Source: an uncultured Bacilli bacterium (GTDB taxonomy: Bacteria > Bacillota_I > Bacilli_A > RF39 > UBA660). Taken from it: 64,000 nt of DNA. The translations under genes were made by a program, and so were the position numbers. Positions within the stretch are counted from its first letter, which is position 1; every line of letters begins with the position of its first letter. Shown in pieces: positions 1 to 64,000 of this stretch. The notes under the pieces were generated by a model that saw only the letters and a list, made by a program, of their open reading frames with translations, made no database searches and was not told where the DNA came from. The stretch is from positions 4,098 through 68,097 of the forward strand of contig CANRDL010000004.1 of assembly GCA_947629405.1 (NCBI GenBank). The letters run 5' to 3'.

Positions 1-25
1 TATATTATGAAAGAGAGGATATAAT

Positions 26-235
26 ATGCTTGGAGATATTCTATATATATTACTTGGCCTTGTTGTAGGCTTAATACTTGGTTTTTTAATTGCCAGAACT
101 TTAATGAAAAAATATATGAAAAAAAATCCCCCAATTAATGAAAAAATGATTGAAACATTAATGAGTGGAATGGGTAGAAAACCTTCAAAAAAACAAGTTA
201 ATCAACTTATGAAACAAATGAATAGAATGCAATAA
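26..235 (+). CDS. UPF0154/YneF-like small membrane protein
   Basis: 69 aa. One N-terminal TM helix ([19 protein letters not shown]) followed by a K/M/Q-rich soluble tail, as in the YneF/UPF0154 family. GAGAGGA RBS lies 6 nt upstream of the ATG. Confidence 0.6.
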
Positions 236-341
236 TAAAAACTATAATACATAGTTTTTTTTATTTGCTAAAAATTTTGTCAAATTATTGTAAAAAATAG
301 TAGACAAATGATTATTTTATAATTATAATAAGCTTTAAATT

Positions 342-2672
342 ATGAAAGGAGGAATTAATTTGAACTATAAACTACCGGTTATTCTCCTTCATGGTCTTTT
401 AATTTTACCTTTTCAAGAAGTAAAGATTGAACTAAATAATGAAATTTCTAAGAAAACATTAAATTTGTCTTCTAAAAATTTTGATGACAATGTTTTAGTT
501 GTATGTCCTTTAGATGAAAAAGAAGAAGAACCAGAAATTTCTGATCTTCCTAAAATTGGCGTTATGGGTAAAATAAAAAGTAAAATTGAATTACCTAATG
601 GTCATTTAAAAATAAGAATTACAGGTTTAAAAAGAGTAGAAATTTTAAAATATCAAAATTATAGTAAAGATACTGATATTTTAGAATCAATATGTAAGCC
701 AATTGATTCTATTAAAATGGATTCTTTAGAAGAAACTGCTTATGTTCGAAAATTAAATGATCGTTTTAAAGAATTAATTAATAAATCCTCTAAATTATCT
801 AATAGTTTATTAAATCCCATAAAAAATGTAGATTCATTATCTAAATTAACTGATATGATTGCTTCATTTTTAAATTTAAATTTTGAAAAAAAATCTTCCT
901 TTATAAAGGAAATTGATCCTAAAAATAGAGCCGAAATGTTAATTAATGATATAAATTTTGAAATTAAATTAATTTCTCTTGATGAAAAATTAGATCAGAA
1001 TTTACAAGATGAGATGCTTCATCAACAAACAGAATATTTAATAAAAGAAAAAATTAATGTATTGAAAAAAGAACTTGGTGAAGAAGTTGGCAGTAATGAT
1101 AGTGCTACATATTATTATCAAAAATTAGATACTTTAAAATTAAATAAAAAAACTTATGATAAGATAAAATCAGAAATTAGAAAATTTGAACGAACTCCGG
1201 AAATTTCGCCAGAATCTTCTACAATTCGTTCGTATCTTGAACTTATTTTAAATATGCCTTGGAATAAAGTGACTAAAGATGAAGAAAATATTATTAAAAT
1301 AAAAAAGACTTTAGATTCATCACATTTTGCTTTAGATGATGTAAAGTCTAGAATAATGGAATATATTGCTGTTAAAAAAAGAAATAAATATATTAAAAGT
1401 CCAATAATATGTTTAGTTGGACCTCCAGGCGTTGGAAAAACAACTTTTGCTTCATCAATTGCCATTGCTTTAAAAAGAGAGTTTTATAAGATTAGTGTCG
1501 GAGGCTTAAATGATGTTTCCGAACTAATTGGTCATCGTCGTACATATTTAGGTGCTGCTCCTGGTAAAATTATTACGGCTATTGCTAAGGCTAATTCTTT
1601 AAATCCTGTTATTTTAATTGATGAAGTTGATAAAATTGTAAAAGATTATAAAGGAGATCCGGCTTCAGCTTTATTAGATATATTAGATTCGGAACAAAAT
1701 AAAATATTTACGGATAATTATTTAGAAGAGCCATTTGATTTATCACAAGTTTTCTTTATTTTAACGGCTAATAACATTGATGATATTCCTCCTATATTAA
1801 AAGATAGATTAGAAATTATTGAATTATCATCTTATACAGAATTTGATAAATTATTGATTGCTAAAAATTATTTAATACCTAAAATCTTTGAATCTCATGT
1901 TATTAAAAATGAAATTATATTTAGTGATAATATTATTTTAAAAATAATTGAGTTATACACAAGAGAAGGCGGTGTAAGAGAACTAGAAAGATGTCTAAAT
2001 AAAATTGTTCGAAAAATAATTAGTGAATCATTAATTTCCAAAACTAAAATTAATGTTAAAGTTAAAACTAGTGATTTGACAAAATATTTAGGTTTACCAA
2101 AATATGAAATAAGTAAAATTTTAAAAGATTCTAAAATTGGTAATGTAAATGCTTTAGCTTATTCAGCCTATGGCGGAATGAATGTTATTATTGAAAGTAA
2201 AATCTTAGATGGTGATGGTAAATTTATAATAACAGGTAATGTTAAAAAAATTATGGAGGAAAGTATTACTGTTGCCAAAAGTTATATTAAATCTAATGCT
2301 AATTTTTTTGATATTAAAGAAAATGTTTTTAAAAGTAAAGACATTCATATTCATTGTTTAACCGCATCATTAGAAAAAGAAGGGCCTTCGGCTGGATGTG
2401 CTATAACAACATCTTTACTTAGTACTTTAAAAAATCATGCAATTGATTCTTCCGTTGCTATGACTGGTGAAATTACTTTAAATGGTGATGTATTAAAAAT
2501 AGGTGGTTTAAAAGAAAAATTAATTGGGGCTTACAATCAAAATATTAGTACTATTTATATTCCTTATTCCAATAAAAATGAATTAGAAAATGTTCCCGAT
2601 AAAATAAAGAAAAATATAAAAATAATTCCTGTTAAAAATTATTCAGAAATATATAAAGAACTATTTTCATAA
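342..2672 (+). CDS. lon: ATP-dependent Lon protease
   Basis: 776 aa. Lon N-domain, Walker A GPPGVGKT, Walker B ILIDEVDK, S16 Ser motif GPSAG and Lys in GGLKEK. The ATG at 342 has no RBS. An in-frame TTG at 360 lies 7 nt after AGGAGG and may be the true start. Confidence 0.95.
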   Translation: MKGGINLNYKLPVILLHGLLILPFQEVKIELNNEISKKTLNLSSKNFDDNVLVVCPLDEKEEEPEISDLPKIGVMGKIKSKIELPNGHLKIRITGLKRVEILKYQNYSKDTDILESICKPIDSIKMDSLEETAYVRKLNDRFKELINKSSKLSNSLLNPIKNVDSLSKLTDMIASFLNLNFEKKSSFIKEIDPKNRAEMLINDINFEIKLISLDEKLDQNLQDEMLHQQTEYLIKEKINVLKKELGEEVGSNDSATYYYQKLDTLKLNKKTYDKIKSEIRKFERTPEISPESSTIRSYLELILNMPWNKVTKDEENIIKIKKTLDSSHFALDDVKSRIMEYIAVKKRNKYIKSPIICLVGPPGVGKTTFASSIAIALKREFYKISVGGLNDVSELIGHRRTYLGAAPGKIITAIAKANSLNPVILIDEVDKIVKDYKGDPASALLDILDSEQNKIFTDNYLEEPFDLSQVFFILTANNIDDIPPILKDRLEIIELSSYTEFDKLLIAKNYLIPKIFESHVIKNEIIFSDNIILKIIELYTREGGVRELERCLNKIVRKIISESLISKTKINVKVKTSDLTKYLGLPKYEISKILKDSKIGNVNALAYSAYGGMNVIIESKILDGDGKFIITGNVKKIMEESITVAKSYIKSNANFFDIKENVFKSKDIHIHCLTASLEKEGPSAGCAITTSLLSTLKNHAIDSSVAMTGEITLNGDVLKIGGLKEKLIGAYNQNISTIYIPYSNKNELENVPDKIKKNIKIIPVKNYSEIYKELFS

Positions 2673-2719
2673 ATTAATCAATCCAATCATAAATTATATC
2701 AGAAAGGATTGATTTTTTT

Positions 2720-3424
2720 ATGAATAAAACTATACCATTTACCAATGACATAATATTTAATACTAAAATTGCTAGTATTACAAGTATTTCTCTTGAACAT
2801 GAAGTTTCTATTAATGATCATGAATTAACTGGTAATTTCATTATTGCTGGTGATTATAAAACTCATGAAGTAAGTGTTAATAAAGAGACTTTTAATTATT
2901 CTTTACCATTTTCAGTTGATTTACCAGACGAAGTAATAAAAGATACCATAAATTTTGATATAACAGATTTTACTTATGATGTAATTGGTGATGATACATT
3001 AAGAGTTAATATTGAATTTGAAGTAGAAGCAAAATTAGAAGAAAAAGAAGAAGAGATTATTCCACTTCCTGAAGAAAAAGTTGAACCAATTATTTTAGAT
3101 GATAAAGAAGAAAGAAAAGAAGAAAACATTAATGAAGATAAACAAGAAGTAGAAGTTAATACTGAAGTTATTGATAATGAAGAACAAATAGAAGAAAAAA
3201 ATGAAAGGTTAGATGAAGAAATAAAAGAAAATATTATATCATCTATTAATAACGAAGAAGATACTTATACAACTTATTATGTTCATATTGTTCGTGAAAA
3301 TGAAACAATAGAGTCAATTTGTGAAAAATTAAAAACAACTAAAGACATAATTGAACAATATAACGATCTTACAACTTTATCAATTAATGATAAATTAATA
3401 ATTCCTAAAAATACTGATGAGTAA
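2720..3424 (+). CDS. spoVID: SpoVID-like spore coat morphogenetic protein (N-terminal SpoVID-type domain, E-rich linker, C-terminal LysM)
   Basis: 234 aa. N-terminus (SISLEHEVSINDHELTGNFIIAGDY) resembles the SpoVID N-domain. Acidic E/K-rich middle. C-terminal LysM (YYVHIVRENETIESICEKL...LSINDKLIIP). Followed by a ysxE-like gene, as in B. subtilis. Confidence 0.6.
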   Translation: MNKTIPFTNDIIFNTKIASITSISLEHEVSINDHELTGNFIIAGDYKTHEVSVNKETFNYSLPFSVDLPDEVIKDTINFDITDFTYDVIGDDTLRVNIEFEVEAKLEEKEEEIIPLPEEKVEPIILDDKEERKEENINEDKQEVEVNTEVIDNEEQIEEKNERLDEEIKENIISSINNEEDTYTTYYVHIVRENETIESICEKLKTTKDIIEQYNDLTTLSINDKLIIPKNTDE

Positions 3425-4316
3425 AACTTTAGAAATAATCAAAAAAGCTTATAAACCATATAGATATACTTATATAAATAATGCAACATTAATTGATACA
3501 TCACAAGGAAAATATGTTGTAAAAAATAAGGGTAAACAAAATATAAAAAAACTATATGAATATCTTCATTCAAGAAATTTTATTAATTTTGCTCCTTTAG
3601 TTGAAAATAATAGAGATGATTTAGAAATTTTTAAATACATTGAAGATATAAAGATATCTAATGATCAAAGAGCATTTGATTTAATTGATATAGTATCTTC
3701 TTTACATAATAAAACATCTTATTTTAAAGATGTTTCAAATGATACATATCAAAGTATTTATGATAATATCTTAAATAATATAAATTATTTGGATAATTAT
3801 TATGATAAATTATATGATGATATTTTTAATGAAGTTTTTATGGCACCCAGTCATTATTTAATAATTAGAAATTATACTTATTTAAAAAATGCTTTAAATT
3901 ATTCTAAAACCACTTTAGATGAATGGTGGGATATAGTAAGTAATGAAGATAAACAGCGAGTTAGTTTAATTCATAATAATTTAAAAACAGAACACTTACT
4001 GGAAAATGAAATGCCTTATTTAATTAGTTGGGAACAATCAAAAATTGATAGTCCGGTTTTAGATTTAATAAAATTTTATCAAAATGAATATTTTGATTTA
4101 AATTTTGAGGAATTATTAAAAAGATATTTACAAAAATATCCTCTTTCTAAAAATGAATTAAAATTATTTTTTACCGTTATTTCAATACCTCCTAAAATTG
4201 AATTTGAAAGTAGCGAAATTAAATCTTGTCAAAATGTAAGAGAAGGTCTTGATTATGTATTTAAAACAGAAAAATTAATAAGGCCATATAATTCGGAAGA
4301 GGAAAAAAAGCAATAA
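3417..4316 (+). CDS. ysxE: CotS/YsxE-family spore coat protein (aminoglycoside-phosphotransferase/kinase-like fold)
   Basis: 299 aa. Overlaps the spoVID-like stop by 8 nt. Has an H-x-N-type catalytic-loop-like segment (LIHNNLKTEHLL). Position downstream of spoVID matches the B. subtilis spoVID-ysxE pair. Confidence 0.5.
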   Translation: MSKTLEIIKKAYKPYRYTYINNATLIDTSQGKYVVKNKGKQNIKKLYEYLHSRNFINFAPLVENNRDDLEIFKYIEDIKISNDQRAFDLIDIVSSLHNKTSYFKDVSNDTYQSIYDNILNNINYLDNYYDKLYDDIFNEVFMAPSHYLIIRNYTYLKNALNYSKTTLDEWWDIVSNEDKQRVSLIHNNLKTEHLLENEMPYLISWEQSKIDSPVLDLIKFYQNEYFDLNFEELLKRYLQKYPLSKNELKLFFTVISIPPKIEFESSEIKSCQNVREGLDYVFKTEKLIRPYNSEEEKKQ

Positions 4317-4460
4317 AGCAACTTCAATAAGTAATATAAAAATATTAAATCTAAGGGGTAAAATTAAAGTTATTAAAACTTGATAAAATATTAAAATTAA
4401 AAGACCAATAATTGCAAATACACCAAATATTGATGGACCTCTACCTCTTTTTGGACACAT
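4275..4460 (-). CDS. Small very hydrophobic protein (2 predicted TM), function unknown
   Basis: 61 aa. Good SD on the minus strand (AGGTGAT then 3 nt then ATG). The 3' end overlaps the convergent ysxE-like gene by about 40 nt. No recognisable family. Confidence 0.35.
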   Translation of the reverse strand: MCPKRGRGPSIFGVFAIIGLLILIFYQVLITLILPLRFNIFILLIEVALLLFFLFRIIWPY

Positions 4461-4529
4461 AATATCACCTGTAATATTTTATGAAAATAAAATTTTATTG
4501 TTATACTTTATTTATAAATAATTTTATTA

Positions 4530-4554
4530 AAAAGTCCATTATGGACTTTTTTTT
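4530..4554 (+). terminator. Rho-independent terminator-like hairpin
   Basis: AAAAGTCCA-tta-TGGACTTTT followed by a T-run. Lies between the ysxE region and the prepilin operon. Confidence 0.55.
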
Positions 4555-4599
4555 CATACTTATAAATGCTATAATTTATTATAATAGGAGAAATAAAAA

Positions 4600-5808
4600 A
4601 TGAATAAAAAAGGATTTGTCGCTTCATCAATTTTATATTCTTTTTTGATAGTGTTTGTTGCTTTAATTATGACAATTATAGCAAATTATGCTTATAATCG
4701 CGTATTGATGAATAGAATATCTGATGATATAAAAAAAGAAGTGGAAACTACTAATGATAATGATATTTCCGGAGCTATTGCTCCCGAAATAGGGGCTAGA
4801 TTTACTCCAATTACCTATGTTGATAATCACTGGATTGTAGCAAATTCTAATAATAAAAATGCTACTTGGTATAATTATCGAGATAAGAAATGGGCTAATG
4901 CTGTTTTAACTAGTGAACTTGATAAAAATATAACTGAAGGTTCAGTAATTTCTGATGAAACAGTTGAAAACTATGGATATGTATGGATTCCTAGATTTAG
5001 ATATCAAATATTTTCTAGTGTAGATGGCAATTGTATTCCTCATAATGATGAAGGTCAAGAACTAACATCTATTCCGAATATAAATGTTATTTTTGAACCC
5101 GAAGAAGGGGCATCAGGGTCACAAGGAGAAGCAATTAATACATATCGAGTTCCAAGTGCCTTTACTTATTATAAAACAGATAATGGTGTAAAAAGTCCAG
5201 TTTTTACTAAGGGATTTTGGATTAAAAAATACCCAGAATATAAATCAGCTTCTGAATATAAATTATTTGATTTTTCAAGCGACCAAGAAATTATTTTCTA
5301 TGCTGGTATTCTATTGCAAAGAAGTAACCATATAATTAGGAACTCTCAATGGGGTGCTGTAGCTTATTTAGCATATAGTAAATATGGATTAGGAACTGAT
5401 ACTGCCGATTCAACTACAGGAAATGAAACTGGAGTATATTATATGAATCATTTTAATAATATAGAAAATCCTAATTATTCAAGAAAAACTGGTGAACTAA
5501 CTGTATATACAAAAACTAGTGATTCGAGTTTTTATGATAAAAGTATATTTCCCATTGATAAAATGCCATTAAATTGGAACCTTGGAGATAATAGTGGTGA
5601 TGCTATGTGTGAAACAAATATAAAATATATATCTTGGAATTTTACTGCTGAGGAAGATGCTACATCAACAATTGATAACTATTTTTTTATTAGAGGATAT
5701 AATTCTAGCAATGATTATAATAATGGTATATTTACTTTTCAAAATATAACACCAAATGATATTAGTGATTATTATGTAAGAGATGTTTATGAAAATATTT
5801 TAAATTAA
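4600..5808 (+). CDS. Large prepilin-like protein (N-terminal KKG|F hydrophobic pilin-type helix, no Glu5) with about 360-aa C-terminal domain
   Basis: 402 aa. N-terminus is MNKKGFVASSILYSFLIVFVALIMTII. AGGAG RBS. First gene of a three-gene pilin-like operon. An extended -10 (TGCTATAAT, 4567-4575) lies upstream. Confidence 0.6.
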   Translation: MNKKGFVASSILYSFLIVFVALIMTIIANYAYNRVLMNRISDDIKKEVETTNDNDISGAIAPEIGARFTPITYVDNHWIVANSNNKNATWYNYRDKKWANAVLTSELDKNITEGSVISDETVENYGYVWIPRFRYQIFSSVDGNCIPHNDEGQELTSIPNINVIFEPEEGASGSQGEAINTYRVPSAFTYYKTDNGVKSPVFTKGFWIKKYPEYKSASEYKLFDFSSDQEIIFYAGILLQRSNHIIRNSQWGAVAYLAYSKYGLGTDTADSTTGNETGVYYMNHFNNIENPNYSRKTGELTVYTKTSDSSFYDKSIFPIDKMPLNWNLGDNSGDAMCETNIKYISWNFTAEEDATSTIDNYFFIRGYNSSNDYNNGIFTFQNITPNDISDYYVRDVYENILN

Positions 5809-5818
5809 GGAGGTAATT

Positions 5819-7309
5819 ATGCAAAATAAAAGAGGCTTTGTTTTCGTGGAAACAATTGTCGTTATTTCTGTTGTATCAATTGCTTTAATTTCTTTATTTA
5901 CATTATTTTATAGTGTATATAATGAAGAACAAAAAAGGTTAAGTTTTGATAATGTAGAAGATTTATATGCTACTTATTTTGTAAAAAAATATTTAGAAGA
6001 AAATAACATAAATAGATGTTTTATTAATTATAATAGTGATGATTTATTTAAAGAAATTAATATGGATTTAAATAATACAGTCACATATACTATTGAGTTA
6101 AGACTTGATGGTCACTCTGGACCATTAACATTTGGGCCTAATAGTTTTTCAGATGGCTCAATTAAAACTGTTTCAATTGCTTATAATATGAATGCTCCAG
6201 TTTTAACATATACTGAGACAGGTAAAGATATTCAAATTTGTTCTTTAGGTACTTGTATTGATGGTAGTGATTCTGTAATGCTGCAATCTTCTTTTCAAAG
6301 GATAAAAAATGGAAACCATTATGATTATATTCAACCATTAACTTTTACCATAACTGTTTCTTCATCAGATAAATGTACTATTCTTCATGACAATGATAAA
6401 ACTAATGGTGAATCTTTTAATACAATGAAAGATAAATTTAATATAAAAAATTTATATCTTGTTACAGGAGATATAACTAATTTAAAATTAAATAAAGCAA
6501 AAAACTTATTAAGTGCTAATGTAATTGATTATATTAAAACCATGTCTAAAAATAGTTCTGGATATTATTTAGTTTCCGAATTTGAAAATAATAATGTAGC
6601 AAGTGTCAAACTAACAACAGATATTAGTAATACAACCGCATTCTCCATACTTTCTGCTAATGATAGTTTAATGAATGCTACTAATACTAATAATGACGGA
6701 ATAACATATGTTCATGGGAATAATCAAAATAATTATGTAAATTTTGCTAATAAATCTTGGCGAATATTAAGAATTAATGAAGATGGTAGTATAAGATTAA
6801 TTTTAGATAAAAAATTAAAACCAATAAAATATGATAAAATTGATGATGAATTAAATACTTTTTATAATAAGTTATCTTCATATAGTGACTATATAGTTTT
6901 ATCAAATTATTGTGAAGATAATTGTAATGATAATAAATGTAATAATATTACCACTAACAATTTTTCATTTGCATGTGATAATTTAGCTTATTATGGTCAA
7001 GCTTCATGGAATGAGATTATGTCTACTTCAAGTAGTTTAGGAAATATTAAAGGACAATCCAGATATCAAAGTTTTCTTTCAGACTTTAATGATAATTTTT
7101 GGATTGGAGCAAAATCAAATAAAGTACCATATTATGTTACACCAAGTTCTGATAACTCAGCTGGTATAAATTATTCTTATATTTATGGTCCCAATATTCC
7201 TATTAATAGTACAACTGCTTATATAAGACCGGTAATAAGTATTAAAGGTAGTGTGGTATTAACTGGTAATGGAAGTAGTAAAAATCCATATCAAATTAAA
7301 AAGGAATAA
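5819..7309 (+). CDS. Large type IV prepilin-type protein (class III signal G|FVFVE) with about 460-aa C-terminal domain
   Basis: 496 aa. MQNKRG|FVFVETIVVISVV is the canonical prepilin cleavage/methylation motif with Glu at +5. AAGGAGG RBS. Contains a Cys-rich segment (YCEDNCNDNKCNN...FACDN). Confidence 0.7.
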   Translation: MQNKRGFVFVETIVVISVVSIALISLFTLFYSVYNEEQKRLSFDNVEDLYATYFVKKYLEENNINRCFINYNSDDLFKEINMDLNNTVTYTIELRLDGHSGPLTFGPNSFSDGSIKTVSIAYNMNAPVLTYTETGKDIQICSLGTCIDGSDSVMLQSSFQRIKNGNHYDYIQPLTFTITVSSSDKCTILHDNDKTNGESFNTMKDKFNIKNLYLVTGDITNLKLNKAKNLLSANVIDYIKTMSKNSSGYYLVSEFENNNVASVKLTTDISNTTAFSILSANDSLMNATNTNNDGITYVHGNNQNNYVNFANKSWRILRINEDGSIRLILDKKLKPIKYDKIDDELNTFYNKLSSYSDYIVLSNYCEDNCNDNKCNNITTNNFSFACDNLAYYGQASWNEIMSTSSSLGNIKGQSRYQSFLSDFNDNFWIGAKSNKVPYYVTPSSDNSAGINYSYIYGPNIPINSTTAYIRPVISIKGSVVLTGNGSSKNPYQIKKE

Positions 7310-7323
7310 TTAGGAGGTTAATA

Positions 7324-7788
7324 ATGAAATTAGGGAAAAAAGGACTAACTCTTATTGAATTAATAGTAACTATAACATTAATATCATTACTTCTTTTATT
7401 CTTATTTAAAATATTAAATACTGTTAATGGAGAAGATAAGTTAGATGACAAAGATATAGAATTAATTTCCATAAAATCAAGTGTTACCAAAAACTTAGAA
7501 AAAATATTTATTGACAAAGAAATTGTATATCAGGAGGATGCCGAGAAATATTATACAGTTGATACAGTTGATAAAAATAAAATTACTATTTATTATGAAA
7601 CTACTGCTAGTGATAACAATAAAGAAACATATACTTTACCAAAGGGGTATTATTTTGGCTCAGTTACAAAATTTAGTGAGAATTATGTTTATTCTATTGA
7701 AATTCCAATTATACATGGTAAAGGAAGTAAAGAAGAAACATTAGATGATCGATATACCATTAAATTATATTATTATGGAAAAAGTTAA
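7324..7788 (+). CDS. Type IV prepilin-type / ComGC-like pseudopilin
   Basis: 154 aa. MKLGKKG|LTLIELIVTITLISLL is the canonical G|xTLIE prepilin motif. TAGGAGG RBS. Confidence 0.75.
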   Translation: MKLGKKGLTLIELIVTITLISLLLLFLFKILNTVNGEDKLDDKDIELISIKSSVTKNLEKIFIDKEIVYQEDAEKYYTVDTVDKNKITIYYETTASDNNKETYTLPKGYYFGSVTKFSENYVYSIEIPIIHGKGSKEETLDDRYTIKLYYYGKS

Positions 7789-8706
7789 AATGGCAAATAC
7801 TACATGTATAAATCGAGATAAGATAAAGTATTTTAAAGAAATATTTTCTTCATTTAAAATACTTTTTATTTGAAAAATTATACAAATACCTGAAAATGAT
7901 AAAAAAGTAATGGCTAAAATTTCTTTTAAATATAAGGAAATATTTAAAGTTTGTAAATTAAATAATCCATTGCTCATTTCTAGTAATCCACTTATTAATA
8001 CTTTAAAAAAATTATTTGTAGGAATTAGTTGAATAATAATATTAGACAATATAGAAAATATAATCATACTCGAAAATATTAATAACATTGTTTTAATAGC
8101 ATCAAAAATTATAGAAGTTAAAATTTCATTTAATTTTTTAGTTTTTTGATTAATATTTGTTAAAATATTTTTAAAATTTAATTTATTATTTTTATTACAT
8201 TTATTAAAATTACGAAAGATAAGTCCGATAAAAATATTAGATACATACAAGCTAAAAATAATTTTTAAGACAATATTTAAGTCTCTAAAAATAGGAAAGG
8301 TAGAATTAATAATAAATATGGGATTAGCAAAAAAAGAAAAACATAATATTTTTTCCGCATCTTTTTTAGTAATATAATTATCTTTAACAAGTTGAATTGT
8401 ATATTTAGCATTTGATGGACTTCCCGTTAAAAGAGACATAATAAATATATATGCTGTTTTTGGATTAATTTTAAATATATGATAAAATGGATAAGAAAAA
8501 AAATAAGAAAGTATTTCTACAAAGCCATAATTTATGAGTATAGATGATAATATAAACATAGGAAAAAGAGAGGGAAAAACTTGAGTAATAAATAATTTAG
8601 ATGTATTTATTATATTTTTTTTAATAAGAAAATTACTCTTAATAAGAAAAAATAATATAATTAATAATAGTAAAATAATAGTTAAATTTTTAATATTTTT
8701 TTTCAT
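7765..8706 (-). CDS. ylbJ: YlbJ-like sporulation integral membrane protein (nucleoside-recognition/Gate-type domain)
   Basis: 313 aa, polytopic. The FPSLFPMFILSSIL...LLTGSPSNAKYT segment resembles YlbJ. Divergent from a ylbL-like gene, as in the B. subtilis ylb region. Confidence 0.55.
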   Translation of the reverse strand: MKKNIKNLTIILLLLIILFFLIKSNFLIKKNIINTSKLFITQVFPSLFPMFILSSILINYGFVEILSYFFSYPFYHIFKINPKTAYIFIMSLLTGSPSNAKYTIQLVKDNYITKKDAEKILCFSFFANPIFIINSTFPIFRDLNIVLKIIFSLYVSNIFIGLIFRNFNKCNKNNKLNFKNILTNINQKTKKLNEILTSIIFDAIKTMLLIFSSMIIFSILSNIIIQLIPTNNFFKVLISGLLEMSNGLFNLQTLNISLYLKEILAITFLSFSGICIIFQIKSILNEENISLKYFILSRFIHVVFAILTFSIII

Positions 8707-8748
8707 ATTTTCTCCAATATTTGTTATAATTTAATAGGGTGGTAATGT

Positions 8749-9756
8749 ATGTTTAATAAAATATATGAAAAAATAAAGAAATTTATAAAAGCAAATAAAA
8801 TATTACTCATTATAATCTTAGTAATATTAATATTATTTTATATTAAACTTCCGTATGTTATATATGCACCGGGTGGTACAATAAATATAGCCAATCGAGT
8901 TACTGTTGATGGTAAAAAGGAAAAAACTAAAGGAAAATTACAACTTTCTTATGTGAGTATGTTCAATGGTTCACCGGCTTTTGTTTTATCGTCTTTTGTA
9001 GTTCCTAATTGGGATCTTGCTAAGAAAGCTGATATAACTTATGAAGATGAAACAATGGATGATATGATAAAAAGAGATAAATTATATTTAAAACAATCTC
9101 AAGATAATGCTACCATTGCCGCTTTTACTCAAGCAAAGAAAAAAATTGAAATTAAACAAGTTCATAACAAAATAGTTTATATTACTAAAAAAAGTGATAC
9201 AAACTTAAAAATTGGCGATGAAATTATTAAAGTTAATGGTAAAAAGATAAAATCATTAGATGAACTTAAACAAATGATTACAAATAGTAAAATAAATACA
9301 AAATTTAATTTTGTTATTAAAAGAAATAACCAAGAAAAAAATGCCTATGCTGTTGTTAAAAAAATTAATAAAGAAAAAGTACTTGGAATATCTTTTTTAA
9401 GCACTTATGATTACACTACGAGTCCTAAAATAAAAATTATGAGTAAAGATAGTGAATCTGGAGCATCTGGTGGATTAATGTTATCTTTAAGTATTTATAA
9501 TAAAATTACTAACAAAGATATAATCAAAGGTCGTAATATAGTTGGTACAGGTACTATTGATGTAGATGGAAAAGTTGGCGAAATAGACGGTGTTAAATAT
9601 AAAGTTATTGGAGCAGCTAGAAATAAAGCCGATATTTTCTTAGTTCCAGTGGCTAATTATAAAGAGGCTAAAAAAACAATTGATAAATATAATTATAAAA
9701 TAAAACTTGTAAAAGTTAGAACTTTAAAAGAAGCTATTAATTATTTAAATAAATAA
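8749..9756 (+). CDS. ylbL: YlbL/SepM-family PDZ plus Lon-like (S16) serine protease
   Basis: 335 aa. N-terminal TM, a PDZ-like segment (GDEIIKVNGKKIKSLDELKQ), and a Lon C-terminal-like Ser motif (GASGGLMLSLSIYN) with a downstream Lys (GVKYKVIGA). Extended -10 TGTTATAAT at 8722-8730. Confidence 0.7.
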   Translation: MFNKIYEKIKKFIKANKILLIIILVILILFYIKLPYVIYAPGGTINIANRVTVDGKKEKTKGKLQLSYVSMFNGSPAFVLSSFVVPNWDLAKKADITYEDETMDDMIKRDKLYLKQSQDNATIAAFTQAKKKIEIKQVHNKIVYITKKSDTNLKIGDEIIKVNGKKIKSLDELKQMITNSKINTKFNFVIKRNNQEKNAYAVVKKINKEKVLGISFLSTYDYTTSPKIKIMSKDSESGASGGLMLSLSIYNKITNKDIIKGRNIVGTGTIDVDGKVGEIDGVKYKVIGAARNKADIFLVPVANYKEAKKTIDKYNYKIKLVKVRTLKEAINYLNK

Positions 9757-9820
9757 TATGTTTCGACAAATTCTATCCTTCAATATTTATATAATTAAGT
9801 AAATATTGGAGGATTTTATT

Positions 9821-10804
9821 ATGGGAAAATTTAAAAGTAAGAAACGTAAAAAAAGATTTCTATTAAAATTTATTTTGATTATAAGTATATTTTATATTTC
9901 TTTTTTACTTAGTTTTAAATTTTTAAGTTCTACTTTTTTAAAGAAAAAAATCTATAATCAAAAATATGTTAATAAATTAGTTAATAATTCAACATCGGAT
10001 ATTATTAAAAAAAATAATAAGTCCGAAGATGTATTAACTATTCTAACTAATCCAGCCTTTTTACTTTCCAATAGTCTAAGCAATATAAGTGTAGTAAATG
10101 AAAATTATTTCTCAGATGATGATGATGAGGCTACTTATAAAAAATTAAAAAGTAAAAGTAGTTATGTGGAAGATACTAATAAAAGAGAAGTAAATAATCC
10201 GTTAATATATATTTATAATTCTCATCAGCTGGAAAATTATCAAGCGAATTATACAACTGCTTATAATATTACCCCCAATGTTTTAATGGCCTCATATTTA
10301 TTAAGAGAAAAATTATATGACTTAGGTATTGAAGCAATTGTGGAAGAAAATGATATTTCAGCGTATCTAAAACAAAATAATTTAAAATATAGCTATTCTT
10401 ATAAGGCTAGTAGATATTTTTTAGATCAAAAACTTTCTACTTATAAATCGTTAAAGTATATAATAGATTTGCATCGAGATTCACTAAAAAAAGATAAAAC
10501 AACTTTAACGGCCAATGATAAAAATTATGCTAAAACTTTATTGTTAATTGGATCTGATTTTTCACCTAACGATTATAATTTAAATTTAGCTGAAAGAGTT
10601 TGTAATTTACTTAATTCGCAAGTAAATGGTATATGTAAAGGCATTCTTAAAAAAGGAGGAAAAGGAAATAATGGAATATATAATCAAGATGCCTTTAACG
10701 GAGCAATGTTAATTGAAATTGGTGGAAGTGAAAATACTATAGACGAAGTAAGTAATACTGTTGATATTTTTGCTAAAGTTTTAAAAAATTTATTGGAGGA
10801 ATAA
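9821..10804 (+). CDS. spoIIP: Stage II sporulation protein P (SpoIIP amidase/endopeptidase)
   Basis: N-terminal TM. SpoIIP-type motifs IYIYNSHQLENY and IDLHRDS. TGGAGGA RBS 7 nt before the ATG at 9821; the track ORF begins at a TTG at 9806. spoIIP-yqxA-lepA synteny. Confidence 0.8.
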   Translation: MGKFKSKKRKKRFLLKFILIISIFYISFLLSFKFLSSTFLKKKIYNQKYVNKLVNNSTSDIIKKNNKSEDVLTILTNPAFLLSNSLSNISVVNENYFSDDDDEATYKKLKSKSSYVEDTNKREVNNPLIYIYNSHQLENYQANYTTAYNITPNVLMASYLLREKLYDLGIEAIVEENDISAYLKQNNLKYSYSYKASRYFLDQKLSTYKSLKYIIDLHRDSLKKDKTTLTANDKNYAKTLLLIGSDFSPNDYNLNLAERVCNLLNSQVNGICKGILKKGGKGNNGIYNQDAFNGAMLIEIGGSENTIDEVSNTVDIFAKVLKNLLEE

Positions 10805-10806
10805 CG

Positions 10807-11136
10807 ATGAAAACTAAAAAAGGTCATAAATTTTTCTTTTTTATCTTATTTGTTTTATTTATAATTTATGTTGGTCTTTATATTGCTAATATCAGTGGAT
10901 ATTATGAGGCTAAATTAAAAAGAAATACCTATTTAACAAATGAAGAAATTAAAAGATTTGAAGATGACATTAAACAGGGTAAAAATGTTAGTATTAATAA
11001 TTATATTTCTAAAAAAAATTATAATTATAACAATAAGATTTCCAAAGCAGGTCTCTTATTTTCTTCCGGGGTTGAAAAATTTATGAGTGATGGTATTATT
11101 GAAATTTTTGATGTTTTTAAAAAATTATTTACTTAA
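10807..11136 (+). CDS. Small membrane protein, YqxA-like by position
   Basis: 109 aa with one N-terminal TM. Occupies the yqxA slot between spoIIP and lepA. Sequence similarity was not verified. Confidence 0.45.
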   Translation: MKTKKGHKFFFFILFVLFIIYVGLYIANISGYYEAKLKRNTYLTNEEIKRFEDDIKQGKNVSINNYISKKNYNYNNKISKAGLLFSSGVEKFMSDGIIEIFDVFKKLFT

Positions 11137-11174
11137 AATAGCTATAAATGTTATTATAATTATAGGTGTTTATT

Positions 11175-12971
11175 ATGAAACAATTAAATATAAGAAATTT
11201 TTCTATAATTGCTCATATTGATCATGGTAAATCAACATTGGCAGATAGAATTTTAGAACAGACAAATGCAATAGATAAAAGACAGATGAAAGATCAACTA
11301 CTAGATAGTATGGATTTAGAAAGAGAACGAGGAATAACTATTAAATTAAATACAGTTAAATTAAATTATAAATATAAAGATGAAATTTATGAACTTAATT
11401 TAATAGATACTCCAGGACATGTAGATTTTTCATATGAAGTTTCTCGCAGTTTAGCAGCATGTGAAGGTGCAATATTATTAATTGATGCCTCTCAGGGAAT
11501 TGAAGCCCAAACTCTGGCCAATTTATATTTAGCGATGGAAAATAATTTGACAATTATTCCGGTAATAAATAAAATTGACTTACCTAATGCGGATGTCGAT
11601 AAAGTAGTTAAAGAGCTTTCGGATATTTTAGGATTTCAAGAAAATGAAATTATAAAAACTTCCGGAAAAACTGGGGAAGGTGTCAAAGATTTACTTGATG
11701 CTATTGTAGAAAGAATTTCTCCACCTAAAGGAGATAAAAATAATCCTTTAAAAGCTTTGATTTTTGATAGTTATTTTGATTCTTATCTAGGTGTAATTGC
11801 CTTAGTAAGAGTTTTTGATGGTACTATTAAAGTTAATGATAAAATAAAATTAATGCAAACTGGCAGTGAATTTGATGTTGTTAGTTTAGGTATTCATACT
11901 CCTAAAATGCAAGAATTAAAAGAACTTTCTGTAGGAGAAGTAGGATTTATTTCCGCTAGTATAAAAGATTTATCAAAAATTAAAGTAGGAGATACAATTA
12001 CAACTATTAAAAATCCTGCTCAAGAAGCATTACCAGGTTATCAAGAAATGAAACCAATGGTTTATTCAGGTATTTTCCCAATCGAGCCAAATAAATATGA
12101 AATATTAAAAGATGCTATGATGAAGTTAAAGTTAAATGATGCTTCATTATCAATTGAACCGGAAACCTCTGATGCATTAGGCTTTGGTTTTAGAGTAGGT
12201 TTTTTAGGCCTTTTGCACATGGAAATTATTACTACGAGAATTGAAAGAGAATTTGGCATTAATGTAATTGCTACATCACCTAGTGTAATCTATAAAATAA
12301 CTTTAACTAATAATGAAATAATATATATTGATTCTCCAAATAAAATGCCTGATAGGGTAAAAATTAAAAAAATTGAAGAACCTTATATTAAGACAAATAT
12401 TTTCGTTCCCAGTGAATATATTGGCGATATTATGAGTTTATGTCAAGATAAAAGGGGAAATTATAAAAATATTGAATATCTAGATTCTACTAGAGTAAAT
12501 ATTCATTATGAATTACCTTTATCAGAAATTGTTTATGATTTTTTTGATAAATTAAAAAGTTATACTAAGGGTTATGCTTCCTTTGATTATGATTTAATTG
12601 GTTATAAAGAAAGTAATTTAGTAAAGCTAGATATTTTAATAAATAATAATATTGTAGATGCTTTAGCTTTAATAGTTCATAAAGATTTTGCATATTCTAA
12701 AGGAAGAAGTATTGTTGAAAATTTAAAAAAGATAATTCCCCGTCAACTTTTTCAAGTCCCTATCCAAGCATGTATTGGCTCTAAAGTAATTGCAAGGGAA
12801 AATATTTCCGCCCTTCGTAAAAATGTTTTAGCTAAATGTTATGGTGGTGATATTACCAGAAAAAGAAAGCTATTAGAAAAACAAAAAGAAGGAAAAAAGA
12901 AAATGAAAATGATTGGTAATGTTGAAATACCTAATGAAGCATTCTTAGCTGTATTAAAAGATGAAAAATAA
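11175..12971 (+). CDS. lepA: Elongation factor 4 (LepA)
   Basis: G1 [10 protein letters not shown]3 DTPGH, NKID, and the conserved LepA C-terminal domain. The ATG at 11175 is preferred over the GTG at 11166. Confidence 0.97.
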
Positions 12972-12975
12972 ATTA

Positions 12976-13004
12976 TTGACATTAAATATTTGAAGTGGTA
13001 TTAT
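12976..13004 (+). promoter_or_regulatory. Sigma-A-type promoter (TTGACA-17-TATTAT with TG extension)
   Basis: TTGACA at 12976-12981, a 17-nt spacer ending in TGg, and TATTAT at 12999-13004. Upstream of the 13042 ORF. Confidence 0.5.
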
Positions 13005-13041
13005 TAAAAAGCGTTTTTAAAAAAAGAAAGGAAGAAACTTG

Positions 13042-13407
13042 ATGAATCATAACACAATTAATCCCCAAACTATTTTAAATTTAGACGAAAATTACACTTC
13101 ACATGAATTGATGACTAAATATCTTATAACTTTATCAAAATATTTACCTAAAGATAATATTAATAATGATGTTTATAATGAAAATATATTTTTAATTAAT
13201 CGATCTTTTATATTATTAGCACCAAATTTTGGTTTTAAAGAAATTGATAGTCAAAGATATAAAATTTTTATGAATTATTTAGGTAATTTTATTATAAAAT
13301 ATTATGAATATAGAGTTCATAAAAATGATAATTATTTTGAATCAACTATGAAACAATTTAGCTATATTTACAAAAAAGTTAAAATGAATAAAAATAATAC
13401 TAAATAA
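13042..13407 (+). CDS. Hypothetical protein
   Basis: 121 aa. AAAGGAAG RBS. No recognisable motif. Has its own promoter and terminator. Confidence 0.45.
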   Translation: MNHNTINPQTILNLDENYTSHELMTKYLITLSKYLPKDNINNDVYNENIFLINRSFILLAPNFGFKEIDSQRYKIFMNYLGNFIIKYYEYRVHKNDNYFESTMKQFSYIYKKVKMNKNNTK

Positions 13408-13428
13408 AAAAAATTTAGTATTATTTTT
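13393..13428 (+). terminator. Rho-independent terminator
   Basis: 13-bp stem AATAATACTAAAT / ATTTAGTATTATT with an A7 loop, then TTT. Overlaps the stop codon at 13405-13407. Confidence 0.6.
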
Positions 13429-13482
13429 AATTAGCATAGAATATTTATTTAATTTTTGCTATAATTTAATTAGGTGATAAAA

Positions 13483-13881
13483 ATGTCTTTTAAAAGAAGT
13501 GAACTTAGAGAAAAAATAATGATAATTTTATATCAAATAGATATAAGAAGAAAAGAAAAATTAGATATTAAAATAGATGAAATAATTAAAGATAATATTG
13601 ATATTGATAATGAATTTGTCAAAGAAATAGTCTATGGAGTAGAAACTCATCGGAATGAAATAGATAGTCTTGCTAATAAATATTTAAAAGATTGGACTAT
13701 AGATCGTATTGATTTAACTGGAGCAGAAATTTTAAGAATTGCTCTTTATGAAATAAAATATACGGAAACCCCTGATATTGTAGTTATTAATGAAGCAATT
13801 GAACTGGCTAAAAAATACAGTGATGAAGCAATTTTTAAAATAATTAACGGGGTATTAGATAAGGTGATTAACAATGAATGA
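13483..13881 (+). CDS. nusB: Transcription antitermination factor NusB
   Basis: About 132 aa. NusB-like (RELREKIMIILYQ...INEAIELAKKY). nusB-xseA-xseB synteny. Extended -10 TGCTATAAT upstream. Confidence 0.88.
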   Translation: MSFKRSELREKIMIILYQIDIRRKEKLDIKIDEIIKDNIDIDNEFVKEIVYGVETHRNEIDSLANKYLKDWTIDRIDLTGAEILRIALYEIKYTETPDIVVINEAIELAKKYSDEAIFKIINGVLDKVINNE

Positions 13882-15067
13882 TAATTATCAAACAATAACT
13901 GAATTTACCAGAAAATTAAAGCTTAAGTTTGATAATGATTTAGAATTAAAATATGTTTTTTTAAAAGGTGAAATTTCTAATTTTAAAGCTCATAGCCGCG
14001 GTCACTATTATTTTTCTTTAAAAGATGATAATGCTAAGATAAATGCTATAATGTTTTCATTTCAAACTAGAAATATAAATTTTTTACCAAAAGATGGTAT
14101 GAAAGTATTTGTTGAAGGAAAAATCAGCGTATATGAAGCTTCGGGAAGTTATCAAATATATGTAGAAAAAATGTATGAAGATGGCGTAGGCGATTTATAT
14201 AAAAAATATGAAGAACTTAAGAAAAAATTAGCCAATTTAGGAGTTTTTGATGATAAATATAAGAAGCCTATTCCTAAATATCCAACCAACATTGGTGTAA
14301 TTACAGCTCCAACTGGTGCAGCGATAAGAGATATTTTAAGTACAATTAAAAGAAGATATAATATTTGTAATACTTATTTATTTCCTGCCCTTGTTCAAGG
14401 TGATGGGGCAAAAGAAAGTATTGTAAAACAAATTAAAAATGCTGAAAAAAATAATCTTGATGTAATAATATTAGGTCGAGGTGGAGGTTCAATTGAAGAT
14501 TTGTGGGCCTTTAATGAAGAAATTGTCGCAAGAGCAATTTTTGATTGTAAAATTCCTATAATAAGTGCAGTTGGTCATGAAGTTGATTTTACAATTGCTG
14601 ATTTTGTTGCTGATTTAAGAGCACCAACTCCAACGGGAGCGGCAGAAATGGCTGTACCTAATATTAATGATGTAAGATTTCATATTGAAACATTAGAAAA
14701 TATGTTAAATAAAAATATTTATAATTTATTTAAAAGTAAACAAGAAAAATTAGATTATATATTAAACTCATATATTTTAAAAAATCCTTTAAGTTTATAT
14801 GAAATAAAAGAACAGAAATTATCTGTGACTTTGGAAAATTTACAATTAAATATTAAAAATGTTTTAAAAAATAAAACTCATAATTTTGAATTATTAAATA
14901 GTAAATTGCAAATTTTAAATCCACTAGCTATATTAAATAAAGGTTACAGCGTAGTCTTTAAAGATGGTGAAATAATTAAGGATACTAAAAAAATTAAAAT
15001 AGGTGATGAAATTAAAATAAGATTTTCTAAAGGTAATTTAAAAGCAGAAGTAAAGGAGAAGGAATAA
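13874..15067 (+). CDS. xseA: Exodeoxyribonuclease VII large subunit
   Basis: 397 aa. OB-fold N-terminus (GEISNFKAHSRGHYYFSLKD), core GRGGGSIEDLWAFNEE, and AVGHEVDFTI. Confidence 0.95.
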   Translation: MNDNYQTITEFTRKLKLKFDNDLELKYVFLKGEISNFKAHSRGHYYFSLKDDNAKINAIMFSFQTRNINFLPKDGMKVFVEGKISVYEASGSYQIYVEKMYEDGVGDLYKKYEELKKKLANLGVFDDKYKKPIPKYPTNIGVITAPTGAAIRDILSTIKRRYNICNTYLFPALVQGDGAKESIVKQIKNAEKNNLDVIILGRGGGSIEDLWAFNEEIVARAIFDCKIPIISAVGHEVDFTIADFVADLRAPTPTGAAEMAVPNINDVRFHIETLENMLNKNIYNLFKSKQEKLDYILNSYILKNPLSLYEIKEQKLSVTLENLQLNIKNVLKNKTHNFELLNSKLQILNPLAILNKGYSVVFKDGEIIKDTKKIKIGDEIKIRFSKGNLKAEVKEKE

Positions 15068-15303
15068 TGGAAGAAAAAAAGATTAATTTTGAAACAAATT
15101 TAGAAGAATTGGAAAAAATTGTTAAAGAACTGGAAAATGGCGATGTATCAATCGACGATGCTATTGAAAAGTACACTAAGGCAATGAAACTTGCTAAAAG
15201 TTGTAGTGACAAATTAAATGAAGCCAATGAATCAGTAAGTAAAATCTTAAAAGAAGATGGTACTTTTGAAGATTTTCAAGAAATGGAAGAAAATGATAGA
15301 TAA
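15067..15303 (+). CDS. xseB: Exodeoxyribonuclease VII small subunit
   Basis: 78 aa. FETNLEELEKIVKELENGDVSIDDAIEKYTKAMKL is typical of XseB. Its start overlaps the xseA stop (TAATG). Confidence 0.9.
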   Translation: MEEKKINFETNLEELEKIVKELENGDVSIDDAIEKYTKAMKLAKSCSDKLNEANESVSKILKEDGTFEDFQEMEENDR

Positions 15304-15328
15304 TATGAAAAATATTATCTTTTTATTT
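15298..15328 (+). terminator. Rho-independent terminator of the nusB-xseAB unit
   Basis: AGATAATAT-gaaaa-ATATTATCT followed by TTTTATTT. Overlaps the xseB stop. Confidence 0.65.
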
Positions 15329-15359
15329 ACATAAAAAATTTAAAACTTTCCACAAAAAC

Positions 15360-15388
15360 TTGACTGGGGGGGGGACCTATTATATAAT
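15360..15388 (+). promoter_or_regulatory. Consensus sigma-A promoter with a G9 homopolymer in the spacer
   Basis: TTGACT (15360-15365), a 17-nt spacer whose first nine bases are G (15366-15374), then TATAAT (15383-15388). Lies 27 nt upstream of the ATG at 15415. Confidence 0.7.
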
Positions 15389-15414
15389 GCAACTAAGAAG
15401 GGAAGTAATAAAAA

Positions 15415-16623
15415 ATGGGATTTATTAAATCCTTTGGTGGAGCATTAGGTGGAACTTTTGCAGACCAATGGAAAGATTTTTATGCACCAAAACCTGGTGT
15501 ACCAGCAACTGCTGGATTATTTCCAGCTGTACCACAGGGTACTAATGCTGGAAGAGGTGAGAACACAAAAAGTTCTGAAAATATAATTACAAATGGAAGT
15601 AAAATTGTTGTACCAGAAGGAACAGCATTAATTACAATTCAAAATGGTCAAATTACAGGTTTAATTGCCGAACCAGGCGGATTTGAATTTAGATCTGATG
15701 ACCAAAATTCACAATCTATGTTTGCTGGTGATGGAATGTTTTCATCTACTCTAAAAACATCTTGGGAAAGATTTAAATTTGGTGGACAACCAGGGACTCA
15801 ACAATTAGCATTTTATGTAAATTTAAAAGAGATTCCTAATAATAAATTTGGTACACAATCGGAAATTTATTGGGATGATGCTTACTTTGGAACTCAAGTA
15901 GGAGCAGTTACTAGAGGTACATATACTTTAAAAATTGTAGATCCACTATTATTTGTTAAAAATTTTGTACCGGCAACTTATTTGCAACCTAATTCACCAG
16001 TATTTGATTTTGCGGATATGGATAATGATGCAGGTAATCAATTATTTAACGAAGTAGTTGGTACTTTATCAGCAGCTTTTTCCAATTACACAAATGATCC
16101 TAGTAAAGGAAATCGTATTTCAAAAATTCAAGGAGATCAAATTGGTTTTGCTCAAGCAATGGCTCAAGCTGTCGAAGATGCTTATCACTGGAAAACAGAA
16201 CGTGGTTTAGAAATTGTAAAAACTGCAATTTTATCTATTGAATATGATGAAGATACTAAAGAATTAATGAAAGATGTTAAAAAGGCAGATGCATTATCAG
16301 GAGCAAGAGGTAATGCTTTTATGCAACAAGCTGCTGCAAGAGGTATGCAAGCTGCTGGAGAAAATGGTGGAGGAGCTAGTATGGCTTTCATGGGAATGGG
16401 CATGAATGCTGCTAATGGAATGATGGGAGCAACCCAACAACAACCAACTCAATCATCATATCAACCTGGATTTGGGCAAACGCAACAACCCGCTGCTCAA
16501 ACCCAAAATTCTAATGAACAAGACCCAATGACAATTTTAAGCGAAAAGAAAAAATTATTAGATGCTGGTCTAATCACTCAAGAAGATTATGATAAATTAA
16601 AAAATCAATTATTGGGAATTTAA
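15415..16623 (+). CDS. SPFH-related 'virion core protein'-type (COG4260/YdjI-like) protein with A/G/M/Q-rich linker and C-terminal SHOCT domain
   Basis: 402 aa. Core resembles the YdjI-type SPFH family (GSKIVVPEGTALITIQNGQI...FYVNLKEIPNNKFGT...GTYTLKIVDPLLF). C-terminal LSEKKKLLDAGLITQEDYDKLKNQLL is a SHOCT motif. GAAGGGAAG RBS. Confidence 0.65.
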   Translation: MGFIKSFGGALGGTFADQWKDFYAPKPGVPATAGLFPAVPQGTNAGRGENTKSSENIITNGSKIVVPEGTALITIQNGQITGLIAEPGGFEFRSDDQNSQSMFAGDGMFSSTLKTSWERFKFGGQPGTQQLAFYVNLKEIPNNKFGTQSEIYWDDAYFGTQVGAVTRGTYTLKIVDPLLFVKNFVPATYLQPNSPVFDFADMDNDAGNQLFNEVVGTLSAAFSNYTNDPSKGNRISKIQGDQIGFAQAMAQAVEDAYHWKTERGLEIVKTAILSIEYDEDTKELMKDVKKADALSGARGNAFMQQAAARGMQAAGENGGGASMAFMGMGMNAANGMMGATQQQPTQSSYQPGFGQTQQPAAQTQNSNEQDPMTILSEKKKLLDAGLITQEDYDKLKNQLLGI

Positions 16624-16626
16624 TTT

Positions 16627-18135
16627 ATGCAAAATAGTTATAGTGAAAATATAGTTCCTACAAATAACAATAATAACCAATCTAATGCCTCTACTATCAT
16701 TAAAACTGATTTAGGCGCTAAGGATGGTCAAAATAAATGTCCAAAATGTGGTTCTACGGATATATCTTTAAATGTTAATAATGGAAAATTAAGGTGCAAT
16801 TTTTGTAGACATGAATTTGAACCAGAAAAATTAGATAACATGCAACAAGATTTGAGTCAGTTACAAGGACAAGTGATGGGCTCTGGAGCTACTGATATTG
16901 TTGCTGATACTAAAGATATCGTGACTTTTAAATGTAGTAGTTGTGGGGCTGAAATAGTAATTGATACTGCTTCATCTACTCAAGCCAGATGTCATTGGTG
17001 TCGAAATATATTATCAGTAAATCAACAAATTTCAAATGGAAGTATACCTGATGTTGTATTACCATTTGGTATATCTAAAGATGAAGCTAAAATTGAAATT
17101 GAAAAATTTGTTGGTAAAAGAAAATTTTTTGCTCATCCTAAATTTAAACAAGAATTTACAACAGATAATATAATGGGTGTATATTTACCTTACATGATAA
17201 TTGATGCAAATGCTCATGTTAATCTCGTTGGAAATGGAGAACATTTAACAAGAACATATTATCGTGGCAGTGGAGAAAATAGAAGCACTTATTATGATGC
17301 TGATCTTTATCATGTAGAAAGAGAATTTGATTTAATAATCCAAGGTCTAACGGTTGAATCAAGTACAGAAAAATTAAATAATTCATCAGCAAATGCAACA
17401 AATAATGTTATTAATGCCATAATGCCATTTGATTTAGAAAATTGTGTTAAATTTAATGCAAATTATTTGAAAGGTTATACTTCAGAAAAGCGTGATATAA
17501 ATATTGACCAGTTAAGGCCTTTAGTAGATAAACAATCTAAAGATATAGCAAAATTTGCAGCTAACAATACTTTAAAACAATATGATCGTGGAGTTGCTTG
17601 GCATAATGAACAGCTTGATGTAAAAGGACAACAATGGAAAGCGGCATATTTACCAGTTTGGCTATATAGCTATTTACAAGTAAGTGGCGAAAAGAAAGTA
17701 TTACATTATGTTGCCGTAAATGCAAGAACTAAAGAAACAATGGGAAGTGTACCTATACATATTCCAAAATTATTAGGTATTTCCTTCTTAGTGGAAATTT
17801 TAGGGATTATAGCAATGTTATTTATAGATTTTGATTATAATTGGGCTTTTTTACTTGCAGGATTTATCTACTTCTTTGTAATGTTTACTCGTTATCGTAA
17901 TTCAAATGCCAGACATAAATATGAAACAGAGACAAAAACTAATTTAACTAATTTACGAAAAATTGATAATTTTATTAAAACGGAAACAGGATTAACAAAT
18001 TCGAGAATAAATGGAGCAAATAATACTTCGATAAGTGGTCAAGGATTAGGTAGTCAAATATTAAACTCATTTGTAGATCAAAATCCAGTTGCTAATTTAA
18101 TTAAAGATAGCACAAATCAGAAAGGAGAAAAATAA
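16627..18135 (+). CDS. YdjG-like TFIIB-type double zinc-ribbon protein with C-terminal TM hairpin
   Basis: 502 aa. Two ribbons (CPKCGS...CNFCRH and CSSCGA...CHWCRN), a globular domain of about 250 aa, two adjacent TM helices (ISFLVEILGIIAMLFIDFDYNWAFLLAGFIYFFVMF), and a polar tail. Confidence 0.6.
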   Translation: MQNSYSENIVPTNNNNNQSNASTIIKTDLGAKDGQNKCPKCGSTDISLNVNNGKLRCNFCRHEFEPEKLDNMQQDLSQLQGQVMGSGATDIVADTKDIVTFKCSSCGAEIVIDTASSTQARCHWCRNILSVNQQISNGSIPDVVLPFGISKDEAKIEIEKFVGKRKFFAHPKFKQEFTTDNIMGVYLPYMIIDANAHVNLVGNGEHLTRTYYRGSGENRSTYYDADLYHVEREFDLIIQGLTVESSTEKLNNSSANATNNVINAIMPFDLENCVKFNANYLKGYTSEKRDINIDQLRPLVDKQSKDIAKFAANNTLKQYDRGVAWHNEQLDVKGQQWKAAYLPVWLYSYLQVSGEKKVLHYVAVNARTKETMGSVPIHIPKLLGISFLVEILGIIAMLFIDFDYNWAFLLAGFIYFFVMFTRYRNSNARHKYETETKTNLTNLRKIDNFIKTETGLTNSRINGANNTSISGQGLGSQILNSFVDQNPVANLIKDSTNQKGEK

Positions 18136-19007
18136 TGAATTGTTCAAATTGTGGTACATATAACAATCCTCAATCAAAAGTTTGTATTAAATGTGGTAAT
18201 ATTTTAAATGCTGATAATCTAAATCAACCAACTGAATTAGATAAAAATATTAATTCACAACTAAATTATCAACAACTACCCCAAAATCAAATGCAACAAC
18301 CAATAAATCAGCAACCAATAAATAATGTACAAACAGTTCAATCTGCTAATGTCAGTACATCACCTTTAAATTATCTTAAATATTTAATTACTATATTACT
18401 CAAGCCATTTCAATGTTATAAGGAGGAAGAGAGTAAACTGAATAATGGAAAAAACTCTATTATACTAACATTGATTATTACGGTAATTATGACATTATTA
18501 AATTTGATTCAAACGATTATATCTACTGTAAGAGTAGTAAATTATAGTTGGACAGAAAAAAATACTTATACATGGCAATGGGACAATTTAAAAAACATAA
18601 ATTGGTTAGAAGTTATTGGTAAAAACTTTTTAATTTATATTTGTATTATTTTAGCTATTACTATTGTTTTCTATTTAGGAAGTTTAGTAGTAAAAAAACA
18701 ATTAAGTTTTATTAAATCATTATCTATATCAGCAACTTCTGTTATTCCAGCAGTATGGGGTACAATGATTTTATCACCAATATTTGGAATGATTTGGGAT
18801 AAATTAAGTTTTGTATTTATGATTATTGGTTTTATATATTCTTTAATAATATTATATGAATTTATAAATAGTGAATTAAATTTAGAAAGGGACAAAAAAA
18901 TATATTTTAATCTTATTTGCTTCGGGATACTTATTATTGCTGGATATTATGCTTATATGAAACTATTTATGAGCGGATTAGATAGTATTTTAGGATTACT
19001 TAAATAA
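18135..19007 (+). CDS. N-terminal zinc-ribbon, Q-rich linker, polytopic (Yip1-like?) membrane protein
   Basis: 290 aa. MNCSNCGT...CIKCGN ribbon, Q/N/P-rich linker, then about 5 TM helices. Its start overlaps the upstream stop (TAATG). AAAGGAGAA RBS. Confidence 0.6.
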   Translation: MNCSNCGTYNNPQSKVCIKCGNILNADNLNQPTELDKNINSQLNYQQLPQNQMQQPINQQPINNVQTVQSANVSTSPLNYLKYLITILLKPFQCYKEEESKLNNGKNSIILTLIITVIMTLLNLIQTIISTVRVVNYSWTEKNTYTWQWDNLKNINWLEVIGKNFLIYICIILAITIVFYLGSLVVKKQLSFIKSLSISATSVIPAVWGTMILSPIFGMIWDKLSFVFMIIGFIYSLIILYEFINSELNLERDKKIYFNLICFGILIIAGYYAYMKLFMSGLDSILGLLK

Positions 19008-19008
19008 T

Positions 19009-20511
19009 ATGAATAATAATTATAATAATTTAAATCAAAATAATATGAATTTGAACTATAATAATACAAATATTAATGATAATAATCAAAATATTATTTC
19101 TTCAAATAATGATTTTTCTAATGATAATAACAAATCAAAAAGAAAAAAATTACTTGTTGTTGGTATTTTATTAGTATTAGCAATAGTTTTATTTATAGGA
19201 AGTATATTTTTGAAAAGCAAAAATGCCAATATAAAAAAATCGGAAAATGTAAATCTTATATTTGATGAAGAAGCTTTAATAAAAGTAAAAAAAGATAATA
19301 AATATGGATATATAGATACAAATGGGAAATTTGTTTTAGATCCAATTTATAAAGAGGCTAAAGACTTTTATGGAAATTATACTATTGTAGAAACAAAAGA
19401 TGAAATATATCAGGTAATCGATAAAAAAGGCAAGGCTAAATTTCAAAGTAAATATGCTGCTGATATTGATTATAACTCTGAAAATAACATTTGGATACTT
19501 AATCATCAACTGTATGATAGTGCTTTAAATAAAATATCTCCCGACAATATTAATGTTCGTTATGGAAATTATGAATATTTAAAATGGGAAGATGTAAATG
19601 AGAAGTCTGCCGGAATAATTAATTCTTCTGGGAAGATTACTTATACTTATAAATATCAAAATGATGAAAATTATTTTGATATGACTCCATCAAAAATTAC
19701 TTCAATTTTAGATGAACAATATTGTATTGTAAATGTGGATAGTGGAAAATATGAAAAATATGGAATTGTAAATTGTGCTACTGGAAAATTGGTATATGAT
19801 TATTCAAAATATTATATATCAGATCGTGGTGATAATATATTTAAAATTACTAATGAAGATTCCCAGGACTCTGTATCTTTAATTTATATTAAAGATAATA
19901 AAATTGCATATCAAACTAATAGTGAAAGTGATACTTATGAGTATGATATTCTTACAAAATATATACAAATTTTTAATGAAGATAAAAATGATTATTTTTA
20001 TTTAGATATTCAAACAGGCAAAATTTTATCGGATGCTCCTAATGATGATATTAATGATGAGTGGGAAGTTTTAACTGGCATTACTAAAAAAGGTTGCGGT
20101 GAATCTTATGGTCTTGTAAAGGGAAAAAAGAAAATATTATCTTGTGAATGGGATAGTATTGATTATTTTGGAAATTTATTATATCAGTATTTAGCATCTA
20201 AGGGTAAAAAATATGTTATGACTACAAAAGATGATAAAAGCTTTATAATTAATTTAACAAATGGAGAAACGGTAGCAAAGTTTAATGCTAATAAGATTTA
20301 TAATAATGAAGAAAGTATATTTGTTTTTTATGAAGATTCTTCTATAAATAAAAAGGTTATTTATAATCTTATTACTGGAAAAACAATGGAAACTGATATT
20401 GATAATAATGTAAGACTTAACTCAAATTATATAACTATTTATGAAAACAATAAAATTAATTTCTATAATACAAATTTTAAATTAATATATTCAGCGGAGG
20501 ATGTAATATGA
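19009..20511 (+). CDS. Membrane-anchored WG-repeat (KWG-type beta-propeller-like) protein with Asn-rich N-terminus
   Basis: 500 aa. N-rich cytoplasmic head, one TM (LLVVGILLVLAIVLFIGSIFL), and repeated units of the type KYGYIDTNGKFVLDPIYKEAKDF, KYGIVNCATGKLVYDY and SYGLVKGKKKILSCEWDSIDYF. Confidence 0.6.
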   Translation: MNNNYNNLNQNNMNLNYNNTNINDNNQNIISSNNDFSNDNNKSKRKKLLVVGILLVLAIVLFIGSIFLKSKNANIKKSENVNLIFDEEALIKVKKDNKYGYIDTNGKFVLDPIYKEAKDFYGNYTIVETKDEIYQVIDKKGKAKFQSKYAADIDYNSENNIWILNHQLYDSALNKISPDNINVRYGNYEYLKWEDVNEKSAGIINSSGKITYTYKYQNDENYFDMTPSKITSILDEQYCIVNVDSGKYEKYGIVNCATGKLVYDYSKYYISDRGDNIFKITNEDSQDSVSLIYIKDNKIAYQTNSESDTYEYDILTKYIQIFNEDKNDYFYLDIQTGKILSDAPNDDINDEWEVLTGITKKGCGESYGLVKGKKKILSCEWDSIDYFGNLLYQYLASKGKKYVMTTKDDKSFIINLTNGETVAKFNANKIYNNEESIFVFYEDSSINKKVIYNLITGKTMETDIDNNVRLNSNYITIYENNKINFYNTNFKLIYSAEDVI

Positions 20512-21128
20512 ATTATATAAGAAATAAAAGAGTATTAGCTCTAACAGGAATAATAACTCTTATTTTAGGAACAATACTACCATATTTTACTTTTTCTCTT
20601 CTTGGTTATTCTCAATCAATATCTTTATGGAAATATTGGGAAGGAAAGTTAATTATAATTTTAACATTGGTAAATGCTTTATTTATATTTAAAGATTATA
20701 TTGAAAAATATCTACCACAATTATTTACAACAAATCTTGGAAAAAAAATAGCAAATTTATCAAATCCTAAAGTATCTTTAATACCAACAATATTAGTTGT
20801 AGGATTTGTTATTTACTTAAATATAAAATTTGATTTTAATACTGAATATTTAAAAAATGGTCTTGGTTTTTATTTACTATGGTTAGGCATTATATGTTTA
20901 GTGATACATGCTATTATATATAAAAAGCCATCTGAAGCATTAGATAATGTTAATCATGAATATAATAATCAAAATGTTAATGTACAACAAAATTTTCAAC
21001 AATCAGTACAATCACAAACGCAACAATTAACTCAAAATGAATTAGTAAACAAAAAATTATGTCCAAAATGTGGTAACCAAGTAGATGAAACAGCAACCCA
21101 ATGTTTTATGTGTGGAAATAAATTTTAA
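20508..21128 (+). CDS. Polytopic membrane protein with Q-rich linker and C-terminal zinc-ribbon
   Basis: 206 aa. Four or more TM helices, then NQNVNVQQNFQQSVQSQTQQLTQ, then CPKCGN...CFMCGN. Overlaps the upstream gene by 4 nt (ATGA). GGAGGA RBS. Confidence 0.6.
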   Translation: MNYIRNKRVLALTGIITLILGTILPYFTFSLLGYSQSISLWKYWEGKLIIILTLVNALFIFKDYIEKYLPQLFTTNLGKKIANLSNPKVSLIPTILVVGFVIYLNIKFDFNTEYLKNGLGFYLLWLGIICLVIHAIIYKKPSEALDNVNHEYNNQNVNVQQNFQQSVQSQTQQLTQNELVNKKLCPKCGNQVDETATQCFMCGNKF

Positions 21129-21170
21129 TATTAAATAGGAATATTCTTCCAATTATAGATTTTAAATTGA

Positions 21171-21202
21171 AAAAAGACAACCAATAATTGTCTTTTTTTT
21201 TG
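21171..21202 (+). terminator. Rho-independent terminator of the SPFH/zinc-ribbon operon
   Basis: AAAAAGACAA-ccaataa-TTGTCTTTTT followed by a T-run. Confidence 0.7.
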
Positions 21203-21237
21203 GCCTTTTTTTGCGCATAATAATAATGGTGGTCTGT

Positions 21238-22215
21238 ATGAATATAAAAAAATATATATGTTTATTATTGGTAATATTTTCCGCATTTTTTTCTTGTGGA
21301 TTTTCCAATTATGTTATCCCAGGTGGTGAAAATTTAGGTATTGAAATATCAACTGATGGTATTATGATTATTGGCTTTTATAAAGTTAATGGAAAGTTAA
21401 ATAAAGGAACTCCAGCTTTAAAAGTAGGAGATGTTATTACTAAAGTGGAAGATACAAATGTAGATAATATAGATAATTTAATAAAATTAATGGAAGAAAA
21501 AAAACAAAATGATACAGTAAATCTTACTATTAAAAGAAATAATAAATATAAAAAAATAAATTTAGAATTAAAAAAAGAAGATAATATATATAAAACAGGA
21601 TTATTTGTAAAAGATAGTATTACTGGTATAGGAACTCTTACCTATATTGATCCAAAAACTCATAAATTTGGGGCTTTAGGTCATGAAATTATTGAAAGTA
21701 ATTCTAATAAAAAAATTGAAGTTAAAACAGGCTTTATATTTAAAAGTTCGATTACTAGTATTGATCGTTCCTCAACCGGTGTGGCTGGAGGTAAAAAAGC
21801 AAAATTTTATTATGATTTTGAGTATGGAACAATAAATAAAAATACTAAATATGGAATTTATGGAACATACGAAAAAAATCTTCCTGAAAAGCAGGAAATG
21901 CAAGTAGCTAAAAATGATGAAGTAAAATTAGGAAATGCTAAAATTTACACAGTATTAAATGATGAAAAAGTTGAAGCATTTGATATTAATATTAATAAAA
22001 TAGATAAAAATCATGATATTAAAAATATTTACTTTAATATTACTTCAAAAGAATTATTAGTAAAAACTGGGGGAGTAGTTCAAGGTATGAGTGGTAGTCC
22101 AATCATTCAAGATGATAAGATTGTAGGAGCAGTTACCCATGTAATTGTCGATGATCCTAAAACTGGCTATGGAATATTTATTACCAGTATGTTAAAAGAA
22201 GGCGAGAAAAACTAA
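21238..22215 (+). CDS. spoIVB: SpoIVB peptidase (S55 sporulation signalling protease)
   Basis: Signal/TM, PDZ (LKVGDVITKVEDTNVDNIDNL), catalytic His (GALGHEI) and Ser (GMSGSPI). The ATG at 21238 has a GGTGG RBS; the track ORF starts at a TTG at 21211. Confidence 0.85.
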   Translation: MNIKKYICLLLVIFSAFFSCGFSNYVIPGGENLGIEISTDGIMIIGFYKVNGKLNKGTPALKVGDVITKVEDTNVDNIDNLIKLMEEKKQNDTVNLTIKRNNKYKKINLELKKEDNIYKTGLFVKDSITGIGTLTYIDPKTHKFGALGHEIIESNSNKKIEVKTGFIFKSSITSIDRSSTGVAGGKKAKFYYDFEYGTINKNTKYGIYGTYEKNLPEKQEMQVAKNDEVKLGNAKIYTVLNDEKVEAFDININKIDKNHDIKNIYFNITSKELLVKTGGVVQGMSGSPIIQDDKIVGAVTHVIVDDPKTGYGIFITSMLKEGEKN

Positions 22216-22273
22216 AAAGTAATGATAATTCATTACTTTTTTGATATACTTTAAGTAGCAAGAAGGGATAATT

Positions 22274-24034
22274 ATGTTCAAAGAAAAATTAAAATTAATT
22301 CCGCATTTACCAGGATCTTATCAAATGAAAAATAAAGAAGGAATTATTATTTATGTTGGTAAAGCCAAAGATTTACATAATAGAGTTAAAAGTTATTTTA
22401 CGGGTCGAGTTACAGGAAAAACTAAAGTTATGGTAAGTGAAATAGCTGATTTTGAATATATAATTACTAAAAGTGAATTAGAAGCATTTATTTTAGAAAT
22501 TAATTTAATAAAAAAATATGATCCTAAATATAATATATTACTTCGCGATGATAAAACTTATCCCTATATAGAACTTATAAAAAAACCATACCCTAAATTA
22601 AAAATTTCTCGATATAAAAAAATTAAAAATAAAAAAGATTCATATATTTTTGGTCCTTATCAAAATGCCTTTGCAGCCAGAAAAGTAGTCAAATTATTAA
22701 ATAGACTTTATCCTTTAAAAAAATGTAGTGGCAATCCTAAGAATTTATGTCTTTATTATCACATTGGTGAGTGTTTAGGATATTGTGAGAAAAAAATCGA
22801 TGAGGAAATTATCAATAAAATGCTTGAAGAAATTGCCGCTTTTTTAAAAGGTAATCAACAAGAAATAGAAGAAAAAATTATGAGTAAAATAAAGAAGTAT
22901 AGTGATGATTTAAATTATGAAGCAGCTAATGAATTATATGAAGAATTAAAATCTATAAAAATAATATTAGAAAATCAAAAATGTGAAATTAGAGATTTAA
23001 AAAATAGAGATATAATTAATTATTATTTTAATAATGGTTATTTAAGTATTCAAATTTTCTTTTTAAGAAATGGTAAAATTGTCGGATCTCATAATGATTT
23101 ATTACCGGTTATAAATGATGATATTGAAGATATTGAAAGTTATATTGTATCTTTTTATGATAAACATGAAATTCCCTCAGAAATCTTAGTTCCTGCCAAT
23201 TTTAATATTGATCTTTTAAAAAATATCCTTTCTACTAATATCTATCATCCTCAAAAAGGAGTAAAAAGAGATTTAATAAATATGGTTTATGATAATGCTA
23301 AGATAAATTATGAAAATAAAATAAAACTAATTTTAGCCAAAGATCAAAAAAATAATGATGCTTTGAATGAATTGAAAAAGATTTTAAATATGGATATTAT
23401 TGATACGATTGAAATATTTGATAATTCTACAATTTTTGGTAATTTTAATGTTTCGGGAATGGTAGTTTTTAAAAATGGTGTTCCTTATAAAAATGGTTAT
23501 CGCAAATTTAAACTTATGGAAGAATTTAAAAGTGATTATGATATGATGAAAGAAGTAATATATAGAAGATATTATCGACTTTTAATTGAACAAAAACCAC
23601 TTCCTAATTTAATTATTGTTGATGGGGGAATTATTCAAATTAATGCGGCTTGTGAAGTTTTAAAAAGTTTAAATTTAAATATTAAAGTTATTGGTCTAAA
23701 GAAAAATGATAAACATAAAACAAGTGAATTACTTGATAGTGATGGTCACATTATTAATATTGATCCGCATAGTAATTTATTTCATTTATTAACTTTTATG
23801 CAAGATGAAGTTCATAATTTCACCATTTCTTATCATAGACAAATTAGATCTAAAGGTTCAATTGCTAGTATTTTAGATGAAGTACCAGGAATAGGTAATG
23901 TAAGAAAAAAAGAATTAATTAAGAAATTTAAAAATATCAATAATTTAAAAAATGCGGAAATATCTGAAATAGCAAAAATAGTTCCTGAAAATATAGCTTT
24001 GAATTTAAAAAAATATTTGGAAAATCGAAAATAG
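22274..24034 (+). CDS. uvrC: Excinuclease ABC subunit C
   Basis: 586 aa. GIY-YIG N-terminus (PGSYQMKNKEGIIIYVGKAKDLHNRVKSYF), a UVR domain, and an endonuclease V-like plus (HhH)2 C-terminus. Confidence 0.95.
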   Translation: MFKEKLKLIPHLPGSYQMKNKEGIIIYVGKAKDLHNRVKSYFTGRVTGKTKVMVSEIADFEYIITKSELEAFILEINLIKKYDPKYNILLRDDKTYPYIELIKKPYPKLKISRYKKIKNKKDSYIFGPYQNAFAARKVVKLLNRLYPLKKCSGNPKNLCLYYHIGECLGYCEKKIDEEIINKMLEEIAAFLKGNQQEIEEKIMSKIKKYSDDLNYEAANELYEELKSIKIILENQKCEIRDLKNRDIINYYFNNGYLSIQIFFLRNGKIVGSHNDLLPVINDDIEDIESYIVSFYDKHEIPSEILVPANFNIDLLKNILSTNIYHPQKGVKRDLINMVYDNAKINYENKIKLILAKDQKNNDALNELKKILNMDIIDTIEIFDNSTIFGNFNVSGMVVFKNGVPYKNGYRKFKLMEEFKSDYDMMKEVIYRRYYRLLIEQKPLPNLIIVDGGIIQINAACEVLKSLNLNIKVIGLKKNDKHKTSELLDSDGHIINIDPHSNLFHLLTFMQDEVHNFTISYHRQIRSKGSIASILDEVPGIGNVRKKELIKKFKNINNLKNAEISEIAKIVPENIALNLKKYLENRK

Positions 24035-24058
24035 AAATTTTAAATTTCTTTTTTTTTA
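24033..24058 (+). terminator. Rho-independent terminator after uvrC
   Basis: AGAAATTT-t-AAATTTCT palindrome followed by T9. Confidence 0.55.
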
Positions 24059-24099
24059 TAAAAAATAATAGTATAATTATTTTAGGAATGTGGTAAATA

Positions 24100-25245
24100 A
24101 TGAATGTACAAATAAAAAAAGATGATAATATTTTATTATCGCCAATTACAAAAAATAAATTAGATGTCGATTATGTATATTTTCCTTATCAAAAAGATAT
24201 TAAATTAAAAGTTAAATTAGATGAATATATATTTTTGGAACAAAATATTTTTGATAATAAAGATATTCCCGTATATTCTTCAATAAGCGGAGTGGTAAAA
24301 GGCAGTAAAAAATTAATTGATGCTAATAATAAAATAATTAATACTATTGTTATTGAAAATGATTTTAAAGAAAAAAAATTAAATAAAAAAGGCATCAAAA
24401 GGAATATTAGTAATTATACCAAAGAAGAAGTATATGCTAAAATTAAAACTTGTCTTGATTATAAATTTGCTAAAAATTTAGAATGTTCTAATTTATTTAT
24501 ATCTTCTTTAGATATTGATCCTTATGAAGCAAATGAATTATTTATATTAAATGATTATGTTGATCAAATTTTGGAAACTGTCGATGCTTTATTAGATATT
24601 TATGAAATACAAAATGCTTATATTTTAGTTAAAAATAAGGAAAGTGAAACAATTACCAAAATACTTAATAAACTTGGTACATATCCTAAAATTCATCTTA
24701 AAATTATTGAAGATTTTTATCCTTTAGGAATTGAAAGGGTGTTAGAAAATTATTTAAAAATTAAAAATATATGTATCTTAAAAACTTCATTTATTTACAA
24801 TTTATATAAAGCTTTAAAAAAAGATAATAAAGTAACGGAAAAATATATAACAATTTCGGGTGATGCTATTAAAAATCCTATTATTGTCAATGTAAAAATA
24901 GGTACGAAAGCTATTGATATAATAAATGATTTAGTAAAATTTAAAAAAGATATAAAAGATTATGTTTATATTGCTAATGGTTTAATGGCTGGAAAAATTA
25001 TTGACATTAACAAATTAGTTGTAACAGATGATTTACGAAGTATAATAATTAATCAAATAGAAGAACGGGAATCATTAGAATGTATTAATTGTGGAATTTG
25101 TAAGCAAGTTTGTCCTATGAACTTAGATCCGAGAGAATATTTACATAAAAAAGTAGTGCCTAATTGTTTAAAATGTAATTTATGTTCTTATATATGTCCC
25201 GCTAAAATAAATCTAATAAAGGAAGATGATTATAGTGATAAATAA
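24100..25245 (+). CDS. RnfC-like protein (RnfC_N barrel plus two 4Fe-4S motifs; NADH/FMN glycine motif not evident)
   Basis: 381 aa. PVYSSISGVVKG (RnfC N-domain), CINCGICKQVCP and CLKCNLCSYICP ferredoxin motifs. I cannot find the GxGGAGFP-type motif of bona fide RnfC. Confidence 0.55.
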   Translation: MNVQIKKDDNILLSPITKNKLDVDYVYFPYQKDIKLKVKLDEYIFLEQNIFDNKDIPVYSSISGVVKGSKKLIDANNKIINTIVIENDFKEKKLNKKGIKRNISNYTKEEVYAKIKTCLDYKFAKNLECSNLFISSLDIDPYEANELFILNDYVDQILETVDALLDIYEIQNAYILVKNKESETITKILNKLGTYPKIHLKIIEDFYPLGIERVLENYLKIKNICILKTSFIYNLYKALKKDNKVTEKYITISGDAIKNPIIVNVKIGTKAIDIINDLVKFKKDIKDYVYIANGLMAGKIIDINKLVVTDDLRSIIINQIEERESLECINCGICKQVCPMNLDPREYLHKKVVPNCLKCNLCSYICPAKINLIKEDDYSDK

Positions 25246-26140
25246 AGCCCCATTTATTCATAGTAAAAATTCACTTAAAAAATATATATTTACAATTTTT
25301 ATTTCTTTATTATTTCCGATAGCATTTGGTTTTTATAAAAATGGAATAAAGTTAGTTTCGAAAGATTTAATTAGTAATATTGAAGTTATTAAACCTCTTT
25401 TATTTCCCATTTTAGGTTTTTTTACATGTTGTTTAAGTGAATTTTTATATACTAAAATAAAAAAGAAAAATTTTAAAATCTTTAATTCTCTTTTTTCAGT
25501 TTCGGGATTAATAATCGGCTGTCTTATGCCACCGCAAACTAATATTTTTTTATTTGTTATCTTACTTTTAATTCTTAGTTTTTTAGTTCAATTTATTCAT
25601 TTTAATATTAATAAATGTGCTTTAATGTCTTTAATATTAATATTGATTATAACTTACTTTTTCAAAGTTGATTTTTATAATTTATATGAATCTGCTAATA
25701 CCTTTGCACCTACAACTGGTAAATTATTTTTAGGCTTTGATAAAGGTGGAATTAATGCTACTTCTTGTTTATTTTTAATTTTTTCATATATATTTTTAAG
25801 TACGCAAAGTTTATATAAAAAAGACACTAGTTTTTATTTTATATTAACTATGTTTATTCTTTGTTCTATTTCTTTTTTCTTTAATCATAGTATATATAAA
25901 TCATATTTGCCAATTCTATCTTTTAATACATTATTTTCTGGTATTTATATTCTTACGGATATCAAATCTTGTCCTACTAATAAAATAGCTAAAGTAATAT
26001 ATGGTATTGTCGCTGCTTTATTATCATTCATTTTAATTAAATTAACAGGATTTTTTTCAAGTGTTATACTTGTTATTACTATTTTATCCATTTTCAATCT
26101 ATTTATAGATAAAATATTTAAAAAAAATAGTCATATTTAA
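25226..26140 (+). CDS. RnfD/NqrB-family-like polytopic membrane protein
   Basis: 304 aa, 8 or more TM. N-terminal APFIHSKNS resembles the RnfD sPH motif; GGINATSCLFLI resembles the GsiGEtS region. The GTG at 25235 is an alternative start. Confidence 0.5.
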   Translation: MIIVINKAPFIHSKNSLKKYIFTIFISLLFPIAFGFYKNGIKLVSKDLISNIEVIKPLLFPILGFFTCCLSEFLYTKIKKKNFKIFNSLFSVSGLIIGCLMPPQTNIFLFVILLLILSFLVQFIHFNINKCALMSLILILIITYFFKVDFYNLYESANTFAPTTGKLFLGFDKGGINATSCLFLIFSYIFLSTQSLYKKDTSFYFILTMFILCSISFFFNHSIYKSYLPILSFNTLFSGIYILTDIKSCPTNKIAKVIYGIVAALLSFILIKLTGFFSSVILVITILSIFNLFIDKIFKKNSHI

Positions 26141-26219
26141 AATAATATGCTTTTTTTTTGCCTAAAAAAAAGGAAATTAGCAATTTAGGAAGTATATATA
26201 TAATTAGAGGGTGTTTTTT

Positions 26220-27950
26220 ATGACAAATTCTACATCAATAATTAATGAAATTAGAGAACAGGCTGATATTGTAACTGTTATTTCATCATATCTTTCTCTA
26301 ACTAAAAAGGGAAAAAATTATTTTGCAATTTGTCCTTTTCATGATGATCACACTCCCTCAATGAGTATATCTTTTGAAAAACAGATTTATAAATGTTTTG
26401 TTTGTGGTGCTTCTGGAAATGTATTTACTTTTGTTAAAGACTATGAAAATGTTTCATTTAATGAAGCAGTACAAATTGTTGGAAAAATGGTTGGTATTAA
26501 TTATGATAATGTTCATAAAAATACTCCTGTAAAAAATAAAAAAGAATACGAAATTATGAACTTTGTTTGTAAATATTATCAAAATAATTTAAAAACAAGT
26601 TTAGGTAATAAAGCATTAAAATATTTAAAAGAAAGACATATAGATGAAAAAACAATTGATAAATTTAAAATAGGAATATCTTTACCTTCTAAAAACAATT
26701 TAACGATGATTCTAAATAAAAAAGGATTGGATATTTCCTATTTAGATAATTTAGGTTTATCTACTAAAAGTACTAGTTATGATTATTTTCAAAATAGGAT
26801 TATGTTTCCTTTATGTGATGAAGATGGACAAGTTATTGGTTTTTCAGCCCGTATTTATAATAATGAAGCAAATCAACCAAAATATTTAAATACTAAAGAG
26901 ACATCAATATTTAAAAAAGGAGAATTCTTATATAATTATAATGTTGCCAAAAAAGAAGTGAAAAAGTCTCGAAAATTAATTATAGTAGAAGGACAAATGG
27001 ATGTTATTAGACTTTGTGCAAATGATGTTAATTACTGCGTAGCTTTATCGGGAACAGCTCTTACTAATTATCAAGTTAATATGATAAAAAAATTAAGAGT
27101 TCCTGTCTATTTAATGCTAGATAATGATAATGCTGGAGAAGAGGCAACATTTAGAAATGGAGAAATTTTAGAAAAAGCCAATATAGATTTAAAAGTTGTT
27201 AGGTTAATTGATTATAAAGATCCCGATGAATTTATTATTAATAAAGGAATTGAGGAATTATTAAAATTTTTAAAAAAACCAATGAGTTATTTATCATTTA
27301 AAATTAATTATTTAAAAAAGAATAAAAACTTAAAAGAAACTAAAGACTTAGTAAAATATATAAATGATGTAATTGATTCTTTAAAAAATGAAAGTGATGA
27401 TTTAACTATTGAAGTAGTTTTAAAAAAATTAAGTAAACAATATGATTTAGATTATAATAATTTATTAAAAAAATTAAATAATAATAAAGAGAAAAGGGAA
27501 GAAAAAAAAGCTAAGGTTGAAATTACTAAAGAAGAGAAAAAAAATAAAGTTACTATTGCTAGTGAAGCAATTATATATTTAATGATGCAAGATCCAATAT
27601 ATATAAAGATTTATCAAAAAAAGCTTGGTTTTTTACCTTTAAAAAAACATCGTAATATTATAAATGATATTTTATATTTTTACGAGCTTAATGGTTTTGT
27701 TAATATGGCTGATTTTATATCTTTTTCTGAAGATAGACAAGTTAATATTGACAATATATTAGAAATCATTAATAATAATTCAGAAATTAAAGTGTCTACA
27801 AATGAGATGGAAAATTATATTAAAGTTATTAATGAGGCTCTAAAAAAAGAAAAAATAGAGAAGTTAAAAAGGGAATTAAAAGAAGAAAATAATGAAATGA
27901 GAAAAATAGAAATAGTTAAAGAAATAACTAGAATAAAGAAAGAAGTGTAA
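26220..27950 (+). CDS. dnaG: DNA primase
   Basis: Zinc ribbon [10 protein letters not shown]...CFVCG, Toprim EGQMDV and DNDNAGEEA. The ATG at 26220 follows a GAGGG RBS. dnaG-sigA synteny. Confidence 0.95.
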
Positions 27951-27952
27951 AA

Positions 27953-29056
27953 ATGAAAGAACTAAAAGAATTAAAAACATTAGAAGAAAGAAAAGAAGAA
28001 TTAATAAAACTTGGTAAAGAAAAAGGTTATATTACATTTGAACAACTAGCTGAAGCTCTAAAAGGTTTAGAATTAGATAATGATGATTTAGACGATCTAT
28101 ATAATTCCTTTGTAGAAGCCGGAATTGAAGTTATAACTGAGGAATCTTCAGAAGATGATTCTGAACATGGTGGCGAGAAAAAAGAAGAAACAATATTAGA
28201 TGAAGAAGAACTAACTAAGGATGTAAATATTGATGATCCGGTTAGGATGTATCTTAAAGAAATTGGTAGAATTTCTCTTTTATCAACAGAAGAAGAGTTA
28301 GAATTATCTAAAAAAGTTGCTGAAGGCGATGAATTAGCTAAGAATCAACTTGCGGAGTCAAATTTAAGATTAGTTGTATCGATAGCTAAAAGATATGTTG
28401 GTAGAGGATTATTATTTTTAGATTTAATCCAAGAAGGAAATATTGGCTTAATGAAAGCCGTTGAAAAATTTGATTATGATAAAGGATATAAATTTTCTAC
28501 TTATGCAACATGGTGGATAAGACAAGCAATAACAAGAGCATTGGCTGATCAAGCAAGAACAATCAGGGTTCCAGTTCACATGGTTGAAACAATTAATAAA
28601 ATGGCCCGTATTCAAAGACAATTAACTTTGGAATTAAACCGTGAACCAAGTGAAGAAGAAATTGCAAAAAAGATGGGAATAACTGTGGAAAAAGTTAGAG
28701 AAGTTATTAAAATTTCCCAAGAGCCAGTATCACTTGAAACACCAATTGGTGAAGAAGACGATTCCCATTTAGGTGATTTTGTTCCTGATGCAACTAATAT
28801 GGGACCAGAAGAATATGCTACTAATGAAATATTAAAAGAAGAAATTAAAGCTGTACTTGATACTTTACAAGAAAGAGAAAAAGAAGTTTTAGAGCTTAGA
28901 TTTGGACTTATTGATGGAACTAATCATACTTTAGAAGAAGTTGGAAAAAGATTTAATGTAACAAGAGAAAGAATTCGTCAAATAGAGGCTAAAGCATTAA
29001 GAAAATTGCGTCATCCATCTCGTGCTAAAAAATTAAAGGACTTTTTAAGTGATTAG
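27953..29056 (+). CDS. sigA: RNA polymerase primary sigma factor (SigA/RpoD)
   Basis: 367 aa. Regions 1.2-4.2 are conserved: [61 protein letters not shown]. Confidence 0.97.
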
Positions 29057-29717
29057 TAAGCGTTTAAAACAAGTAGCAGATTATATAAATAAAAAAGATA
29101 TAGTAGTAGATATTGGTTGTGATCACGCTTTATTAGATATTTATCTTGTTAAAGAAAAAAAATTAAAAAATATAATAGTTTCCGATATTTTACAATCTGC
29201 TTTAGATAATGCTATAAAAAATATAAAAAAATATAAATTAGAAGATAAAATAACACCTATTTTATCTAATGGACTTGAAAATATTAATATAAGTAAAATT
29301 GATACTATTATAATTAGTGGAATGGGCACAAAAAATATAATTAAAATTTTAAGAAATATAGGTAAAAGCAAAAATATTAAAAAAATTGTTATTCAATCTA
29401 ATAATGATTATTATTATTTGCGTACTTTCATGAAAAGAGAAGGATTTATAATAAAAGATGAAAGTGTCATAAAAGATAAAAATATAAATTATATTACTAT
29501 GCAATTTATAAGGGGTAAAAAAATGTATTTTTATTCAGATTACATGTATGGACCTGTACTTAAATTAGATAAAAATAATTTATGGTATTTTCAAGAAAAT
29601 TTAAAATCTTTAGAATTTATAAATAAAAATATTCCTTATACATCTATGCAAAAAAAATACGCTCTCAAAAAAATTAGAGTTCTTTCTAAAATAATTAAAA
29701 AACTAAATAATTTTTAA
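29049..29717 (+). CDS. trmK: tRNA (adenine22-N1)-methyltransferase TrmK
   Basis: 222 aa. LSKRL-type N-terminus ([12 protein letters not shown]), SAM motif DIGCDHALL, and IISGMG. Position downstream of sigA as in B. subtilis yqfN. Confidence 0.8.
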
Positions 29718-29780
29718 TTATTTTTTTTGACTTTACTATAAAAATATTATATATTGAAATTGAGGTAGGTTTTAAAATTT

Positions 29781-30383
29781 ATGGGTTTTTATAATGACAC
29801 AGAATATAATATGGGGTTTGAGACTAGTGGAGAAAAACAAATAAATTTAATTAGTGGATTATCTATAAGGGTACCTGAATATTTGAATTTTCATAATAAT
29901 ATTAGAAATAATGTTATTGAAATTTCTAAATATTTTGAACTAATTTATGTATTTCCATTTCCTGTGGAAGATTTATATGTACTACAAAATCGTGTCCTTT
30001 TTGGTACTAATCATTTAACCAAATCAGAAGTGATTCTTTTAAAAAAGTTAAAGAAATTGGAAAATGAAAATGAAAGATTTATGTTAACGGATGACAAATA
30101 TTATACTTGTCTAGATGAAATAAAAATAAATTTAATTAGTGGATTATCTATTATTATTCCTAAAAAAATATATTTATTTATTGATGATGAGAAAATTAAA
30201 ATAGACATGACTAAATATTTAAATTATATTATTGAATATCCTTTTCCTATTGAAGATTTATATAAGTTCCAAAATCGTGTTCTTTTTTGTTCTAAATATC
30301 TTACCCAATCAGAAATAACAATATTAAATAATTTTCAAAAATTAGAATTTGCAAAAAATTATCAAAAATCCAAGAAATTTTAA
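29781..30383 (+). CDS. Hypothetical protein built from two tandem copies of an approximately 95-aa module
   Basis: 200 aa. INLISGLSI...YPFP[VI]EDLY..QNRVLF....LT[KQ]SE[VI]..L occurs twice, 95 codons apart. Confidence 0.6.
   Translation: MGFYNDTEYNMGFETSGEKQINLISGLSIRVPEYLNFHNNIRNNVIEISKYFELIYVFPFPVEDLYVLQNRVLFGTNHLTKSEVILLKKLKKLENENERFMLTDDKYYTCLDEIKINLISGLSIIIPKKIYLFIDDEKIKIDMTKYLNYIIEYPFPIEDLYKFQNRVLFCSKYLTQSEITILNNFQKLEFAKNYQKSKKF
29841..30350 (+). repeat. Intragenic tandem duplication (2 x about 285 nt, diverged)
   Basis: ATAAATTTAATTAGTGGATTATCTA is identical at 29841-29865 and 30126-30150. A second conserved block (cc[at]tttcct.t.gaagatttatat...caaaatcgtgt) has the same 285-nt offset. 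Confidence 0.7.
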
Positions 30384-30415
30384 AATTATAAAATATGCCA
30401 AATTGGAGGCAGATA

Positions 30416-32758
30416 ATGAAAAAAATTATTGGTCTTACAAATGAAGAAGTTGAAATAAGAAAAAAAAGGAATCAAGTTAATTTTGATAATCAACCTAAAA
30501 CTAAAACTATTAAAGAAATTATTTTAACTAACATTTTTACATATTTTAATATTCTTAACTTTATTTTAGGAGCAGCAATATTAATTGTTGGAATTTTTAG
30601 TGGCAGAATTTTTTATTCTTTAAAAAATTGTTTATTTTTAGGTGTTATAACTTGTAATACAGTAATAGCTGTAATTCAAGAAATTATATCTAAAAAAACT
30701 GTTGATAAATTATCTTTAATATCTGCAACTACAACTACTGTTTTAAGAGACGATAAGCTTATTAATTTAAATATTAATGAAATTGTATTAGATGATATTA
30801 TTAAATTAAAATTAGGGGACCAAATTGTAGCAGATGCTAAAATTATATCAGGAGAAATAGAAGTTAATGAATCATTATTAACGGGCGAATCTGATGCTAT
30901 TATTAAAAAAACGGATAATGAAGTTTTATCAGGTAGCTTTGTGGTAAGTGGTGAGGCTTACGCGAAAGTTATTCATGTTGGTAATGATAATTATATTTCT
31001 AAAATTTCGGCTGCGGCCAAATATAACAAAAAAATTAATTCTGTTATTTTAGATTCGTTTAATAAAATATTAAAAGCGATATCTATAATAATTATTCCGA
31101 TAGCCATTCTTTTATTTATCACTCAATTAAAAGTAAATAATAATGAAATATCTACTTCAATATTTTCTACTGTTGCCGCTTTAATTGGGATGATTCCTGA
31201 AGGACTAATTTTACTAACTTCATCAGTTATGGCTGTCAGTGTTATAAAATTATCTAAATTTAAAGTTTTAGTTCAAGAGTTATATTGTATTGAAACACTT
31301 GCTAGGGTAGATTGTATTTGTTTAGATAAAACAGGAACTTTAACAGAAGGAAAAATGAAATTAAAAAAAGTAATTGTTAAAAAGACTGATGAAAAAAATA
31401 TAAGAGAGATTATCAATGCTATTACTGAAAATAGTAATGAAACTAATGAAACTTTTATGGCTATTAAAAGGGTATATAATGATGAATCTTCATTAAATGT
31501 AATTGAAAGTAAACCTTTTTCTTCTGAGAGAAAATATTCTGTTTATACATTAAATGATGGATATACATATTATTTAGGCGCTCCAGAATTTATATTGTCC
31601 AAAAATCATAAATTAGATGATGACATTATTAAATATCAAGAAGAATATCGAGTATTATTACTAGCAAGAAATAAAGAAAGAATTGGCAATAAAAATAATG
31701 TGGAAATTATAGGATTTATAGTAATTGAAGATATAATTAGAGAAAATGCTTTGCAAACATTGCAATTTTTTGCTAAAAATAAAGTTAATATTAAAATAAT
31801 TTCCGGGGACAATATTAATACTGTTATGGGTATTGCAAAACGCTTAGAAATTCCCAATTTAAAAGGTATTGATACCTCAAATATTATTGATAGTAATTAT
31901 GATAAATTAGTTGACGAATATAATGTTTTTGGTAGAGTTACCCCTAAAGTTAAAAAACAAATAATAATTTCTTTACAAAATAAAGGATATACAGTAGCGA
32001 TGACCGGTGATGGAGTAAATGATGTTTTAGCTTTAAAACAATCAGATTGTGCAATTGCAATGGCAAATGGTTCATCTGCTGCGCGAAATGTTTCTCAGCT
32101 TGTCCTTTTAAACTCTAATTTTAATTCTATTCCCAAAATAGTTGCTGAGGGAAGAAAAACAATAAATAATGTGGAAAGGTCATCTTCTTTGTTGCTTGTA
32201 AAAACTATTTATTCCATACTTTTAGCAATTTTCTGTATTAGTATTACAACTAAATATTTTTTTGTACCTATTCAGCTGACATTAATCACAACATTTACAA
32301 TAGGTATTCCGTCTTTTATCTTAGCTTTAGAGCCTAATAAAAAATTAGTTACAGGAGACTTTATCAAAAAAGTTGTTGGTAGGGCATTCCCAGCTGCCGT
32401 AACTATAGTTTTTAATATAATAATTATTACTATTTTTAAAAAATTCTTTTCTATGACAACTGATATAGCATCTTTATTATCTGTTTTACTTACGGCAACT
32501 ACGGGTTTTATTTATTTATATCGAATTTGTAAACCTTTTAATAGATTAAGAAAAGTTTTATATATTGTCTTACTTTTAGGTTTTTCTTATTGTGCTTTAT
32601 TTCAATATAAATTTTTTAGTCTAACTAAAGTTAATTTTTATGTTATATTTATATATTTTGTCTTATTTATAGTGTCAATGTTTGTATTTGATAATTTAAA
32701 TAAATTTACAGAATTTATTTTAAAAATATTAATAAAAAGAAATAAACAAAAAAGGTAA
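30416..32758 (+). CDS. Cation-translocating P-type ATPase (HAD-IC family, P2/Ca-Mg-like)
   Basis: TGES actuator motif, phosphorylation site CLDKTGTLTEG, hinge MTGDGVNDVLALKQSDCAIAM, and about 10 TM. The ATG at 30416 follows a TGGAGG RBS. Confidence 0.9.
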   Translation: MKKIIGLTNEEVEIRKKRNQVNFDNQPKTKTIKEIILTNIFTYFNILNFILGAAILIVGIFSGRIFYSLKNCLFLGVITCNTVIAVIQEIISKKTVDKLSLISATTTTVLRDDKLINLNINEIVLDDIIKLKLGDQIVADAKIISGEIEVNESLLTGESDAIIKKTDNEVLSGSFVVSGEAYAKVIHVGNDNYISKISAAAKYNKKINSVILDSFNKILKAISIIIIPIAILLFITQLKVNNNEISTSIFSTVAALIGMIPEGLILLTSSVMAVSVIKLSKFKVLVQELYCIETLARVDCICLDKTGTLTEGKMKLKKVIVKKTDEKNIREIINAITENSNETNETFMAIKRVYNDESSLNVIESKPFSSERKYSVYTLNDGYTYYLGAPEFILSKNHKLDDDIIKYQEEYRVLLLARNKERIGNKNNVEIIGFIVIEDIIRENALQTLQFFAKNKVNIKIISGDNINTVMGIAKRLEIPNLKGIDTSNIIDSNYDKLVDEYNVFGRVTPKVKKQIIISLQNKGYTVAMTGDGVNDVLALKQSDCAIAMANGSSAARNVSQLVLLNSNFNSIPKIVAEGRKTINNVERSSSLLLVKTIYSILLAIFCISITTKYFFVPIQLTLITTFTIGIPSFILALEPNKKLVTGDFIKKVVGRAFPAAVTIVFNIIIITIFKKFFSMTTDIASLLSVLLTATTGFIYLYRICKPFNRLRKVLYIVLLLGFSYCALFQYKFFSLTKVNFYVIFIYFVLFIVSMFVFDNLNKFTEFILKILIKRNKQKR

Positions 32759-32774
32759 TTGGTAAAACTATTCA

Positions 32775-32802
32775 TTGACTTTAAAAGATTTTCATTTATA
32801 AT
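32775..32802 (+). promoter_or_regulatory. Sigma-A-type promoter (TTGACT-16-TATAAT)
   Basis: TTGACT at 32775-32780 and TATAAT at 32797-32802. Lies 20 nt upstream of the AAGGAGAA RBS of the 32823 ORF. Confidence 0.55.
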
Positions 32803-32822
32803 ATTGAAAAAGGAGAAAATCT

Positions 32823-33728
32823 ATGAGTAGTTTAAATCTTACAATACCTACATTTAGTCAGATATTACATTCGGAAGGAAATTCTAACAAATGGAATACA
32901 AACTTAATGTATGAAATAGAATATGCTGTAGTGACTGATTTTGCGGCTCTACAAGGTACATTAGCAACAGATGTTTGTCCTAAAAATGATAAAGATTTAG
33001 GATATAGATTAGGTATTTATTGGCTAAAAGATCCATATACTTATTTGGATAAAAATAATAATGAAGCAAATTATGTTCGAGTTATAAATGCTGCTGGCTT
33101 CTTTCGTGAAAAAGTTTCAGAGCGTCATATTGGAATTCGTCCTATTTTACCATATTCTTCAATTAAAGATATTACTTTTAATGAAGAAGAAAGAAAATAT
33201 AAATTAACTAATAGTGAGTTTTCATTATTCCCTCAAAGAACTCCAGAACAAGGTTTGCAAGAAGAAATTATAGGAAGAATTAAACATAACGAACTTAAAA
33301 AAACATCACTAAGAGTACCAATTGATTTAAGAAATATTGATGAAAATAATTTACCATTTAAATTAGGATGGTTAGATTCATATATTTATCAAGATAAAAT
33401 ATATACTTTTTTTAAAGCTAAACCATGTGAAGATTATTTAGCAACCAATGGAGTGACTTATCATGTAGGAGATGAAGTAGTTGTAGAAATGTTACCAATA
33501 AGATTATTAAATTCTCCCAAAAATGATTTAACATTTTTTAAGGATATAATTATTGGCGAAATACAGTTTGATAGAGAAAATTATTTAGGTGATTTTTCAA
33601 CAACAAATTTATATACTTATATTAATAAATATTTAGTTCCTTTTATTAGACAGGGAATAGAATTTAATAAAACAGCAGAAACGGAAGTAATTAAACAAAA
33701 AACAAAAAGTAGACATACAAAAAAATGA
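32823..33728 (+). CDS. Hypothetical protein; N-terminal domain resembles a widespread Firmicute domain of unknown function (TDFA..QG ... YWL ... IRP motif set)
   Basis: 301 aa with no signal peptide. Motifs YAVVTDFAALQG, GIYWLKD and HIGIRPILPYS. Family assignment (possibly DUF6273) is from memory only. Confidence 0.45.
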   Translation: MSSLNLTIPTFSQILHSEGNSNKWNTNLMYEIEYAVVTDFAALQGTLATDVCPKNDKDLGYRLGIYWLKDPYTYLDKNNNEANYVRVINAAGFFREKVSERHIGIRPILPYSSIKDITFNEEERKYKLTNSEFSLFPQRTPEQGLQEEIIGRIKHNELKKTSLRVPIDLRNIDENNLPFKLGWLDSYIYQDKIYTFFKAKPCEDYLATNGVTYHVGDEVVVEMLPIRLLNSPKNDLTFFKDIIIGEIQFDRENYLGDFSTTNLYTYINKYLVPFIRQGIEFNKTAETEVIKQKTKSRHTKK

Positions 33729-33760
33729 TCTACTTTTTTAATTAAAGTAAATCATACATT

Positions 33761-34483
33761 TTATTTTGGTTCTTTTTCAATAAAATTTTTTAAATATTCA
33801 TCGTATGCTTTATAATCGATTAAATCATTTTTAGTTTTTTTATATTTTATTTTCATGGAATCTAAATAAAGATTTAATAACTTATCAGTTAAGTGAGGAT
33901 TTCTAATAAGTAGGGGACCAGTTAAGTAAGTAGCATAAAAATTTTTATAAACAAAACCTTCATAGTTATCATTAATAGAAGATCCGGTACCTTCTACAAC
34001 TTTAAATAAATGATTTTTATTTTTTGTAATTATACTTGTTCTATTTTGAAAACCAATTACATCATAATCGATAATTTTAGTTTTAAAATGTTGTTCACCA
34101 ACAATTTTAAAATCAATTACTTCTGTTTCATAATCAAATATATTTAATGCTTCAATAATATCATCTTTATCTTTAATAAATTTTCCAAATAATTCCATAG
34201 ATGATCCGGTTGCAATAAATAATTTATTGGCATTAATGGCTTTTTTAATATTATCTTTATATTTTTTTATATCGTCTAAAACAATTTTTTGATTTTCTAA
34301 CGAACCCATTCCCATATAAAATATATCATATTTATTAAAATCAATATCATCATTAACAGTTAAAAAATGCAATTCAGTTTTTAAGCCTTTATTTTCTAAA
34401 TGGCGAATTAAAGCTTGAGGATTTCCTGATTCTCCATAAAGATTCATTAAATCATAGTATAAGTGCGCTATTTTAATTATCAT
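33761..34483 (-). CDS. gatD: GatD-like (CobQ-type glutamine amidotransferase) partner of MurT, lacking the catalytic Cys and His
   Basis: 240 aa. Collinear with lipid II isoglutaminyl synthase GatD (NLYGESGN, DIFYMGMGS, GFQN, YLTGPLL). Overlaps the murT stop by 11 nt. The protein contains no cysteine at all. Confidence 0.7.
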   Translation of the reverse strand: MIIKIAHLYYDLMNLYGESGNPQALIRHLENKGLKTELHFLTVNDDIDFNKYDIFYMGMGSLENQKIVLDDIKKYKDNIKKAINANKLFIATGSSMELFGKFIKDKDDIIEALNIFDYETEVIDFKIVGEQHFKTKIIDYDVIGFQNRTSIITKNKNHLFKVVEGTGSSINDNYEGFVYKNFYATYLTGPLLIRNPHLTDKLLNLYLDSMKIKYKKTKNDLIDYKAYDEYLKNFIEKEPK

Positions 34484-35810
34484 TTTTGGCCTCCTTAATT
34501 AAAGATTTAATTTTATCACTCATGTCAAAACATACCATAGTATAAATATTACCTTTAGTTTTAGTTTTAATAATATCAATTAAGTTATCAATATCATCAA
34601 CCATAATTATTTTATTTTTATCAATATTAGCATATGAAAGACATGTGGCAACATCATATTTAAATCTGCCGATACAAAGTATTTTATCAATTGATTCATC
34701 ATTAAGTAATTTAAAACTTACATCGTATAACCAAGATAAATCATTATATTTGTATCTTCTGGAAACATTCTCAAAACCGACTACAATAGTTTTTAATTCT
34801 TTTTTTAAGCTTATATATTTTAATGATTGAAAATAAGATAGAGAATTTTCATTTTTACTTTCTAACATAGTTAAAGTTCTTTTTTCAATATTATATACTT
34901 CGCCGCGTTTAGGTTTAATAAAATCTTTATTTACAGCCTCATCGATTATTTTTGGAGAAATTTTTAATTCTTTGGCAAGGGCAACAGCTGCTAAAGTATA
35001 GTAAGCAGCATACATTATATCTTTATTTAAATAATATTTTTTTCGATTTATTTTAAATTCTTGTTTATTTAAATCTAAATCTGTAGCTTTATATTTAACT
35101 TTTCCTCTTGTAAAATCACAGTTTTTACATTTATATATACCAATGTGACCGTAATGATAATAAGTATATATTAATTTATTATGACATTTTGGACAATATG
35201 CATTGTCAATTCCTAAGTTAGATGGAATAGTATAATCATATATTGTTTTTTCTAGACCGTAAGTTACATAATTTTTAAATTTTAAGGTCATTTTCATAAC
35301 ATGAGGATCATCGGCATTTAAAATAAGTTTAGTTTTATCAGAAATAGCATCAGTTATTTCTTTAAATATAAAATCGGGATTACCGGAACGAGAAGGTTGA
35401 TCTCTTGTAATATTTGTAACAATTAAATGGGTTAATATTTTTTTATTGAAAGCTAATTTTAGATGTCTTTCATCTATTTCAACAAGTAGAATATCTTTTT
35501 TAAATTTACCAGTTAATGTACAGTTATTAATTACTAAAGTAGTAATTCCGTAAATTCCATTTGAGCCAAATTTATTATAAGCAACACTTTTTCCACTTTT
35601 TGTTAAAATGTGAGCAATTAAAGAAGTAGTCGAACCTTTTCCAGCAGAACCAGTAACGCCAATAACGATTTTGGGATATTTTATTTTATCTAAAATATGA
35701 TGATCTAAGTCATAGGCGATTTTTCCAGGAAATACCGTGGCATTCTTTCTAAAAAATTTTAAAACTATAATGGATAATTTACTTAATATAATTAATATTG
35801 TCTTTCGCAT
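34473..35810 (-). CDS. murT: MurT, Mur-ligase-family subunit of lipid II isoglutaminyl synthase
   Basis: P-loop GVTGSAGKGSTT, Cys4 ribbon CPKCHN...CKNCDF characteristic of MurT, and a DUF1727-like C-terminus. The ATG at 35810 has a GAGGTG RBS; the track ORF extends to 35945 without support. Confidence 0.85.
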   Translation of the reverse strand: MRKTILIILSKLSIIVLKFFRKNATVFPGKIAYDLDHHILDKIKYPKIVIGVTGSAGKGSTTSLIAHILTKSGKSVAYNKFGSNGIYGITTLVINNCTLTGKFKKDILLVEIDERHLKLAFNKKILTHLIVTNITRDQPSRSGNPDFIFKEITDAISDKTKLILNADDPHVMKMTLKFKNYVTYGLEKTIYDYTIPSNLGIDNAYCPKCHNKLIYTYYHYGHIGIYKCKNCDFTRGKVKYKATDLDLNKQEFKINRKKYYLNKDIMYAAYYTLAAVALAKELKISPKIIDEAVNKDFIKPKRGEVYNIEKRTLTMLESKNENSLSYFQSLKYISLKKELKTIVVGFENVSRRYKYNDLSWLYDVSFKLLNDESIDKILCIGRFKYDVATCLSYANIDKNKIIMVDDIDNLIDIIKTKTKGNIYTMVCFDMSDKIKSLIKEAKNDN

Positions 35811-35914
35811 ACTACACCTCATAGTAATTATAACACATATTTTTATATTGAAAAACATTAGATAATATGATAGAATCAAAATAATTTCCTTACTAAAGAA
35901 AATTGGTGATAAAT

Positions 35915-36262
35915 ATGAAAAATGAAATGGAAATAAGGCTTGCAAATTTACAAGCTTTGAAAGAAAATAATTTAGAAAAATATCAACATTGCCAACACTT
36001 GTTTGTTTTTAAAGATAATCATTATACTTGTATAAAGTGTGGTTTAAGTGATAAAATTTTTGGAATTTATAAAAGACAACTTACTAGTTATGAAAGAAAG
36101 ATTTTTTCAATTTTTATGGATAGTAATAAAGATAATACGGTTATTTTAAATGATAATGAAAGTATTGAAGATTTTGATGAAATATATTATCAAGTAACTA
36201 ATCATCGTAAAATAAATGATAGTGAAGCTACTGAGGAAGTATTAAAAATTCTTAGAAAATAA
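35915..36262 (+). CDS. Hypothetical small protein with a CxxC pair
   Basis: 115 aa. GGTGAT RBS. HCQH...CIKCG may form a zinc knuckle. Divergent from murT. Confidence 0.45.
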   Translation: MKNEMEIRLANLQALKENNLEKYQHCQHLFVFKDNHYTCIKCGLSDKIFGIYKRQLTSYERKIFSIFMDSNKDNTVILNDNESIEDFDEIYYQVTNHRKINDSEATEEVLKILRK

Positions 36263-36267
36263 AAATT

Positions 36268-36299
36268 AGATAAAACTAAATATTGGTTTTATCTTTTTC
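36268..36299 (+). terminator. Rho-independent terminator
   Basis: AGATAAAAC-taaatattg-GTTTTATCT followed by TTTT. Confidence 0.65.
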
Positions 36300-36340
36300 T
36301 TTATAAAAAAATATTATATAATTATATTAGGGTGGTAATA

Positions 36341-37735
36341 ATGAAAGATGTTGTAATTATTGGAGCAGGTCCAGCTGGTTTATTTGCAGCTTATGAACTT
36401 TGTAAAAATAAAAATTTAAAGATTACCTTACTTGATAAAGGAAAAAGAGCTAAAAATAGAGTTTGTCCTATGAAAATAAATGGTGGAAAATGTTTAAATT
36501 GCAACCCTTGTAATATTTTATCAGGCTTTGGGGGAGCTGGTACTTTTAGTGATGGTAAATTAAATTTTATTCCTAAACTTGGTAAAAGTGATTTATTTAA
36601 ATATATGGATAGTGATGAGGCTTTTAAAATAATTGATGAAACTGAAAAAATATTTAATGAATTTAATATGGATAGTGAAATATTTCCTAAAAATTTAGAT
36701 AAAGCATATCAAATTCAAAGGGATATTGCTAAAACTGGAGCAAGACTTCTCCTTATTAAACAAAAACATTTAGGTAGTGATAAATTACCTAATTATATTA
36801 ACAATTTTGAAAATTATTTAGAAAAAAAAGGTGTAGAATTACTTGATGATTGCAATGTTTTAGATATTAAAAGTGAAAGTTGTAAACTACACGAAATAAC
36901 TTATAATAAAAATAATAAAGAATATAAAATAAAAACTAAAAATGTTATTGTTGCTCCTGGTCGAACTGGGGCTAAATGGGTACAAGAACTGGCTGATAAA
37001 TACAATATTGAATATGTCTCTAAATCTATTGAAATAGGGGTAAGAGTAGAAGTTAGAAAAGAAATAATGGAAGATATATGTTCAACTATTTATGATCCTA
37101 CAATTTTTATTAAAACTAAAACATATAATGATGAAATAAGAACATTTTGTACTAATCCTGGTGGTTTTGTTGCTAAAGAAAATTATTATGGTTATATTTG
37201 TGTAAATGGTCATGCCTTAAAGGATATTAAATCAGCTAATTCTAATTTTGCTTTTATTTCCAAAGTAGGTTTAACCGAGCCAGTAACTAATACGAGAGAA
37301 TATGGTGAATCAATTGCGCATATTGCCAATGTTTTAGGAGATTCTAAACCAGTTATTCAAACATTAAGAGATTTAAGATTGGGAAGAAGATCAACTTGGG
37401 ATCACATTAATAAAGGCTTTATTTCTCCAACTTTAAAAGATTGTGTAGCAGGAGATCTTGCTTTAATTTTACCTCATCGAATAATTACTAATATTTTAGA
37501 AGGTTTAGAAGAATTAGACAAAATTATTCCGGGAGTTAATAATGATGAAACTCTATTATATGGTCCAGAAATAAAATTTTTTAGTAATGAAATAACTACT
37601 GATAACAAATTTAAATTGAATAATTATAATATTTATTTTGTCGGTGATGGTGCTGGAAAAGCCGGTAACATTGTAACTTCAGCAGCGACTGGTTTAATTG
37701 CAGCTAAAGATATTTTAAGTAAATTGACAAAATAA
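36341..37735 (+). CDS. FAD-dependent oxidoreductase (COG2509-type uncharacterised FAD-dependent dehydrogenase)
   Basis: Rossmann motif VVIIGAGPAGLFAA at the N-terminus, a Cys cluster (CPMKINGGKCLNCNPC), and C-terminal FVGDGAGKAG. Confidence 0.75.
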   Translation: MKDVVIIGAGPAGLFAAYELCKNKNLKITLLDKGKRAKNRVCPMKINGGKCLNCNPCNILSGFGGAGTFSDGKLNFIPKLGKSDLFKYMDSDEAFKIIDETEKIFNEFNMDSEIFPKNLDKAYQIQRDIAKTGARLLLIKQKHLGSDKLPNYINNFENYLEKKGVELLDDCNVLDIKSESCKLHEITYNKNNKEYKIKTKNVIVAPGRTGAKWVQELADKYNIEYVSKSIEIGVRVEVRKEIMEDICSTIYDPTIFIKTKTYNDEIRTFCTNPGGFVAKENYYGYICVNGHALKDIKSANSNFAFISKVGLTEPVTNTREYGESIAHIANVLGDSKPVIQTLRDLRLGRRSTWDHINKGFISPTLKDCVAGDLALILPHRIITNILEGLEELDKIIPGVNNDETLLYGPEIKFFSNEITTDNKFKLNNYNIYFVGDGAGKAGNIVTSAATGLIAAKDILSKLTK

Positions 37736-37785
37736 AAAAAATAAACTACAATTATTTTAGTATAAGAATAAAGGGGTTATATATT

Positions 37786-38541
37786 ATGGCCAAAGAAGGA
37801 AAAATTGTTTGTGTAACATCAGCTAAAGGAGGGGTAGGTAAAACTATATTTTCTATTAATTTAGCTGGAGTTTTAGAAACATTAAATAAAAAAGTATTAA
37901 TTTTAGATTTAGATTTAGCTGGGGGTGGAATAGCCCTTGCTTTGTCATGCGAATATAAAAAAGATTTATATAATATTTATGAAGATTTAAACAACAATAA
38001 ATTTAGTGACATAAAAAAATATATTACTAAGTATGATAACAAAATTGATTTTATTGCAGCTCCTAAAGATCCGCGTAATGCCAAAAAAATAGATGGTAGG
38101 TATCTAAAATTTATTTTTGATAATTTATCATACTTATATGATGCCATTATTGTTGATACTAATCACTTTTTAACTGATGCAACATTAGTTACTTTAGATC
38201 TTGCTGATAATATATTTTTTATGATGACAAATGATCCATTTGATGTTAAAAATATGAAATCTCTATTAAGTATTTTTAGAGAACTTGATAAAGATAATTA
38301 TAAAATTATTTTAAATGACGCTATTGATCATTGTAAAAATTATTTTTCATTTTATGATCTTCGAAGCATAATAAAAAGTAATATAGATTATACTTTATCT
38401 CCTGCATCATATGTTAAAAACATCGATACCTTAGTTTTAAATGGCAAAATTGTAACTTTAGATAAAGTTTATAAAGCATCTCGCGATTATGGTGTATATT
38501 TGAAAATAGCGACAAATATTTTTGAAAAAGAGGAGGAATAA
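37786..38541 (+). CDS. MinD/ParA-superfamily ATPase, TadZ/CpaE-like (no receiver domain)
   Basis: 251 aa. Deviant Walker A VTSAKGGVGKT and Walker B-like IIVDTN. First gene of the Tad-like cluster. Confidence 0.7.
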   Translation: MAKEGKIVCVTSAKGGVGKTIFSINLAGVLETLNKKVLILDLDLAGGGIALALSCEYKKDLYNIYEDLNNNKFSDIKKYITKYDNKIDFIAAPKDPRNAKKIDGRYLKFIFDNLSYLYDAIIVDTNHFLTDATLVTLDLADNIFFMMTNDPFDVKNMKSLLSIFRELDKDNYKIILNDAIDHCKNYFSFYDLRSIIKSNIDYTLSPASYVKNIDTLVLNGKIVTLDKVYKASRDYGVYLKIATNIFEKEEE

Positions 38542-38544
38542 AAA

Positions 38545-39765
38545 ATGAATAATACTTTAGCTGATGTATTTGAGGTAAAAAATAATAATGATTACAATAA
38601 TGTATCTGATTATGATGCTTTTAAAGATAAGAAATTATTAAATGAAATTCGCGTTAATATTTTAACAAATATTTCTGATATTAATGAGGATTCATTAACA
38701 CAAGATTTAATAAATGGAATTGTTGAAAAAGAGTTAAATAAACATGATTTATCTAATTTAGAAAGAAGCTACGTTTATAATTTAATTGATAATGAGGTAA
38801 ATGGTTGTGGACCGATTACTGAATTATTAAAAGATCCTATTATTTCCGAAATAATGGTTAATAGTCCAAGTGAAATTTATATTGAATCTAATGGGAAAAT
38901 ATTAAAAGATGACAGTGTGTCTTTTATAGATGATAATCATATAATTAGAACGGTTAATAAATTAATTGAAGATACTAATTTAATTTTAGACTTAGAACAT
39001 CCTTTAATTGATACCAGAATTAAAGATGGTTCACATATAAATGCTGTCATTCCCCCAATATCTGTAAAGGGACCAATATTTACAATTAAAAAAGTAAATA
39101 AAAATATTATGAATATAAATGATTTAATTAGATTAGGTACTTTAACTTCCAAAATGGCTAATTTTTTAGAAGAGGCCGTAAAATCTAAATTAAATATCAT
39201 AGTTTGTGGTAATTCAAATAGTGGTAAAAATACATTATTAAATATTTTATGTGGTTTTATTCCTGAAGATGAAAGAATTGTAACAATTGAAGATAATGCT
39301 TTTTTGAGTTTATCTCAAAAAAATGTTGTCGCTTTAGAAGAAAATAATATTAACAAAAAAAATTATAATTCTAATTTAATAACATTAGCTAAAAAATTAA
39401 AACCTAATAGGGTAATAATTGGTGGAATTAATAAAGAAAATACATTTGATATTTTACAATTAATGAATACTGGTTTTTGTACTATGACATCAATGCATGC
39501 TGGAAGTGTTAAAGATGTCTTATCAATAATTTCTACTAATGTTTTATTAAATGGTATAGATGTACCAAGTAGTGTTATAAAAGAGTATATGTGTTCAGGA
39601 ATTGATTTAATTGTCAATATCGATATTTTAAAAGATGGAAGTAGAAAAGTTACTTCAATAAGCAAAATTATAAAAACAAATGGTGTATTTCAAATTGCTG
39701 AAATTTTTGCATATAAGAAAAATAAAAATGATGAAAATGGCGAATTTGTAAGTTATAAATTATAA
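38545..39765 (+). CDS. CpaF/TadA-family secretion ATPase homologue with substituted catalytic motifs
   Basis: 406 aa, collinear with CpaF. Walker A is GNSNSGKN (Asn where T/S is expected). The Walker B region is PNRVIIGGINK versus canonical PDRIIVGEVRG. The His box is NTGF versus NTGH. The Asp-box is TIEDNAFL versus TIEDxAEL. Confidence 0.7.
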   Translation: MNNTLADVFEVKNNNDYNNVSDYDAFKDKKLLNEIRVNILTNISDINEDSLTQDLINGIVEKELNKHDLSNLERSYVYNLIDNEVNGCGPITELLKDPIISEIMVNSPSEIYIESNGKILKDDSVSFIDDNHIIRTVNKLIEDTNLILDLEHPLIDTRIKDGSHINAVIPPISVKGPIFTIKKVNKNIMNINDLIRLGTLTSKMANFLEEAVKSKLNIIVCGNSNSGKNTLLNILCGFIPEDERIVTIEDNAFLSLSQKNVVALEENNINKKNYNSNLITLAKKLKPNRVIIGGINKENTFDILQLMNTGFCTMTSMHAGSVKDVLSIISTNVLLNGIDVPSSVIKEYMCSGIDLIVNIDILKDGSRKVTSISKIIKTNGVFQIAEIFAYKKNKNDENGEFVSYKL

Positions 39766-39795
39766 AATAAGTTAATAAAAAGAAAGGAGAAATCT

Positions 39796-40791
39796 ATGAA
39801 TTTAAAAATATTAATAGTATTATTTATTGCTTTAATAATGATTATCTATTTATTAAAAAATTGGATAGATGTAAAAAAAATTAATAAATATGAAAATAGA
39901 TTTTCTCTTTTTTCTTATGGATTAAATCAGGATGAAAATTTAAAATATTATGAAAGACTTAAATATTATTTTATTAAACATTTAAAAATTATCTCTGTTG
40001 TTTTAGAAAAATTTAAATTTTTTAGAAAATATTCAAATAAATATAAGAAATTTGAAAATTCTAAAAGTGACATGAAAAAAATAGATTATGTTTCTTTAAA
40101 ATTTTTTATTACTTTGGTATTTTTATTTTTGGTAATTATATTTAATATTTTTAAAATACTACCTTATTCATTAATTTTAAGTTTATTTATTATAATATTT
40201 GGCTTTTATTTTTTAGATATTATTCTCTTACTTAAATATCATAAAATTAAAATAGATTTAGAAAGTGATTTATATAAAGCCATCCAAATTATAAATACTA
40301 ATTTAAAAACCAAGAGTATAACTACTTCAATTTTGGAAGTGACTAAAAAATTAGATGGCCCAATAAAAAATGAATTTAAAATAATATATAAGGAATTGAA
40401 AAGGGGCATTTCAGTTGATGAAGCTTTTAAAAAATTTTACAAGAAATATAAAATTAAAATGGTTAAAAACATTTATTTACTTATTATAATGACTGATGAT
40501 AATAATTCCAATTACCAAGAATTATTTTCGAATCTAGAACTTCGTTTAAAAGAACAAGAAAAATTTGTTGATAGTATGTCTCTTTCCAAAGTTACGACCT
40601 TAATCTTATTTTTATTTTTTTCTATATTACCAATTTTGATGATAATAATAATATTGAATATAAAGAAAACTTACTTTGATGCTTTTTTTAATACTTATGC
40701 CGGAATAATTAGTTTAATAGTATTGCTTGCAATATATATTGTATATATAAGAGAAATGATAAAATTGATTGGTGATGATGATTATGAGTAG
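39796..40791 (+). CDS. TadB-like type II secretion system F-domain membrane protein
   Basis: 331 aa. N-terminal TM, a central TM pair, a T2SSF-like helical domain (LYKAIQIINTNLKTKSITTSILEV...ELKRGISVDEAFKKF), and C-terminal TMs. Confidence 0.6.
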   Translation: MNLKILIVLFIALIMIIYLLKNWIDVKKINKYENRFSLFSYGLNQDENLKYYERLKYYFIKHLKIISVVLEKFKFFRKYSNKYKKFENSKSDMKKIDYVSLKFFITLVFLFLVIIFNIFKILPYSLILSLFIIIFGFYFLDIILLLKYHKIKIDLESDLYKAIQIINTNLKTKSITTSILEVTKKLDGPIKNEFKIIYKELKRGISVDEAFKKFYKKYKIKMVKNIYLLIIMTDDNNSNYQELFSNLELRLKEQEKFVDSMSLSKVTTLILFLFFSILPILMIIIILNIKKTYFDAFFNTYAGIISLIVLLAIYIVYIREMIKLIGDDDYE

Positions 40792-41236
40792 AAAAAAATT
40801 AACTAGTTTAGAATATCAAGGTTATTATTTTACTGAAGCGTTATTAGTGAATTTACAAACTAATAATTTAATTAATTCTCTTTATTATGTTTGTAATCAT
40901 ATTGATTGTAAATTATCTAAAGAAATTTATAAAGCTTTAAAAGGCCTTGAAAATGGTATGAATTTTAAAGAAAGTTTCACTAATTTAAAAAATAAATTTC
41001 AATCAAAATATATCATAAATTTAATTAATTTATTAATTAAAAATAAACAAAAAGAAAAAACATTATATAAAGAATTAAGCGAATTTTGCACTAAATATTC
41101 TAAAGATATAATAATAAATGAAAAGAATAAAAGTAATGATTTACCTCTAAAAATTGCTATATTTTCTATGTTATTTATTGTTCCAATAATAATTTTAATA
41201 ATAAGTTTACCTATAATTATTGAAAAGTTTTTTTAA
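40784..41236 (+). CDS. TadC-like T2SSF-domain membrane protein (short)
   Basis: About 150 aa. Helical domain (ALKGLENGMNFKESFTNL) and a C-terminal TM. Overlaps the upstream gene by 8 nt. Confidence 0.5.
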   Translation: MSRKKLTSLEYQGYYFTEALLVNLQTNNLINSLYYVCNHIDCKLSKEIYKALKGLENGMNFKESFTNLKNKFQSKYIINLINLLIKNKQKEKTLYKELSEFCTKYSKDIIINEKNKSNDLPLKIAIFSMLFIVPIIILIISLPIIIEKFF

Positions 41237-41271
41237 AATATGTTACAATAGTTATAGAAAGGTCTAATATT

Positions 41272-41826
41272 ATGAAGAAAAACAAAAACAAAAATAAAAA
41301 TAAATTAAATCAAAAAATATTTATTTTGATAATTATACTTATATTTGTAATTGTTGGGTCAATTACATTAACATATGGTTTTTATGCATCTAAATTTGAT
41401 ACTAAAATAAGTCCTGTTAATATTAGTTCAACCGTTAAAAATTTTTCATTAGATTATTCTGAAGGAACTCCAACAATAAATGAACCTGATATTTTACCGG
41501 GATGGTCTGCTAAAAAAACTGTTACTATTACTAATTCAAATAGTTCATCAGCAACTTACAGTTTAGTATTTAAAAAACTTTCAAATGGCTTTACAAATGG
41601 AGACTTAGTATATTCTGGAACTTGTAAATCTGGGGGAGCTACTGTTAAAACAATTTCTGAAACTGCTGTACCAGCAAGTGGTACTGATTTGAAAATTGCT
41701 GAAAGTATAGCTATAGATGGAAGTGCCACTCATACATGCGATATAACTTTTAAATTTAAAGAAACTAATAGTGATCAAAGTACTAATAAAGGTAAAACAT
41801 TTACTGCTACATTAGGAATTGCCTAA
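41272..41826 (+). CDS. Secreted/anchored beta-rich protein with TasA/camelysin-like (SipW-type) N-terminal signal motif; candidate fibre subunit
   Basis: 184 aa. KN-repeat N-terminus and an h-region ending GSITLTYGFYASKFDT (compare the TasA-class GGTFAYFSD). S/T/N-rich body with PGWSAKKTVTITNSN, like TasA's PGDK...ENNGS strand. Terminal gene of the Tad-like operon. Confidence 0.4.
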   Translation: MKKNKNKNKNKLNQKIFILIIILIFVIVGSITLTYGFYASKFDTKISPVNISSTVKNFSLDYSEGTPTINEPDILPGWSAKKTVTITNSNSSSATYSLVFKKLSNGFTNGDLVYSGTCKSGGATVKTISETAVPASGTDLKIAESIAIDGSATHTCDITFKFKETNSDQSTNKGKTFTATLGIA

Positions 41827-41832
41827 AAATAA

Positions 41833-41864
41833 AAAATACAAATTTAAATATTTGTATTTTTTTT
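41833..41864 (+). terminator. Rho-independent terminator of the Tad-like operon
   Basis: AAAATACAAAT-ttaaat-ATTTGTATTTT followed by a T-run. Confidence 0.65.
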
Positions 41865-41911
41865 GACATTTTTTTTTAACAAAAAGATATATATTTTATT
41901 TGGTGATGCCT

Positions 41912-42751
41912 ATGATTGTATATGTTGATTTAGTATTTTTCCTTAATTTTGCTTTTGATTTTTTATTAATGCTTTCAACAACTTTAATTTTAAAAAAAAA
42001 TATTAAATTAAGATATTTATTACTATCAGCATTAGTTGGATCAACATCACTAATATTTTTATTTATAAAATTAAATAGTTTAGAATTATTTTTAGTAAAG
42101 TTAATAATTAGTATCATTATGATACTTATATCTTTTTCGCTAAAAGAATTTTTTAATGCTTTTAAAACATTATATTTAGTTAGTATTATTTTAGGAGGAT
42201 TTTTATATTTTTTATCAATAACTTTCAGTTATAAAAACGAGGGATTAATCTTTTATTATGATAAATTTAGTATTAATTTTATAGTTTTATTAATAATTTC
42301 ACCCATTTGTTTATATATTTATATTAAGAATATAAAAAAATATAGAGAAGAATATAAAGATATTTATGAAGTTGATTTAATATTTAAAAATAATAAATCG
42401 CTAAAATTAACGGCTTTTTTAGATACAGGGAATAAGCTTGTCGATCCCTATTTCAATAAACCAATTGTCTTAGTTTATAAAGATGTCTTAAAAAAATTTA
42501 TTCCTAAAAATATAATATATGTTCCTTATAACAGTTTGAATAATTCTGGCATATTAAAATGTTTTGCTATTAAAAAATTAATTATAAAAGATGTTGGAGA
42601 ATTTAAAAATTTATTAATAGGAATAAGTGAAGATGATTTTTTAATAAATAATGTTTCAGTAATACTCAATCAAAAAATATGGAAGGAGAAGAAAAATGAT
42701 ATTAAAAAGAATAAAAAATTATTTATTTTTAAGAAAATTAAGGAAAAATAA
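41912..42751 (+). CDS. spoIIGA: Sigma-E processing peptidase SpoIIGA
   Basis: N-terminus MIVYVDLVFFLNFAFDFLLML matches the SpoIIGA start. Five TM. Aspartic protease motif FLDTGNKLVDP. Immediately followed by sigE. Confidence 0.9.
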   Translation: MIVYVDLVFFLNFAFDFLLMLSTTLILKKNIKLRYLLLSALVGSTSLIFLFIKLNSLELFLVKLIISIIMILISFSLKEFFNAFKTLYLVSIILGGFLYFLSITFSYKNEGLIFYYDKFSINFIVLLIISPICLYIYIKNIKKYREEYKDIYEVDLIFKNNKSLKLTAFLDTGNKLVDPYFNKPIVLVYKDVLKKFIPKNIIYVPYNSLNNSGILKCFAIKKLIIKDVGEFKNLLIGISEDDFLINNVSVILNQKIWKEKKNDIKKNKKLFIFKKIKEK

Positions 42752-43391
42752 AGTTTATTATGTAGGTAGTAGTAATATGTTACCACCACCTCTAAGTAAA
42801 GAGGAAGAATTAGAATATTTAAAAAAATCTTTTAATGGAGATAATAAAGCAAAAGACAAACTTATTGAACACAATTTGCGATTAGTTGTTTTTCTCGCTA
42901 AAAAATATGAAAATACTGGCTATGATATAGAAGATTTAGTAAGTATTGGTTCAATTGGTTTAATAAAGGGAATAAACACTTATAAAATAGATAAAAACAT
43001 TAAATTAGCCACTTATGCATCCCGTTGTATTTCTAATGAAATATTAATGTTTTTAAGAAAAAACAAAAACAAAAAATCAGAAATAAGTTTTGAGGATGCC
43101 CTAAATTATGATGCTGAGGGAAATGAATTGCATCTTGAAGATATTTTAGGAACTGATTGTGATATTGTTATTAAAGAATTTGAAGAGAAGATGAACAAAG
43201 ATGAATTAGAAAAAGAAATTAATTCTTTAAATAAAAGAGAAAAACAAATCATGATATTAAGATATGGTCTTAATAACACTAAAGAATATACACAGAAAGA
43301 AGTGGCTGAAATGCTCGGTATCAGTCAATCTTATATATCAAGAATTGAGAAAAAAGTTATTCGAAGATTAAAATGTACTATGAATAGTTAG
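42696..43391 (+). CDS. sigE: Sporulation sigma factor SigE (pro-sigma-E)
   Basis: 231 aa. Pro-sequence plus VYYVGSSNMLPPPLSKEEE (B. subtilis has VYYIGGSEALPPPLSKDEE). Regions 2 and 4 are present. GGAAGGAGAAG RBS. Confidence 0.92.
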   Translation: MILKRIKNYLFLRKLRKNKVYYVGSSNMLPPPLSKEEELEYLKKSFNGDNKAKDKLIEHNLRLVVFLAKKYENTGYDIEDLVSIGSIGLIKGINTYKIDKNIKLATYASRCISNEILMFLRKNKNKKSEISFEDALNYDAEGNELHLEDILGTDCDIVIKEFEEKMNKDELEKEINSLNKREKQIMILRYGLNNTKEYTQKEVAEMLGISQSYISRIEKKVIRRLKCTMNS

Positions 43392-43570
43392 TTTTAATCT
43401 TTTTTTATTATAGTAGTTACATCATTTTTCTATTTGATATAAATTTTTCTTTTTTATATCACTCCTAGTTTATAATATGTTTACTAATGTAAACTAAGTA
43501 GTTCAATTGTTTATTTACTTGTTAAAATAGCTAATTAATGGTACAATAACCTTGTATTTGAGGTGATTAT

Positions 43571-43819
43571 ATGGATAAAACAACACTTTTTGATGTTTCA
43601 ATAATTAAAAACGAATTAGTTGCTAAAACTTTAAATGAAGTTTTTGAAGCATTAAGTGAAAGAGGTTATAATCCTGTCAATCAATTAGTAGGATATCTAA
43701 TAAGTGGAGATCCTGGTTATATTTCTTCTTATAAAAATGCTCGTAATAAAATAATTGATTTAGATCGTACAGAGATTATCCAAATTTTATTAGAGTTTTA
43801 TTTAGAAAATAAGAAATGA
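43571..43819 (+). CDS. IreB/UPF0297 family protein (YrzL)
   Basis: 82 aa. GYNPVNQLVGYLISGDPGYISS is the family signature. yrzL-yrrK-yrzB synteny. Confidence 0.85.
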   Translation: MDKTTLFDVSIIKNELVAKTLNEVFEALSERGYNPVNQLVGYLISGDPGYISSYKNARNKIIDLDRTEIIQILLEFYLENKK

Positions 43820-44238
43820 GATATTTAGGTCTAGATTTAGGGACAAAAACAATGGGGGTAGCAATATCAGATAAATCTAATACTATTTCGACATCGTTAA
43901 AAACAATAAATTATCAAAATTATGATGAGTTAATTTTAGAAATAGAAAAGATTGTTAAAAAATATGATATTACTACTTTTGTTTTAGGTTATCCTAAAAA
44001 TATGAATAACACTGTTGGAATAAGAGCCGAAGAAACAAATAAATTTAAAAATAGATTAGAAAATTATTTTTCTTTGCCAGTTGTTTTAATGGATGAAAGA
44101 CTATCAACAGTTGAAGCAGAAAATGTTTTGATAAGTGCTGATTTATCTAGAAAAAAAAGAAAAAAAGTAATTGATAGTATGGCCGCTTCAATTATTTTAG
44201 ATACATATCTTAGGAGGATTAAAAATGGAAGAAAGTAA
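43816..44238 (+). CDS. ruvX: Putative pre-16S rRNA nuclease / Holliday junction resolvase-like RuvX (YqgF/YrrK)
   Basis: 140 aa. MRYLGLDLGTKTMGVAISD, plus DERLSTVEA and a C-terminal AASIILDTYL. Confidence 0.9.
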   Translation: MRYLGLDLGTKTMGVAISDKSNTISTSLKTINYQNYDELILEIEKIVKKYDITTFVLGYPKNMNNTVGIRAEETNKFKNRLENYFSLPVVLMDERLSTVEAENVLISADLSRKKRKKVIDSMAASIILDTYLRRIKNGRK

Positions 44239-44506
44239 AAATACCTTTGTTATTGAAAATGATCAAGGTGAAAAAATTGAGTGTAGTGTTTTATTTACAT
44301 TTGATTCTAAAGAGACAAATAAAAGTTATATAGTTTATACTGATAATACAAAAGACGAAGCAGGTAATATTAAAGTATATGCATCAATTTATGACCCATC
44401 AGGAAAAGATAAAGCTTTAACACCAATAAAAACTGAAGAAGAATGGAAAGTCGTTGAAGATTTATTAGCATCTCTTCAAGAGCAAACTAATGGGACGAAA
44501 GAATAA
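44225..44506 (+). CDS. DUF1292 protein (YrzB-like)
   Basis: 93 aa. ECSVLFTFDSKETNKSYIVYTDN...VYASIYDP is the DUF1292 pattern. Conserved position. Confidence 0.8.
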   Translation: MEESKNTFVIENDQGEKIECSVLFTFDSKETNKSYIVYTDNTKDEAGNIKVYASIYDPSGKDKALTPIKTEEEWKVVEDLLASLQEQTNGTKE

Positions 44507-45551
44507 AAGATTAAAAAGATGGGTAAAAATATTGATTACAATAATTTCTATTATTTTATGTTTAATAATAGTAGGAATAATAAGTTTTATTATATTATTA
44601 AAGCCAGTTACAAATAACAAAAAGGAAATTATATTTAAAATTAAAAATGGCTCAAGTAGAACCGACATAGTTAAAAATTTGAAAAAAAATAATTTAATTA
44701 GAAGTGAATATGCTACATTATTTTATTTATTTTTAAATAGAGATATGATATTAATGGATGGAACATATATATTATCGCCATCTATGTCTACACGCGATAT
44801 TATGTATAATTTATCTACGGGTAAAAATGAAGAAAATAAAGGAATTACTTTAACATTTGTGGAAGGGAAAAGATATACTACTTACATAAAATCAATTTGT
44901 GAAACTTTTTCTTTTAACTATAATGAAGTAATAAATAAATTAAATAATGAAAATTATTTAAATTCATTGATTGCTAAATATTCATTTTTAACTAACGATA
45001 TTCTTAATAGTGATATATATTATCCTTTAGAAGGCTATTTATATCCTGATACTTATACCTTCAAAAAAACTGCCACTATTGAGGAAATAGTAGAGAAAAT
45101 GTTAGATAATTTTTCTAAACATTTAAATGAATTAAATTATCAAAATTCTCAATATAATATTCATCAATTAGTGACTTTAGCATCAATTGTTGAACTAGAA
45201 GGTAATGACAGTAAATCAAGAAAAGATATTGCTGGTGTATTTTACAATAGATTAAATAATAATATGAATTTAGGTAGTGATATAACAACTTACTATGGTT
45301 CACAAAAAAAATTATCTGATACTTTAACTGCCGCAGAATTTAATGAAATAAATGCTTATAATACGAGAGCAATATCCAAAAAGGGTTTACCAGTTGGCCC
45401 AGTATGTAATGTATCTTCATCATCATTAGATGCTGTTTTAAATCCTAATAAAAGTGATTACTTATATTTTTATGCCGATAAAAATGGAAATATATATTAT
45501 GCTCATACTTATGAAGAACATCTTCAAATTATAAATTCTTTAAGGAAGTGA
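44490..45551 (+). CDS. mltG: Endolytic murein transglycosylase MltG (YceG/YrrL)
   Basis: 353 aa. N-terminal TM, a LysM-like segment (FKIKNGSSRTDIVKNLKKNNLI), catalytic region LASIVELEG, and YNTR...GLPVGPV. Confidence 0.9.
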   Translation: MGRKNKRLKRWVKILITIISIILCLIIVGIISFIILLKPVTNNKKEIIFKIKNGSSRTDIVKNLKKNNLIRSEYATLFYLFLNRDMILMDGTYILSPSMSTRDIMYNLSTGKNEENKGITLTFVEGKRYTTYIKSICETFSFNYNEVINKLNNENYLNSLIAKYSFLTNDILNSDIYYPLEGYLYPDTYTFKKTATIEEIVEKMLDNFSKHLNELNYQNSQYNIHQLVTLASIVELEGNDSKSRKDIAGVFYNRLNNNMNLGSDITTYYGSQKKLSDTLTAAEFNEINAYNTRAISKKGLPVGPVCNVSSSSLDAVLNPNKSDYLYFYADKNGNIYYAHTYEEHLQIINSLRK

Positions 45552-45556
45552 TAAAA

Positions 45557-46153
45557 ATGAAAGATATAATTTTAGAAATGGAAAGATATGCAATTGCTAA
45601 CAATGTTCCAATTATTGAAAAAGATTCAATAGCCTTTATTATGAGATATATTAAAATGAATAATGTAAAAAATATTTTAGAAATAGGCTCCGCAATTGGT
45701 TATTCGGCTATTTTAATGGCTTCAACTGATCCTGATATTAAAGTTACTACGATAGAAAAAGATGAAAGTCGTTATATGGAATGTTTAAAAAATGTCAAGA
45801 AATGCAATTTTGAAGAAAAAATTGAAGTTGTTTACCAAGATGCTTTAGATGTCAATTTATCTGATGTTTCTTATGATTTAATCTTTATTGATGCTGCTAA
45901 AGGTCAATATACGAAATTTTTTGAAAAATTTAAGTATTTTTTAAAACCAAATGGTAGTATAATTTCTGATAACATTAATTTTCATGGTTATGCAAACGGT
46001 GAAAAAGAAGCAACTACGAAAGGTTTAAAAGGAATTGTAACTAAATTAAAAAGTTATAGAGAATATTTGGAAAATAACGAAGAATTTACCACTAAATTTA
46101 TTGATATTGGAGATGGACTTGCGATAAGTTTCCGTGATAATAATGGAAAATAA
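45557..46153 (+). CDS. SAM-dependent O-methyltransferase, YrrM/TrmR-like (tRNA 5-hydroxyuridine methyltransferase)
   Basis: About 198 aa. SAM motif ILEIGSAIGYSA and FIDAAKGQY. Position before the two U32 genes as in B. subtilis yrrM. Confidence 0.8.
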   Translation: MKDIILEMERYAIANNVPIIEKDSIAFIMRYIKMNNVKNILEIGSAIGYSAILMASTDPDIKVTTIEKDESRYMECLKNVKKCNFEEKIEVVYQDALDVNLSDVSYDLIFIDAAKGQYTKFFEKFKYFLKPNGSIISDNINFHGYANGEKEATTKGLKGIVTKLKSYREYLENNEEFTTKFIDIGDGLAISFRDNNGK

Positions 46154-46964
46154 AATAAATAAATTTCTTATATTAATTAATGATTTAAAAGATATTAATA
46201 CTTATAAAAAAATGGGTATTAATAATTTTGCGGTCTATTTAAAAGACTTTTCTATTGGATATGAAAAAACATATACATTTAAGGACATAATCAATTTTGA
46301 TAATGTCTTTATTGTTATGAACAAAATTTTATCGACAAAAGAAATAGAAGAAGCTAAAAAGGTTTTAGGAAATATACCTTCTAATGTTGCTGGAATAATC
46401 ATATCAGATTTAGGACTTTATAATTTTTTGAAAAATAAAAAAGTAAATGTTATTTTAAATTTAAGACATTTAGGTACTAATAGTTCTTCTATTAATTATT
46501 TTTTAAAAATGGGTTTTAAAAGTTATATTCTGGCTAATGAAATTACTTATAAAGAGATTGAAAAAATATCAAGTAATTGCATTAAACCAATTATATTAGA
46601 AATTTTTTCCTATAATTTAGTAAGTTATTCCCGACGATATTTAATTACTAATTATAATAATTATTATAAAGAAAATTTAGCTAAAAATATAATTATAAAA
46701 GATAAAATTAGTAATGAATCTTTTAAAGTTATAGAAGAAAAAGAAAATGGAACAATATTTTTAAGTGATAAAATATATAATGGTTTAAAATTATTAGATA
46801 TTGATAATGTTTTATTTTATTTTATTAATACTAGTTTTATCGATACTAAATATATTATAAATATGCTAAAAGATTTAAAAGAAAATAAAATACCTAAGAT
46901 ACCTAATTCTAATGAAGGTTTTCTTTTTAAAGATACCATTTATAAGGTCAAAAGGGGTGAATAA
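46143..46964 (+). CDS. Peptidase U32-family paralogue (YrrN position) lacking the U32 Cys signature
   Basis: About 273 aa, TIM-barrel-like U32 layout. The segment aligned to the signature reads EIFSYNLVSYSRRYLITN. There is only one Cys in the whole protein. Confidence 0.6.
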   Translation: MENKINKFLILINDLKDINTYKKMGINNFAVYLKDFSIGYEKTYTFKDIINFDNVFIVMNKILSTKEIEEAKKVLGNIPSNVAGIIISDLGLYNFLKNKKVNVILNLRHLGTNSSSINYFLKMGFKSYILANEITYKEIEKISSNCIKPIILEIFSYNLVSYSRRYLITNYNNYYKENLAKNIIIKDKISNESFKVIEEKENGTIFLSDKIYNGLKLLDIDNVLFYFINTSFIDTKYIINMLKDLKENKIPKIPNSNEGFLFKDTIYKVKRGE

Positions 46965-46965
46965 T

Positions 46966-48147
46966 ATGGATTATGAGCTATTAATTCCCGTTGGCTCTTT
47001 AGAAAAATTAAAAATTGCCTTATTATATGGAGCAGATGCCGTATATATTGGTGGTAAAAATTATTCTCTTCGAGCAAATGCCAGTAATTTTACAAATGAA
47101 GAAATAAAAAAGGCAACTGATTATGTTCATTCTTTAAATAAAAAAATATATGTAACTGTCAATATTGTTTTTCACGAAGAAGATTTAAAAGGACTTAAAG
47201 ATTATTTAATATTTTTAAATGAAATAAAAATTGATGGAGTTATATTTAGCGATATTAGTGTTTTAAAAATTATAAAAGAAAATAATTTAAATTTAAATAT
47301 GTGTTTATCAACTCAAATGAGTGTAGCAAATAAAGAACATGCCTTATTTTGGAAAAATTTAGGAGTTAAAAGAGTAGTAGTAGCAAGAGAATGTAACAAA
47401 GATACAATTAAATCAATAATAGATACGGGAATTTCGGTAGAAGTATTTATTCATGGCGCTATGTGTATGGCATATTCTGGTCAATGTGTTTTATCTAATT
47501 ATTGTACTAATAGAGATTCCAATCGTGGGGGATGCGCTCAAGTATGTCGCTGGTTATTTGATGTAAATAAGCCTCATAAGTTTTCGATTATGCCAAAAGA
47601 CTTAAATATGGTTAGACATATTAAAGAATTGATGGATATGAGGGTTGAATCATTTAAAATTGAAGGAAGAATGCGCTCAATTTATTATATTGCCACTGTA
47701 ACTTTAATTTATAAAACAATTATGCAAAAAGTAGTTAACAATACTTTGAATGATGAATATATTAATTATGCCATTAATATTTTAAATAGATGTGCAAATA
47801 GAGAAAGTACTTCGCAATTTTTTGATAAATTACCCGGATTTAACGAGCAATATTATCAAGATAGAGATGAAGTATCCAATCAAGATTTCTTAGGATTAAT
47901 TAGATCTTACGATGATATTAATAAAATAATTACTTTAGAGCAGAGAAATTATTTTAAAGTAGGTGACATTGTTCAAATATTTGGTCCAAATACGGAAACT
48001 TTTGATTTACAAATAACCAAAATATATAATGAGGATGGAAATTTATTAAATGAAGCTAATCATCCACAAATGATAGTTAAAATACCATGTGATAAAAAAG
48101 TTGAACAATTTGATATGATCAGAATAAAAATATTTGACAAATTATAA
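46966..48147 (+). CDS. Peptidase U32-family protein (YrrO/TrhP-like, tRNA ho5U synthesis)
   Basis: 393 aa from MDYELLIPVG (AGGGGTGA RBS). Exact U32 signature EVFIHGAMCMAYSGQCVLS, plus further Cys (GGCAQVCRW). Confidence 0.85.
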   Translation: MDYELLIPVGSLEKLKIALLYGADAVYIGGKNYSLRANASNFTNEEIKKATDYVHSLNKKIYVTVNIVFHEEDLKGLKDYLIFLNEIKIDGVIFSDISVLKIIKENNLNLNMCLSTQMSVANKEHALFWKNLGVKRVVVARECNKDTIKSIIDTGISVEVFIHGAMCMAYSGQCVLSNYCTNRDSNRGGCAQVCRWLFDVNKPHKFSIMPKDLNMVRHIKELMDMRVESFKIEGRMRSIYYIATVTLIYKTIMQKVVNNTLNDEYINYAINILNRCANRESTSQFFDKLPGFNEQYYQDRDEVSNQDFLGLIRSYDDINKIITLEQRNYFKVGDIVQIFGPNTETFDLQITKIYNEDGNLLNEANHPQMIVKIPCDKKVEQFDMIRIKIFDKL

Positions 48148-48193
48148 TAAATGTAGTATTCTTTTATGGAAATTATTTAAAGGGTGATCAATT

Positions 48194-48664
48194 ATGAAAA
48201 CTAAAAAAGAATGTTTAATGACTGCTGATGGGTTTTTAGAACTAGAAAATGAATTAAATGATTTAAAATTAAATAAAAGACCAGAAATTATTCAGGCCTT
48301 AAAGGAAGCTAGAGCACAAGGAGATTTATCTGAAAATGCTGATTATGATGCGGCTAGAAATGCTCAAGCCGAATTAGAAGGTAAAATAAAAGAATTAGAA
48401 TATATGTTGGAAAATGCTAAAATTATAGATAATAATAATAAAGATGTAATAAATATTGGTTCAACTATAACAATTTGTTATATAGATGATAATGAAGAAG
48501 AAGAGTATAAAATTGTTGGTTCAATGGAATCAGATCCAATGAATAATAAAATATCTAATGAATCACCAATAGGTAAAGCGGTTATTGGTAAAAAAGTAAA
48601 TGATGTTGTTTCAGTTGAATCTCCAAACGGCGCATTTGAAATAAAAATTTTAAAAATTGCTTAA
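48194..48664 (+). CDS. greA: Transcription elongation factor GreA
   Basis: 156 aa. Coiled-coil N-domain with AREQGDLSENADYDAAR, and a C-terminal FKBP-like domain with SPIGKAVIGKKVND. Confidence 0.95.
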   Translation: MKTKKECLMTADGFLELENELNDLKLNKRPEIIQALKEARAQGDLSENADYDAARNAQAELEGKIKELEYMLENAKIIDNNNKDVINIGSTITICYIDDNEEEEYKIVGSMESDPMNNKISNESPIGKAVIGKKVNDVVSVESPNGAFEIKILKIA

Positions 48665-48688
48665 AATTTATAATTTAAGCAATTTTTT
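48655..48688 (+). terminator. Rho-independent terminator after greA
   Basis: AATTGCTTAAA-atttataa-TTTAAGCAATT followed by a T-run. Overlaps the stop codon. Confidence 0.65.
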
Positions 48689-48741
48689 ATTTTAAATTAT
48701 ATTCATTTGTGGTATACTGATATAGTAAAGGTGAATATATA

Positions 48742-49980
48742 ATGGCTAAGAAAAATATGAAAGTGGACTTGGAAAGGTACATGAGTCCCGAAGAAAAGAT
48801 TAAAAGATCTTTTATCTTTTCTTGTACAATTTTAGTAATTTTAACATTTTTAATTTTTATAACATACTCTTTTTTTATAAATAATACAGGTGAAAAAGAT
48901 GTAGGAAATGTGCAAGCGACAAATTCCAGTTCTGATGTGGTATTTTATGAAGCTGGAGATTCAGAATACATAATAAAAAATAATTCTAACACTAATGCAT
49001 ATTCTTATAATTTAAGTTATAAAGAAAGTGAAAGTTGTAGTAATGATATATATTATAAAATACCAAGTGATGGATACTCACATGCCAAAGGAATAATAAA
49101 ACCAGGTGAAGAAAAAAGAGTATATATAATAAACAAATCAAATTGTGATATAAATTCTCAAAATTTAAAAATAAATTCCGGATATGAATATAGTCCAGTT
49201 AAAGTAAGTACTGGGTATCAGGAAATAAAATATTTAAATACATCAAATTTAGAACATGAGACAGAATTAGAATATTTATGGGTTGATAATGGATGGTTAG
49301 AGCCTGAATTTAATAAATATACATTAGAATATAATTTATGCATTTATGAAGATATTATTGGTGATACAGCTGATTCAATTACCGAGATAAACTTTGAAGG
49401 AAGTTTACTTAATAATGGATATATTACAGGAGAAAAAGCAATATTAACAGATGATGATATAATAAAACATAAAATAAAAGTGTATGCCGAAGATGGTACT
49501 TATATCCAAACTTATACTATAAATATAATAAGAAAAGATACTTATCGAGGAAAAATTAAGATGTTTAAGTTGGAAGATCTATGTCATACTGATGAACACG
49601 GAAATCCTTTAGTAATATCAAAAGCATATAAGGAAAATGGCTTTGAAAATAATGATGAAATAAATTTTCATATAGATGACCTTAACAATTATATTTGTCA
49701 AGATAATCATTATTATACTTATATAAATTGGCAATTATCTTATAATTATTTAACTAGTAGTAAATCCATTGGAAATTATATTTTTCGACTACATCTTGCA
49801 AATAATAATGCTCCATTAATTATAACTGATGCATATGATGGTTATGTAAATATTAATTTTACTTCTAATAATGGGGATTTTTTACAACATTTTTCAGTTG
49901 CTTATATGGATGTAGTAGATTATAAACTTTCTGATGCTGAGGAACATATTGATTATACTTATGGCATAAATATTTCTTAA
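48742..49980 (+). CDS. Membrane-anchored extracellular protein with a cadherin-like beta-sandwich segment
   Basis: 412 aa. N-terminal TM (CTILVILTFLIFITYSFFI). The central LEYLWVDNGWLEPEFNKYTLEYNL...IKVYAEDGTYIQTYTINIIRKD fits the cadherin-like beta-sandwich pattern. Confidence 0.5.
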   Translation: MAKKNMKVDLERYMSPEEKIKRSFIFSCTILVILTFLIFITYSFFINNTGEKDVGNVQATNSSSDVVFYEAGDSEYIIKNNSNTNAYSYNLSYKESESCSNDIYYKIPSDGYSHAKGIIKPGEEKRVYIINKSNCDINSQNLKINSGYEYSPVKVSTGYQEIKYLNTSNLEHETELEYLWVDNGWLEPEFNKYTLEYNLCIYEDIIGDTADSITEINFEGSLLNNGYITGEKAILTDDDIIKHKIKVYAEDGTYIQTYTINIIRKDTYRGKIKMFKLEDLCHTDEHGNPLVISKAYKENGFENNDEINFHIDDLNNYICQDNHYYTYINWQLSYNYLTSSKSIGNYIFRLHLANNNAPLIITDAYDGYVNINFTSNNGDFLQHFSVAYMDVVDYKLSDAEEHIDYTYGINIS

Positions 49981-49987
49981 TATTATA

Positions 49988-51280
49988 TTAGTTTAATACT
50001 TTTTTAATATTATTGTAATTACCAAATACGACAAATATTATATTTACAATTTCTGAAATAACTAAACCATATAAACCAATATGAATAAGGGAACATATAG
50101 ATAAAGCTATCATTTTTATAACTATCCCATAAGTAGTAATTTTAAAAGCCGTAGAAGCTTTGTTCATTGCTTGTAATCCCGATGCTAATGGTCCTTCTAA
50201 GTAGAATAATAAAAAGAATGGGGAAAGTACTTTAAAATAATTTAAACCTTTCGTAGTGTCATATAAAATATGTAATATATCTTTTGCCAAAATAAATATT
50301 ATAATATTTATAACTAAACCTATTAAGAAAGAATAAATACATCCTTGTTTTATTCTTCTTTTTACCATATCTTTATTTTTTTGATAGTAATATTTGGAAA
50401 TTTCTGGAACTAATGCCGTGGATATTGCCGAAATAAAAAAAGAAGGAATAAGTAATAAAGAAAGAGAGTAAGCATTATAGCTTGCATATTCTGATAAGAT
50501 AAAATTTTTAGTATATCCAGAAAAAATTAATAAATTAGTAATTATTATTGGTTCAAAAAAATAACCAATATTACCAATTATTCTTGAAGAAATTGACGGT
50601 AGAGAAATTTTAAAAACATCTTTTATTGTTGCTATATCAGGTTTTAAATCTTTTTTAGTAATGGAAAAATTTTTAGGTAAGAAAATTATAAATATTATAA
50701 TTGAAGTTATTTCTGAGGCAATACTTAATAATATTAAACCCATAACGGCAATTACATTACTTATTTTGCTAAGGGGAGGTATTATAAGAATAATTAATAC
50801 TAATCTTACTATTTGTTCAATTATATTAGATAAAGTATGGGGAAACATTTTTTGCTTACCAAAAAAATATCCTCTAATTAAACTAGAAATAGAAATAAAA
50901 GGTAAAACAAAAGACATAGCTATGATTAATATTTTAGTATTAGGAGTATGTAATAAAGTATTTGAAATAAAAGGGGCAAGGACAATAATAACTATTATAA
51001 ATAAAATATTTAAAATAATTATAAAGGGAAATAAAGATGTAAATATTTTTATTCCTCTTTGGGATTCTTCTGAAACTATTTTAGAAACTGCTAAGGGAAG
51101 ACCTAAAGATGCCAGAGTAACAAAAAGAGAATAGGTAGGAAGAAGTAACATATATAGATTTAAAGATTCACTAGAAAGTAATCTTGTATAGACAATTTTA
51201 ATAGCAAATCCTAGAACTCTAGTTATTACACTACCAATAAGTAATATTAATGTTGATTGTATAAATAAATTTTTTTTCAT
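49988..51280 (-). CDS. MOP-superfamily flippase, SpoVB/MurJ-like polysaccharide biosynthesis protein
   Basis: 430 aa, about 12 TM. N-terminus IQSTLILLIGSVITRVLGFAIKIVYTRLL is typical of SpoVB/Wzx-type proteins. Confidence 0.65.
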   Translation of the reverse strand: MKKNLFIQSTLILLIGSVITRVLGFAIKIVYTRLLSSESLNLYMLLLPTYSLFVTLASLGLPLAVSKIVSEESQRGIKIFTSLFPFIIILNILFIIVIIVLAPFISNTLLHTPNTKILIIAMSFVLPFISISSLIRGYFFGKQKMFPHTLSNIIEQIVRLVLIILIIPPLSKISNVIAVMGLILLSIASEITSIIIFIIFLPKNFSITKKDLKPDIATIKDVFKISLPSISSRIIGNIGYFFEPIIITNLLIFSGYTKNFILSEYASYNAYSLSLLLIPSFFISAISTALVPEISKYYYQKNKDMVKRRIKQGCIYSFLIGLVINIIIFILAKDILHILYDTTKGLNYFKVLSPFFLLFYLEGPLASGLQAMNKASTAFKITTYGIVIKMIALSICSLIHIGLYGLVISEIVNIIFVVFGNYNNIKKVLN

Positions 51281-51347
51281 AGTATCCTCTTTAAAATATA
51301 TTCAAATTATTGTATAATATATTCAAATTAATTAAGGGATTGATACT

Positions 51348-52622
51348 ATGTTTGTAGATGAAATTAATATTAAAGTAATTGCTGGTGATGGTGGCGATGG
51401 CTGTACTTCATTTCGAAGAGAAAAATATGTTCCAATGGGTGGACCAGATGGTGGAGACGGTGGCAGAGGAAGTAACATTATTTTTAAAGTTGATCGTAAT
51501 TTAAAAACTTTAATCGATTTAAAATATCAAAAGATAATAAAAGGGAAAAAAGGGGAAAATGGAAAAGGTAGTAATAAAGTAGGAAAAAATGCTTCAGATA
51601 TAGTAATTAAGGTCCCTGCTGGAACTACAATTATTGATAATGATACTAATTTAGTTATTGTTGATTTAGTCGATGATAATCAAGAATATATTGTTGCTAA
51701 AGGTGGAAAAGGGGGATATGGAAACAAACATTTTGCAACTCATCAAGATACAGCACCTAGAATTTCAGAATATGGCGATAAAGGAGAAGTAAGATTTATT
51801 AAATGTGAACTTAAACTACTGGCTGATGTAGGTATAATTGGCCTTCCATCAGTTGGTAAATCAACATTACTTTCCTTAGTAAGTGCTGCCAAACCGAAAA
51901 TTGCTTCTTATCATTTTACTACTTTAGCACCTAACTTAGGTTTAGTTACTACTAAGAAGAGAAAAAGATTTATAATGGCTGATTTACCAGGATTAATTGA
52001 AGGAGCTTCATCTGGCGTTGGTTTAGGGGATAAGTTCTTGCGTCACACTGCCCGTTGTAAATTACTTGTTCATGTAATTGATATGGGAGCAAGTGATGGA
52101 AGAAATCCTATTGATGATTATAAGATAATTAACAACGAACTTTCTTTATATTCTAACAAACTAGCTTTAAAAAAGCAGATAGTAGTTGCTAATAAAAGTG
52201 ATTTGCCAGATTTTTCTAAAAATTTAGAAAAATTTAAAAAAGCATATCCTGATATGGAAATATTTAGTATTAGTTCATTATATAATAAGGGAGTAGATGA
52301 ATTAATAGAAAAGATTGCTGATACTTTAGATACCATAAAAAGTGAAAATATATATGATGAATCCCAAATGGAAGATGAAGTTATATTTAAATTTAAAGAA
52401 GAAGAACCATATACTATTGAAAATATTGATGGAATATGGACTATTAAAGGTAAAAAAATAGAGAGATTATTTTCAAAAACTAAATTTATGGAAGAAGAAT
52501 CCGCTAATCGTTTTGCTACTATTTTAAGAAAAATGGGCGTAGAAGAAAAACTTGAAGAAATGGGAGCAAAAAGGGGAGACGATGTCAAAATTTGTGATAA
52601 AATTTTTAGTTTTAAAGAATAA
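51348..52622 (+). CDS. obg: GTPase Obg/CgtA
   Basis: 424 aa. MFVDE, glycine-rich Obg fold (GGDGGDGGRGSNI), G1 GLPSVGKST, G3 DLPG, G4 NKSD, and an OCT C-domain. Confidence 0.97.
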   Translation: MFVDEINIKVIAGDGGDGCTSFRREKYVPMGGPDGGDGGRGSNIIFKVDRNLKTLIDLKYQKIIKGKKGENGKGSNKVGKNASDIVIKVPAGTTIIDNDTNLVIVDLVDDNQEYIVAKGGKGGYGNKHFATHQDTAPRISEYGDKGEVRFIKCELKLLADVGIIGLPSVGKSTLLSLVSAAKPKIASYHFTTLAPNLGLVTTKKRKRFIMADLPGLIEGASSGVGLGDKFLRHTARCKLLVHVIDMGASDGRNPIDDYKIINNELSLYSNKLALKKQIVVANKSDLPDFSKNLEKFKKAYPDMEIFSISSLYNKGVDELIEKIADTLDTIKSENIYDESQMEDEVIFKFKEEEPYTIENIDGIWTIKGKKIERLFSKTKFMEEESANRFATILRKMGVEEKLEEMGAKRGDDVKICDKIFSFKE

Positions 52623-52691
52623 TCATGATATCATTTGTCGAAAGCATTTACATAAATAATTAAAAATGATAATGTTTTATTGGTGATAAAA

Positions 52692-52916
52692 ATGGATATT
52701 TATTATAATAATAAAACATTGTTTGTAAATATAATAAATGATATAACTTTAGATAATATTGATATATTACAAAATCGAATTTTCTTAATTTTAGATAGGT
52801 ATGATATTAAAGATGTCAATATAAAAATTCATTGCCAAGATTATGATGAATATTTATTTGATTCTTTAATAGCTAATTATAACAAAAGATATAAAGGTAA
52901 TTTAAATATTGAATAA
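52692..52916 (+). CDS. Hypothetical small protein
   Basis: 74 aa. GGTGAT RBS. No recognisable motif. Confidence 0.4.
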   Translation: MDIYYNNKTLFVNIINDITLDNIDILQNRIFLILDRYDIKDVNIKIHCQDYDEYLFDSLIANYNKRYKGNLNIE

Positions 52917-52958
52917 ATTATGTTATACTTTAATAAAATAATATAAGGAGTGTTTAGT

Positions 52959-53453
52959 TTGAACAAAATAGTTATATATGCATCATTTTTTTTGTGGATA
53001 ATATATTTTTTAAGTTTATGTTTAAAAGCTTATAAAAATACTGATATTCATAATTTTAATAATTATTTTGAATGGTTTAAAATTAATTATAAAAAAAGTT
53101 TTCAAATTTCAGCTTTAATATTAATTTTAATGTATATTGTTTTTGCTAATTTTGGAAATAAAACGGTAGATAAATTACTTTTTTTGACGATTAATTTATA
53201 TTTATATGTTGATTTTATTTGCGAAAATAAAGATGTATTTAAAAATTTTAAATGGCGTAATTATTCTAAATATACATATATATTTCTTATTTTTGTCGCT
53301 ATTTTACCATTTGAATATTATTTTTTGTATAAAGGTTTAGCAATTACATATATTTGGTTATTTTTATATGTTTTATTTGCTTATTATATTATTGGAGCAA
53401 TTAAATATTTTTCATTAAAAATAGAGAAATATAATAAAAAGAGTGTTAAATAA
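52959..53453 (+). CDS. Hypothetical polytopic membrane protein
   Basis: About 164 aa, 4-5 TM. The TTG at 52959 lies 8 nt after AAGGAG. The GTG at 52950 overlaps the RBS and is unlikely to be the start. Confidence 0.5.
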   Translation: MNKIVIYASFFLWIIYFLSLCLKAYKNTDIHNFNNYFEWFKINYKKSFQISALILILMYIVFANFGNKTVDKLLFLTINLYLYVDFICENKDVFKNFKWRNYSKYTYIFLIFVAILPFEYYFLYKGLAITYIWLFLYVLFAYYIIGAIKYFSLKIEKYNKKSVK

Positions 53454-53637
53454 AGTATATTTTTAAATTAAATTAAAATATAATATATAAAAACACTTGT
53501 TATTATGTTTTTTTTTTGATAAAATTAAAGAGATTTTAAAAAATCAAATAAACACAAATATGGATTTTATTATCTAGTGCCATGTGGTGATAATATTTAG
53601 AAGTATTTGGGTGTAAAACGAAGGGAGAATGATTTAT

Positions 53638-54582
53638 ATGGCAGTAGTTTCAATGAATAATTTACTTGAAGCTGGAGTTCATTTTGGTCATCAAACAAAA
53701 AGATGGAATCCCAAAATGAAAAAATATATTTATACAACTAGAGATGACATTTATATTATCGATCTTGATAAGACCGAAAAATGCATTGAGGATGCATATG
53801 TAGTAATTAAAGAAATTGCTAATAATGGCGGAACTTTCTTATTTGTAGGTACTAAAAAACAAGCTCAAGAGGCTGCAAAAGAAGAAGCTATTAGAAGTAA
53901 AAGTTTCTATGTTACTGAAAGATGGTTAGGTGGAACTTTAACTAATTTTAGAACAATTAGAAGAAGAATTAAAAGACTTGAAGAAATCGAAAAAATGGAA
54001 AAAGACGGTTTATTTGAAGTACTTCCTAAGAAAGAAATTATAGGTCTTAAAAAAGAATATACAAAATTAAATAAACTTTTAGATGGCATTAGAGGAATGG
54101 ATAAATTACCTAATGCAATGATCATTGTTGATCCTAAAAAAGAATATAGTGCAATTAGAGAAGCACGTAAATTAAATATTCCTGTTTTTGGAATAGTAGA
54201 TACTAATTGTGATCCTGATGATGTTGACTATGTTATTCCTGGAAATGATGATGCAGTAAGAAGTGTAAAAGTAATTTTAGGAGTACTTAATAATGCTATT
54301 TGTGAAGCAAAAGGTTTAGAATTAGTAGATTATGTTAATGAAGAAGATAAGAAAAAAACAAAAGAAGAAAAAACAGAAGAAACTAAAGAAGTAAAAGAAA
54401 CAAAAGATACTAAAGAAGTAACTGAAAGTAAAAAAGAAATTGTAGAAGAACCAAAAAAAGAAGTTAAAAAAGATTTAAGTTCTAAAACTTTAGCTGAACT
54501 TAAGAAAATAGCTAAAGAAAAAGGTATAAAAGGATATTCTACAATGAAAAAATCTGAATTAGTAGAAATTTTAAATAAATAG
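53638..54582 (+). CDS. rpsB: 30S ribosomal protein S2 with K/E-rich extension and C-terminal Rho_N/HeH-like motif
   Basis: [27 protein letters not shown] starts the canonical S2 core. An extra tail of about 75 aa ends in [30 protein letters not shown]. Confidence 0.95.
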
Positions 54583-54592
54583 GAGGTATAAA

Positions 54593-55468
54593 ATGATTAG
54601 TGCAAGCTTAGTAAAAGAATTAAGAGAAAAATCTGGCGCCGGAATGATGGAATGTAAAAAAGCCTTAACTGAAGTTAATGGTGACATCGATAAGGCAATG
54701 GATTATTTACGCGAAAATGGATTAGCTAAAGTAGCAAAAAAAGCTAGTAGAATTGCTGCTGAAGGCCTTGCTAATGTTTTTATTGATAATAATAAAGCAG
54801 TAATATTAGAAGTTAATGCTGAAACTGATTTTGTAAGTAAAAATCAAGAATTTATAGATTTAATTGCTAATATTGGTAAGGCAATATTAAAAAGCGATGC
54901 TAAAAATTTTGAAGAAGCAAAAGAAGTTAAAGCTGATAATGGAACAGTTAATGATTTAATTGTAGAAGCAACAGCTAAAATTGGTGAAAAAATTTCTTTT
55001 AGAAGATGTGAAATTGTAACAAAAGAAGATAATGAAACTTTTGGAAGCTATTTACACATGGGTGGAAAGATTGCGGTTTTAGTTAAACTTGAAGGAGCCA
55101 ATGAAGAAGTTGCTAAAGATGTTGCAATGCAATCTGCAGCAATGAAACCTCAATATGTATTTACTACTGATGTTCCAGAAGATGTTTTAGAACATGAAAG
55201 AGAAGTTCAAAAGACTAATGCAATGAATGAAGGAAAACCTGAAGAAATTGCTGTTAAAATGGTTGAAGGAAGAATTAAGAAATTTTATAAAGAAGTTTGT
55301 TTAGAAAAACAAGAATTTATTAAAGATTCTTCTTTAGATATTGATACTTATATTAAAAACAATAATGGTAAACTACTTTCTATGATTCGTTATGAAGTTG
55401 GTGAAGGTATGGAAAAAAGAAATGATGACTTTGCCTCAGAAGTAATGAATCAAATAAATGGTAAATAA
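54593..55468 (+). CDS. tsf: Elongation factor Ts
   Basis: 291 aa. UBA-like N-terminus LVKELREKSGAGMMECKKAL and the dimerisation core. Confidence 0.97.
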   Translation: MISASLVKELREKSGAGMMECKKALTEVNGDIDKAMDYLRENGLAKVAKKASRIAAEGLANVFIDNNKAVILEVNAETDFVSKNQEFIDLIANIGKAILKSDAKNFEEAKEVKADNGTVNDLIVEATAKIGEKISFRRCEIVTKEDNETFGSYLHMGGKIAVLVKLEGANEEVAKDVAMQSAAMKPQYVFTTDVPEDVLEHEREVQKTNAMNEGKPEEIAVKMVEGRIKKFYKEVCLEKQEFIKDSSLDIDTYIKNNNGKLLSMIRYEVGEGMEKRNDDFASEVMNQINGK

Positions 55469-55470
55469 TA

Positions 55471-55581
55471 ATGAAAAGTAGTAAAGTAAATAATTTTGAA
55501 AAAAAACGTAAAATAAGAATTATTTTCGATGTCTTATTTATTGTTTTAGGAATTATTTTACTAATTATATTTTGGTTATAA
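55471..55581 (+). CDS. Possible 36-aa single-TM micro-protein (not in the supplied ORF track)
   Basis: ATG lies 2 nt after the tsf stop. MKSSKVNNFEKKRKIRIIFDVLFIVLGIILLIIFWL has a basic head and a TM. Followed directly by the terminator hairpin. No obvious RBS. Confidence 0.3.
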   Translation: MKSSKVNNFEKKRKIRIIFDVLFIVLGIILLIIFWL

Positions 55582-55583
55582 AG

Positions 55584-55622
55584 AAAAGATAAAATGAAAT
55601 TACATTTTATCTTTTATTTTTT
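55584..55622. terminator. Bidirectional terminator between tsf unit and convergent rnhC
   Basis: 13-bp stem AAAAGATAAAATG / CATTTTATCTTTT with a 6-nt loop. A T-run follows on the + strand and an A-rich flank sits on the other side. Overlaps the last codons of rnhC. Confidence 0.65.
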
Positions 55623-56532
55623 TGGTATTTTTAAAATTTAATTTTACATATTTAGATAAATAATTAATATCGTGTTTTTTTAATATATTTAGGGCAATAT
55701 CATCAACTTTTTCTCCAGCGCCTTTTGGAATTTCTATTCCTAATTCTTTACTCATTTTTGCTATTTCTTTTAAAAATATATAACGAGAAATTATTGAGCC
55801 ACAGGCAACTGATAAAACTTGATCTTCGGCTTTTGTCATAAATGTAATATTATTAACTTTATTTTTAGCATCTTTTATATATTCATAATATTTGGTTGGG
55901 TAGCAAAATTGATCTACTACTATTTTTTCATAATTTAATTCAGAATTTTGCGAAAGTTCAAATAAAACTTTATTATGTAAAATGGCCTTTATTTTATTCA
56001 TGTTAAAATCTTTTTGTTTATTATATTCTTCATTATTTAATATAAATGTTTTATATGGTATTCTTTTTATTAATTTTGGCGCAATTTCAATAATACTTTT
56101 ATCACTAATTTTTTTGGAATCTCCTACTTTTAAATCTTTTAAAAAATTAAAATCATTTTTATTTACATAACAAGCGGTAACAACTATTGGGCCAAAATAA
56201 TCTCCTGTTCCAACTTCATCAGAGCCAATTGAAGAAATATTAAGAAATTTATATTTCTTTTTTTCTTCTTTTTTCTTTTTATCTTCACTAGATGTTATAT
56301 CTATGTCTTTATTATTTACAAATTTTTCTTGATCTTTCCATAAGGCGGCATCAATATCAGCGGATATTCCTTGAAACATGACTTTTCCAGAATTATATAA
56401 TGTAACAGTAGTACCATCTGCACCCTTTGATTGAAAAACGGAGTAAGGTGGGGGATTTATTACACTGGTATCTTTATAAAAATCAATTAATTTTTCTTTT
56501 AAATTATCACTAATTTTAAAAACTATTGTCAT
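55600..56532 (-). CDS. rnhC: Ribonuclease HIII
   Basis: 310 aa. N-terminal DUF3378-type substrate-binding domain. Catalytic DEVGTGDYFGP and a downstream DSK motif. Confidence 0.9.
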   Translation of the reverse strand: MTIVFKISDNLKEKLIDFYKDTSVINPPPYSVFQSKGADGTTVTLYNSGKVMFQGISADIDAALWKDQEKFVNNKDIDITSSEDKKKKEEKKKYKFLNISSIGSDEVGTGDYFGPIVVTACYVNKNDFNFLKDLKVGDSKKISDKSIIEIAPKLIKRIPYKTFILNNEEYNKQKDFNMNKIKAILHNKVLFELSQNSELNYEKIVVDQFCYPTKYYEYIKDAKNKVNNITFMTKAEDQVLSVACGSIISRYIFLKEIAKMSKELGIEIPKGAGEKVDDIALNILKKHDINYLSKYVKLNFKNTKKIKDKM

Positions 56533-56613
56533 TTTTTACACCTCAGATTCATTTTAACATATTTTTTTTGTAAATTCATTAAATCTTGTATATAATATAT
56601 ATAGAGGTATAGT

Positions 56614-57312
56614 ATGTTTAGTTTAAATATTATTGATGTTTCAATTATTTTAATATTATTGTTAGGTATAGTAGTTGGTTTTAAAAGGGGTGCTATTAAA
56701 ACTGCTGTTGAACTTTTAAGTATAATAGTAGTATTATTTATATCTTATAAATTAAAAAATCCTCTTTCTATATTCATGTATAAACATTTGCCATTTTTTC
56801 CATTAGGAGGATTATCGGTACTTAATATTTTAATTTATGAAGCAATTGCCTTTTTAATATGCTTTTCTTTATTAATGATTATTGCCAAAATTCTAATTAG
56901 ATTAAGTGGTATCTTAGATAGAATACTAAAAGCAACAATTATTTTAAATTTACCTTCAAGATTAATTGGAGCAGTGCTTGGACTTCTTCAAAATTACATA
57001 ATTATATTTATGGCTTTATTTATTTTAACTCAAATAAGTGTAGGTAATGATTTGATTAATGAAAGTAAATATGCTGATATAATTTTAAAAAATACCCCGG
57101 TTTTAAATAAAATTAGTCAAAATAGCTATAATGCTTTAAAAGAAGTATCTACAATTAGTAAAGATTATCAAAAGAATGATATTAATAAAGCTAATTATGA
57201 AGCACTAAAAATAATGTTAGATAATAAAATAATAAGTAAAGAAAATGTTTTATATTTAGTAAATAAAAATAAACTTAAAATTGCAAATGTAAATAGTTTA
57301 ATAAATAATTAA
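56614..57312 (+). CDS. cvpA: CvpA-family membrane protein
   Basis: 232 aa. NIIDVSIILILLLGIVVGFKRG is the typical CvpA start. Four TM. Neighbourhood with rnhC as in B. subtilis (yshB). Confidence 0.75.
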   Translation: MFSLNIIDVSIILILLLGIVVGFKRGAIKTAVELLSIIVVLFISYKLKNPLSIFMYKHLPFFPLGGLSVLNILIYEAIAFLICFSLLMIIAKILIRLSGILDRILKATIILNLPSRLIGAVLGLLQNYIIIFMALFILTQISVGNDLINESKYADIILKNTPVLNKISQNSYNALKEVSTISKDYQKNDINKANYEALKIMLDNKIISKENVLYLVNKNKLKIANVNSLINN

Positions 57313-57322
57313 AGGAGATTTT

Positions 57323-57625
57323 ATGAAAATAATTTATTTAAAAGATGAAAATTTAGAAAATTTAATTAAAGGTAAAAATGCTATTATTGATTTTTATGCT
57401 GATTGGTGTGGACCATGTAAAATGATTGGTAGTGTTTTAGAAGAAATTCAAGATGAAATTCAAATTATTAAAGTTAATGTAGATGATCATCGAGAATTAG
57501 CGATAAAATATGGGGTTATGTCAATACCACATTTAAATTTTATTAAGAATGGTGATATTTACAAAACGGAAATAGGTTACAGAGATAAAGAAGAAATACT
57601 TAATATAATTGAAGAAATGAAATGA
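57323..57625 (+). CDS. trxA: Thioredoxin
   Basis: 100 aa with active site WCGPCK. Confidence 0.9.
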   Translation: MKIIYLKDENLENLIKGKNAIIDFYADWCGPCKMIGSVLEEIQDEIQIIKVNVDDHRELAIKYGVMSIPHLNFIKNGDIYKTEIGYRDKEEILNIIEEMK

Positions 57626-57655
57626 TTTTCATTTTTTTATTTTTAAAAAAAATAA

Positions 57656-57671
57656 TGTTGCAAATGCAACA
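57656..57671. promoter_or_regulatory. Perfect 7-2-7 palindrome TGTTGCA-AA-TGCAACA upstream of pflB (candidate operator)
   Basis: Read directly from the sequence. Overlaps a possible -35 (TTGCAA, 57658-57663), with TATAAT at 57679-57684. The 2-nt centre is too small for an RNA hairpin loop. Confidence 0.45.
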
Positions 57672-57726
57672 CATTAAATATAATTATTTATGTTAATATT
57701 ATTGTGCAATAGTAAGGTAGGTAGTT

Positions 57727-59958
57727 ATGAAAAAAGAATGGCAAAATTTTAAAGATGGAAAATGGACTAAAGAAATAAATGTAAGTGATTTTATTAAAAA
57801 TAATTATGTTTCTTATAATGGCAATGAAGATTTCTTAGCATCAAAAACTAAAAAAACAACAATGGTTTGGAATAAATGCGAGAAATTGTTAAAAGAAGAA
57901 TTAAAAAAACATGTTTTAGATATAGATGTTGATCATATGTCAGGTATTAATGCCTTTAAACCAGGCTATATTGATAAAGAAAATGAAACAATAGTAGGTT
58001 TGCAAACCGATAAGCCTTTAAAAAGGATAGTTAATCCATATGGAGGAATTAGAATGGTTTATCAAGAACTTCAAGCCTATGGATATGAATTAAATAAAGA
58101 TGTCGATAAATATTTTAACGAATTTAGAAAAACTCATAATCAAGGTGTTTTTGATGCTTATACAAAAGAAATAAGAACAGCAAGACATGTTGGGTTACTT
58201 ACTGGACTACCTGATGCTTATGGTAGAGGAAGAATAATTGGTGATTATCGAAGAATTGCCTTATATGGTATTGATTATTTACAAGCTGAAAAGAAAAAAG
58301 ATTTAGATAATATGGTAATACCTTCTATGAACGAAGATATCATTCGTTTAAGAGAAGAAATTTCTATGCAATATAAAGTTTTAGAAGAAATAAAAAAGAT
58401 GGCTTTAAGTTATGGGTATGATATTTCCAATCCAGCTAAAAATGCTAAAGAAGCTGTTCAATGGACATATTTTGGATATTTAGCATCCGTTAAAGAAAAT
58501 AATGGAGCTGCAATGAGTTTAGGAAGAGTCGATGCTTTTTTAGATATTTATATTTCTAGAGATTTAGAAAATGGTAAATTAACTGAAGAAGAGGCACAAG
58601 AACTAATTGATCAATTTGTTATAAAACTACGCCTTGTAAGACATTTAAGAACACCTGAATATGATGAATTATTTTCTGGCGATCCAACTTGGGTTACTTG
58701 TTCAATTGGGGGAATAACTAATGAAGGAAAAAGTATGGTTACTAAAACTTCTTATAGAATTTTACATACTCTTACTAATTTAGATCCAGCCCCTGAACCA
58801 AATATGACTGTATTATGGTCTCAAAAATTACCTGAAAATTTCAAAAAATATTGTGCTAAAATGAGCATTGCTACTGATGCTATTCAATATGAAAATGATG
58901 ATGTAATGCGTCCACATATGGGAGATGATTATGCCATTGCTTGTTGTGTATCATCTATGCGCATTGGTAAAGATATGCAATTTTTTGGGGCTCGTTGTAA
59001 TTTAGTAAAATCACTTTTATATTCTATAAACGGTGGAATTGATGAAATGAAAAGAGAATTAGTAATTCCTGGCTTTGATATAATGACTGATGAAGTATTA
59101 GATTATAACAAGGTAAAAAAATCATATTTTAAAATGCTTGAAAAAGTTGCGAAAATCTATAGTGATGCAATGAATATAATTCACTATATGCATGATAAAT
59201 ACGCTTATGAAGCCGGTCAAATGGCTTTACATGATACTGATGTTAATAGACTAATGGCTTATGGAGTTGCTGGTCTTTCAGTAGCGGCCGATTCTTTATC
59301 AGCAATTAAATATGCTAAAGTTAAACCAATTAGAGATAAAGATGGAATTACTGTTGATTTTGAAATTGAAGGAGATTTTCCTAAATATGGCAATGATGAT
59401 GATAGAGTAGATAATATAGCGAAAGAAATATTAGAAAAAATATATTCAGAATTATCTTCTCATAAGTGTTATAGAAATGCTACACCAACAATGTCAGTTT
59501 TAACTATTACATCAAATGTAGTTTATGGTTCAAAAACAGGTGCTACTCCTGATGGCAGAAAAGCTGGAGTTCCTTTTGCCCCTGGAGCTAATCCTATGCA
59601 TCAAAGAGATACAAACGGAGCAATTGCCTCTTTAAATTCGGTTGCTAAACTTGATTGGGCTAATTGTTGTCGAGATGGTATATCAAATACTTTTTCAATT
59701 ATTCCTTCTGCTTTAGGTCAAAAAGCTGATGAGAGAATTATTAATTTAGTTACTTTGATGGATGGTTATTTTGAAAAAGGAGCGCATCACTTAAATGTCA
59801 ATGTTTTAAATAGGGAAACTTTAATTGATGCAATGAATAATCCTGAAAAATATCCTCTTCTTACTATAAGAGTATCTGGTTATTCAGTCCGCTTTAATCG
59901 TCTTACTAAAAAACAACAAGAAGAAGTTATTGCTAGAACTTTTCATGAGAGTATGTAA
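57727..59958 (+). CDS. pflB: Pyruvate formate-lyase (formate C-acetyltransferase)
   Basis: 743 aa. Active-site CC (IACCVSSM) and glycyl-radical motif [11 protein letters not shown]. Confidence 0.97.
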
Positions 59959-59959
59959 A

Positions 59960-60679
59960 ATGCAAAAAGGGTCAGTTGCTTCAATCGAAACTTTTGGATT
60001 AGTAGATGGTCCAGGAATTCGTACAGTAATTTTTCTTAATAGTTGTAATTTAAGATGCAAATATTGTCATAATCCCGAAATGTGGAAAATGGGTAGTTTA
60101 AATTATACATCTTCGGAAATTGTAGAGAAAGTACTTAGAAACAAACCATATTTTAAAAATGGTGGAGGTGTTACTTTTTCTGGTGGAGAGCCTCTTTTGC
60201 AATATGATTTTTTACTAGAAACTTGTCAAAAATTAAAAAAAGAAAATATTAATATTGCTTTAGATACTGCCGGAATTGCAAAGTGTAATTATCAAAAACT
60301 TTTTGAATATATTGATTTAGTACTCCTTGATATTAAACACATCAATAAAGAAGATTATATTAATATTACCAGAAAAGATTTCTTTAATCAATTTATGCAA
60401 TTTATAAAAGAACTAAATAAAACTGATATAGAAGTTTGGATTAGACAAGTTATAATTCCCGATGTTAATGATAATTTAGATTATATTAAAAAATTAAGTG
60501 ATTTTATTAAAGATAATATAAAAAATGTTACAAGAATAGACTTTTTACCTTATCATAAACTAGGTGATGAAAAATATAAAAATTTAAAAATTGTTAATCC
60601 TTATAAAGATAAAGTTGAAATGAATAAAGAAAAATGTAATAAGTTATATAATGAATTTTTAAATTTTTATAAATTATAA
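59960..60679 (+). CDS. pflA: Pyruvate formate-lyase activating enzyme (radical SAM)
   Basis: ATG lies 1 nt after the pflB stop. CNLRCKYCHN radical-SAM cluster motif and GGGVTFSGGEP. Confidence 0.95.
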   Translation: MQKGSVASIETFGLVDGPGIRTVIFLNSCNLRCKYCHNPEMWKMGSLNYTSSEIVEKVLRNKPYFKNGGGVTFSGGEPLLQYDFLLETCQKLKKENINIALDTAGIAKCNYQKLFEYIDLVLLDIKHINKEDYINITRKDFFNQFMQFIKELNKTDIEVWIRQVIIPDVNDNLDYIKKLSDFIKDNIKNVTRIDFLPYHKLGDEKYKNLKIVNPYKDKVEMNKEKCNKLYNEFLNFYKL

Positions 60680-60702
60680 ATTGATTTTAAATACAATATA
60701 AT

Positions 60703-60733
60703 ATGAAAAAGAATAATCTTTTTCATTTTTTTT
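60703..60733 (+). terminator. Rho-independent terminator after pflA
   Basis: ATGAAAAAG-aataat-CTTTTTCAT followed by T7. Confidence 0.7.
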
Positions 60734-60790
60734 GTTGATTTTAAATTAATAATAATATAAAATATAGTATTTGAAAGAAAGGATATTTAT

Positions 60791-61345
60791 ATGTTAGACA
60801 AAGAAGAATTAAATGAAGAACAGATAGAAACATTAAGATATTATTTAAGAAACCGTTTAGATGGCTATAAAGGAAATAAAAAAATAAAAATTGATATTGA
60901 CCCCAAAATATTAGAAAAATTAATATTTACATATGAAAAATGTGAAATAACTGGTGAATTATATAAAACCTTTGAATTATATATTACATCAGTCAAAAAA
61001 TTAGATTTATCAGATATATCTTTTGATGATTTTAATGCATATGAATTTGATTTTAGTGGATTATATGGGGTAAAATTAAATCCCCAAAAAGTATTTAACA
61101 AGGATTTAAGATATGCCAAATTAAAAGGAGTAGAAATTACCGGTCCATTTGATGATTGTGAGATTTATCACACAAATTTTACGGGAAGTATTGGTGCCAC
61201 TATGAGTTATAATCAATATGTTAAATATGGAAGAAGCAGTAATTTAACTGATGTTGAAATTAAAGATCATAATCTTGGGGAATATTTTGAAAAAATAAAT
61301 GAAGCATTTAGATTTAAAAAAAGAAAAAAAGAAAAGAAGAAATGA
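60791..61345 (+). CDS. Hypothetical protein with pentapeptide-repeat-like central region and K-rich tail
   Basis: 184 aa. LDLSDISFDDFNAYEFDFSGLYGVKLNPQK...AKLKGVEITGPFDDCEIYHTNFTGS shows a loose 5-residue periodicity. Ends in KKRKKEKKK. Confidence 0.4.
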   Translation: MLDKEELNEEQIETLRYYLRNRLDGYKGNKKIKIDIDPKILEKLIFTYEKCEITGELYKTFELYITSVKKLDLSDISFDDFNAYEFDFSGLYGVKLNPQKVFNKDLRYAKLKGVEITGPFDDCEIYHTNFTGSIGATMSYNQYVKYGRSSNLTDVEIKDHNLGEYFEKINEAFRFKKRKKEKKK

Positions 61346-61412
61346 TACTTAAATAAAATACTTTACTTTTTTTAAAACTAAATTATAATATATAAAAGAA
61401 AGGAAAAATAAT

Positions 61413-61685
61413 ATGAAAGAATATCAAGAAAAAATTAATTTACTTAAAGATTTAACTTTTATTTTAGAACAAGAAAATATATTTTATGGGGAAGAAGGTA
61501 AATTTTCATTTACTAAACTTGAATTTGATGCAAATCGATTTTTAGATAGAGTCATATTAGCACGACAAATTATTGCCAATGAAATATTATATGATGAAGA
61601 ATTTAATAATGAATTAGAAAAAATTGGTAATAGACAAAAAACTAAAAAAAATCAAGCTCGTATTATAGAACCAGATGTTTTTTAA
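61413..61685 (+). CDS. Hypothetical small protein
   Basis: 90 aa. AAAGGAAAA RBS. Predicted helical, no motif recognised. Confidence 0.4.
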   Translation: MKEYQEKINLLKDLTFILEQENIFYGEEGKFSFTKLEFDANRFLDRVILARQIIANEILYDEEFNNELEKIGNRQKTKKNQARIIEPDVF

Positions 61686-61785
61686 ATTTTAAATGTGATG
61701 GCAATTGTTTAAAATAATTTAATTTACTTTTATTGACAATTTGTATATTATATGATACTATAAAAAGCAATTTTAGGGGGTTTAT

Positions 61786-62535
61786 ATGAAAAGGAGATTA
61801 AATTTATTTCGAATTGTTTTATTATGTTTTATATTTATTTCTTCTTCCGTAAATGCTGTTTATTTATATCAAAATCAATTGGATAAATACAAAACTAAAA
61901 CATTAGAAACTGCATATCAAATTGAAAATTCTAAAAATCAAGAAAAAATTGAAAAACAAGTTGATGTAACAGTATATCAAAACGCTGTTGATAGCCTGCG
62001 AAGTGAATTTAATAATACAGAAGTTATTGGTTCTTTAAAAATTAATGGAACTGGCATAGATACAACATTAGTTCAATCAACTGACAATTCATTTTATTTA
62101 GATCACTCAGTAAACAAAGAAGAGAATCGTTTAGGTTCAGTTTTTATGGATTATCGAAATAAAATAGATGATAAAGTTAAAATATTTTATGGACATAATT
62201 CTCGTACATTAAAACCAGTATTTCATGAGCTAGAAAATTTTTTAAATGAATCATTTGTAAATGAACATTCATACATTCAAATATTAGATGAAACTGGATT
62301 ATATAATTATAAAATATTTTCAGTAATGGTTATTCCTAATAATACAACTACTCATATGCAAATAGATTTCAGTAATAATAATGAATATGAAAATCATTTA
62401 AAATGGCTTAAGGATAGTTCAAAATTTGTATTAGATGTAGATGTATCACCTAAAGATGATATAGTTATTTTGCAAACATGTTACTATGAACCTGCTAATT
62501 CTTTTATCTTAGTTGTAGCTAAAAAAATAAAATAG
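61786..62535 (+). CDS. Class B sortase-like protein (conserved Arg not found)
   Basis: 249 aa. Signal/TM, sortase B-type N-terminal helix region, His motif FYGHNSR and Cys motif VILQTCYYE. No Arg anywhere after the Cys (C-terminus YYEPANSFILVVAKKIK). Confidence 0.7.
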   Translation: MKRRLNLFRIVLLCFIFISSSVNAVYLYQNQLDKYKTKTLETAYQIENSKNQEKIEKQVDVTVYQNAVDSLRSEFNNTEVIGSLKINGTGIDTTLVQSTDNSFYLDHSVNKEENRLGSVFMDYRNKIDDKVKIFYGHNSRTLKPVFHELENFLNESFVNEHSYIQILDETGLYNYKIFSVMVIPNNTTTHMQIDFSNNNEYENHLKWLKDSSKFVLDVDVSPKDDIVILQTCYYEPANSFILVVAKKIK

Positions 62536-62558
62536 TGATGCTATTTTATTTTTTTTTG
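62525..62558 (+). terminator. Rho-independent terminator after the sortase gene
   Basis: AAATAAAATAG-tgatg-CTATTTTATTT followed by a T-run. Confidence 0.65.
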
Positions 62559-62574
62559 TAAAATTTTTTAAAAA

Positions 62575-62602
62575 TTAGCACTCATATATTGACAAGTGCT
62601 AA
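62575..62602 (+). promoter_or_regulatory. CIRCE-like HrcA operator overlapping the -35
   Basis: TTAGCACTC-N10-AAGTGCTAA, against the consensus TTAGCACTC-N9-GAGTGCTAA. The spacer contains TTGACA (62589-62594). Confidence 0.75.
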
Positions 62603-62617
62603 GCATAATATTATAAT
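62589..62617 (+). promoter_or_regulatory. Sigma-A promoter of the hrcA-grpE operon (TTGACA-17-TATAAT)
   Basis: TTGACA at 62589-62594, a 17-nt spacer, and TATAAT at 62612-62617. Confidence 0.7.
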
Positions 62618-62621
62618 GTAA

Positions 62622-62648
62622 TTAGCACTAAGGAAATAATGGTGCCAA
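62622..62648 (+). promoter_or_regulatory. Second, degenerate CIRCE-like element in the hrcA leader
   Basis: TTAGCACTA-N9-TGGTGCCAA has the correct 9-nt spacing. The right arm matches 6/9 to consensus. Located just downstream of the -10. Confidence 0.5.
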
Positions 62649-62668
62649 TTTTAAGGAAGTGATGTATT

Positions 62669-63664
62669 TTGGATAAAAGGCAAAAAGATCTTTTAAAAGA
62701 AATAGTCGAAAGCTACATAAAGAATGTAAAACCGGTTGGTTCATCTTCATTATGTGAAAAATTTAATTGCTCTTCAGCAACAATTAGAAATGAAATGGCT
62801 GTTTTAGAAAAGATGGGATTGCTTGAAAAAACGCATTTATCATCTGGAAGAATTCCTTCGGAAAAAGGATATAGGTATTATGTAGAAAATTTAATGGTTC
62901 CTAAAGAATTGACTGGTGATGATGTCTTAAAATTACAAACAATATTTCAAAATAATTCTTTAGAAGTTAGTGATGCTATCAGTAAATGTGTAGAAATAAT
63001 TTCGGAAATTACTAATTATACATCTGTTGTTTTAGGTAAAAGTTCTAAGGATAACTTATTAAGACAGATTAATATTATAGAAGTTGATGACAATCATATA
63101 GTTGCATTAGTCTGTACAAGTAAGGGAATAGTAGAAAATAAGCAATTTAAAATTCCAAATAATATTTCTATTAAAGAAATTGTTAAGACATCTGAAATTA
63201 TTAATAAAATGCTTGTTGGAACACCAATTGATGAAGTAAATATGCGCTTAGAATATGAAATAAAACCAGAGATTGCAAAGATTATTAGTCAATATGAAAC
63301 TATTTATAATATCTTCTATGATACTTTTAATGATTTTACGAAAAATAATATCGTATTTAGTGGAAAGTCTAATATTTTAAAACAACCAGAATACAGTAGT
63401 AATATTGAAGAAGTTAAAAGAATTATAGATAAGCTTGATGATGAAAATTTAGTAACTAAAATTGAAGATAATCAAGAAAAAGGAATAAATATCTATATCG
63501 GAAATGAAACAGAATTTGATTCAAATGTTACAATTATTAAAACTCATTATCATGTAAATGGTGAAGAAGGAACTATTGCTGTTGTAGGACCCAAAAGAAT
63601 GGAGTATGACAAAGTAGTAGGGTTACTTGATTATATTACTAAACAAATTGAAGGAGATAAATAA
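62669..63664 (+). CDS. hrcA: Heat-inducible transcription repressor HrcA
   Basis: 331 aa, TTG start after an AAGGAAGTGA RBS. N-terminus DKRQKDLLKEIVESYIKNVKPVGSSSL is the HrcA wHTH signature. CIRCE upstream and grpE downstream. Confidence 0.93.
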   Translation: MDKRQKDLLKEIVESYIKNVKPVGSSSLCEKFNCSSATIRNEMAVLEKMGLLEKTHLSSGRIPSEKGYRYYVENLMVPKELTGDDVLKLQTIFQNNSLEVSDAISKCVEIISEITNYTSVVLGKSSKDNLLRQINIIEVDDNHIVALVCTSKGIVENKQFKIPNNISIKEIVKTSEIINKMLVGTPIDEVNMRLEYEIKPEIAKIISQYETIYNIFYDTFNDFTKNNIVFSGKSNILKQPEYSSNIEEVKRIIDKLDDENLVTKIEDNQEKGINIYIGNETEFDSNVTIIKTHYHVNGEEGTIAVVGPKRMEYDKVVGLLDYITKQIEGDK

Positions 63665-64000
63665 TGGAAGAAAAAACAAAAACAAAAGAAAAAAATATTC
63701 ATAACGAAAAAGCAACAAAGCCAAAAGAAAATAAAAAAAATAATAAAGAAATTGAAAATTTAAAAAATCAAATTAAAGAAAAAGATGATAAGATACTAAG
63801 GTTAAATGCTGAAATTCAAAATATTAAAAAACACGCCGAAGAAGAAAAAAGTTTAATCATAAAATATGATGGACAAAATTTAATTAAAACTATTCTTGAG
63901 ACAATAGATAATTTTGAACGAGCTATTGTTAAAGATGATGATAATTTAGATGATGAACTTTCAAAATTCTTAAGTGGTTTTAAAATGATTTATACTAATT
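63664..64000 (+). CDS. grpE: Nucleotide exchange factor GrpE (5' partial, runs off the window)
   Basis: ATG overlaps the hrcA stop (TAATG). K/E-rich N-terminus, coiled coil, and the TIDNFERAI motif. Truncated at the window end. Confidence 0.85.
   Translation, partial: MEEKTKTKEKNIHNEKATKPKENKKNNKEIENLKNQIKEKDDKILRLNAEIQNIKKHAEEEKSLIIKYDGQNLIKTILETIDNFERAIVKDDDNLDDELSKFLSGFKMIYTN

What the first reader, a model, noticed from the sequence alone, without database searches (positions are those of the whole stretch)
37786..41826. Tad-like module with a TasA/camelysin-like protein in place of a Flp pilin, directly upstream of spoIIGA-sigE
The operon encodes a TadZ/CpaE-like MinD ATPase, a CpaF/TadA homologue, TadB-like and short TadC-like T2SSF proteins, and a terminal 184-aa protein. 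The terminal protein is not a Flp pilin: it has no G/xxxxEY motif and is far too long. It has a KN-repeat basic head and a hydrophobic core ending GSITLTYGFYASKFDT. That resembles the SipW-dependent signal class of TasA/CalY (GGTFAYFSD). Its S/T/N-rich body looks beta-stranded. No prepilin peptidase (TadV), TadE/F pseudopilin, secretin or SipW gene is present in the window. Coupling a Tad platform to a TasA-type subunit is not a combination I know to be described in bacteria. TasA-like subunits form donor-strand-exchanged fibres in Bacillus biofilms and in archaeal bundling pili. The position next to the mother-cell sigma factor operon raises the possibility of a sporulation-linked surface structure.
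Basis: partly seen in the sequence, partly recalled or inferred. Interest (0 to 1): 0.75.

Follow-up and report, generated by a model that had tools for sequence, protein, structure and literature searches.

The report
TasA-like surface protein behind crippled Tad operon
An uncultured low-GC gut Firmicute carries a distant relative of the biofilm-fibre protein TasA at the end of a Tad pilus operon that has lost its pilin genes and its motor's catalytic residues; the pairing recurs in related bacteria and is interesting, but it is unproven as one machine and is not tied to sporulation.

Summary
There is no Flp, TadE/F, prepilin peptidase or SipW gene in the window.

The 184-aa protein matches no family on its own. 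It is the shortest form of a large family (1253 clusters). That family links to TasA/camelysin/BsaA through its signal motif and first two strands only (Pfam PF12389, TIGR04090, hhalign 86% to TasA). AlphaFold gives a confident 10-strand beta-sandwich. Foldseek finds only generic jelly-rolls, not TasA.

New findings:
- Relatives (ATPase about 45% identical) have flp-tadE-tadF-tadZ-cpaF-tadB-tadC. This lineage lost the three pilin genes, all CpaF catalytic motifs and the N-terminal helices of TadC.
- tadZ and cpaF remain under purifying selection.
- TasA-like genes flank 7 of 21 related Tad operons. In contrast, 8 of 9 family members sampled from the other side stand alone.
- The spoIIGA adjacency is not conserved, and a terminator plus separate promoters divide the units.

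Verdict: this is a TasA-superfamily surface protein co-located with a non-motor Tad remnant. A functional link is plausible but unproven. The sporulation link is unsupported. It is a new variant of known kinds.

The parts
37724..37752 (+). Sigma-70-type promoter-like site (TTGACA-17-TACAAT) in front of the operon
   Evidence: Best match in the region, 11 of 12. The -35 hexamer and the RBS AAAGGGG are conserved in L005, although the -35 overlaps the end of the upstream ORF. Function is inferred.
37786..38541 (+). TadZ/CpaE-like MinD/ParA-family ATPase (251 aa), deviant Walker A KGGVGKT intact
   Evidence: Pfam AAA_31 3.5e-16, ParA, CbiA; NCBIfam MinD/CpaE-type hits below cut-off. dN/dS is 0.05 vs L001 and 0.17 vs L005. 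It is fused to the ATPase in L005/P0178.
38545..39765 (+). CpaF/TadA-family protein (406 aa) with degenerate catalytic motifs; predicted pseudo-ATPase
   Evidence: T2SSE 2e-33; best PDB hit is CpaF 9e24, 1.4e-57. Motifs are GNSNSGKNT, EDNAFL, NRVIIGGINK and TGF, against GKT[TS], EDAAEL, DRIIVGEVRG and TGHxGS in about 45 relatives. 117 of the 120 best database homologues keep all three motifs; only this protein and the L005 one have lost all three. dN/dS is 0.03 and 0.22.
39796..40791 (+). TadB-like T2SSF platform protein (331 aa)
   Evidence: PF00482 1e-5, 25.9 bits against a cut-off of 25.2. It is co-linear and of the same length as TadB in 40+ related operons. dN/dS is 0.19 and 0.50.
40769..41236 (+). 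TadC-like T2SSF protein, N-terminally truncated (155 aa against 204-237 aa in relatives)
   Evidence: PF00482 1e-5. The alignment shows about 75 N-terminal residues, including the membrane helices, missing in the window and L001 but present in L005, L006, L036 and L041.
41220..41249 (+). Promoter-like site with extended -10 (TTGAAA-18-TGtTACAAT) immediately before the TasA-like gene
   Evidence: 10 of 12, TG present. TATGTTAnAATA in the non-coding spacer and the GAAAGG RBS are conserved in L005, although the adjoining TadC is only 41% identical. Function is inferred.
41272..41826 (+). 184-aa TasA/camelysin-superfamily-like exported protein: K/N-rich head, hydrophobic helix (residues about 16-34), TYG-FYAS motif, disordered linker, 10-strand beta-sandwich
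   Evidence: Family of 1253 clusters. Family-level hits to PF12389, TIGR04090, TasA NF046066 and TIGR04088. TasA is the top PDB hit of the family profile, E 0.0017. hhalign to TasA gives 86.4%. AF2 pLDDT is 80.5 and 81.5, with the sandwich above 90.
41581..41661 (+). Hypervariable, probably recombined segment of the TasA-like gene (codons 104-130; a beta-hairpin and loop in the model)
   Evidence: Against L001, pS is 0.49 and pN 0.29 here, compared with pS 0.03-0.05 in the rest of the gene. The four known alleles differ mainly here. Whole-gene dN/dS is 0.61, against 0.03-0.19 for the neighbours.
41831..41862 (+). AT-rich hairpin running into a T tract; probable intrinsic terminator closing the unit before spoIIGA
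   Evidence: 13-bp stem, -9.6 kcal/mol, z = -3.24, and none of 200 shuffles folds as well. Sequence shown. An analogous hairpin plus T-run follows the L005 orthologue.

Best explanation
The terminal gene encodes the minimal form of a very large N-terminal module family. The module is a basic head, a roughly 20-residue hydrophobic helix, a G-x-[ST]-Y-A-[YW]-F motif and a compact beta-sandwich. It is a distant branch of the TasA/camelysin/BsaA superfamily.

I infer that the protein is exported by Sec. It is then either kept as a signal-anchored surface protein or cut at the TYG/FYAS motif by a SipW-type peptidase encoded elsewhere. It would sit on the cell surface as a monomer or a short donor-strand oligomer. 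One hairpin is swapped between alleles, which suggests exposure to hosts or phages.

The gene has its own promoter-like site and terminator. It lies at the 3' end of a reduced Tad operon. That operon descends from flp-tadE-tadF-tadZ-cpaF-tadB-tadC. In this lineage it has lost the three pilin genes, every catalytic motif of CpaF and the N-terminal helices of TadC, so it cannot be a conventional ATP-driven pilus motor. TadZ and CpaF are still under purifying selection. I therefore infer that they persist as a non-motor membrane scaffold co-expressed with the surface protein, and possibly positioning or aiding its release.

Shown: gene content, homologies, motif loss, selection, synteny and enrichment. 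Inferred: export route, surface location, scaffold role.

The proximity to spoIIGA-sigE is incidental.
For: TasA link:
- 22 of 33 family members hit PF12389, best 2e-10. Three members pass its gathering score, matching profile positions 8-90.
- BsaA TIGR04090 is hit by 14 of 33 members, and TasA NF046066 by 9 of 33.
- TasA is the top PDB hit of the family profile.
- hhalign to TasA gives 86% probability, E 5e-6, and places TYAYF on TWAAF.

Fold: confident beta-sandwich, with a disordered residue stretch of about 37-54 in front of it.

Own expression signals.

Degenerate Tad module.

Ancestral operon form: 40+ loci.

Selection: cpaF dN/dS 0.03 and 0.22; tadZ 0.05 and 0.17.

Recurrent adjacency: 7 of 21 lineages. 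Fisher p = 0.004 for HMM hits adjacent to the operon versus elsewhere in the flanks.

Stand-alone relatives.

Precedent for pilus genes helping release of a TasA-like matrix protein: PMC11580942.
Against: - The window protein itself matches no TasA, camelysin or SipW-signal model.
- Homology covers only the signal and the first two strands.
- Foldseek does not return TasA.
- No SipW gene was seen, in the window or next to any family member examined.
- Loss of catalysis is predicted from motifs, not measured.
- The scaffold role is pure inference.
- The degenerate clade consists of only two species.
Confidence: 0.5

Rival explanations
1. One reading: the Tad-derived platform (TadZ, CpaF, TadB, TadC) actively exports or assembles the TasA-like protein into a fibre. 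This would be a hybrid filament system in which a donor-strand subunit has replaced Flp.
For: - The five-gene order is conserved between two species, although the terminal protein is only 41-46% identical.
- No flp, tadE or tadF lies at the locus.
- TasA-like genes are enriched next to related Tad operons. One locus, L039, has four tandem copies where flp normally sits, next to a CpaF with intact motifs.
- cpaF and tadZ are under purifying selection.
- In C. perfringens, type IV pilus genes affect BsaA/BsaC release (PMC11580942).
- In TANB77, a Tad-like machine is followed by 143-237-aa one-helix proteins of unknown fold that the authors call pilin-like (PMC11680825).
Against: - CpaF lacks Walker A Thr, Walker B Asp, the catalytic Glu and a His-box His, so no energy source is apparent.
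- TadC is truncated.
- The protein has no class III (prepilin) signal. Its conserved motif lies after the hydrophobic segment, not before it.
- Eight of nine family members sampled elsewhere have no Tad neighbour, including ones 38-40% identical.
- Related operons with a TasA-like neighbour mostly keep flp/tadE/tadF, so the protein is an addition and not a replacement.
Confidence: 0.2
2. Coincidence and decay. The Tad-like genes are a relic on the way to loss, and an abundant, mobile surface-protein gene merely landed next to them. There is no functional connection.
For: - Pilin genes, catalytic motifs and TadC helices have been lost.
- tadB and tadC have dN/dS of 0.50 and 0.64 against L005.
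- The ATPase sits on a long branch: 71% identity, then nothing above 50% among 5.8 billion proteins.
- The TasA-like gene has its own promoter-like site and terminator.
- The family is large, occurs in many contexts and is often in tandem.
Against: - All four ORFs are intact in every copy seen, in two species and several samples.
- Against L001, cpaF shows 9 synonymous changes and 1 non-synonymous change.
- Adjacency recurs in 7 of 21 lineages. Non-adjacent flank genes gave no independent hits among about 190.
Confidence: 0.2
3. A sporulation-linked surface or spore appendage system, placed next to spoIIGA-sigE for mother-cell timing.
For: The organism is a spore-former: spoIIGA, sigE, spoIIP and a SpoIVB-like gene are in the window. 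The operon abuts spoIIGA in the window and in L001. In L026/L028 the gene after a related Tad operon looked like spoIVA on reading its N-terminus; no family scan was run.
Against: - In L005 the same five-gene unit is followed by pflB.
- Most related operons are followed by yebC, ruvA or surface proteins.
- A terminator hairpin and a separate TTGACA element lie between the TasA-like gene and spoIIGA.
- The promoter-like sites for the operon and for the terminal gene are sigma-70 type.
Confidence: 0.04

Closest known systems
TasA / CalY (camelysin, Pfam PF12389) with SipW, Bacillus biofilm fibres
   Same: The N-terminal architecture is the same: basic head, hydrophobic segment, aromatic-Ala-aromatic motif (TYAYF against TWAAF), then 'TL.L...N[IL].PG...K.F...N.G'. 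This is supported by profile hits and hhalign. The body is beta-rich, and there is a disordered stretch where TasA has its donor strand.
   Different: Only about 80 residues align. The body is half the size (about 135 aa against 234 aa) and is not retrieved by Foldseek. No sipW or tapA neighbour is present. The hydrophobic segment is longer, so the protein may stay anchored. The family often carries long C-terminal adhesin-type domains (LRR_5, DUF285, GDSL).
BsaA/BsaB of Clostridium perfringens (TIGR04090) and its type IV pilus-associated secretion (PMC11580942)
   Same: It is a remote TasA homologue. TIGR04090 is hit by 14 of 33 family members. The paper reports reduced release of BsaA oligomers in some pilus-gene mutants and membrane-anchored oligomers. 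That is the nearest precedent for a pilus-machine and TasA-like partnership.
   Different: There the pilus genes are type IVa, lie elsewhere in the genome and have working ATPases, and the bsa operon carries sipW. The authors call the result 'not definitive'. Their neighbourhood survey lists LPxTG, sortase and signal peptidase genes, not Tad genes.
Tad/Flp (type IVc) pilus systems: Caulobacter CpaF/CpaE, and the Gram-positive tad operons represented by the related loci found here
   Same: TadZ-CpaF-TadB-TadC are in the canonical order. CpaF is the best solved homologue. The operon is clearly derived from the flp-tadE-tadF-tadZ-cpaF-tadB-tadC operons seen in 40+ related loci.
   Different: There is no Flp, TadE/F or TadV. 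CpaF has lost its catalytic motifs. TadC is truncated. A non-pilin beta-sandwich gene lies at the 3' end.
TANB77 'pilus' cluster (PMC11680825)
   Same: In uncultured gut Firmicutes, a Tad-like machinery block is followed by one-helix proteins of 143-237 aa. These have their own promoters and no recognisable pilin homology.
   Different: The machinery differs: CpaB, two MinD-like proteins, a 640-aa TadA and a fused TadC-TadB. I could not obtain its sequences, so I did not test whether its 'pilin-like' proteins are TasA-like.
Archaeal bundling pili (AbpA; PMC9245690)
   Same: TasA-superfamily donor-strand filaments outside Bacillus. They show that small TasA-like subunits can form pili. This statement rests on the paper's title and abstract as listed.
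   Different: Neither the sequence nor the structure search brought up an archaeal bundling pilin. The comparison remains an analogy.

Membership tests
TasA/camelysin superfamily (Pfam PF12389 Peptidase_M73; NCBIfam TIGR04090 BsaA, NF046066 TasA) | The protein itself matches the family model | tested here: not met
   No PF12389, TIGR04090 or NF046066 hit for the window protein at E <= 0.1, or <= 1.
TasA/camelysin superfamily (Pfam PF12389 Peptidase_M73; NCBIfam TIGR04090 BsaA, NF046066 TasA) | Transitive homology through its own family | tested here: met
   Homologues found at E 1e-13 to 1e-31 hit PF12389 in 22 of 33 cases. P0060, P0132 and P0154 score 34.8, 26.8 and 39.2 bits against a cut-off of 22.5. 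The family profile's top PDB hit is TasA, E 0.0017. hhalign gives 86.4%, E 4.7e-6. Coverage is limited to the signal plus about 50 mature residues.
TasA/camelysin superfamily (Pfam PF12389 Peptidase_M73; NCBIfam TIGR04090 BsaA, NF046066 TasA) | SipW-type signal motif (TIGR04088; G-G-T-[FW]-A-x-F) | tested here: inconclusive
   The family consensus is G-x-[ST]-Y-A-[YW]-F. TIGR04088 is hit by only 3 of 33 members. The window variant is TYGFYAS. Cleavage was not tested.
TasA/camelysin superfamily (Pfam PF12389 Peptidase_M73; NCBIfam TIGR04090 BsaA, NF046066 TasA) | TasA-like jelly-roll fold | tested here: inconclusive
   The AF2 model is a confident 10-strand beta-sandwich. Foldseek against PDB returns only generic jelly-rolls (CBM6/35, birnavirus VP2; TMq 0.3-0.49). 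TasA 5of1/8aur is not among the 50 rows shown. No direct pairwise superposition was possible.
TasA/camelysin superfamily (Pfam PF12389 Peptidase_M73; NCBIfam TIGR04090 BsaA, NF046066 TasA) | Dedicated SipW (S26B) signal peptidase nearby | tested here: not met
   None in the 64-kb window. None is listed next to the family members in the contexts. The rest of the genome was not available.
TasA/camelysin superfamily (Pfam PF12389 Peptidase_M73; NCBIfam TIGR04090 BsaA, NF046066 TasA) | Polymerisation by donor-strand exchange | not testable with these tools
   Only monomer prediction is offered. The roughly 18 residues after the putative cleavage site are disordered. That is compatible with donor-strand exchange but not specific to it.
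Tad/Flp type IVc pilus system | CpaF/TadA hexameric ATPase with intact Walker A, Asp box, Walker B and His box | tested here: not met
   It is a homologue (CpaF 1.4e-57). The motifs read GKNT, EDNAFL, NRVIIGGINK and TGF. 117 of the 120 closest database proteins keep all three motifs; only this protein and the L005 one lost all three.
Tad/Flp type IVc pilus system | TadZ/CpaE ParA-MinD protein and TadB + TadC platform | tested here: met
   The genes are co-linear with 40+ canonical operons. Caveat: TadC lacks about 75 N-terminal residues.
Tad/Flp type IVc pilus system | Flp pilin with G/XXXXEY, plus TadE/TadF pseudopilins | tested here: not met
   None in the operon or the window. They are present directly upstream of tadZ in many relatives, for example L006 and L012-L019.
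Tad/Flp type IVc pilus system | Prepilin peptidase TadV (A24) | tested here: not met
   Not in the window. The rest of the genome was not available.
Type IV pilin (class III signal peptide), as applied to the 184-aa protein | Short basic leader ending in G/A, cleaved before a hydrophobic helix carrying E5 | tested here: not met
   No Gly precedes the hydrophobic segment and there is no E5. The conserved motif follows the helix. Genuine pilin-like N-termini are seen only at 4600-7788.
Sporulation (sigma-E/spoIIG-linked) gene set | Conserved linkage to, or co-transcription with, spoIIGA-sigE | tested here: not met
   In L005 pflB follows the orthologous unit. A terminator hairpin and a separate promoter-like element lie between the units.

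The most novel reading that the evidence does not exclude
In some uncultured low-GC gut Bacilli, a Tad pilus machine has been converted into an ATPase-dead membrane platform that is dedicated to exporting, positioning or nucleating a TasA-type donor-strand fibre. More broadly, TasA-like signal-anchored proteins would be accessory substrates of Firmicute Tad systems, giving a Gram-positive analogue of type II secretion.
Probability: 0.15. Interest if true: 0.8.

Novelty: new variant of a known kind. Interest (0 to 1): 0.5.

Why it matters
If the link is functional, it would join two filament worlds that are normally treated separately: type IV/Tad machines and chaperone-free donor-strand fibres of the TasA type. 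It would also show that a secretion-ATPase homologue can be kept by selection after losing its catalytic residues.

Independent of that question, the work defines a very large and so far unnamed branch of the TasA superfamily. It has 1253 clusters at 50% identity. It forms the N-terminal module of many surface proteins in uncultured gut Bacilli. That is useful for annotating these genomes and for thinking about their adhesion and antigenic variation.

Tried and rejected
- A word-indexed homologue search with the single protein gave only 3 near-identical hits. The exhaustive HMMER search was needed.
- I compared the 184-aa protein with the 412-aa window protein that also has a 'TYSFF'-like N-terminus. 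There was no significant similarity.
- Two AlphaFold models, full-length and mature, were searched against the PDB. Neither retrieved TasA or any specific neighbour. The viral fold library was not used because it is irrelevant here.
- I looked for a missed Flp gene among all ORFs of 20 aa or more in the operon, and by regex over the whole window. None was found.
- I looked for A24 and S26 peptidases by Pfam among the unassigned membrane proteins. None was found.
- A sigma-70 promoter scan alone is uninformative in this AT-rich DNA: 78 sites found against 75 expected. Only the two sites conserved in L005 were kept.
- The GC-based terminator scan missed the AT-rich hairpin. It was found by eye and confirmed by folding.
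- Literature searches for any described TasA or camelysin plus Tad combination found none. The Bulleidia tad operon paper reports unexplained 3' genes, but these are DUF192 and a coiled-coil protein, not TasA-like.
- The hypervariable segment was first considered to be under positive selection. That was rejected because synonymous divergence is equally inflated there, which points to recombination.

Full report
**1. What is there**

The window is about 23% G+C and comes from a spore-forming Firmicute. Five co-directional ORFs lie between 37786 and 41826.
- A 251-aa MinD/ParA-type ATPase (AAA_31, 3.5e-16).
- A 406-aa T2SSE protein (2e-33). Its best solved relative is Caulobacter CpaF (1.4e-57).
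- A 331-aa T2SSF protein and a 155-aa T2SSF protein, each 1e-5 and only just above Pfam's cut-off.
- A 184-aa protein with no family match.

spoIIGA and sigE follow. No ORF of 20 aa or more in the operon resembles Flp. Reading every ORF, two further Pfam scans and regex scans found no prepilin peptidase, signal peptidase, TadE/F or secretin in the window.

**2. The 184-aa protein**

A word-indexed search found only three alleles, 87-92% identical. An exhaustive HMMER search found 1253 cluster representatives at E <= 1e-3 and 265 at E <= 1e-10. In almost every case the match covers the N-terminal 170-180 residues of proteins that range from 128 to 1334 aa.

The family consensus is a basic head, a hydrophobic helix, G-x-[ST]-Y-A-[YW]-F, then 'TGTL.L.Y.DG..I...NI.PGW...KT..V.N.G'.

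The window protein on its own hits nothing. The family, however, connects to the TasA/camelysin superfamily.
- 22 of 33 short members hit Pfam Peptidase_M73 (best 2e-10). 14 hit the BsaA model TIGR04090, 9 hit the TasA model and 3 hit the SipW-signal model.
- Three members pass Pfam's gathering score, matching profile positions 8-90 of 196.
- A profile of the family has B. subtilis TasA as its top hit in the PDB (E 0.0017).
- hhalign against TasA gives 86% probability and E 5e-6 over 77 columns. It places TYAYF on the TWA|AF SipW site. I wrote the TasA sequence from memory and verified it as identical to 8AUR.

AlphaFold models built from a 24-25-sequence alignment are confident: pLDDT 80.5 and 81.5, with the sandwich above 90. 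They show an N-terminal helix, a disordered stretch of about 18 residues and a 10-strand beta-sandwich.

Foldseek against the PDB returned only weak generic jelly-rolls with TMq of 0.49 or less. TasA was not among the 50 rows shown for either model.

The TasA relationship is therefore a sequence-profile one, limited to the signal and the first two strands.

**3. The Tad-like module is a derived, crippled one**

The ATPase has only two close relatives in 5.8 billion proteins: an identical one and a 71%-identical one. The next hits are at 50% or less.

Loci holding relatives show what the ancestral operon looked like. One genome scan and one metagenome scan gave 51 loci. At about 45% ATPase identity the standard order is flp (70-84 aa, KGQALVEYVLI), tadE-like, tadF-like, tadZ, cpaF, tadB, tadC.

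The window, its conspecific L001 and the rabbit-gut MAG L005 differ from that form in three ways.
- They lack the three pilin genes.
- Their CpaF reads GKNT, EDNAFL, NRVIIGGINK and TGF where every other relative has GKT[TS], EDAAEL, DRIIVGEVRG and TGHxGS. Of the 120 best database homologues, 117 keep all three motifs.
- In the window and L001, TadC also lacks about 75 N-terminal residues, including its membrane helices.

These are not simply pseudogenes. All ORFs are intact in every copy. cpaF has 9 synonymous and 1 non-synonymous differences from L001 (dN/dS 0.03), and dN/dS of 0.22 against L005. tadZ gives 0.05 and 0.17. tadB and tadC are looser, at 0.5-0.64 against L005.

**4. Is the TasA-like gene tied to the Tad genes?**

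For a link:
- L005 keeps the same five-gene order with a terminal protein only 41-46% identical.
- I clustered the related operons into 24 lineages at 90% ATPase identity. Of these, 21 have a visible flank. A family member lies immediately next to the operon in 7 of the 21: window, L005, L029, L036, L039, L041 and L052.
- No independent hits occur among about 190 non-adjacent flank genes. Fisher p = 0.004 on the conservative count.
- In L039, four tandem copies occupy the place where flp usually sits, next to a CpaF with intact motifs.
- Further operons are followed by LRR or DUF285 surface proteins with the same kind of N-terminus.

Against a link:
- I looked up nine family members starting from the protein side. 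Only the L005 orthologue is next to Tad genes. The others sit among housekeeping genes, including proteins 38-40% identical to the window protein.
- Most Tad operons with a TasA-like neighbour also keep flp/tadE/tadF.
- The protein has no prepilin-type signal.
- The gene has its own promoter-like site with an extended -10, conserved in L005 within otherwise diverged sequence. It also has its own terminator hairpin (-9.6 kcal/mol, z -3.2).

**5. Sporulation**

In L005 the unit is followed by pflB, not spoIIGA. Other relatives are followed by yebC, ruvA or surface proteins. A terminator and a separate TTGACA element precede spoIIGA. The two promoter-like sites are sigma-70 type. The sporulation idea is not supported.

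**6. Variation**

Between the window and L001 the ATPase is identical in protein, while the TasA-like protein is 88% identical. The differences concentrate in codons 104-130. There both synonymous (0.49) and non-synonymous (0.29) divergence are about ten-fold above the rest of the gene. This indicates an exchanged cassette in an exposed hairpin rather than point-wise positive selection.

**7. Interpretation**

The best-supported reading (confidence 0.5) is this. The protein is a Sec-exported surface protein of the TasA superfamily, either signal-anchored or processed by a SipW-type peptidase. It is co-located, and probably co-expressed, with a Tad remnant that can no longer act as an ATP-driven pilus motor but is retained, most plausibly as a membrane scaffold.

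The rivals are:
- decay with coincidental adjacency (0.2);
- a sporulation appendage (0.04).

**8. Literature**

I found no description of a TasA or camelysin gene inside a Tad operon. There are two partial precedents.
- In C. perfringens, some type IV pilus mutants release less BsaA/BsaC. The authors call this result not definitive (PMC11580942).
- In TANB77, a Tad-like machine is followed by unexplained one-helix 'pilin-like' proteins (PMC11680825).

I therefore rate this a new variant of known kinds, of moderate interest. The decisive tests are a multimer model, a whole-genome search for sipW, tadV and flp, and an ATPase assay.

Noticed in passing
window 38545-39765 (also L005 2347-3591): The CpaF homologue has lost Walker A Thr, the Asp-box Glu, Walker B Asp, the catalytic Glu and the first His-box His, yet shows dN/dS of 0.03-0.22. 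It appears to be a conserved pseudo-ATPase of the secretion-ATPase family. In the L005 species it is fused to the TadZ-like protein (668-670 aa, seen on 4 contigs).
   Followed up: yes
window 41581-41661: A mosaic segment in the TasA-like gene. Against the conspecific L001, pS is 0.49 and pN 0.29, compared with pS 0.03-0.05 elsewhere in the gene. This suggests cassette-like recombination in an exposed hairpin. The N-terminal K/N repeat also varies in length, in 6-nt units.
   Followed up: partly
window 4600-7788: Three type IV pilin-like genes (402, 496 and 154 aa; KG/F..., RG/FVFVE, KKG/LTLIELIV) lie between lon and a YlbL-like gene. Only the 154-aa one hits N_methyl. Similar pilin-like genes lie 1-2 kb downstream of the Tad operon in L014, L015 and L020. 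The 496-aa protein shares an 'NYVNF..WRI.RINEDGSIR' motif with the C-terminal parts of TasA-module proteins P0007 (E 4e-5) and P0016. The same cargo domain may therefore ride on either kind of N-terminal module.
   Followed up: partly
L039 2867-5332: Four tandem TasA-family paralogues (176-192 aa, ...AVAYAAF.T.L.INGT...) lie directly upstream of tadE-tadF-tadZ-cpaF (motifs intact)-tadB-tadC. No flp gene is detectable in the fetched region. This is the clearest case of TasA-like genes in the Flp position.
   Followed up: partly
window 43391-44238: No sigG follows sigE. The next genes are an IreB-family gene, ruvX, a DUF1292 gene and mltG, unlike the usual spoIIGA-sigE-sigG arrangement.
   Followed up: no
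window 48742-49980: A 412-aa protein with a hydrophobic N-terminus ending ...ITYSFF and a weak cadherin-like beta-sandwich hit. It is not significantly similar to the 184-aa protein, but it has the same style of N-terminus.
   Followed up: partly
window 24100-26140: Only rnfC-like and rnfD-like genes are present side by side, followed directly by dnaG. The remaining rnf genes are not adjacent.
   Followed up: no
window 61786-62535: A 249-aa protein that looks like a class B sortase by eye (TLVQSTDNSFYLDHS...FMDYRN...LQTC) but has no Pfam hit at 1e-3.
   Followed up: no
L026 5006-6484 and L028 5379-6857: In this lineage the gene right after the Tad operon looks like spoIVA by its N-terminus (GAVRTGKSTFIKK). 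This is a second, apparently coincidental, case of a sporulation gene next to a Tad operon. No family scan was run on it.
   Followed up: no
L017 4505-4834, L018 4826-5155, L019 4888-5217 (minus strand): A 109-aa protein that looks like a DUF192 family member by eye sits just upstream of flp in several related Tad loci; no family scan was run on it. A DUF192 protein was reported as an unexplained, conserved companion of the Bulleidia tad operon (PMC12786226).
   Followed up: no

What the first reader, a model, noticed from the sequence alone, without database searches (positions are those of the whole stretch)
39208..39480. The TadA/CpaF homologue has lost most of its catalytic signature residues
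The protein aligns collinearly with CpaF-type ATPases, but four key positions differ. Walker A reads GNSNSGKN-T, with Asn where the Mg-coordinating Thr/Ser of GxxxxGK[ST] is expected. The Asp-box region reads TIEDNAFL, so the Glu of AEL is now Phe. The Walker B region reads PNRVIIGGINK against the canonical PDRIIVGEVRG, so the Asp is Asn, the catalytic Glu is Gly and the Arg is Asn. The His box reads NTGF against NTGH. The ORF is full length and its neighbours are intact. It therefore looks like a pseudo-ATPase kept for a structural or regulatory role, or the first step of decay of the whole module. The adjacent TadZ-like protein keeps an intact KGGVGKT motif.
Basis: partly seen in the sequence, partly recalled or inferred. 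Interest (0 to 1): 0.6.

Follow-up and report, generated by a model that had tools for sequence, protein, structure and literature searches.

The report
Conserved catalytically dead Tad pilus ATPase
A gut bacterium keeps, under clear purifying selection, a full-length copy of the Tad pilus motor ATPase that has lost nearly every residue needed to split ATP. It sits in a cut-down pilus gene cluster that probably no longer builds a pilus.

Summary
The gene at 38545..39765 (+) encodes a 406-aa CpaF/TadA homologue that aligns collinearly with the solved C. crescentus CpaF. It lacks the Mg-binding Thr (N229), the Asp-box Glu (F253), the catalytic Walker B Glu (G294), R359 (N296), the first His-box His (F311), and two of the three arginine fingers (R223 to H164, R347 to K284). 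Its platform-contacting central loop is also rewritten. It keeps the P-loop Lys, R217, the gamma-phosphate His H382 and the adenine-binding Arg.

All 118 nearest relatives are canonical. One sister species, 71% identical, shares every loss. There the protein is fused to TadZ.

This is not neutral decay:
- dN/dS between the two species is 0.22.
- Strain variation is 16 synonymous against 4 non-synonymous sites.

Constraint is nevertheless relaxed about 2.5-fold, mainly in the ATPase domain. TadB and TadC evolve even faster and have lost conserved glycines. Flp, TadE and TadF genes are absent from the locus. TadZ is unchanged.

Best reading: a non-catalytic ring subunit kept in a reduced, TadZ-associated Tad remnant. 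I could not test whether a second active ATPase exists elsewhere in the genome.

The parts
37724..37752 (+). Best sigma-70-like promoter match (TTGACA-17-TACAAT, 11/12), 34 nt upstream of tadZ.
   Evidence: It is the top-scoring site in 35.8-43.6 kb. Promoter-like sites as a class are at chance frequency in this AT-rich DNA, so this is suggestive only.
37786..38541 (+). TadZ/CpaE-like MinD/ParA-family ATPase, 251 aa. The deviant Walker A KGGVGKT, the DLDL motif and the Walker B DT are all intact.
   Evidence: Pfam AAA_31, ParA and CbiA hits. The alignment with canonical TadZ shows the motifs unchanged. It is 40-50% identical to canonical TadZ, the same as canonical proteins are to each other (43-53%). 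dN/dS is 0.17. In the sister species it is fused in frame to CpaF*.
38545..39765 (+). CpaF* : a full-fold, catalytically degenerate CpaF/TadA homologue, 406 aa.
   Evidence: Pfam T2SSE 2e-33. PDB CpaF E 1e-57. AF2 model pLDDT 79.7, TM 0.71 to 8rkd_A. dN/dS 0.22. Strain sites 16 synonymous to 4 non-synonymous. Strong SD sequence AAGAGGAGGAA.
39010..39036 (+). NTD arginine-finger segment DTRIKDGSH. D215 and R217 are kept (D156, R158). R223 is replaced by H164.
   Evidence: Residue roles come from PMC11300603 and PMC12019362.
39208..39234 (+). Walker A GNSNSGKNT. The GxxxxGK frame and the Lys are kept. The Mg-coordinating Thr is replaced by N229.
39286..39306 (+). Asp box IEDNAFL. The Mg-coordinating Glu (E312) is replaced by F253.
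39337..39375 (+). Rewritten and shortened central (pore) loop. Conserved TR becomes EN, EGSG becomes KNYN, and there is a 4-aa deletion. This is the lowest-confidence part of the model.
   Evidence: Alignment. pLDDT is below 50 at residues 270-275. In C. crescentus, mutating this loop abolishes Tad function.
39388..39435 (+). Alpha-9 helix and Walker B, AKKLKPNRVIIGGINK. The trans arginine finger R347 becomes K284, the catalytic E357 becomes G294, and R359 becomes N296.
   Evidence: The E357A mutant is non-functional but still assembles.
39466..39504 (+). His box NTGFCTMTSMHAG. The first His (H374) becomes F311. The second His (H382, the gamma-phosphate contact) is kept as H318.
39796..40791 (+). 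TadB-like platform protein, 331 aa, fast-evolving. The conserved KTGGN and FKSGR glycines are lost.
   Evidence: Pfam T2SSF E 1e-5. Alignment. It is 25-28% identical to canonical TadB, against 40-46% among canonical proteins. dN/dS is 0.50.
40784..41236 (+). TadC-like platform protein, truncated to 150 aa (canonical about 234 aa). It lacks the N-terminal TM segment, and the ESGRNL glycine is lost.
   Evidence: Pfam T2SSF E 1e-5. Alignment. dN/dS is 0.62.
41272..41826 (+). p184: a small TasA/camelysin-like secreted or surface protein. It lies next to the Tad remnant only in the two degenerate-clade genomes.
   Evidence: 1253 relatives found. Of 35 relatives, 23 hit PF12389. The family profile hits TasA 5of1 at E 0.0024. 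The family HMM hits only the window and L001 among nine Tad loci. Strain pN/pS is about 1.

Best explanation
CpaF* is a non-catalytic descendant of a Tad (Flp) pilus motor ATPase.

Shown:
- It keeps the three-helix bundle, the NTD and the RecA-like CTD.
- It keeps the hinge glycines, the Loop-8 Asp, the GxxxxGK frame with its Lys, one arginine finger, the gamma-phosphate His and the adenine-binding Arg.
- It has lost both Mg ligands (Thr to Asn, Glu to Phe), the water-activating Glu (to Gly), R359, two of the three arginine fingers and the central loop that engages the platform.
- The partner platform proteins TadB and TadC have lost conserved glycines, which I tentatively equate with the CpaF-contacting tips described for CpaG/CpaH. 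They evolve 2.5-4 times faster than normal relative to TadZ.
- Flp, TadE and TadF genes are gone from the locus.
- TadZ, an intact MinD/ParA-type ATPase, evolves at its normal rate and is fused to CpaF* in the sister species.
- CpaF* is still under purifying selection, so it does something.

Inferred:
- It can no longer hydrolyse ATP or drive a rotary pilus motor. It probably still folds, oligomerises and perhaps binds nucleotide.
- It is retained as a structural or regulatory partner of TadZ on a reduced TadB/TadC membrane anchor. This is a pilus-less Tad remnant whose output is unknown.
For: Catalytic losses:
- They are placed by profile alignment against solved CpaF and by 118 canonical relatives that all retain the residues.
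- Residue roles come from the two CpaF structure papers. K287 and T288, E312 and E357 act in Mg binding and catalysis. R217, R223 and R347 are the arginine fingers. H382 contacts the gamma-phosphate.
- The E357A mutant is dead yet expressed and hexameric, and K287A has no ATPase activity.

Fold: retained. pLDDT is 79.7, and the top PDB hit is CpaF with TM 0.71.

Shared with a second species: P0002, 71% identical, has all the substitutions. Its locus has the same synteny.

Selection:
- dN/dS is 0.22, against 0.08 for the flanking FAD enzyme and 0.17 for TadZ.
- Three strain haplotypes carry 16 synonymous and 4 non-synonymous sites, with none at a motif. Binomial p = 1e-8.

Relaxation specific to the motor and platform:
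- CpaF is 47-49% identical to canonical proteins, against 71-72% among canonical proteins. TadZ shows no such drop.
- The CpaF/TadZ dN ratio is 1.3, against about 0.5 in canonical pairs.
- The CTD/NTD dN ratio is 1.65, against 0.66-0.87.
- Of 197 near-invariant columns, 60 are changed in both sequences. They are enriched in the CTD, p = 0.005.

Module reduction:
- Canonical loci carry Flp, TadE and TadF, sometimes with the A24 peptidase. The window locus does not.
- TadC is truncated and the TadB/TadC glycines are lost.

Partly eroded relatives:
- Relatives with reduced loci show partial erosion. L019 has R359K and H374Y. L022 has R347K and R359L.

Expression signals are intact.
Against: - No biochemical data exist. 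Loss of activity is inferred from residue identity alone.
- Only two species carry the state, so conservation of the derived residues (73% identical) is no greater than for the protein as a whole (71%).
- Constraint is clearly relaxed and erosion continues: a TadC TM deletion and a shorter CpaF* C terminus in the window lineage, and TadB/TadC dN/dS of 0.5-0.6. The complex may therefore be on a slow path to loss.
- I could not see the rest of the genome. A second active secretion ATPase, a prepilin peptidase and Flp genes may exist elsewhere. Three pilin-like genes with intact class III signal peptides sit at 4600-7788.
- The proposed TadZ partnership rests on gene order and one fusion, and the fused ORF may still be translated from its internal start.
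Confidence: 0.6

Rival explanations
1. Adaptor or regulator for a second, active ATPase. CpaF* still docks on TadB/TadC. It recruits or gates another PilT/VirB11-type ATPase encoded elsewhere in the genome, so type IV filaments are still made. This would parallel inactivated PilT, which still supports PilU-dependent pilus function.
For: - Three pilin-like genes with intact G(-1)/E(+5) prepilin signals lie at 4600-7788. Their N termini resemble Tad-linked pilins of the canonical relative L009.
- Inactivated Walker A or Walker B variants of PilT give PilU-dependent phenotypes, and a natural PilT R206S variant exists.
- CpaF* is under purifying selection.
Against: - There is no other T2SSE-family gene in the 64-kb window.
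- The central loop and the TadB/TadC glycine tips, the likely motor-platform contact, are rewritten on both sides. This argues against a preserved docking geometry.
- No prepilin peptidase or Flp gene was found in the window.
- The rest of the genome could not be examined.
Confidence: 0.2
2. Non-functional relic. The whole Tad module is dead and is simply decaying slowly. The apparent constraint would be residual, or due to selection on translation of downstream genes.
For: - Constraint is relaxed about 2.5-4 fold on CpaF, TadB and TadC relative to TadZ.
- Lineage-specific truncations occur in TadC and at the CpaF* C terminus.
- TadB strain polymorphism is about 5 non-synonymous to 3-4 synonymous sites.
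- The pilin genes are missing from the locus.
Against: - pN is 0.157 against pS of 0.488 over 405 codons between the two species.
- Strain sites are 16 synonymous to 4 non-synonymous, p = 1e-8.
- There are no stop codons or frameshifts in more than 20 contigs from two species, despite 23% GC and dS of about 0.8.
- Polar effects on downstream genes would not constrain amino-acid replacements.
- TadZ is under normal constraint.
Confidence: 0.12
3. CpaF* is still an active ATPase with a rewired active site, for example Asn229 coordinating the metal and another acidic residue acting as the catalytic base.
For: The P-loop frame GxxxxGK, R158, H318, R367 and E249-D250 are all retained, so nucleotide binding is plausible.
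Against: - Three residues that act together (T288, E312, E357) are replaced by Asn, Phe and Gly.
- R223, R347 and R359 are replaced as well.
- The single mutants E357A and K287A already abolish function or activity in CpaF.
- No new acidic residue appears near the site in the alignment.
- Ser/Thr to Asn at this P-loop position is the classic Mg-binding-defective change. Ras S17N is the example; this comes from my own knowledge and was not tested here.
Confidence: 0.04
4. Assembly or sequencing artefact, or a mis-aligned motif register.
For: None found.
Against: - The same protein occurs in NCBI, ENA and Logan assemblies on many contigs and in many samples.
- A second species carries the same substitutions on 7 contigs.
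- Two independent alignment methods agree on the register.
Confidence: 0.01

Closest known systems
CpaF/TadA, the bifunctional Tad pilus motor ATPase (C. crescentus CpaF, PDB 8rkd/9e24; A. actinomycetemcomitans TadA)
   Same: The proteins are collinear over residues 14-402 (E 1e-57). They share the 3HB-NTD-RecA-like CTD fold (TM 0.71). The operon order TadZ-CpaF-TadB-TadC is the same. Retained residues are K287, R217, D215, H382, R431, D208 and the hinge glycines.
   Different: CpaF* lacks T288, E312, E357, R359, H374, R223, R347 and the EGSG central loop. It has a shorter C terminus. No Flp, TadE or TadF genes are in the locus. It evolves about 2.5 times faster than canonical relatives, with the ATPase domain now the faster half.
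Canonical CpaF of related uncultured gut Bacilli (for example P0011, 'Candidatus Ventrenecus sp.'; loci L009-L011, L020)
   Same: They are 47-50% identical. The TadZ orthologue is equally diverged, so the loci are homologous. They share the low-GC, spore-former background.
   Different: All 118 relatives keep every catalytic residue. Their loci carry Flp-like pilin (KGQALVEY), TadE and TadF, a full-length TadC, and sometimes the A24 peptidase.
Inactivated PilT supporting PilU-dependent pilus function, and the natural PilT R206S of V. cholerae MO10 (PMC6762196)
   Same: These are PilT/VirB11-family proteins without full ATPase function that still contribute to a machine. There is natural loss of the Arg next to Walker B, which I take to be the equivalent of R359.
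   Different: Those cases are single substitutions in otherwise intact motors, and they need a second ATPase encoded next door. Here about ten active-site residues are gone, and no partner secretion ATPase is visible.
TadZ/CpaE, the MinD/ParA-like Tad component usually regarded as the non-motor, localising NTPase of the system (from my own knowledge)
   Same: It is a nucleotide-binding-fold protein in the Tad cluster with an organising rather than a motor role. This is the kind of role proposed here for CpaF*.
   Different: It belongs to a different superfamily. In this locus TadZ is the component whose ATPase motifs are intact.
T4P-linked secretion of proteins from the TasA-like Bsa matrix operon in Clostridium perfringens (PMC11580942)
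   Same: A type IV filament gene set in a Gram-positive spore former is functionally linked to a TasA-family matrix operon. Here a TasA/camelysin-like gene directly follows tadC.
   Different: In C. perfringens the T4P system is complete and active, and the bsa operon with SipW is a separate locus. Here no SipW is seen and the ATPase is dead. The link is by adjacency only.

Membership tests
PilT/VirB11-like secretion ATPases (Pfam PF00437 T2SSE), CpaF/TadA branch | Profile match above the curated threshold, and best solved relative is CpaF | tested here: met
   PF00437 scores 116 bits against a cut-off of 24.9. CpaF 9e24/8rkd matches at E 1e-57. No NCBIfam equivalog cut-off is reached; TIGR03819 scores 171 bits against 373.
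PilT/VirB11-like secretion ATPases, CpaF/TadA branch | Three-helix bundle, NTD and RecA-like CTD fold | tested here: met
   AF2 model pLDDT 79.7. Foldseek top hits are CpaF (TM 0.71), then FlaI and archaeal GspE.
PilT/VirB11-like secretion ATPases, CpaF/TadA branch | Walker A GxxxxGK[ST] | tested here: not met
   The motif reads GNSNSGKN. The Lys is kept and the Thr/Ser is Asn, in both species.
PilT/VirB11-like secretion ATPases, CpaF/TadA branch | Asp-box Glu coordinating Mg (E312) | tested here: not met
   It is F253 in both species. All 118 of 118 relatives have Glu.
PilT/VirB11-like secretion ATPases, CpaF/TadA branch | Atypical Walker B hhhhGE with the catalytic Glu (E357) | tested here: not met
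   The motif reads VIIGG, with G294 in both species.
PilT/VirB11-like secretion ATPases, CpaF/TadA branch | His box with a pair of histidines | tested here: inconclusive
   The first His is F311. The second His (H382, the gamma-phosphate contact) is kept as H318.
PilT/VirB11-like secretion ATPases, CpaF/TadA branch | Arginine fingers R217, R223 and trans R347 | tested here: not met
   R158 is kept. R223 is H164 and R347 is K284, in both species.
PilT/VirB11-like secretion ATPases, CpaF/TadA branch | Mg-dependent ATP hydrolysis and hexamer formation | not testable with these tools
   This needs purified protein.
Tad (Flp) pilus system | TadZ/CpaE, CpaF and a TadB/TadC platform encoded together | tested here: met
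   The T2SSF matches are marginal (25.9 and 26.0 bits against a cut-off of 25.2). TadC is truncated.
Tad (Flp) pilus system | Flp prepilin and TadE/TadF pseudopilins | tested here: not met
   They are present in canonical relatives. None was found in the window by tblastn or by a six-frame motif search. The rest of the genome was not seen.
Tad (Flp) pilus system | Prepilin peptidase (TadV/A24) | tested here: not met
   There was no tblastn hit with the L011 A24 protein. No A24 hit appeared in the Pfam scans of most ORFs of at least 120 aa. It is absent from the window only, and a few 3'-end ORFs were not scanned.
Pseudoenzyme (conserved non-catalytic homologue of an enzyme) | Catalytic residues lost while fold and length are retained | tested here: met
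Pseudoenzyme (conserved non-catalytic homologue of an enzyme) | Purifying selection acting after the loss, in more than one lineage | tested here: met
   Two species share the loss. dN/dS is 0.22. Strain sites are 16 synonymous to 4 non-synonymous. Only two lineages exist in 5.8 billion protein clusters.
Pseudoenzyme (conserved non-catalytic homologue of an enzyme) | Demonstrated lack of activity and a demonstrated alternative role | not testable with these tools
   This needs biochemistry and genetics in an uncultured organism.

The most novel reading that the evidence does not exclude
The TadZ-CpaF*-TadB-TadC remnant is a new kind of type-IV-filament-derived membrane complex that works without motor ATP hydrolysis. 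One possibility is a TadZ (MinD/ParA)-driven positioning or anchoring platform co-opted for the adjacent, rapidly diversifying TasA/camelysin-like surface protein p184. That gene is next to the Tad genes only in the two genomes with the dead ATPase.
Probability: 0.1. Interest if true: 0.75.

Novelty: new variant of a known kind. Interest (0 to 1): 0.45.

Why it matters
Secretion and pilus ATPases of the PilT/VirB11 family are treated as obligate motors. The CpaF structure papers argue that the catalytic mechanism applies broadly across orthologues.

A naturally occurring CpaF with about ten active-site residues replaced, yet maintained by selection, shows that the ring can outlive its motor function. 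It offers a natural separation-of-function allele for asking what CpaF does besides hydrolysing ATP, for example scaffolding, TadZ binding or platform stabilisation.

The apparent series also suggests an order of events when a type IV filament machine is dismantled or co-opted. The series runs from canonical loci, through pilin-less loci with R347, R359 or H374 changes (L019, L022), to the fully dead clade.

There is a practical consequence. Genome annotation pipelines will call this gene 'CpaF family protein' and infer a working Tad pilus in these rabbit-gut Bacilli. That inference is probably wrong.

Tried and rejected
1. An alternative motif register. HMMER and MAFFT agree, so none exists.
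2. A second T2SSE ATPase in the window. tblastn with a canonical CpaF finds only this gene.
3. More members of the degenerate clade.
   - The 5.8-billion-cluster search gave only the window's own cluster and P0002 above 50% identity.
   - The GTDB genome scan found only the P0002 MAG.
   - The JGI metagenome scan found nothing closer than 45%.
   - The TadZ search found no third lineage either; the next TadZ is 56% identical.
4. L022 as the sister 'intermediate'. The TadZ tree places L019, not L022, nearest the degenerate clade. The 'series' is therefore a trend across lineages, not a resolved pathway.
5. 'Burst then stasis'. Crude branch partitioning suggests a similar acceleration of about 2.5-2.8 fold before and after the species split (my arithmetic on the distances). 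Changed-invariant sites are no more conserved between the two species (73%) than the whole protein (71%). I therefore do not claim neofunctionalising selection.
6. Strain-level pN/pS for the pilin-like genes. This was rejected as biased, because contigs were retrieved by exact protein identity.
7. The p184 fold. Foldseek gave only weak jelly-roll and beta-sandwich hits, with the TasA fibre at rank 18 and E 6e-3. The TasA/camelysin assignment rests on sequence profiles only.
8. Literature. Searches found no described catalytically dead CpaF/TadA. Absence from this library is not proof of absence.
Full report
**What is there.** The finding lies inside a 1221-nt ORF, window 38545..39765 (+), 406 aa. 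The surrounding DNA is about 23% GC and the context is housekeeping and sporulation genes.
- Pfam assigns the protein to T2SSE (PF00437, 2e-33).
- The best solved relative is the Tad pilus motor CpaF of Caulobacter crescentus (9e24/8rkd, E 1e-57), aligned collinearly over query residues 14-402.
- The gene order is: TadZ-like MinD/ParA ATPase (37786..38541), this gene, TadB-like (39796..40791), a short TadC-like (40784..41236), a 184-aa secreted protein (41272..41826), then spoIIGA-sigE.
- It is the only PilT/VirB11-family gene in the 64-kb window.

**Checking the observation.** I mapped the residues using C. crescentus numbering and the residue roles described in the two CpaF structure papers (PMC11300603 and PMC12019362).

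Lost:
- T288 to N229 (Mg ligand)
- E312 to F253 (Asp-box Mg ligand)
- E357 to G294 (catalytic Glu; the E357A mutant is non-functional although expressed and hexameric)
- R359 to N296
- H374 to F311
- R223 to H164 (NTD arginine finger)
- R347 to K284 (trans arginine finger)
- R241 to K182
- P-loop G282 and G284 to Asn

Kept:
- the GxxxxGK frame with K287 (K228; K287A abolishes ATPase activity)
- D215 and R217
- the gamma-phosphate His H382 (H318)
- the adenine-binding R431 (R367)
- the Loop-8 Asp D208 (D149)
- the hinge glycines

The central loop is rewritten. This loop contacts the platform proteins, and mutating it (E331K/G332A/S333A/G334A) abolishes function. In CpaF* it reads KNYN, is four residues shorter, and is the least confident part of the model. 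The pattern is therefore that binding elements are mostly kept, while catalysis, transition-state and coupling elements are lost. The AF2 model (pLDDT 79.7) retains the full CpaF fold, with TM 0.71 to 8rkd_A.

**Is it a private accident?** No.
- The identical protein and three variants differing by at most 2 aa occur on more than 20 contigs from independent samples.
- The only other protein above 50% identity in a 5.8-billion-cluster database is P0002, at 71% identity.
- P0002 comes from a rabbit-gut MAG, 'uncultured Bacilli bacterium Lapin-016__bin23'.
- It has the same substitutions: GNSGAGKN, IEDNAFL, PNRVIIGGVTK, NSGF, DGSH, AKKLKP and TIKK.
- Its locus has the same synteny: FAD enzyme, TadZ, CpaF*, TadB, TadC and a p184 homologue.
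- There the tadZ stop codon is lost, so TadZ and CpaF* form one 668-aa ORF, seen on 7 contigs.
- All 118 next-closest relatives (47-50% identity) retain every one of these residues.

**Selection.**
- Between the two species (NG86, dS about 0.8), dN/dS is 0.08 for the flanking FAD enzyme, 0.17 for TadZ and 0.22 for CpaF* (NTD 0.17, CTD 0.27). It is 0.50 for TadB, 0.62 for TadC and 0.61 for p184.
- Among three strain haplotypes, CpaF* has 20 segregating sites: 16 synonymous and 4 non-synonymous (I119T, S214T, S321I, I328V), with none at a motif. Neutral expectation is about 80% non-synonymous, giving p = 1e-8.
- The strain set comes from a 90% identity cluster, so it is not biased toward identical proteins.
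- The gene is therefore maintained by purifying selection in its degenerate state.

**Constraint is relaxed, and not only in CpaF.**
- TadZ of the window is 40-50% identical to canonical TadZ proteins. This equals the spread among canonical lineages (43-53%), so the lineage is not unusually old.
- CpaF drops from 71-72% (canonical against canonical) to 47-49%. TadB drops from 40-46% to 25-28%. TadC drops from 51-56% to 26-31%.
- The CpaF/TadZ dN ratio is about 0.5 in canonical pairs and 1.3 within the degenerate pair.
- The ATPase domain evolves more slowly than the N-terminal half in canonical pairs (ratio 0.66-0.87) but faster in the degenerate pair (1.65).
- Of 197 columns at least 98% conserved in canonical relatives, 60 are changed in both degenerate sequences. 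These fall at 43 of 111 CTD columns against 17 of 86 NTD columns, p = 0.005.

**The module is reduced.**
- Canonical relatives carry a Flp-like pilin (…KGQALVEY…), TadE and a TadF-like gene immediately upstream of tadZ. They have a 234-aa TadC, and sometimes N-methyl pilins and the A24 prepilin peptidase.
- In the window, tadZ follows an FAD-dependent oxidoreductase. No Flp, TadE or TadF gene was found by tblastn or a six-frame motif search. No A24 gene was found by tblastn or in the Pfam scans of most ORFs.
- TadC has lost its first TM segment.
- TadB and TadC have lost conserved glycines: KTGGN to DDNNSN, FKSGR to LKT-K, and ESGRNL to QTN-NL. [quoted passage not shown]
- TadZ keeps KGGVGKT, DLDL and DT exactly as canonical TadZ does.
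- A near-consensus promoter precedes tadZ, and strong Shine-Dalgarno sequences precede tadZ, cpaF* and tadB.

**Relatives with partial erosion.**
- L019 is the nearest lineage by TadZ (56-57% identity). It has no TadE or TadF gene immediately upstream of tadZ; its contig is only 3.4 kb. Its CpaF has R359K and H374Y, but the catalytic core is intact.
- L022 also lacks adjacent pilin genes. Its CpaF has R347K and R359L with an intact core.
- This suggests that uncoupling from the pilin genes and erosion of peripheral active-site residues came before complete catalytic loss. The phylogeny is not resolved well enough to call it a pathway.

**Mechanism.**
- Shown: catalytic and coupling residues are lost, the fold is retained, purifying selection acts, motor and platform are relaxed together, TadZ is unchanged, and TadZ is fused to CpaF* in the sister species.
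- Inferred: CpaF* cannot hydrolyse ATP or drive pilin insertion or extraction. It probably still oligomerises and may bind nucleotide. It is kept as a structural or regulatory partner of TadZ on a reduced TadB/TadC anchor.
- The main rival is that it serves as an adaptor for a second ATPase encoded elsewhere. The precedent is inactivated PilT, which gives PilU-dependent phenotypes, and the natural PilT R206S variant. Three pilin-like genes with intact prepilin signals at 4600-7788 keep that option open. I could not inspect the rest of the genome.
- Pure decay and a rewired active enzyme are both unlikely, for the reasons given above.

**Known or new.** Tad loci in Firmicutes are well known. 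Pseudoenzymes are common in general. I found no description of a naturally dead CpaF/TadA. I rate this a new variant of a known kind. It is restricted to two uncultured species, and that limits both its reach and its testability.

Noticed in passing
window 41272-41826 (+): p184, directly after tadC, belongs to a large family (1253 representatives) whose members often match Pfam Peptidase_M73 (camelysin/TasA). In longer members this domain sits N-terminal to LRR or Listeria-Bacteroides repeats. Among strains it shows pN/pS of about 1 plus indels, and one strain has a 149-aa form. Among nine Tad loci examined, the family HMM hits only the window and the sister species.
   Followed up: partly
L001 1585-3591 (sister species, GCA_947627975.1): tadZ and cpaF* are fused into one 668-aa ORF by loss of the tadZ stop codon. 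The window reads GAA TAA AAA ATG and L001 reads GAA AAT AAT ATG. The fusion is seen on 7 contigs. An internal SD-like AAAGGGG remains, so separate translation is still possible.
   Followed up: partly
window 4600-7788 (+): Three consecutive pilin-like genes of 402, 496 and 154 aa sit 30 kb from the Tad remnant. The last two have class III signal peptides (KRGFVFVE, KKGLTLIE); the first has a similar KKGF N terminus without the Glu. Their N termini resemble Tad-linked pilins of the canonical relative L009. The 496-aa gene is only about 87% identical at the nucleotide level, with indels, in some strains (L017, L018).
   Followed up: partly
window 40784-41236 against L001 4604-5203: The window's TadC lacks about 49 N-terminal codons, including a TM helix, that are still present in the sister species. 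The window's CpaF* is also about 10 aa shorter at its C terminus than the sister's. Erosion has therefore continued since the two species split.
   Followed up: yes
L019 1565-2887; L022 5974-7290: Two other gut-Bacilli Tad loci have no TadE or TadF genes immediately upstream of tadZ (the L019 contig is only 3.4 kb). Their CpaF proteins have partial active-site changes (L019: GEIKG and NTGY; L022: SLKMRPDR and GELLG) but intact Walker A Thr, Asp-box Glu and catalytic Glu.
   Followed up: partly
window 32823-33728 (+): A 301-aa protein with no Pfam or NCBIfam match shows unusually high non-synonymous strain variation: 23 non-synonymous against 17 synonymous differences, and 95.6% nucleotide identity where the neighbours are 97-99%.
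   Followed up: no
L003 7797-9191 (strain contig; equivalent to window 36332-37735): In one strain the FAD-dependent oxidoreductase upstream of tadZ is called as two ORFs (207 and 222 aa) instead of one of 464 aa. This suggests a strain-specific disruption.
   Followed up: no
window 13474-24034 compared with L009 and L010: In canonical relatives the Tad locus sits next to uvrC (L009) or just before nusB-xseA-xseB-spoIVB (L010). The window has nusB, xseA, spoIVB and uvrC at 13.5-24 kb without Tad genes beside them. The Tad remnant is therefore probably in a different chromosomal position.
   Followed up: no
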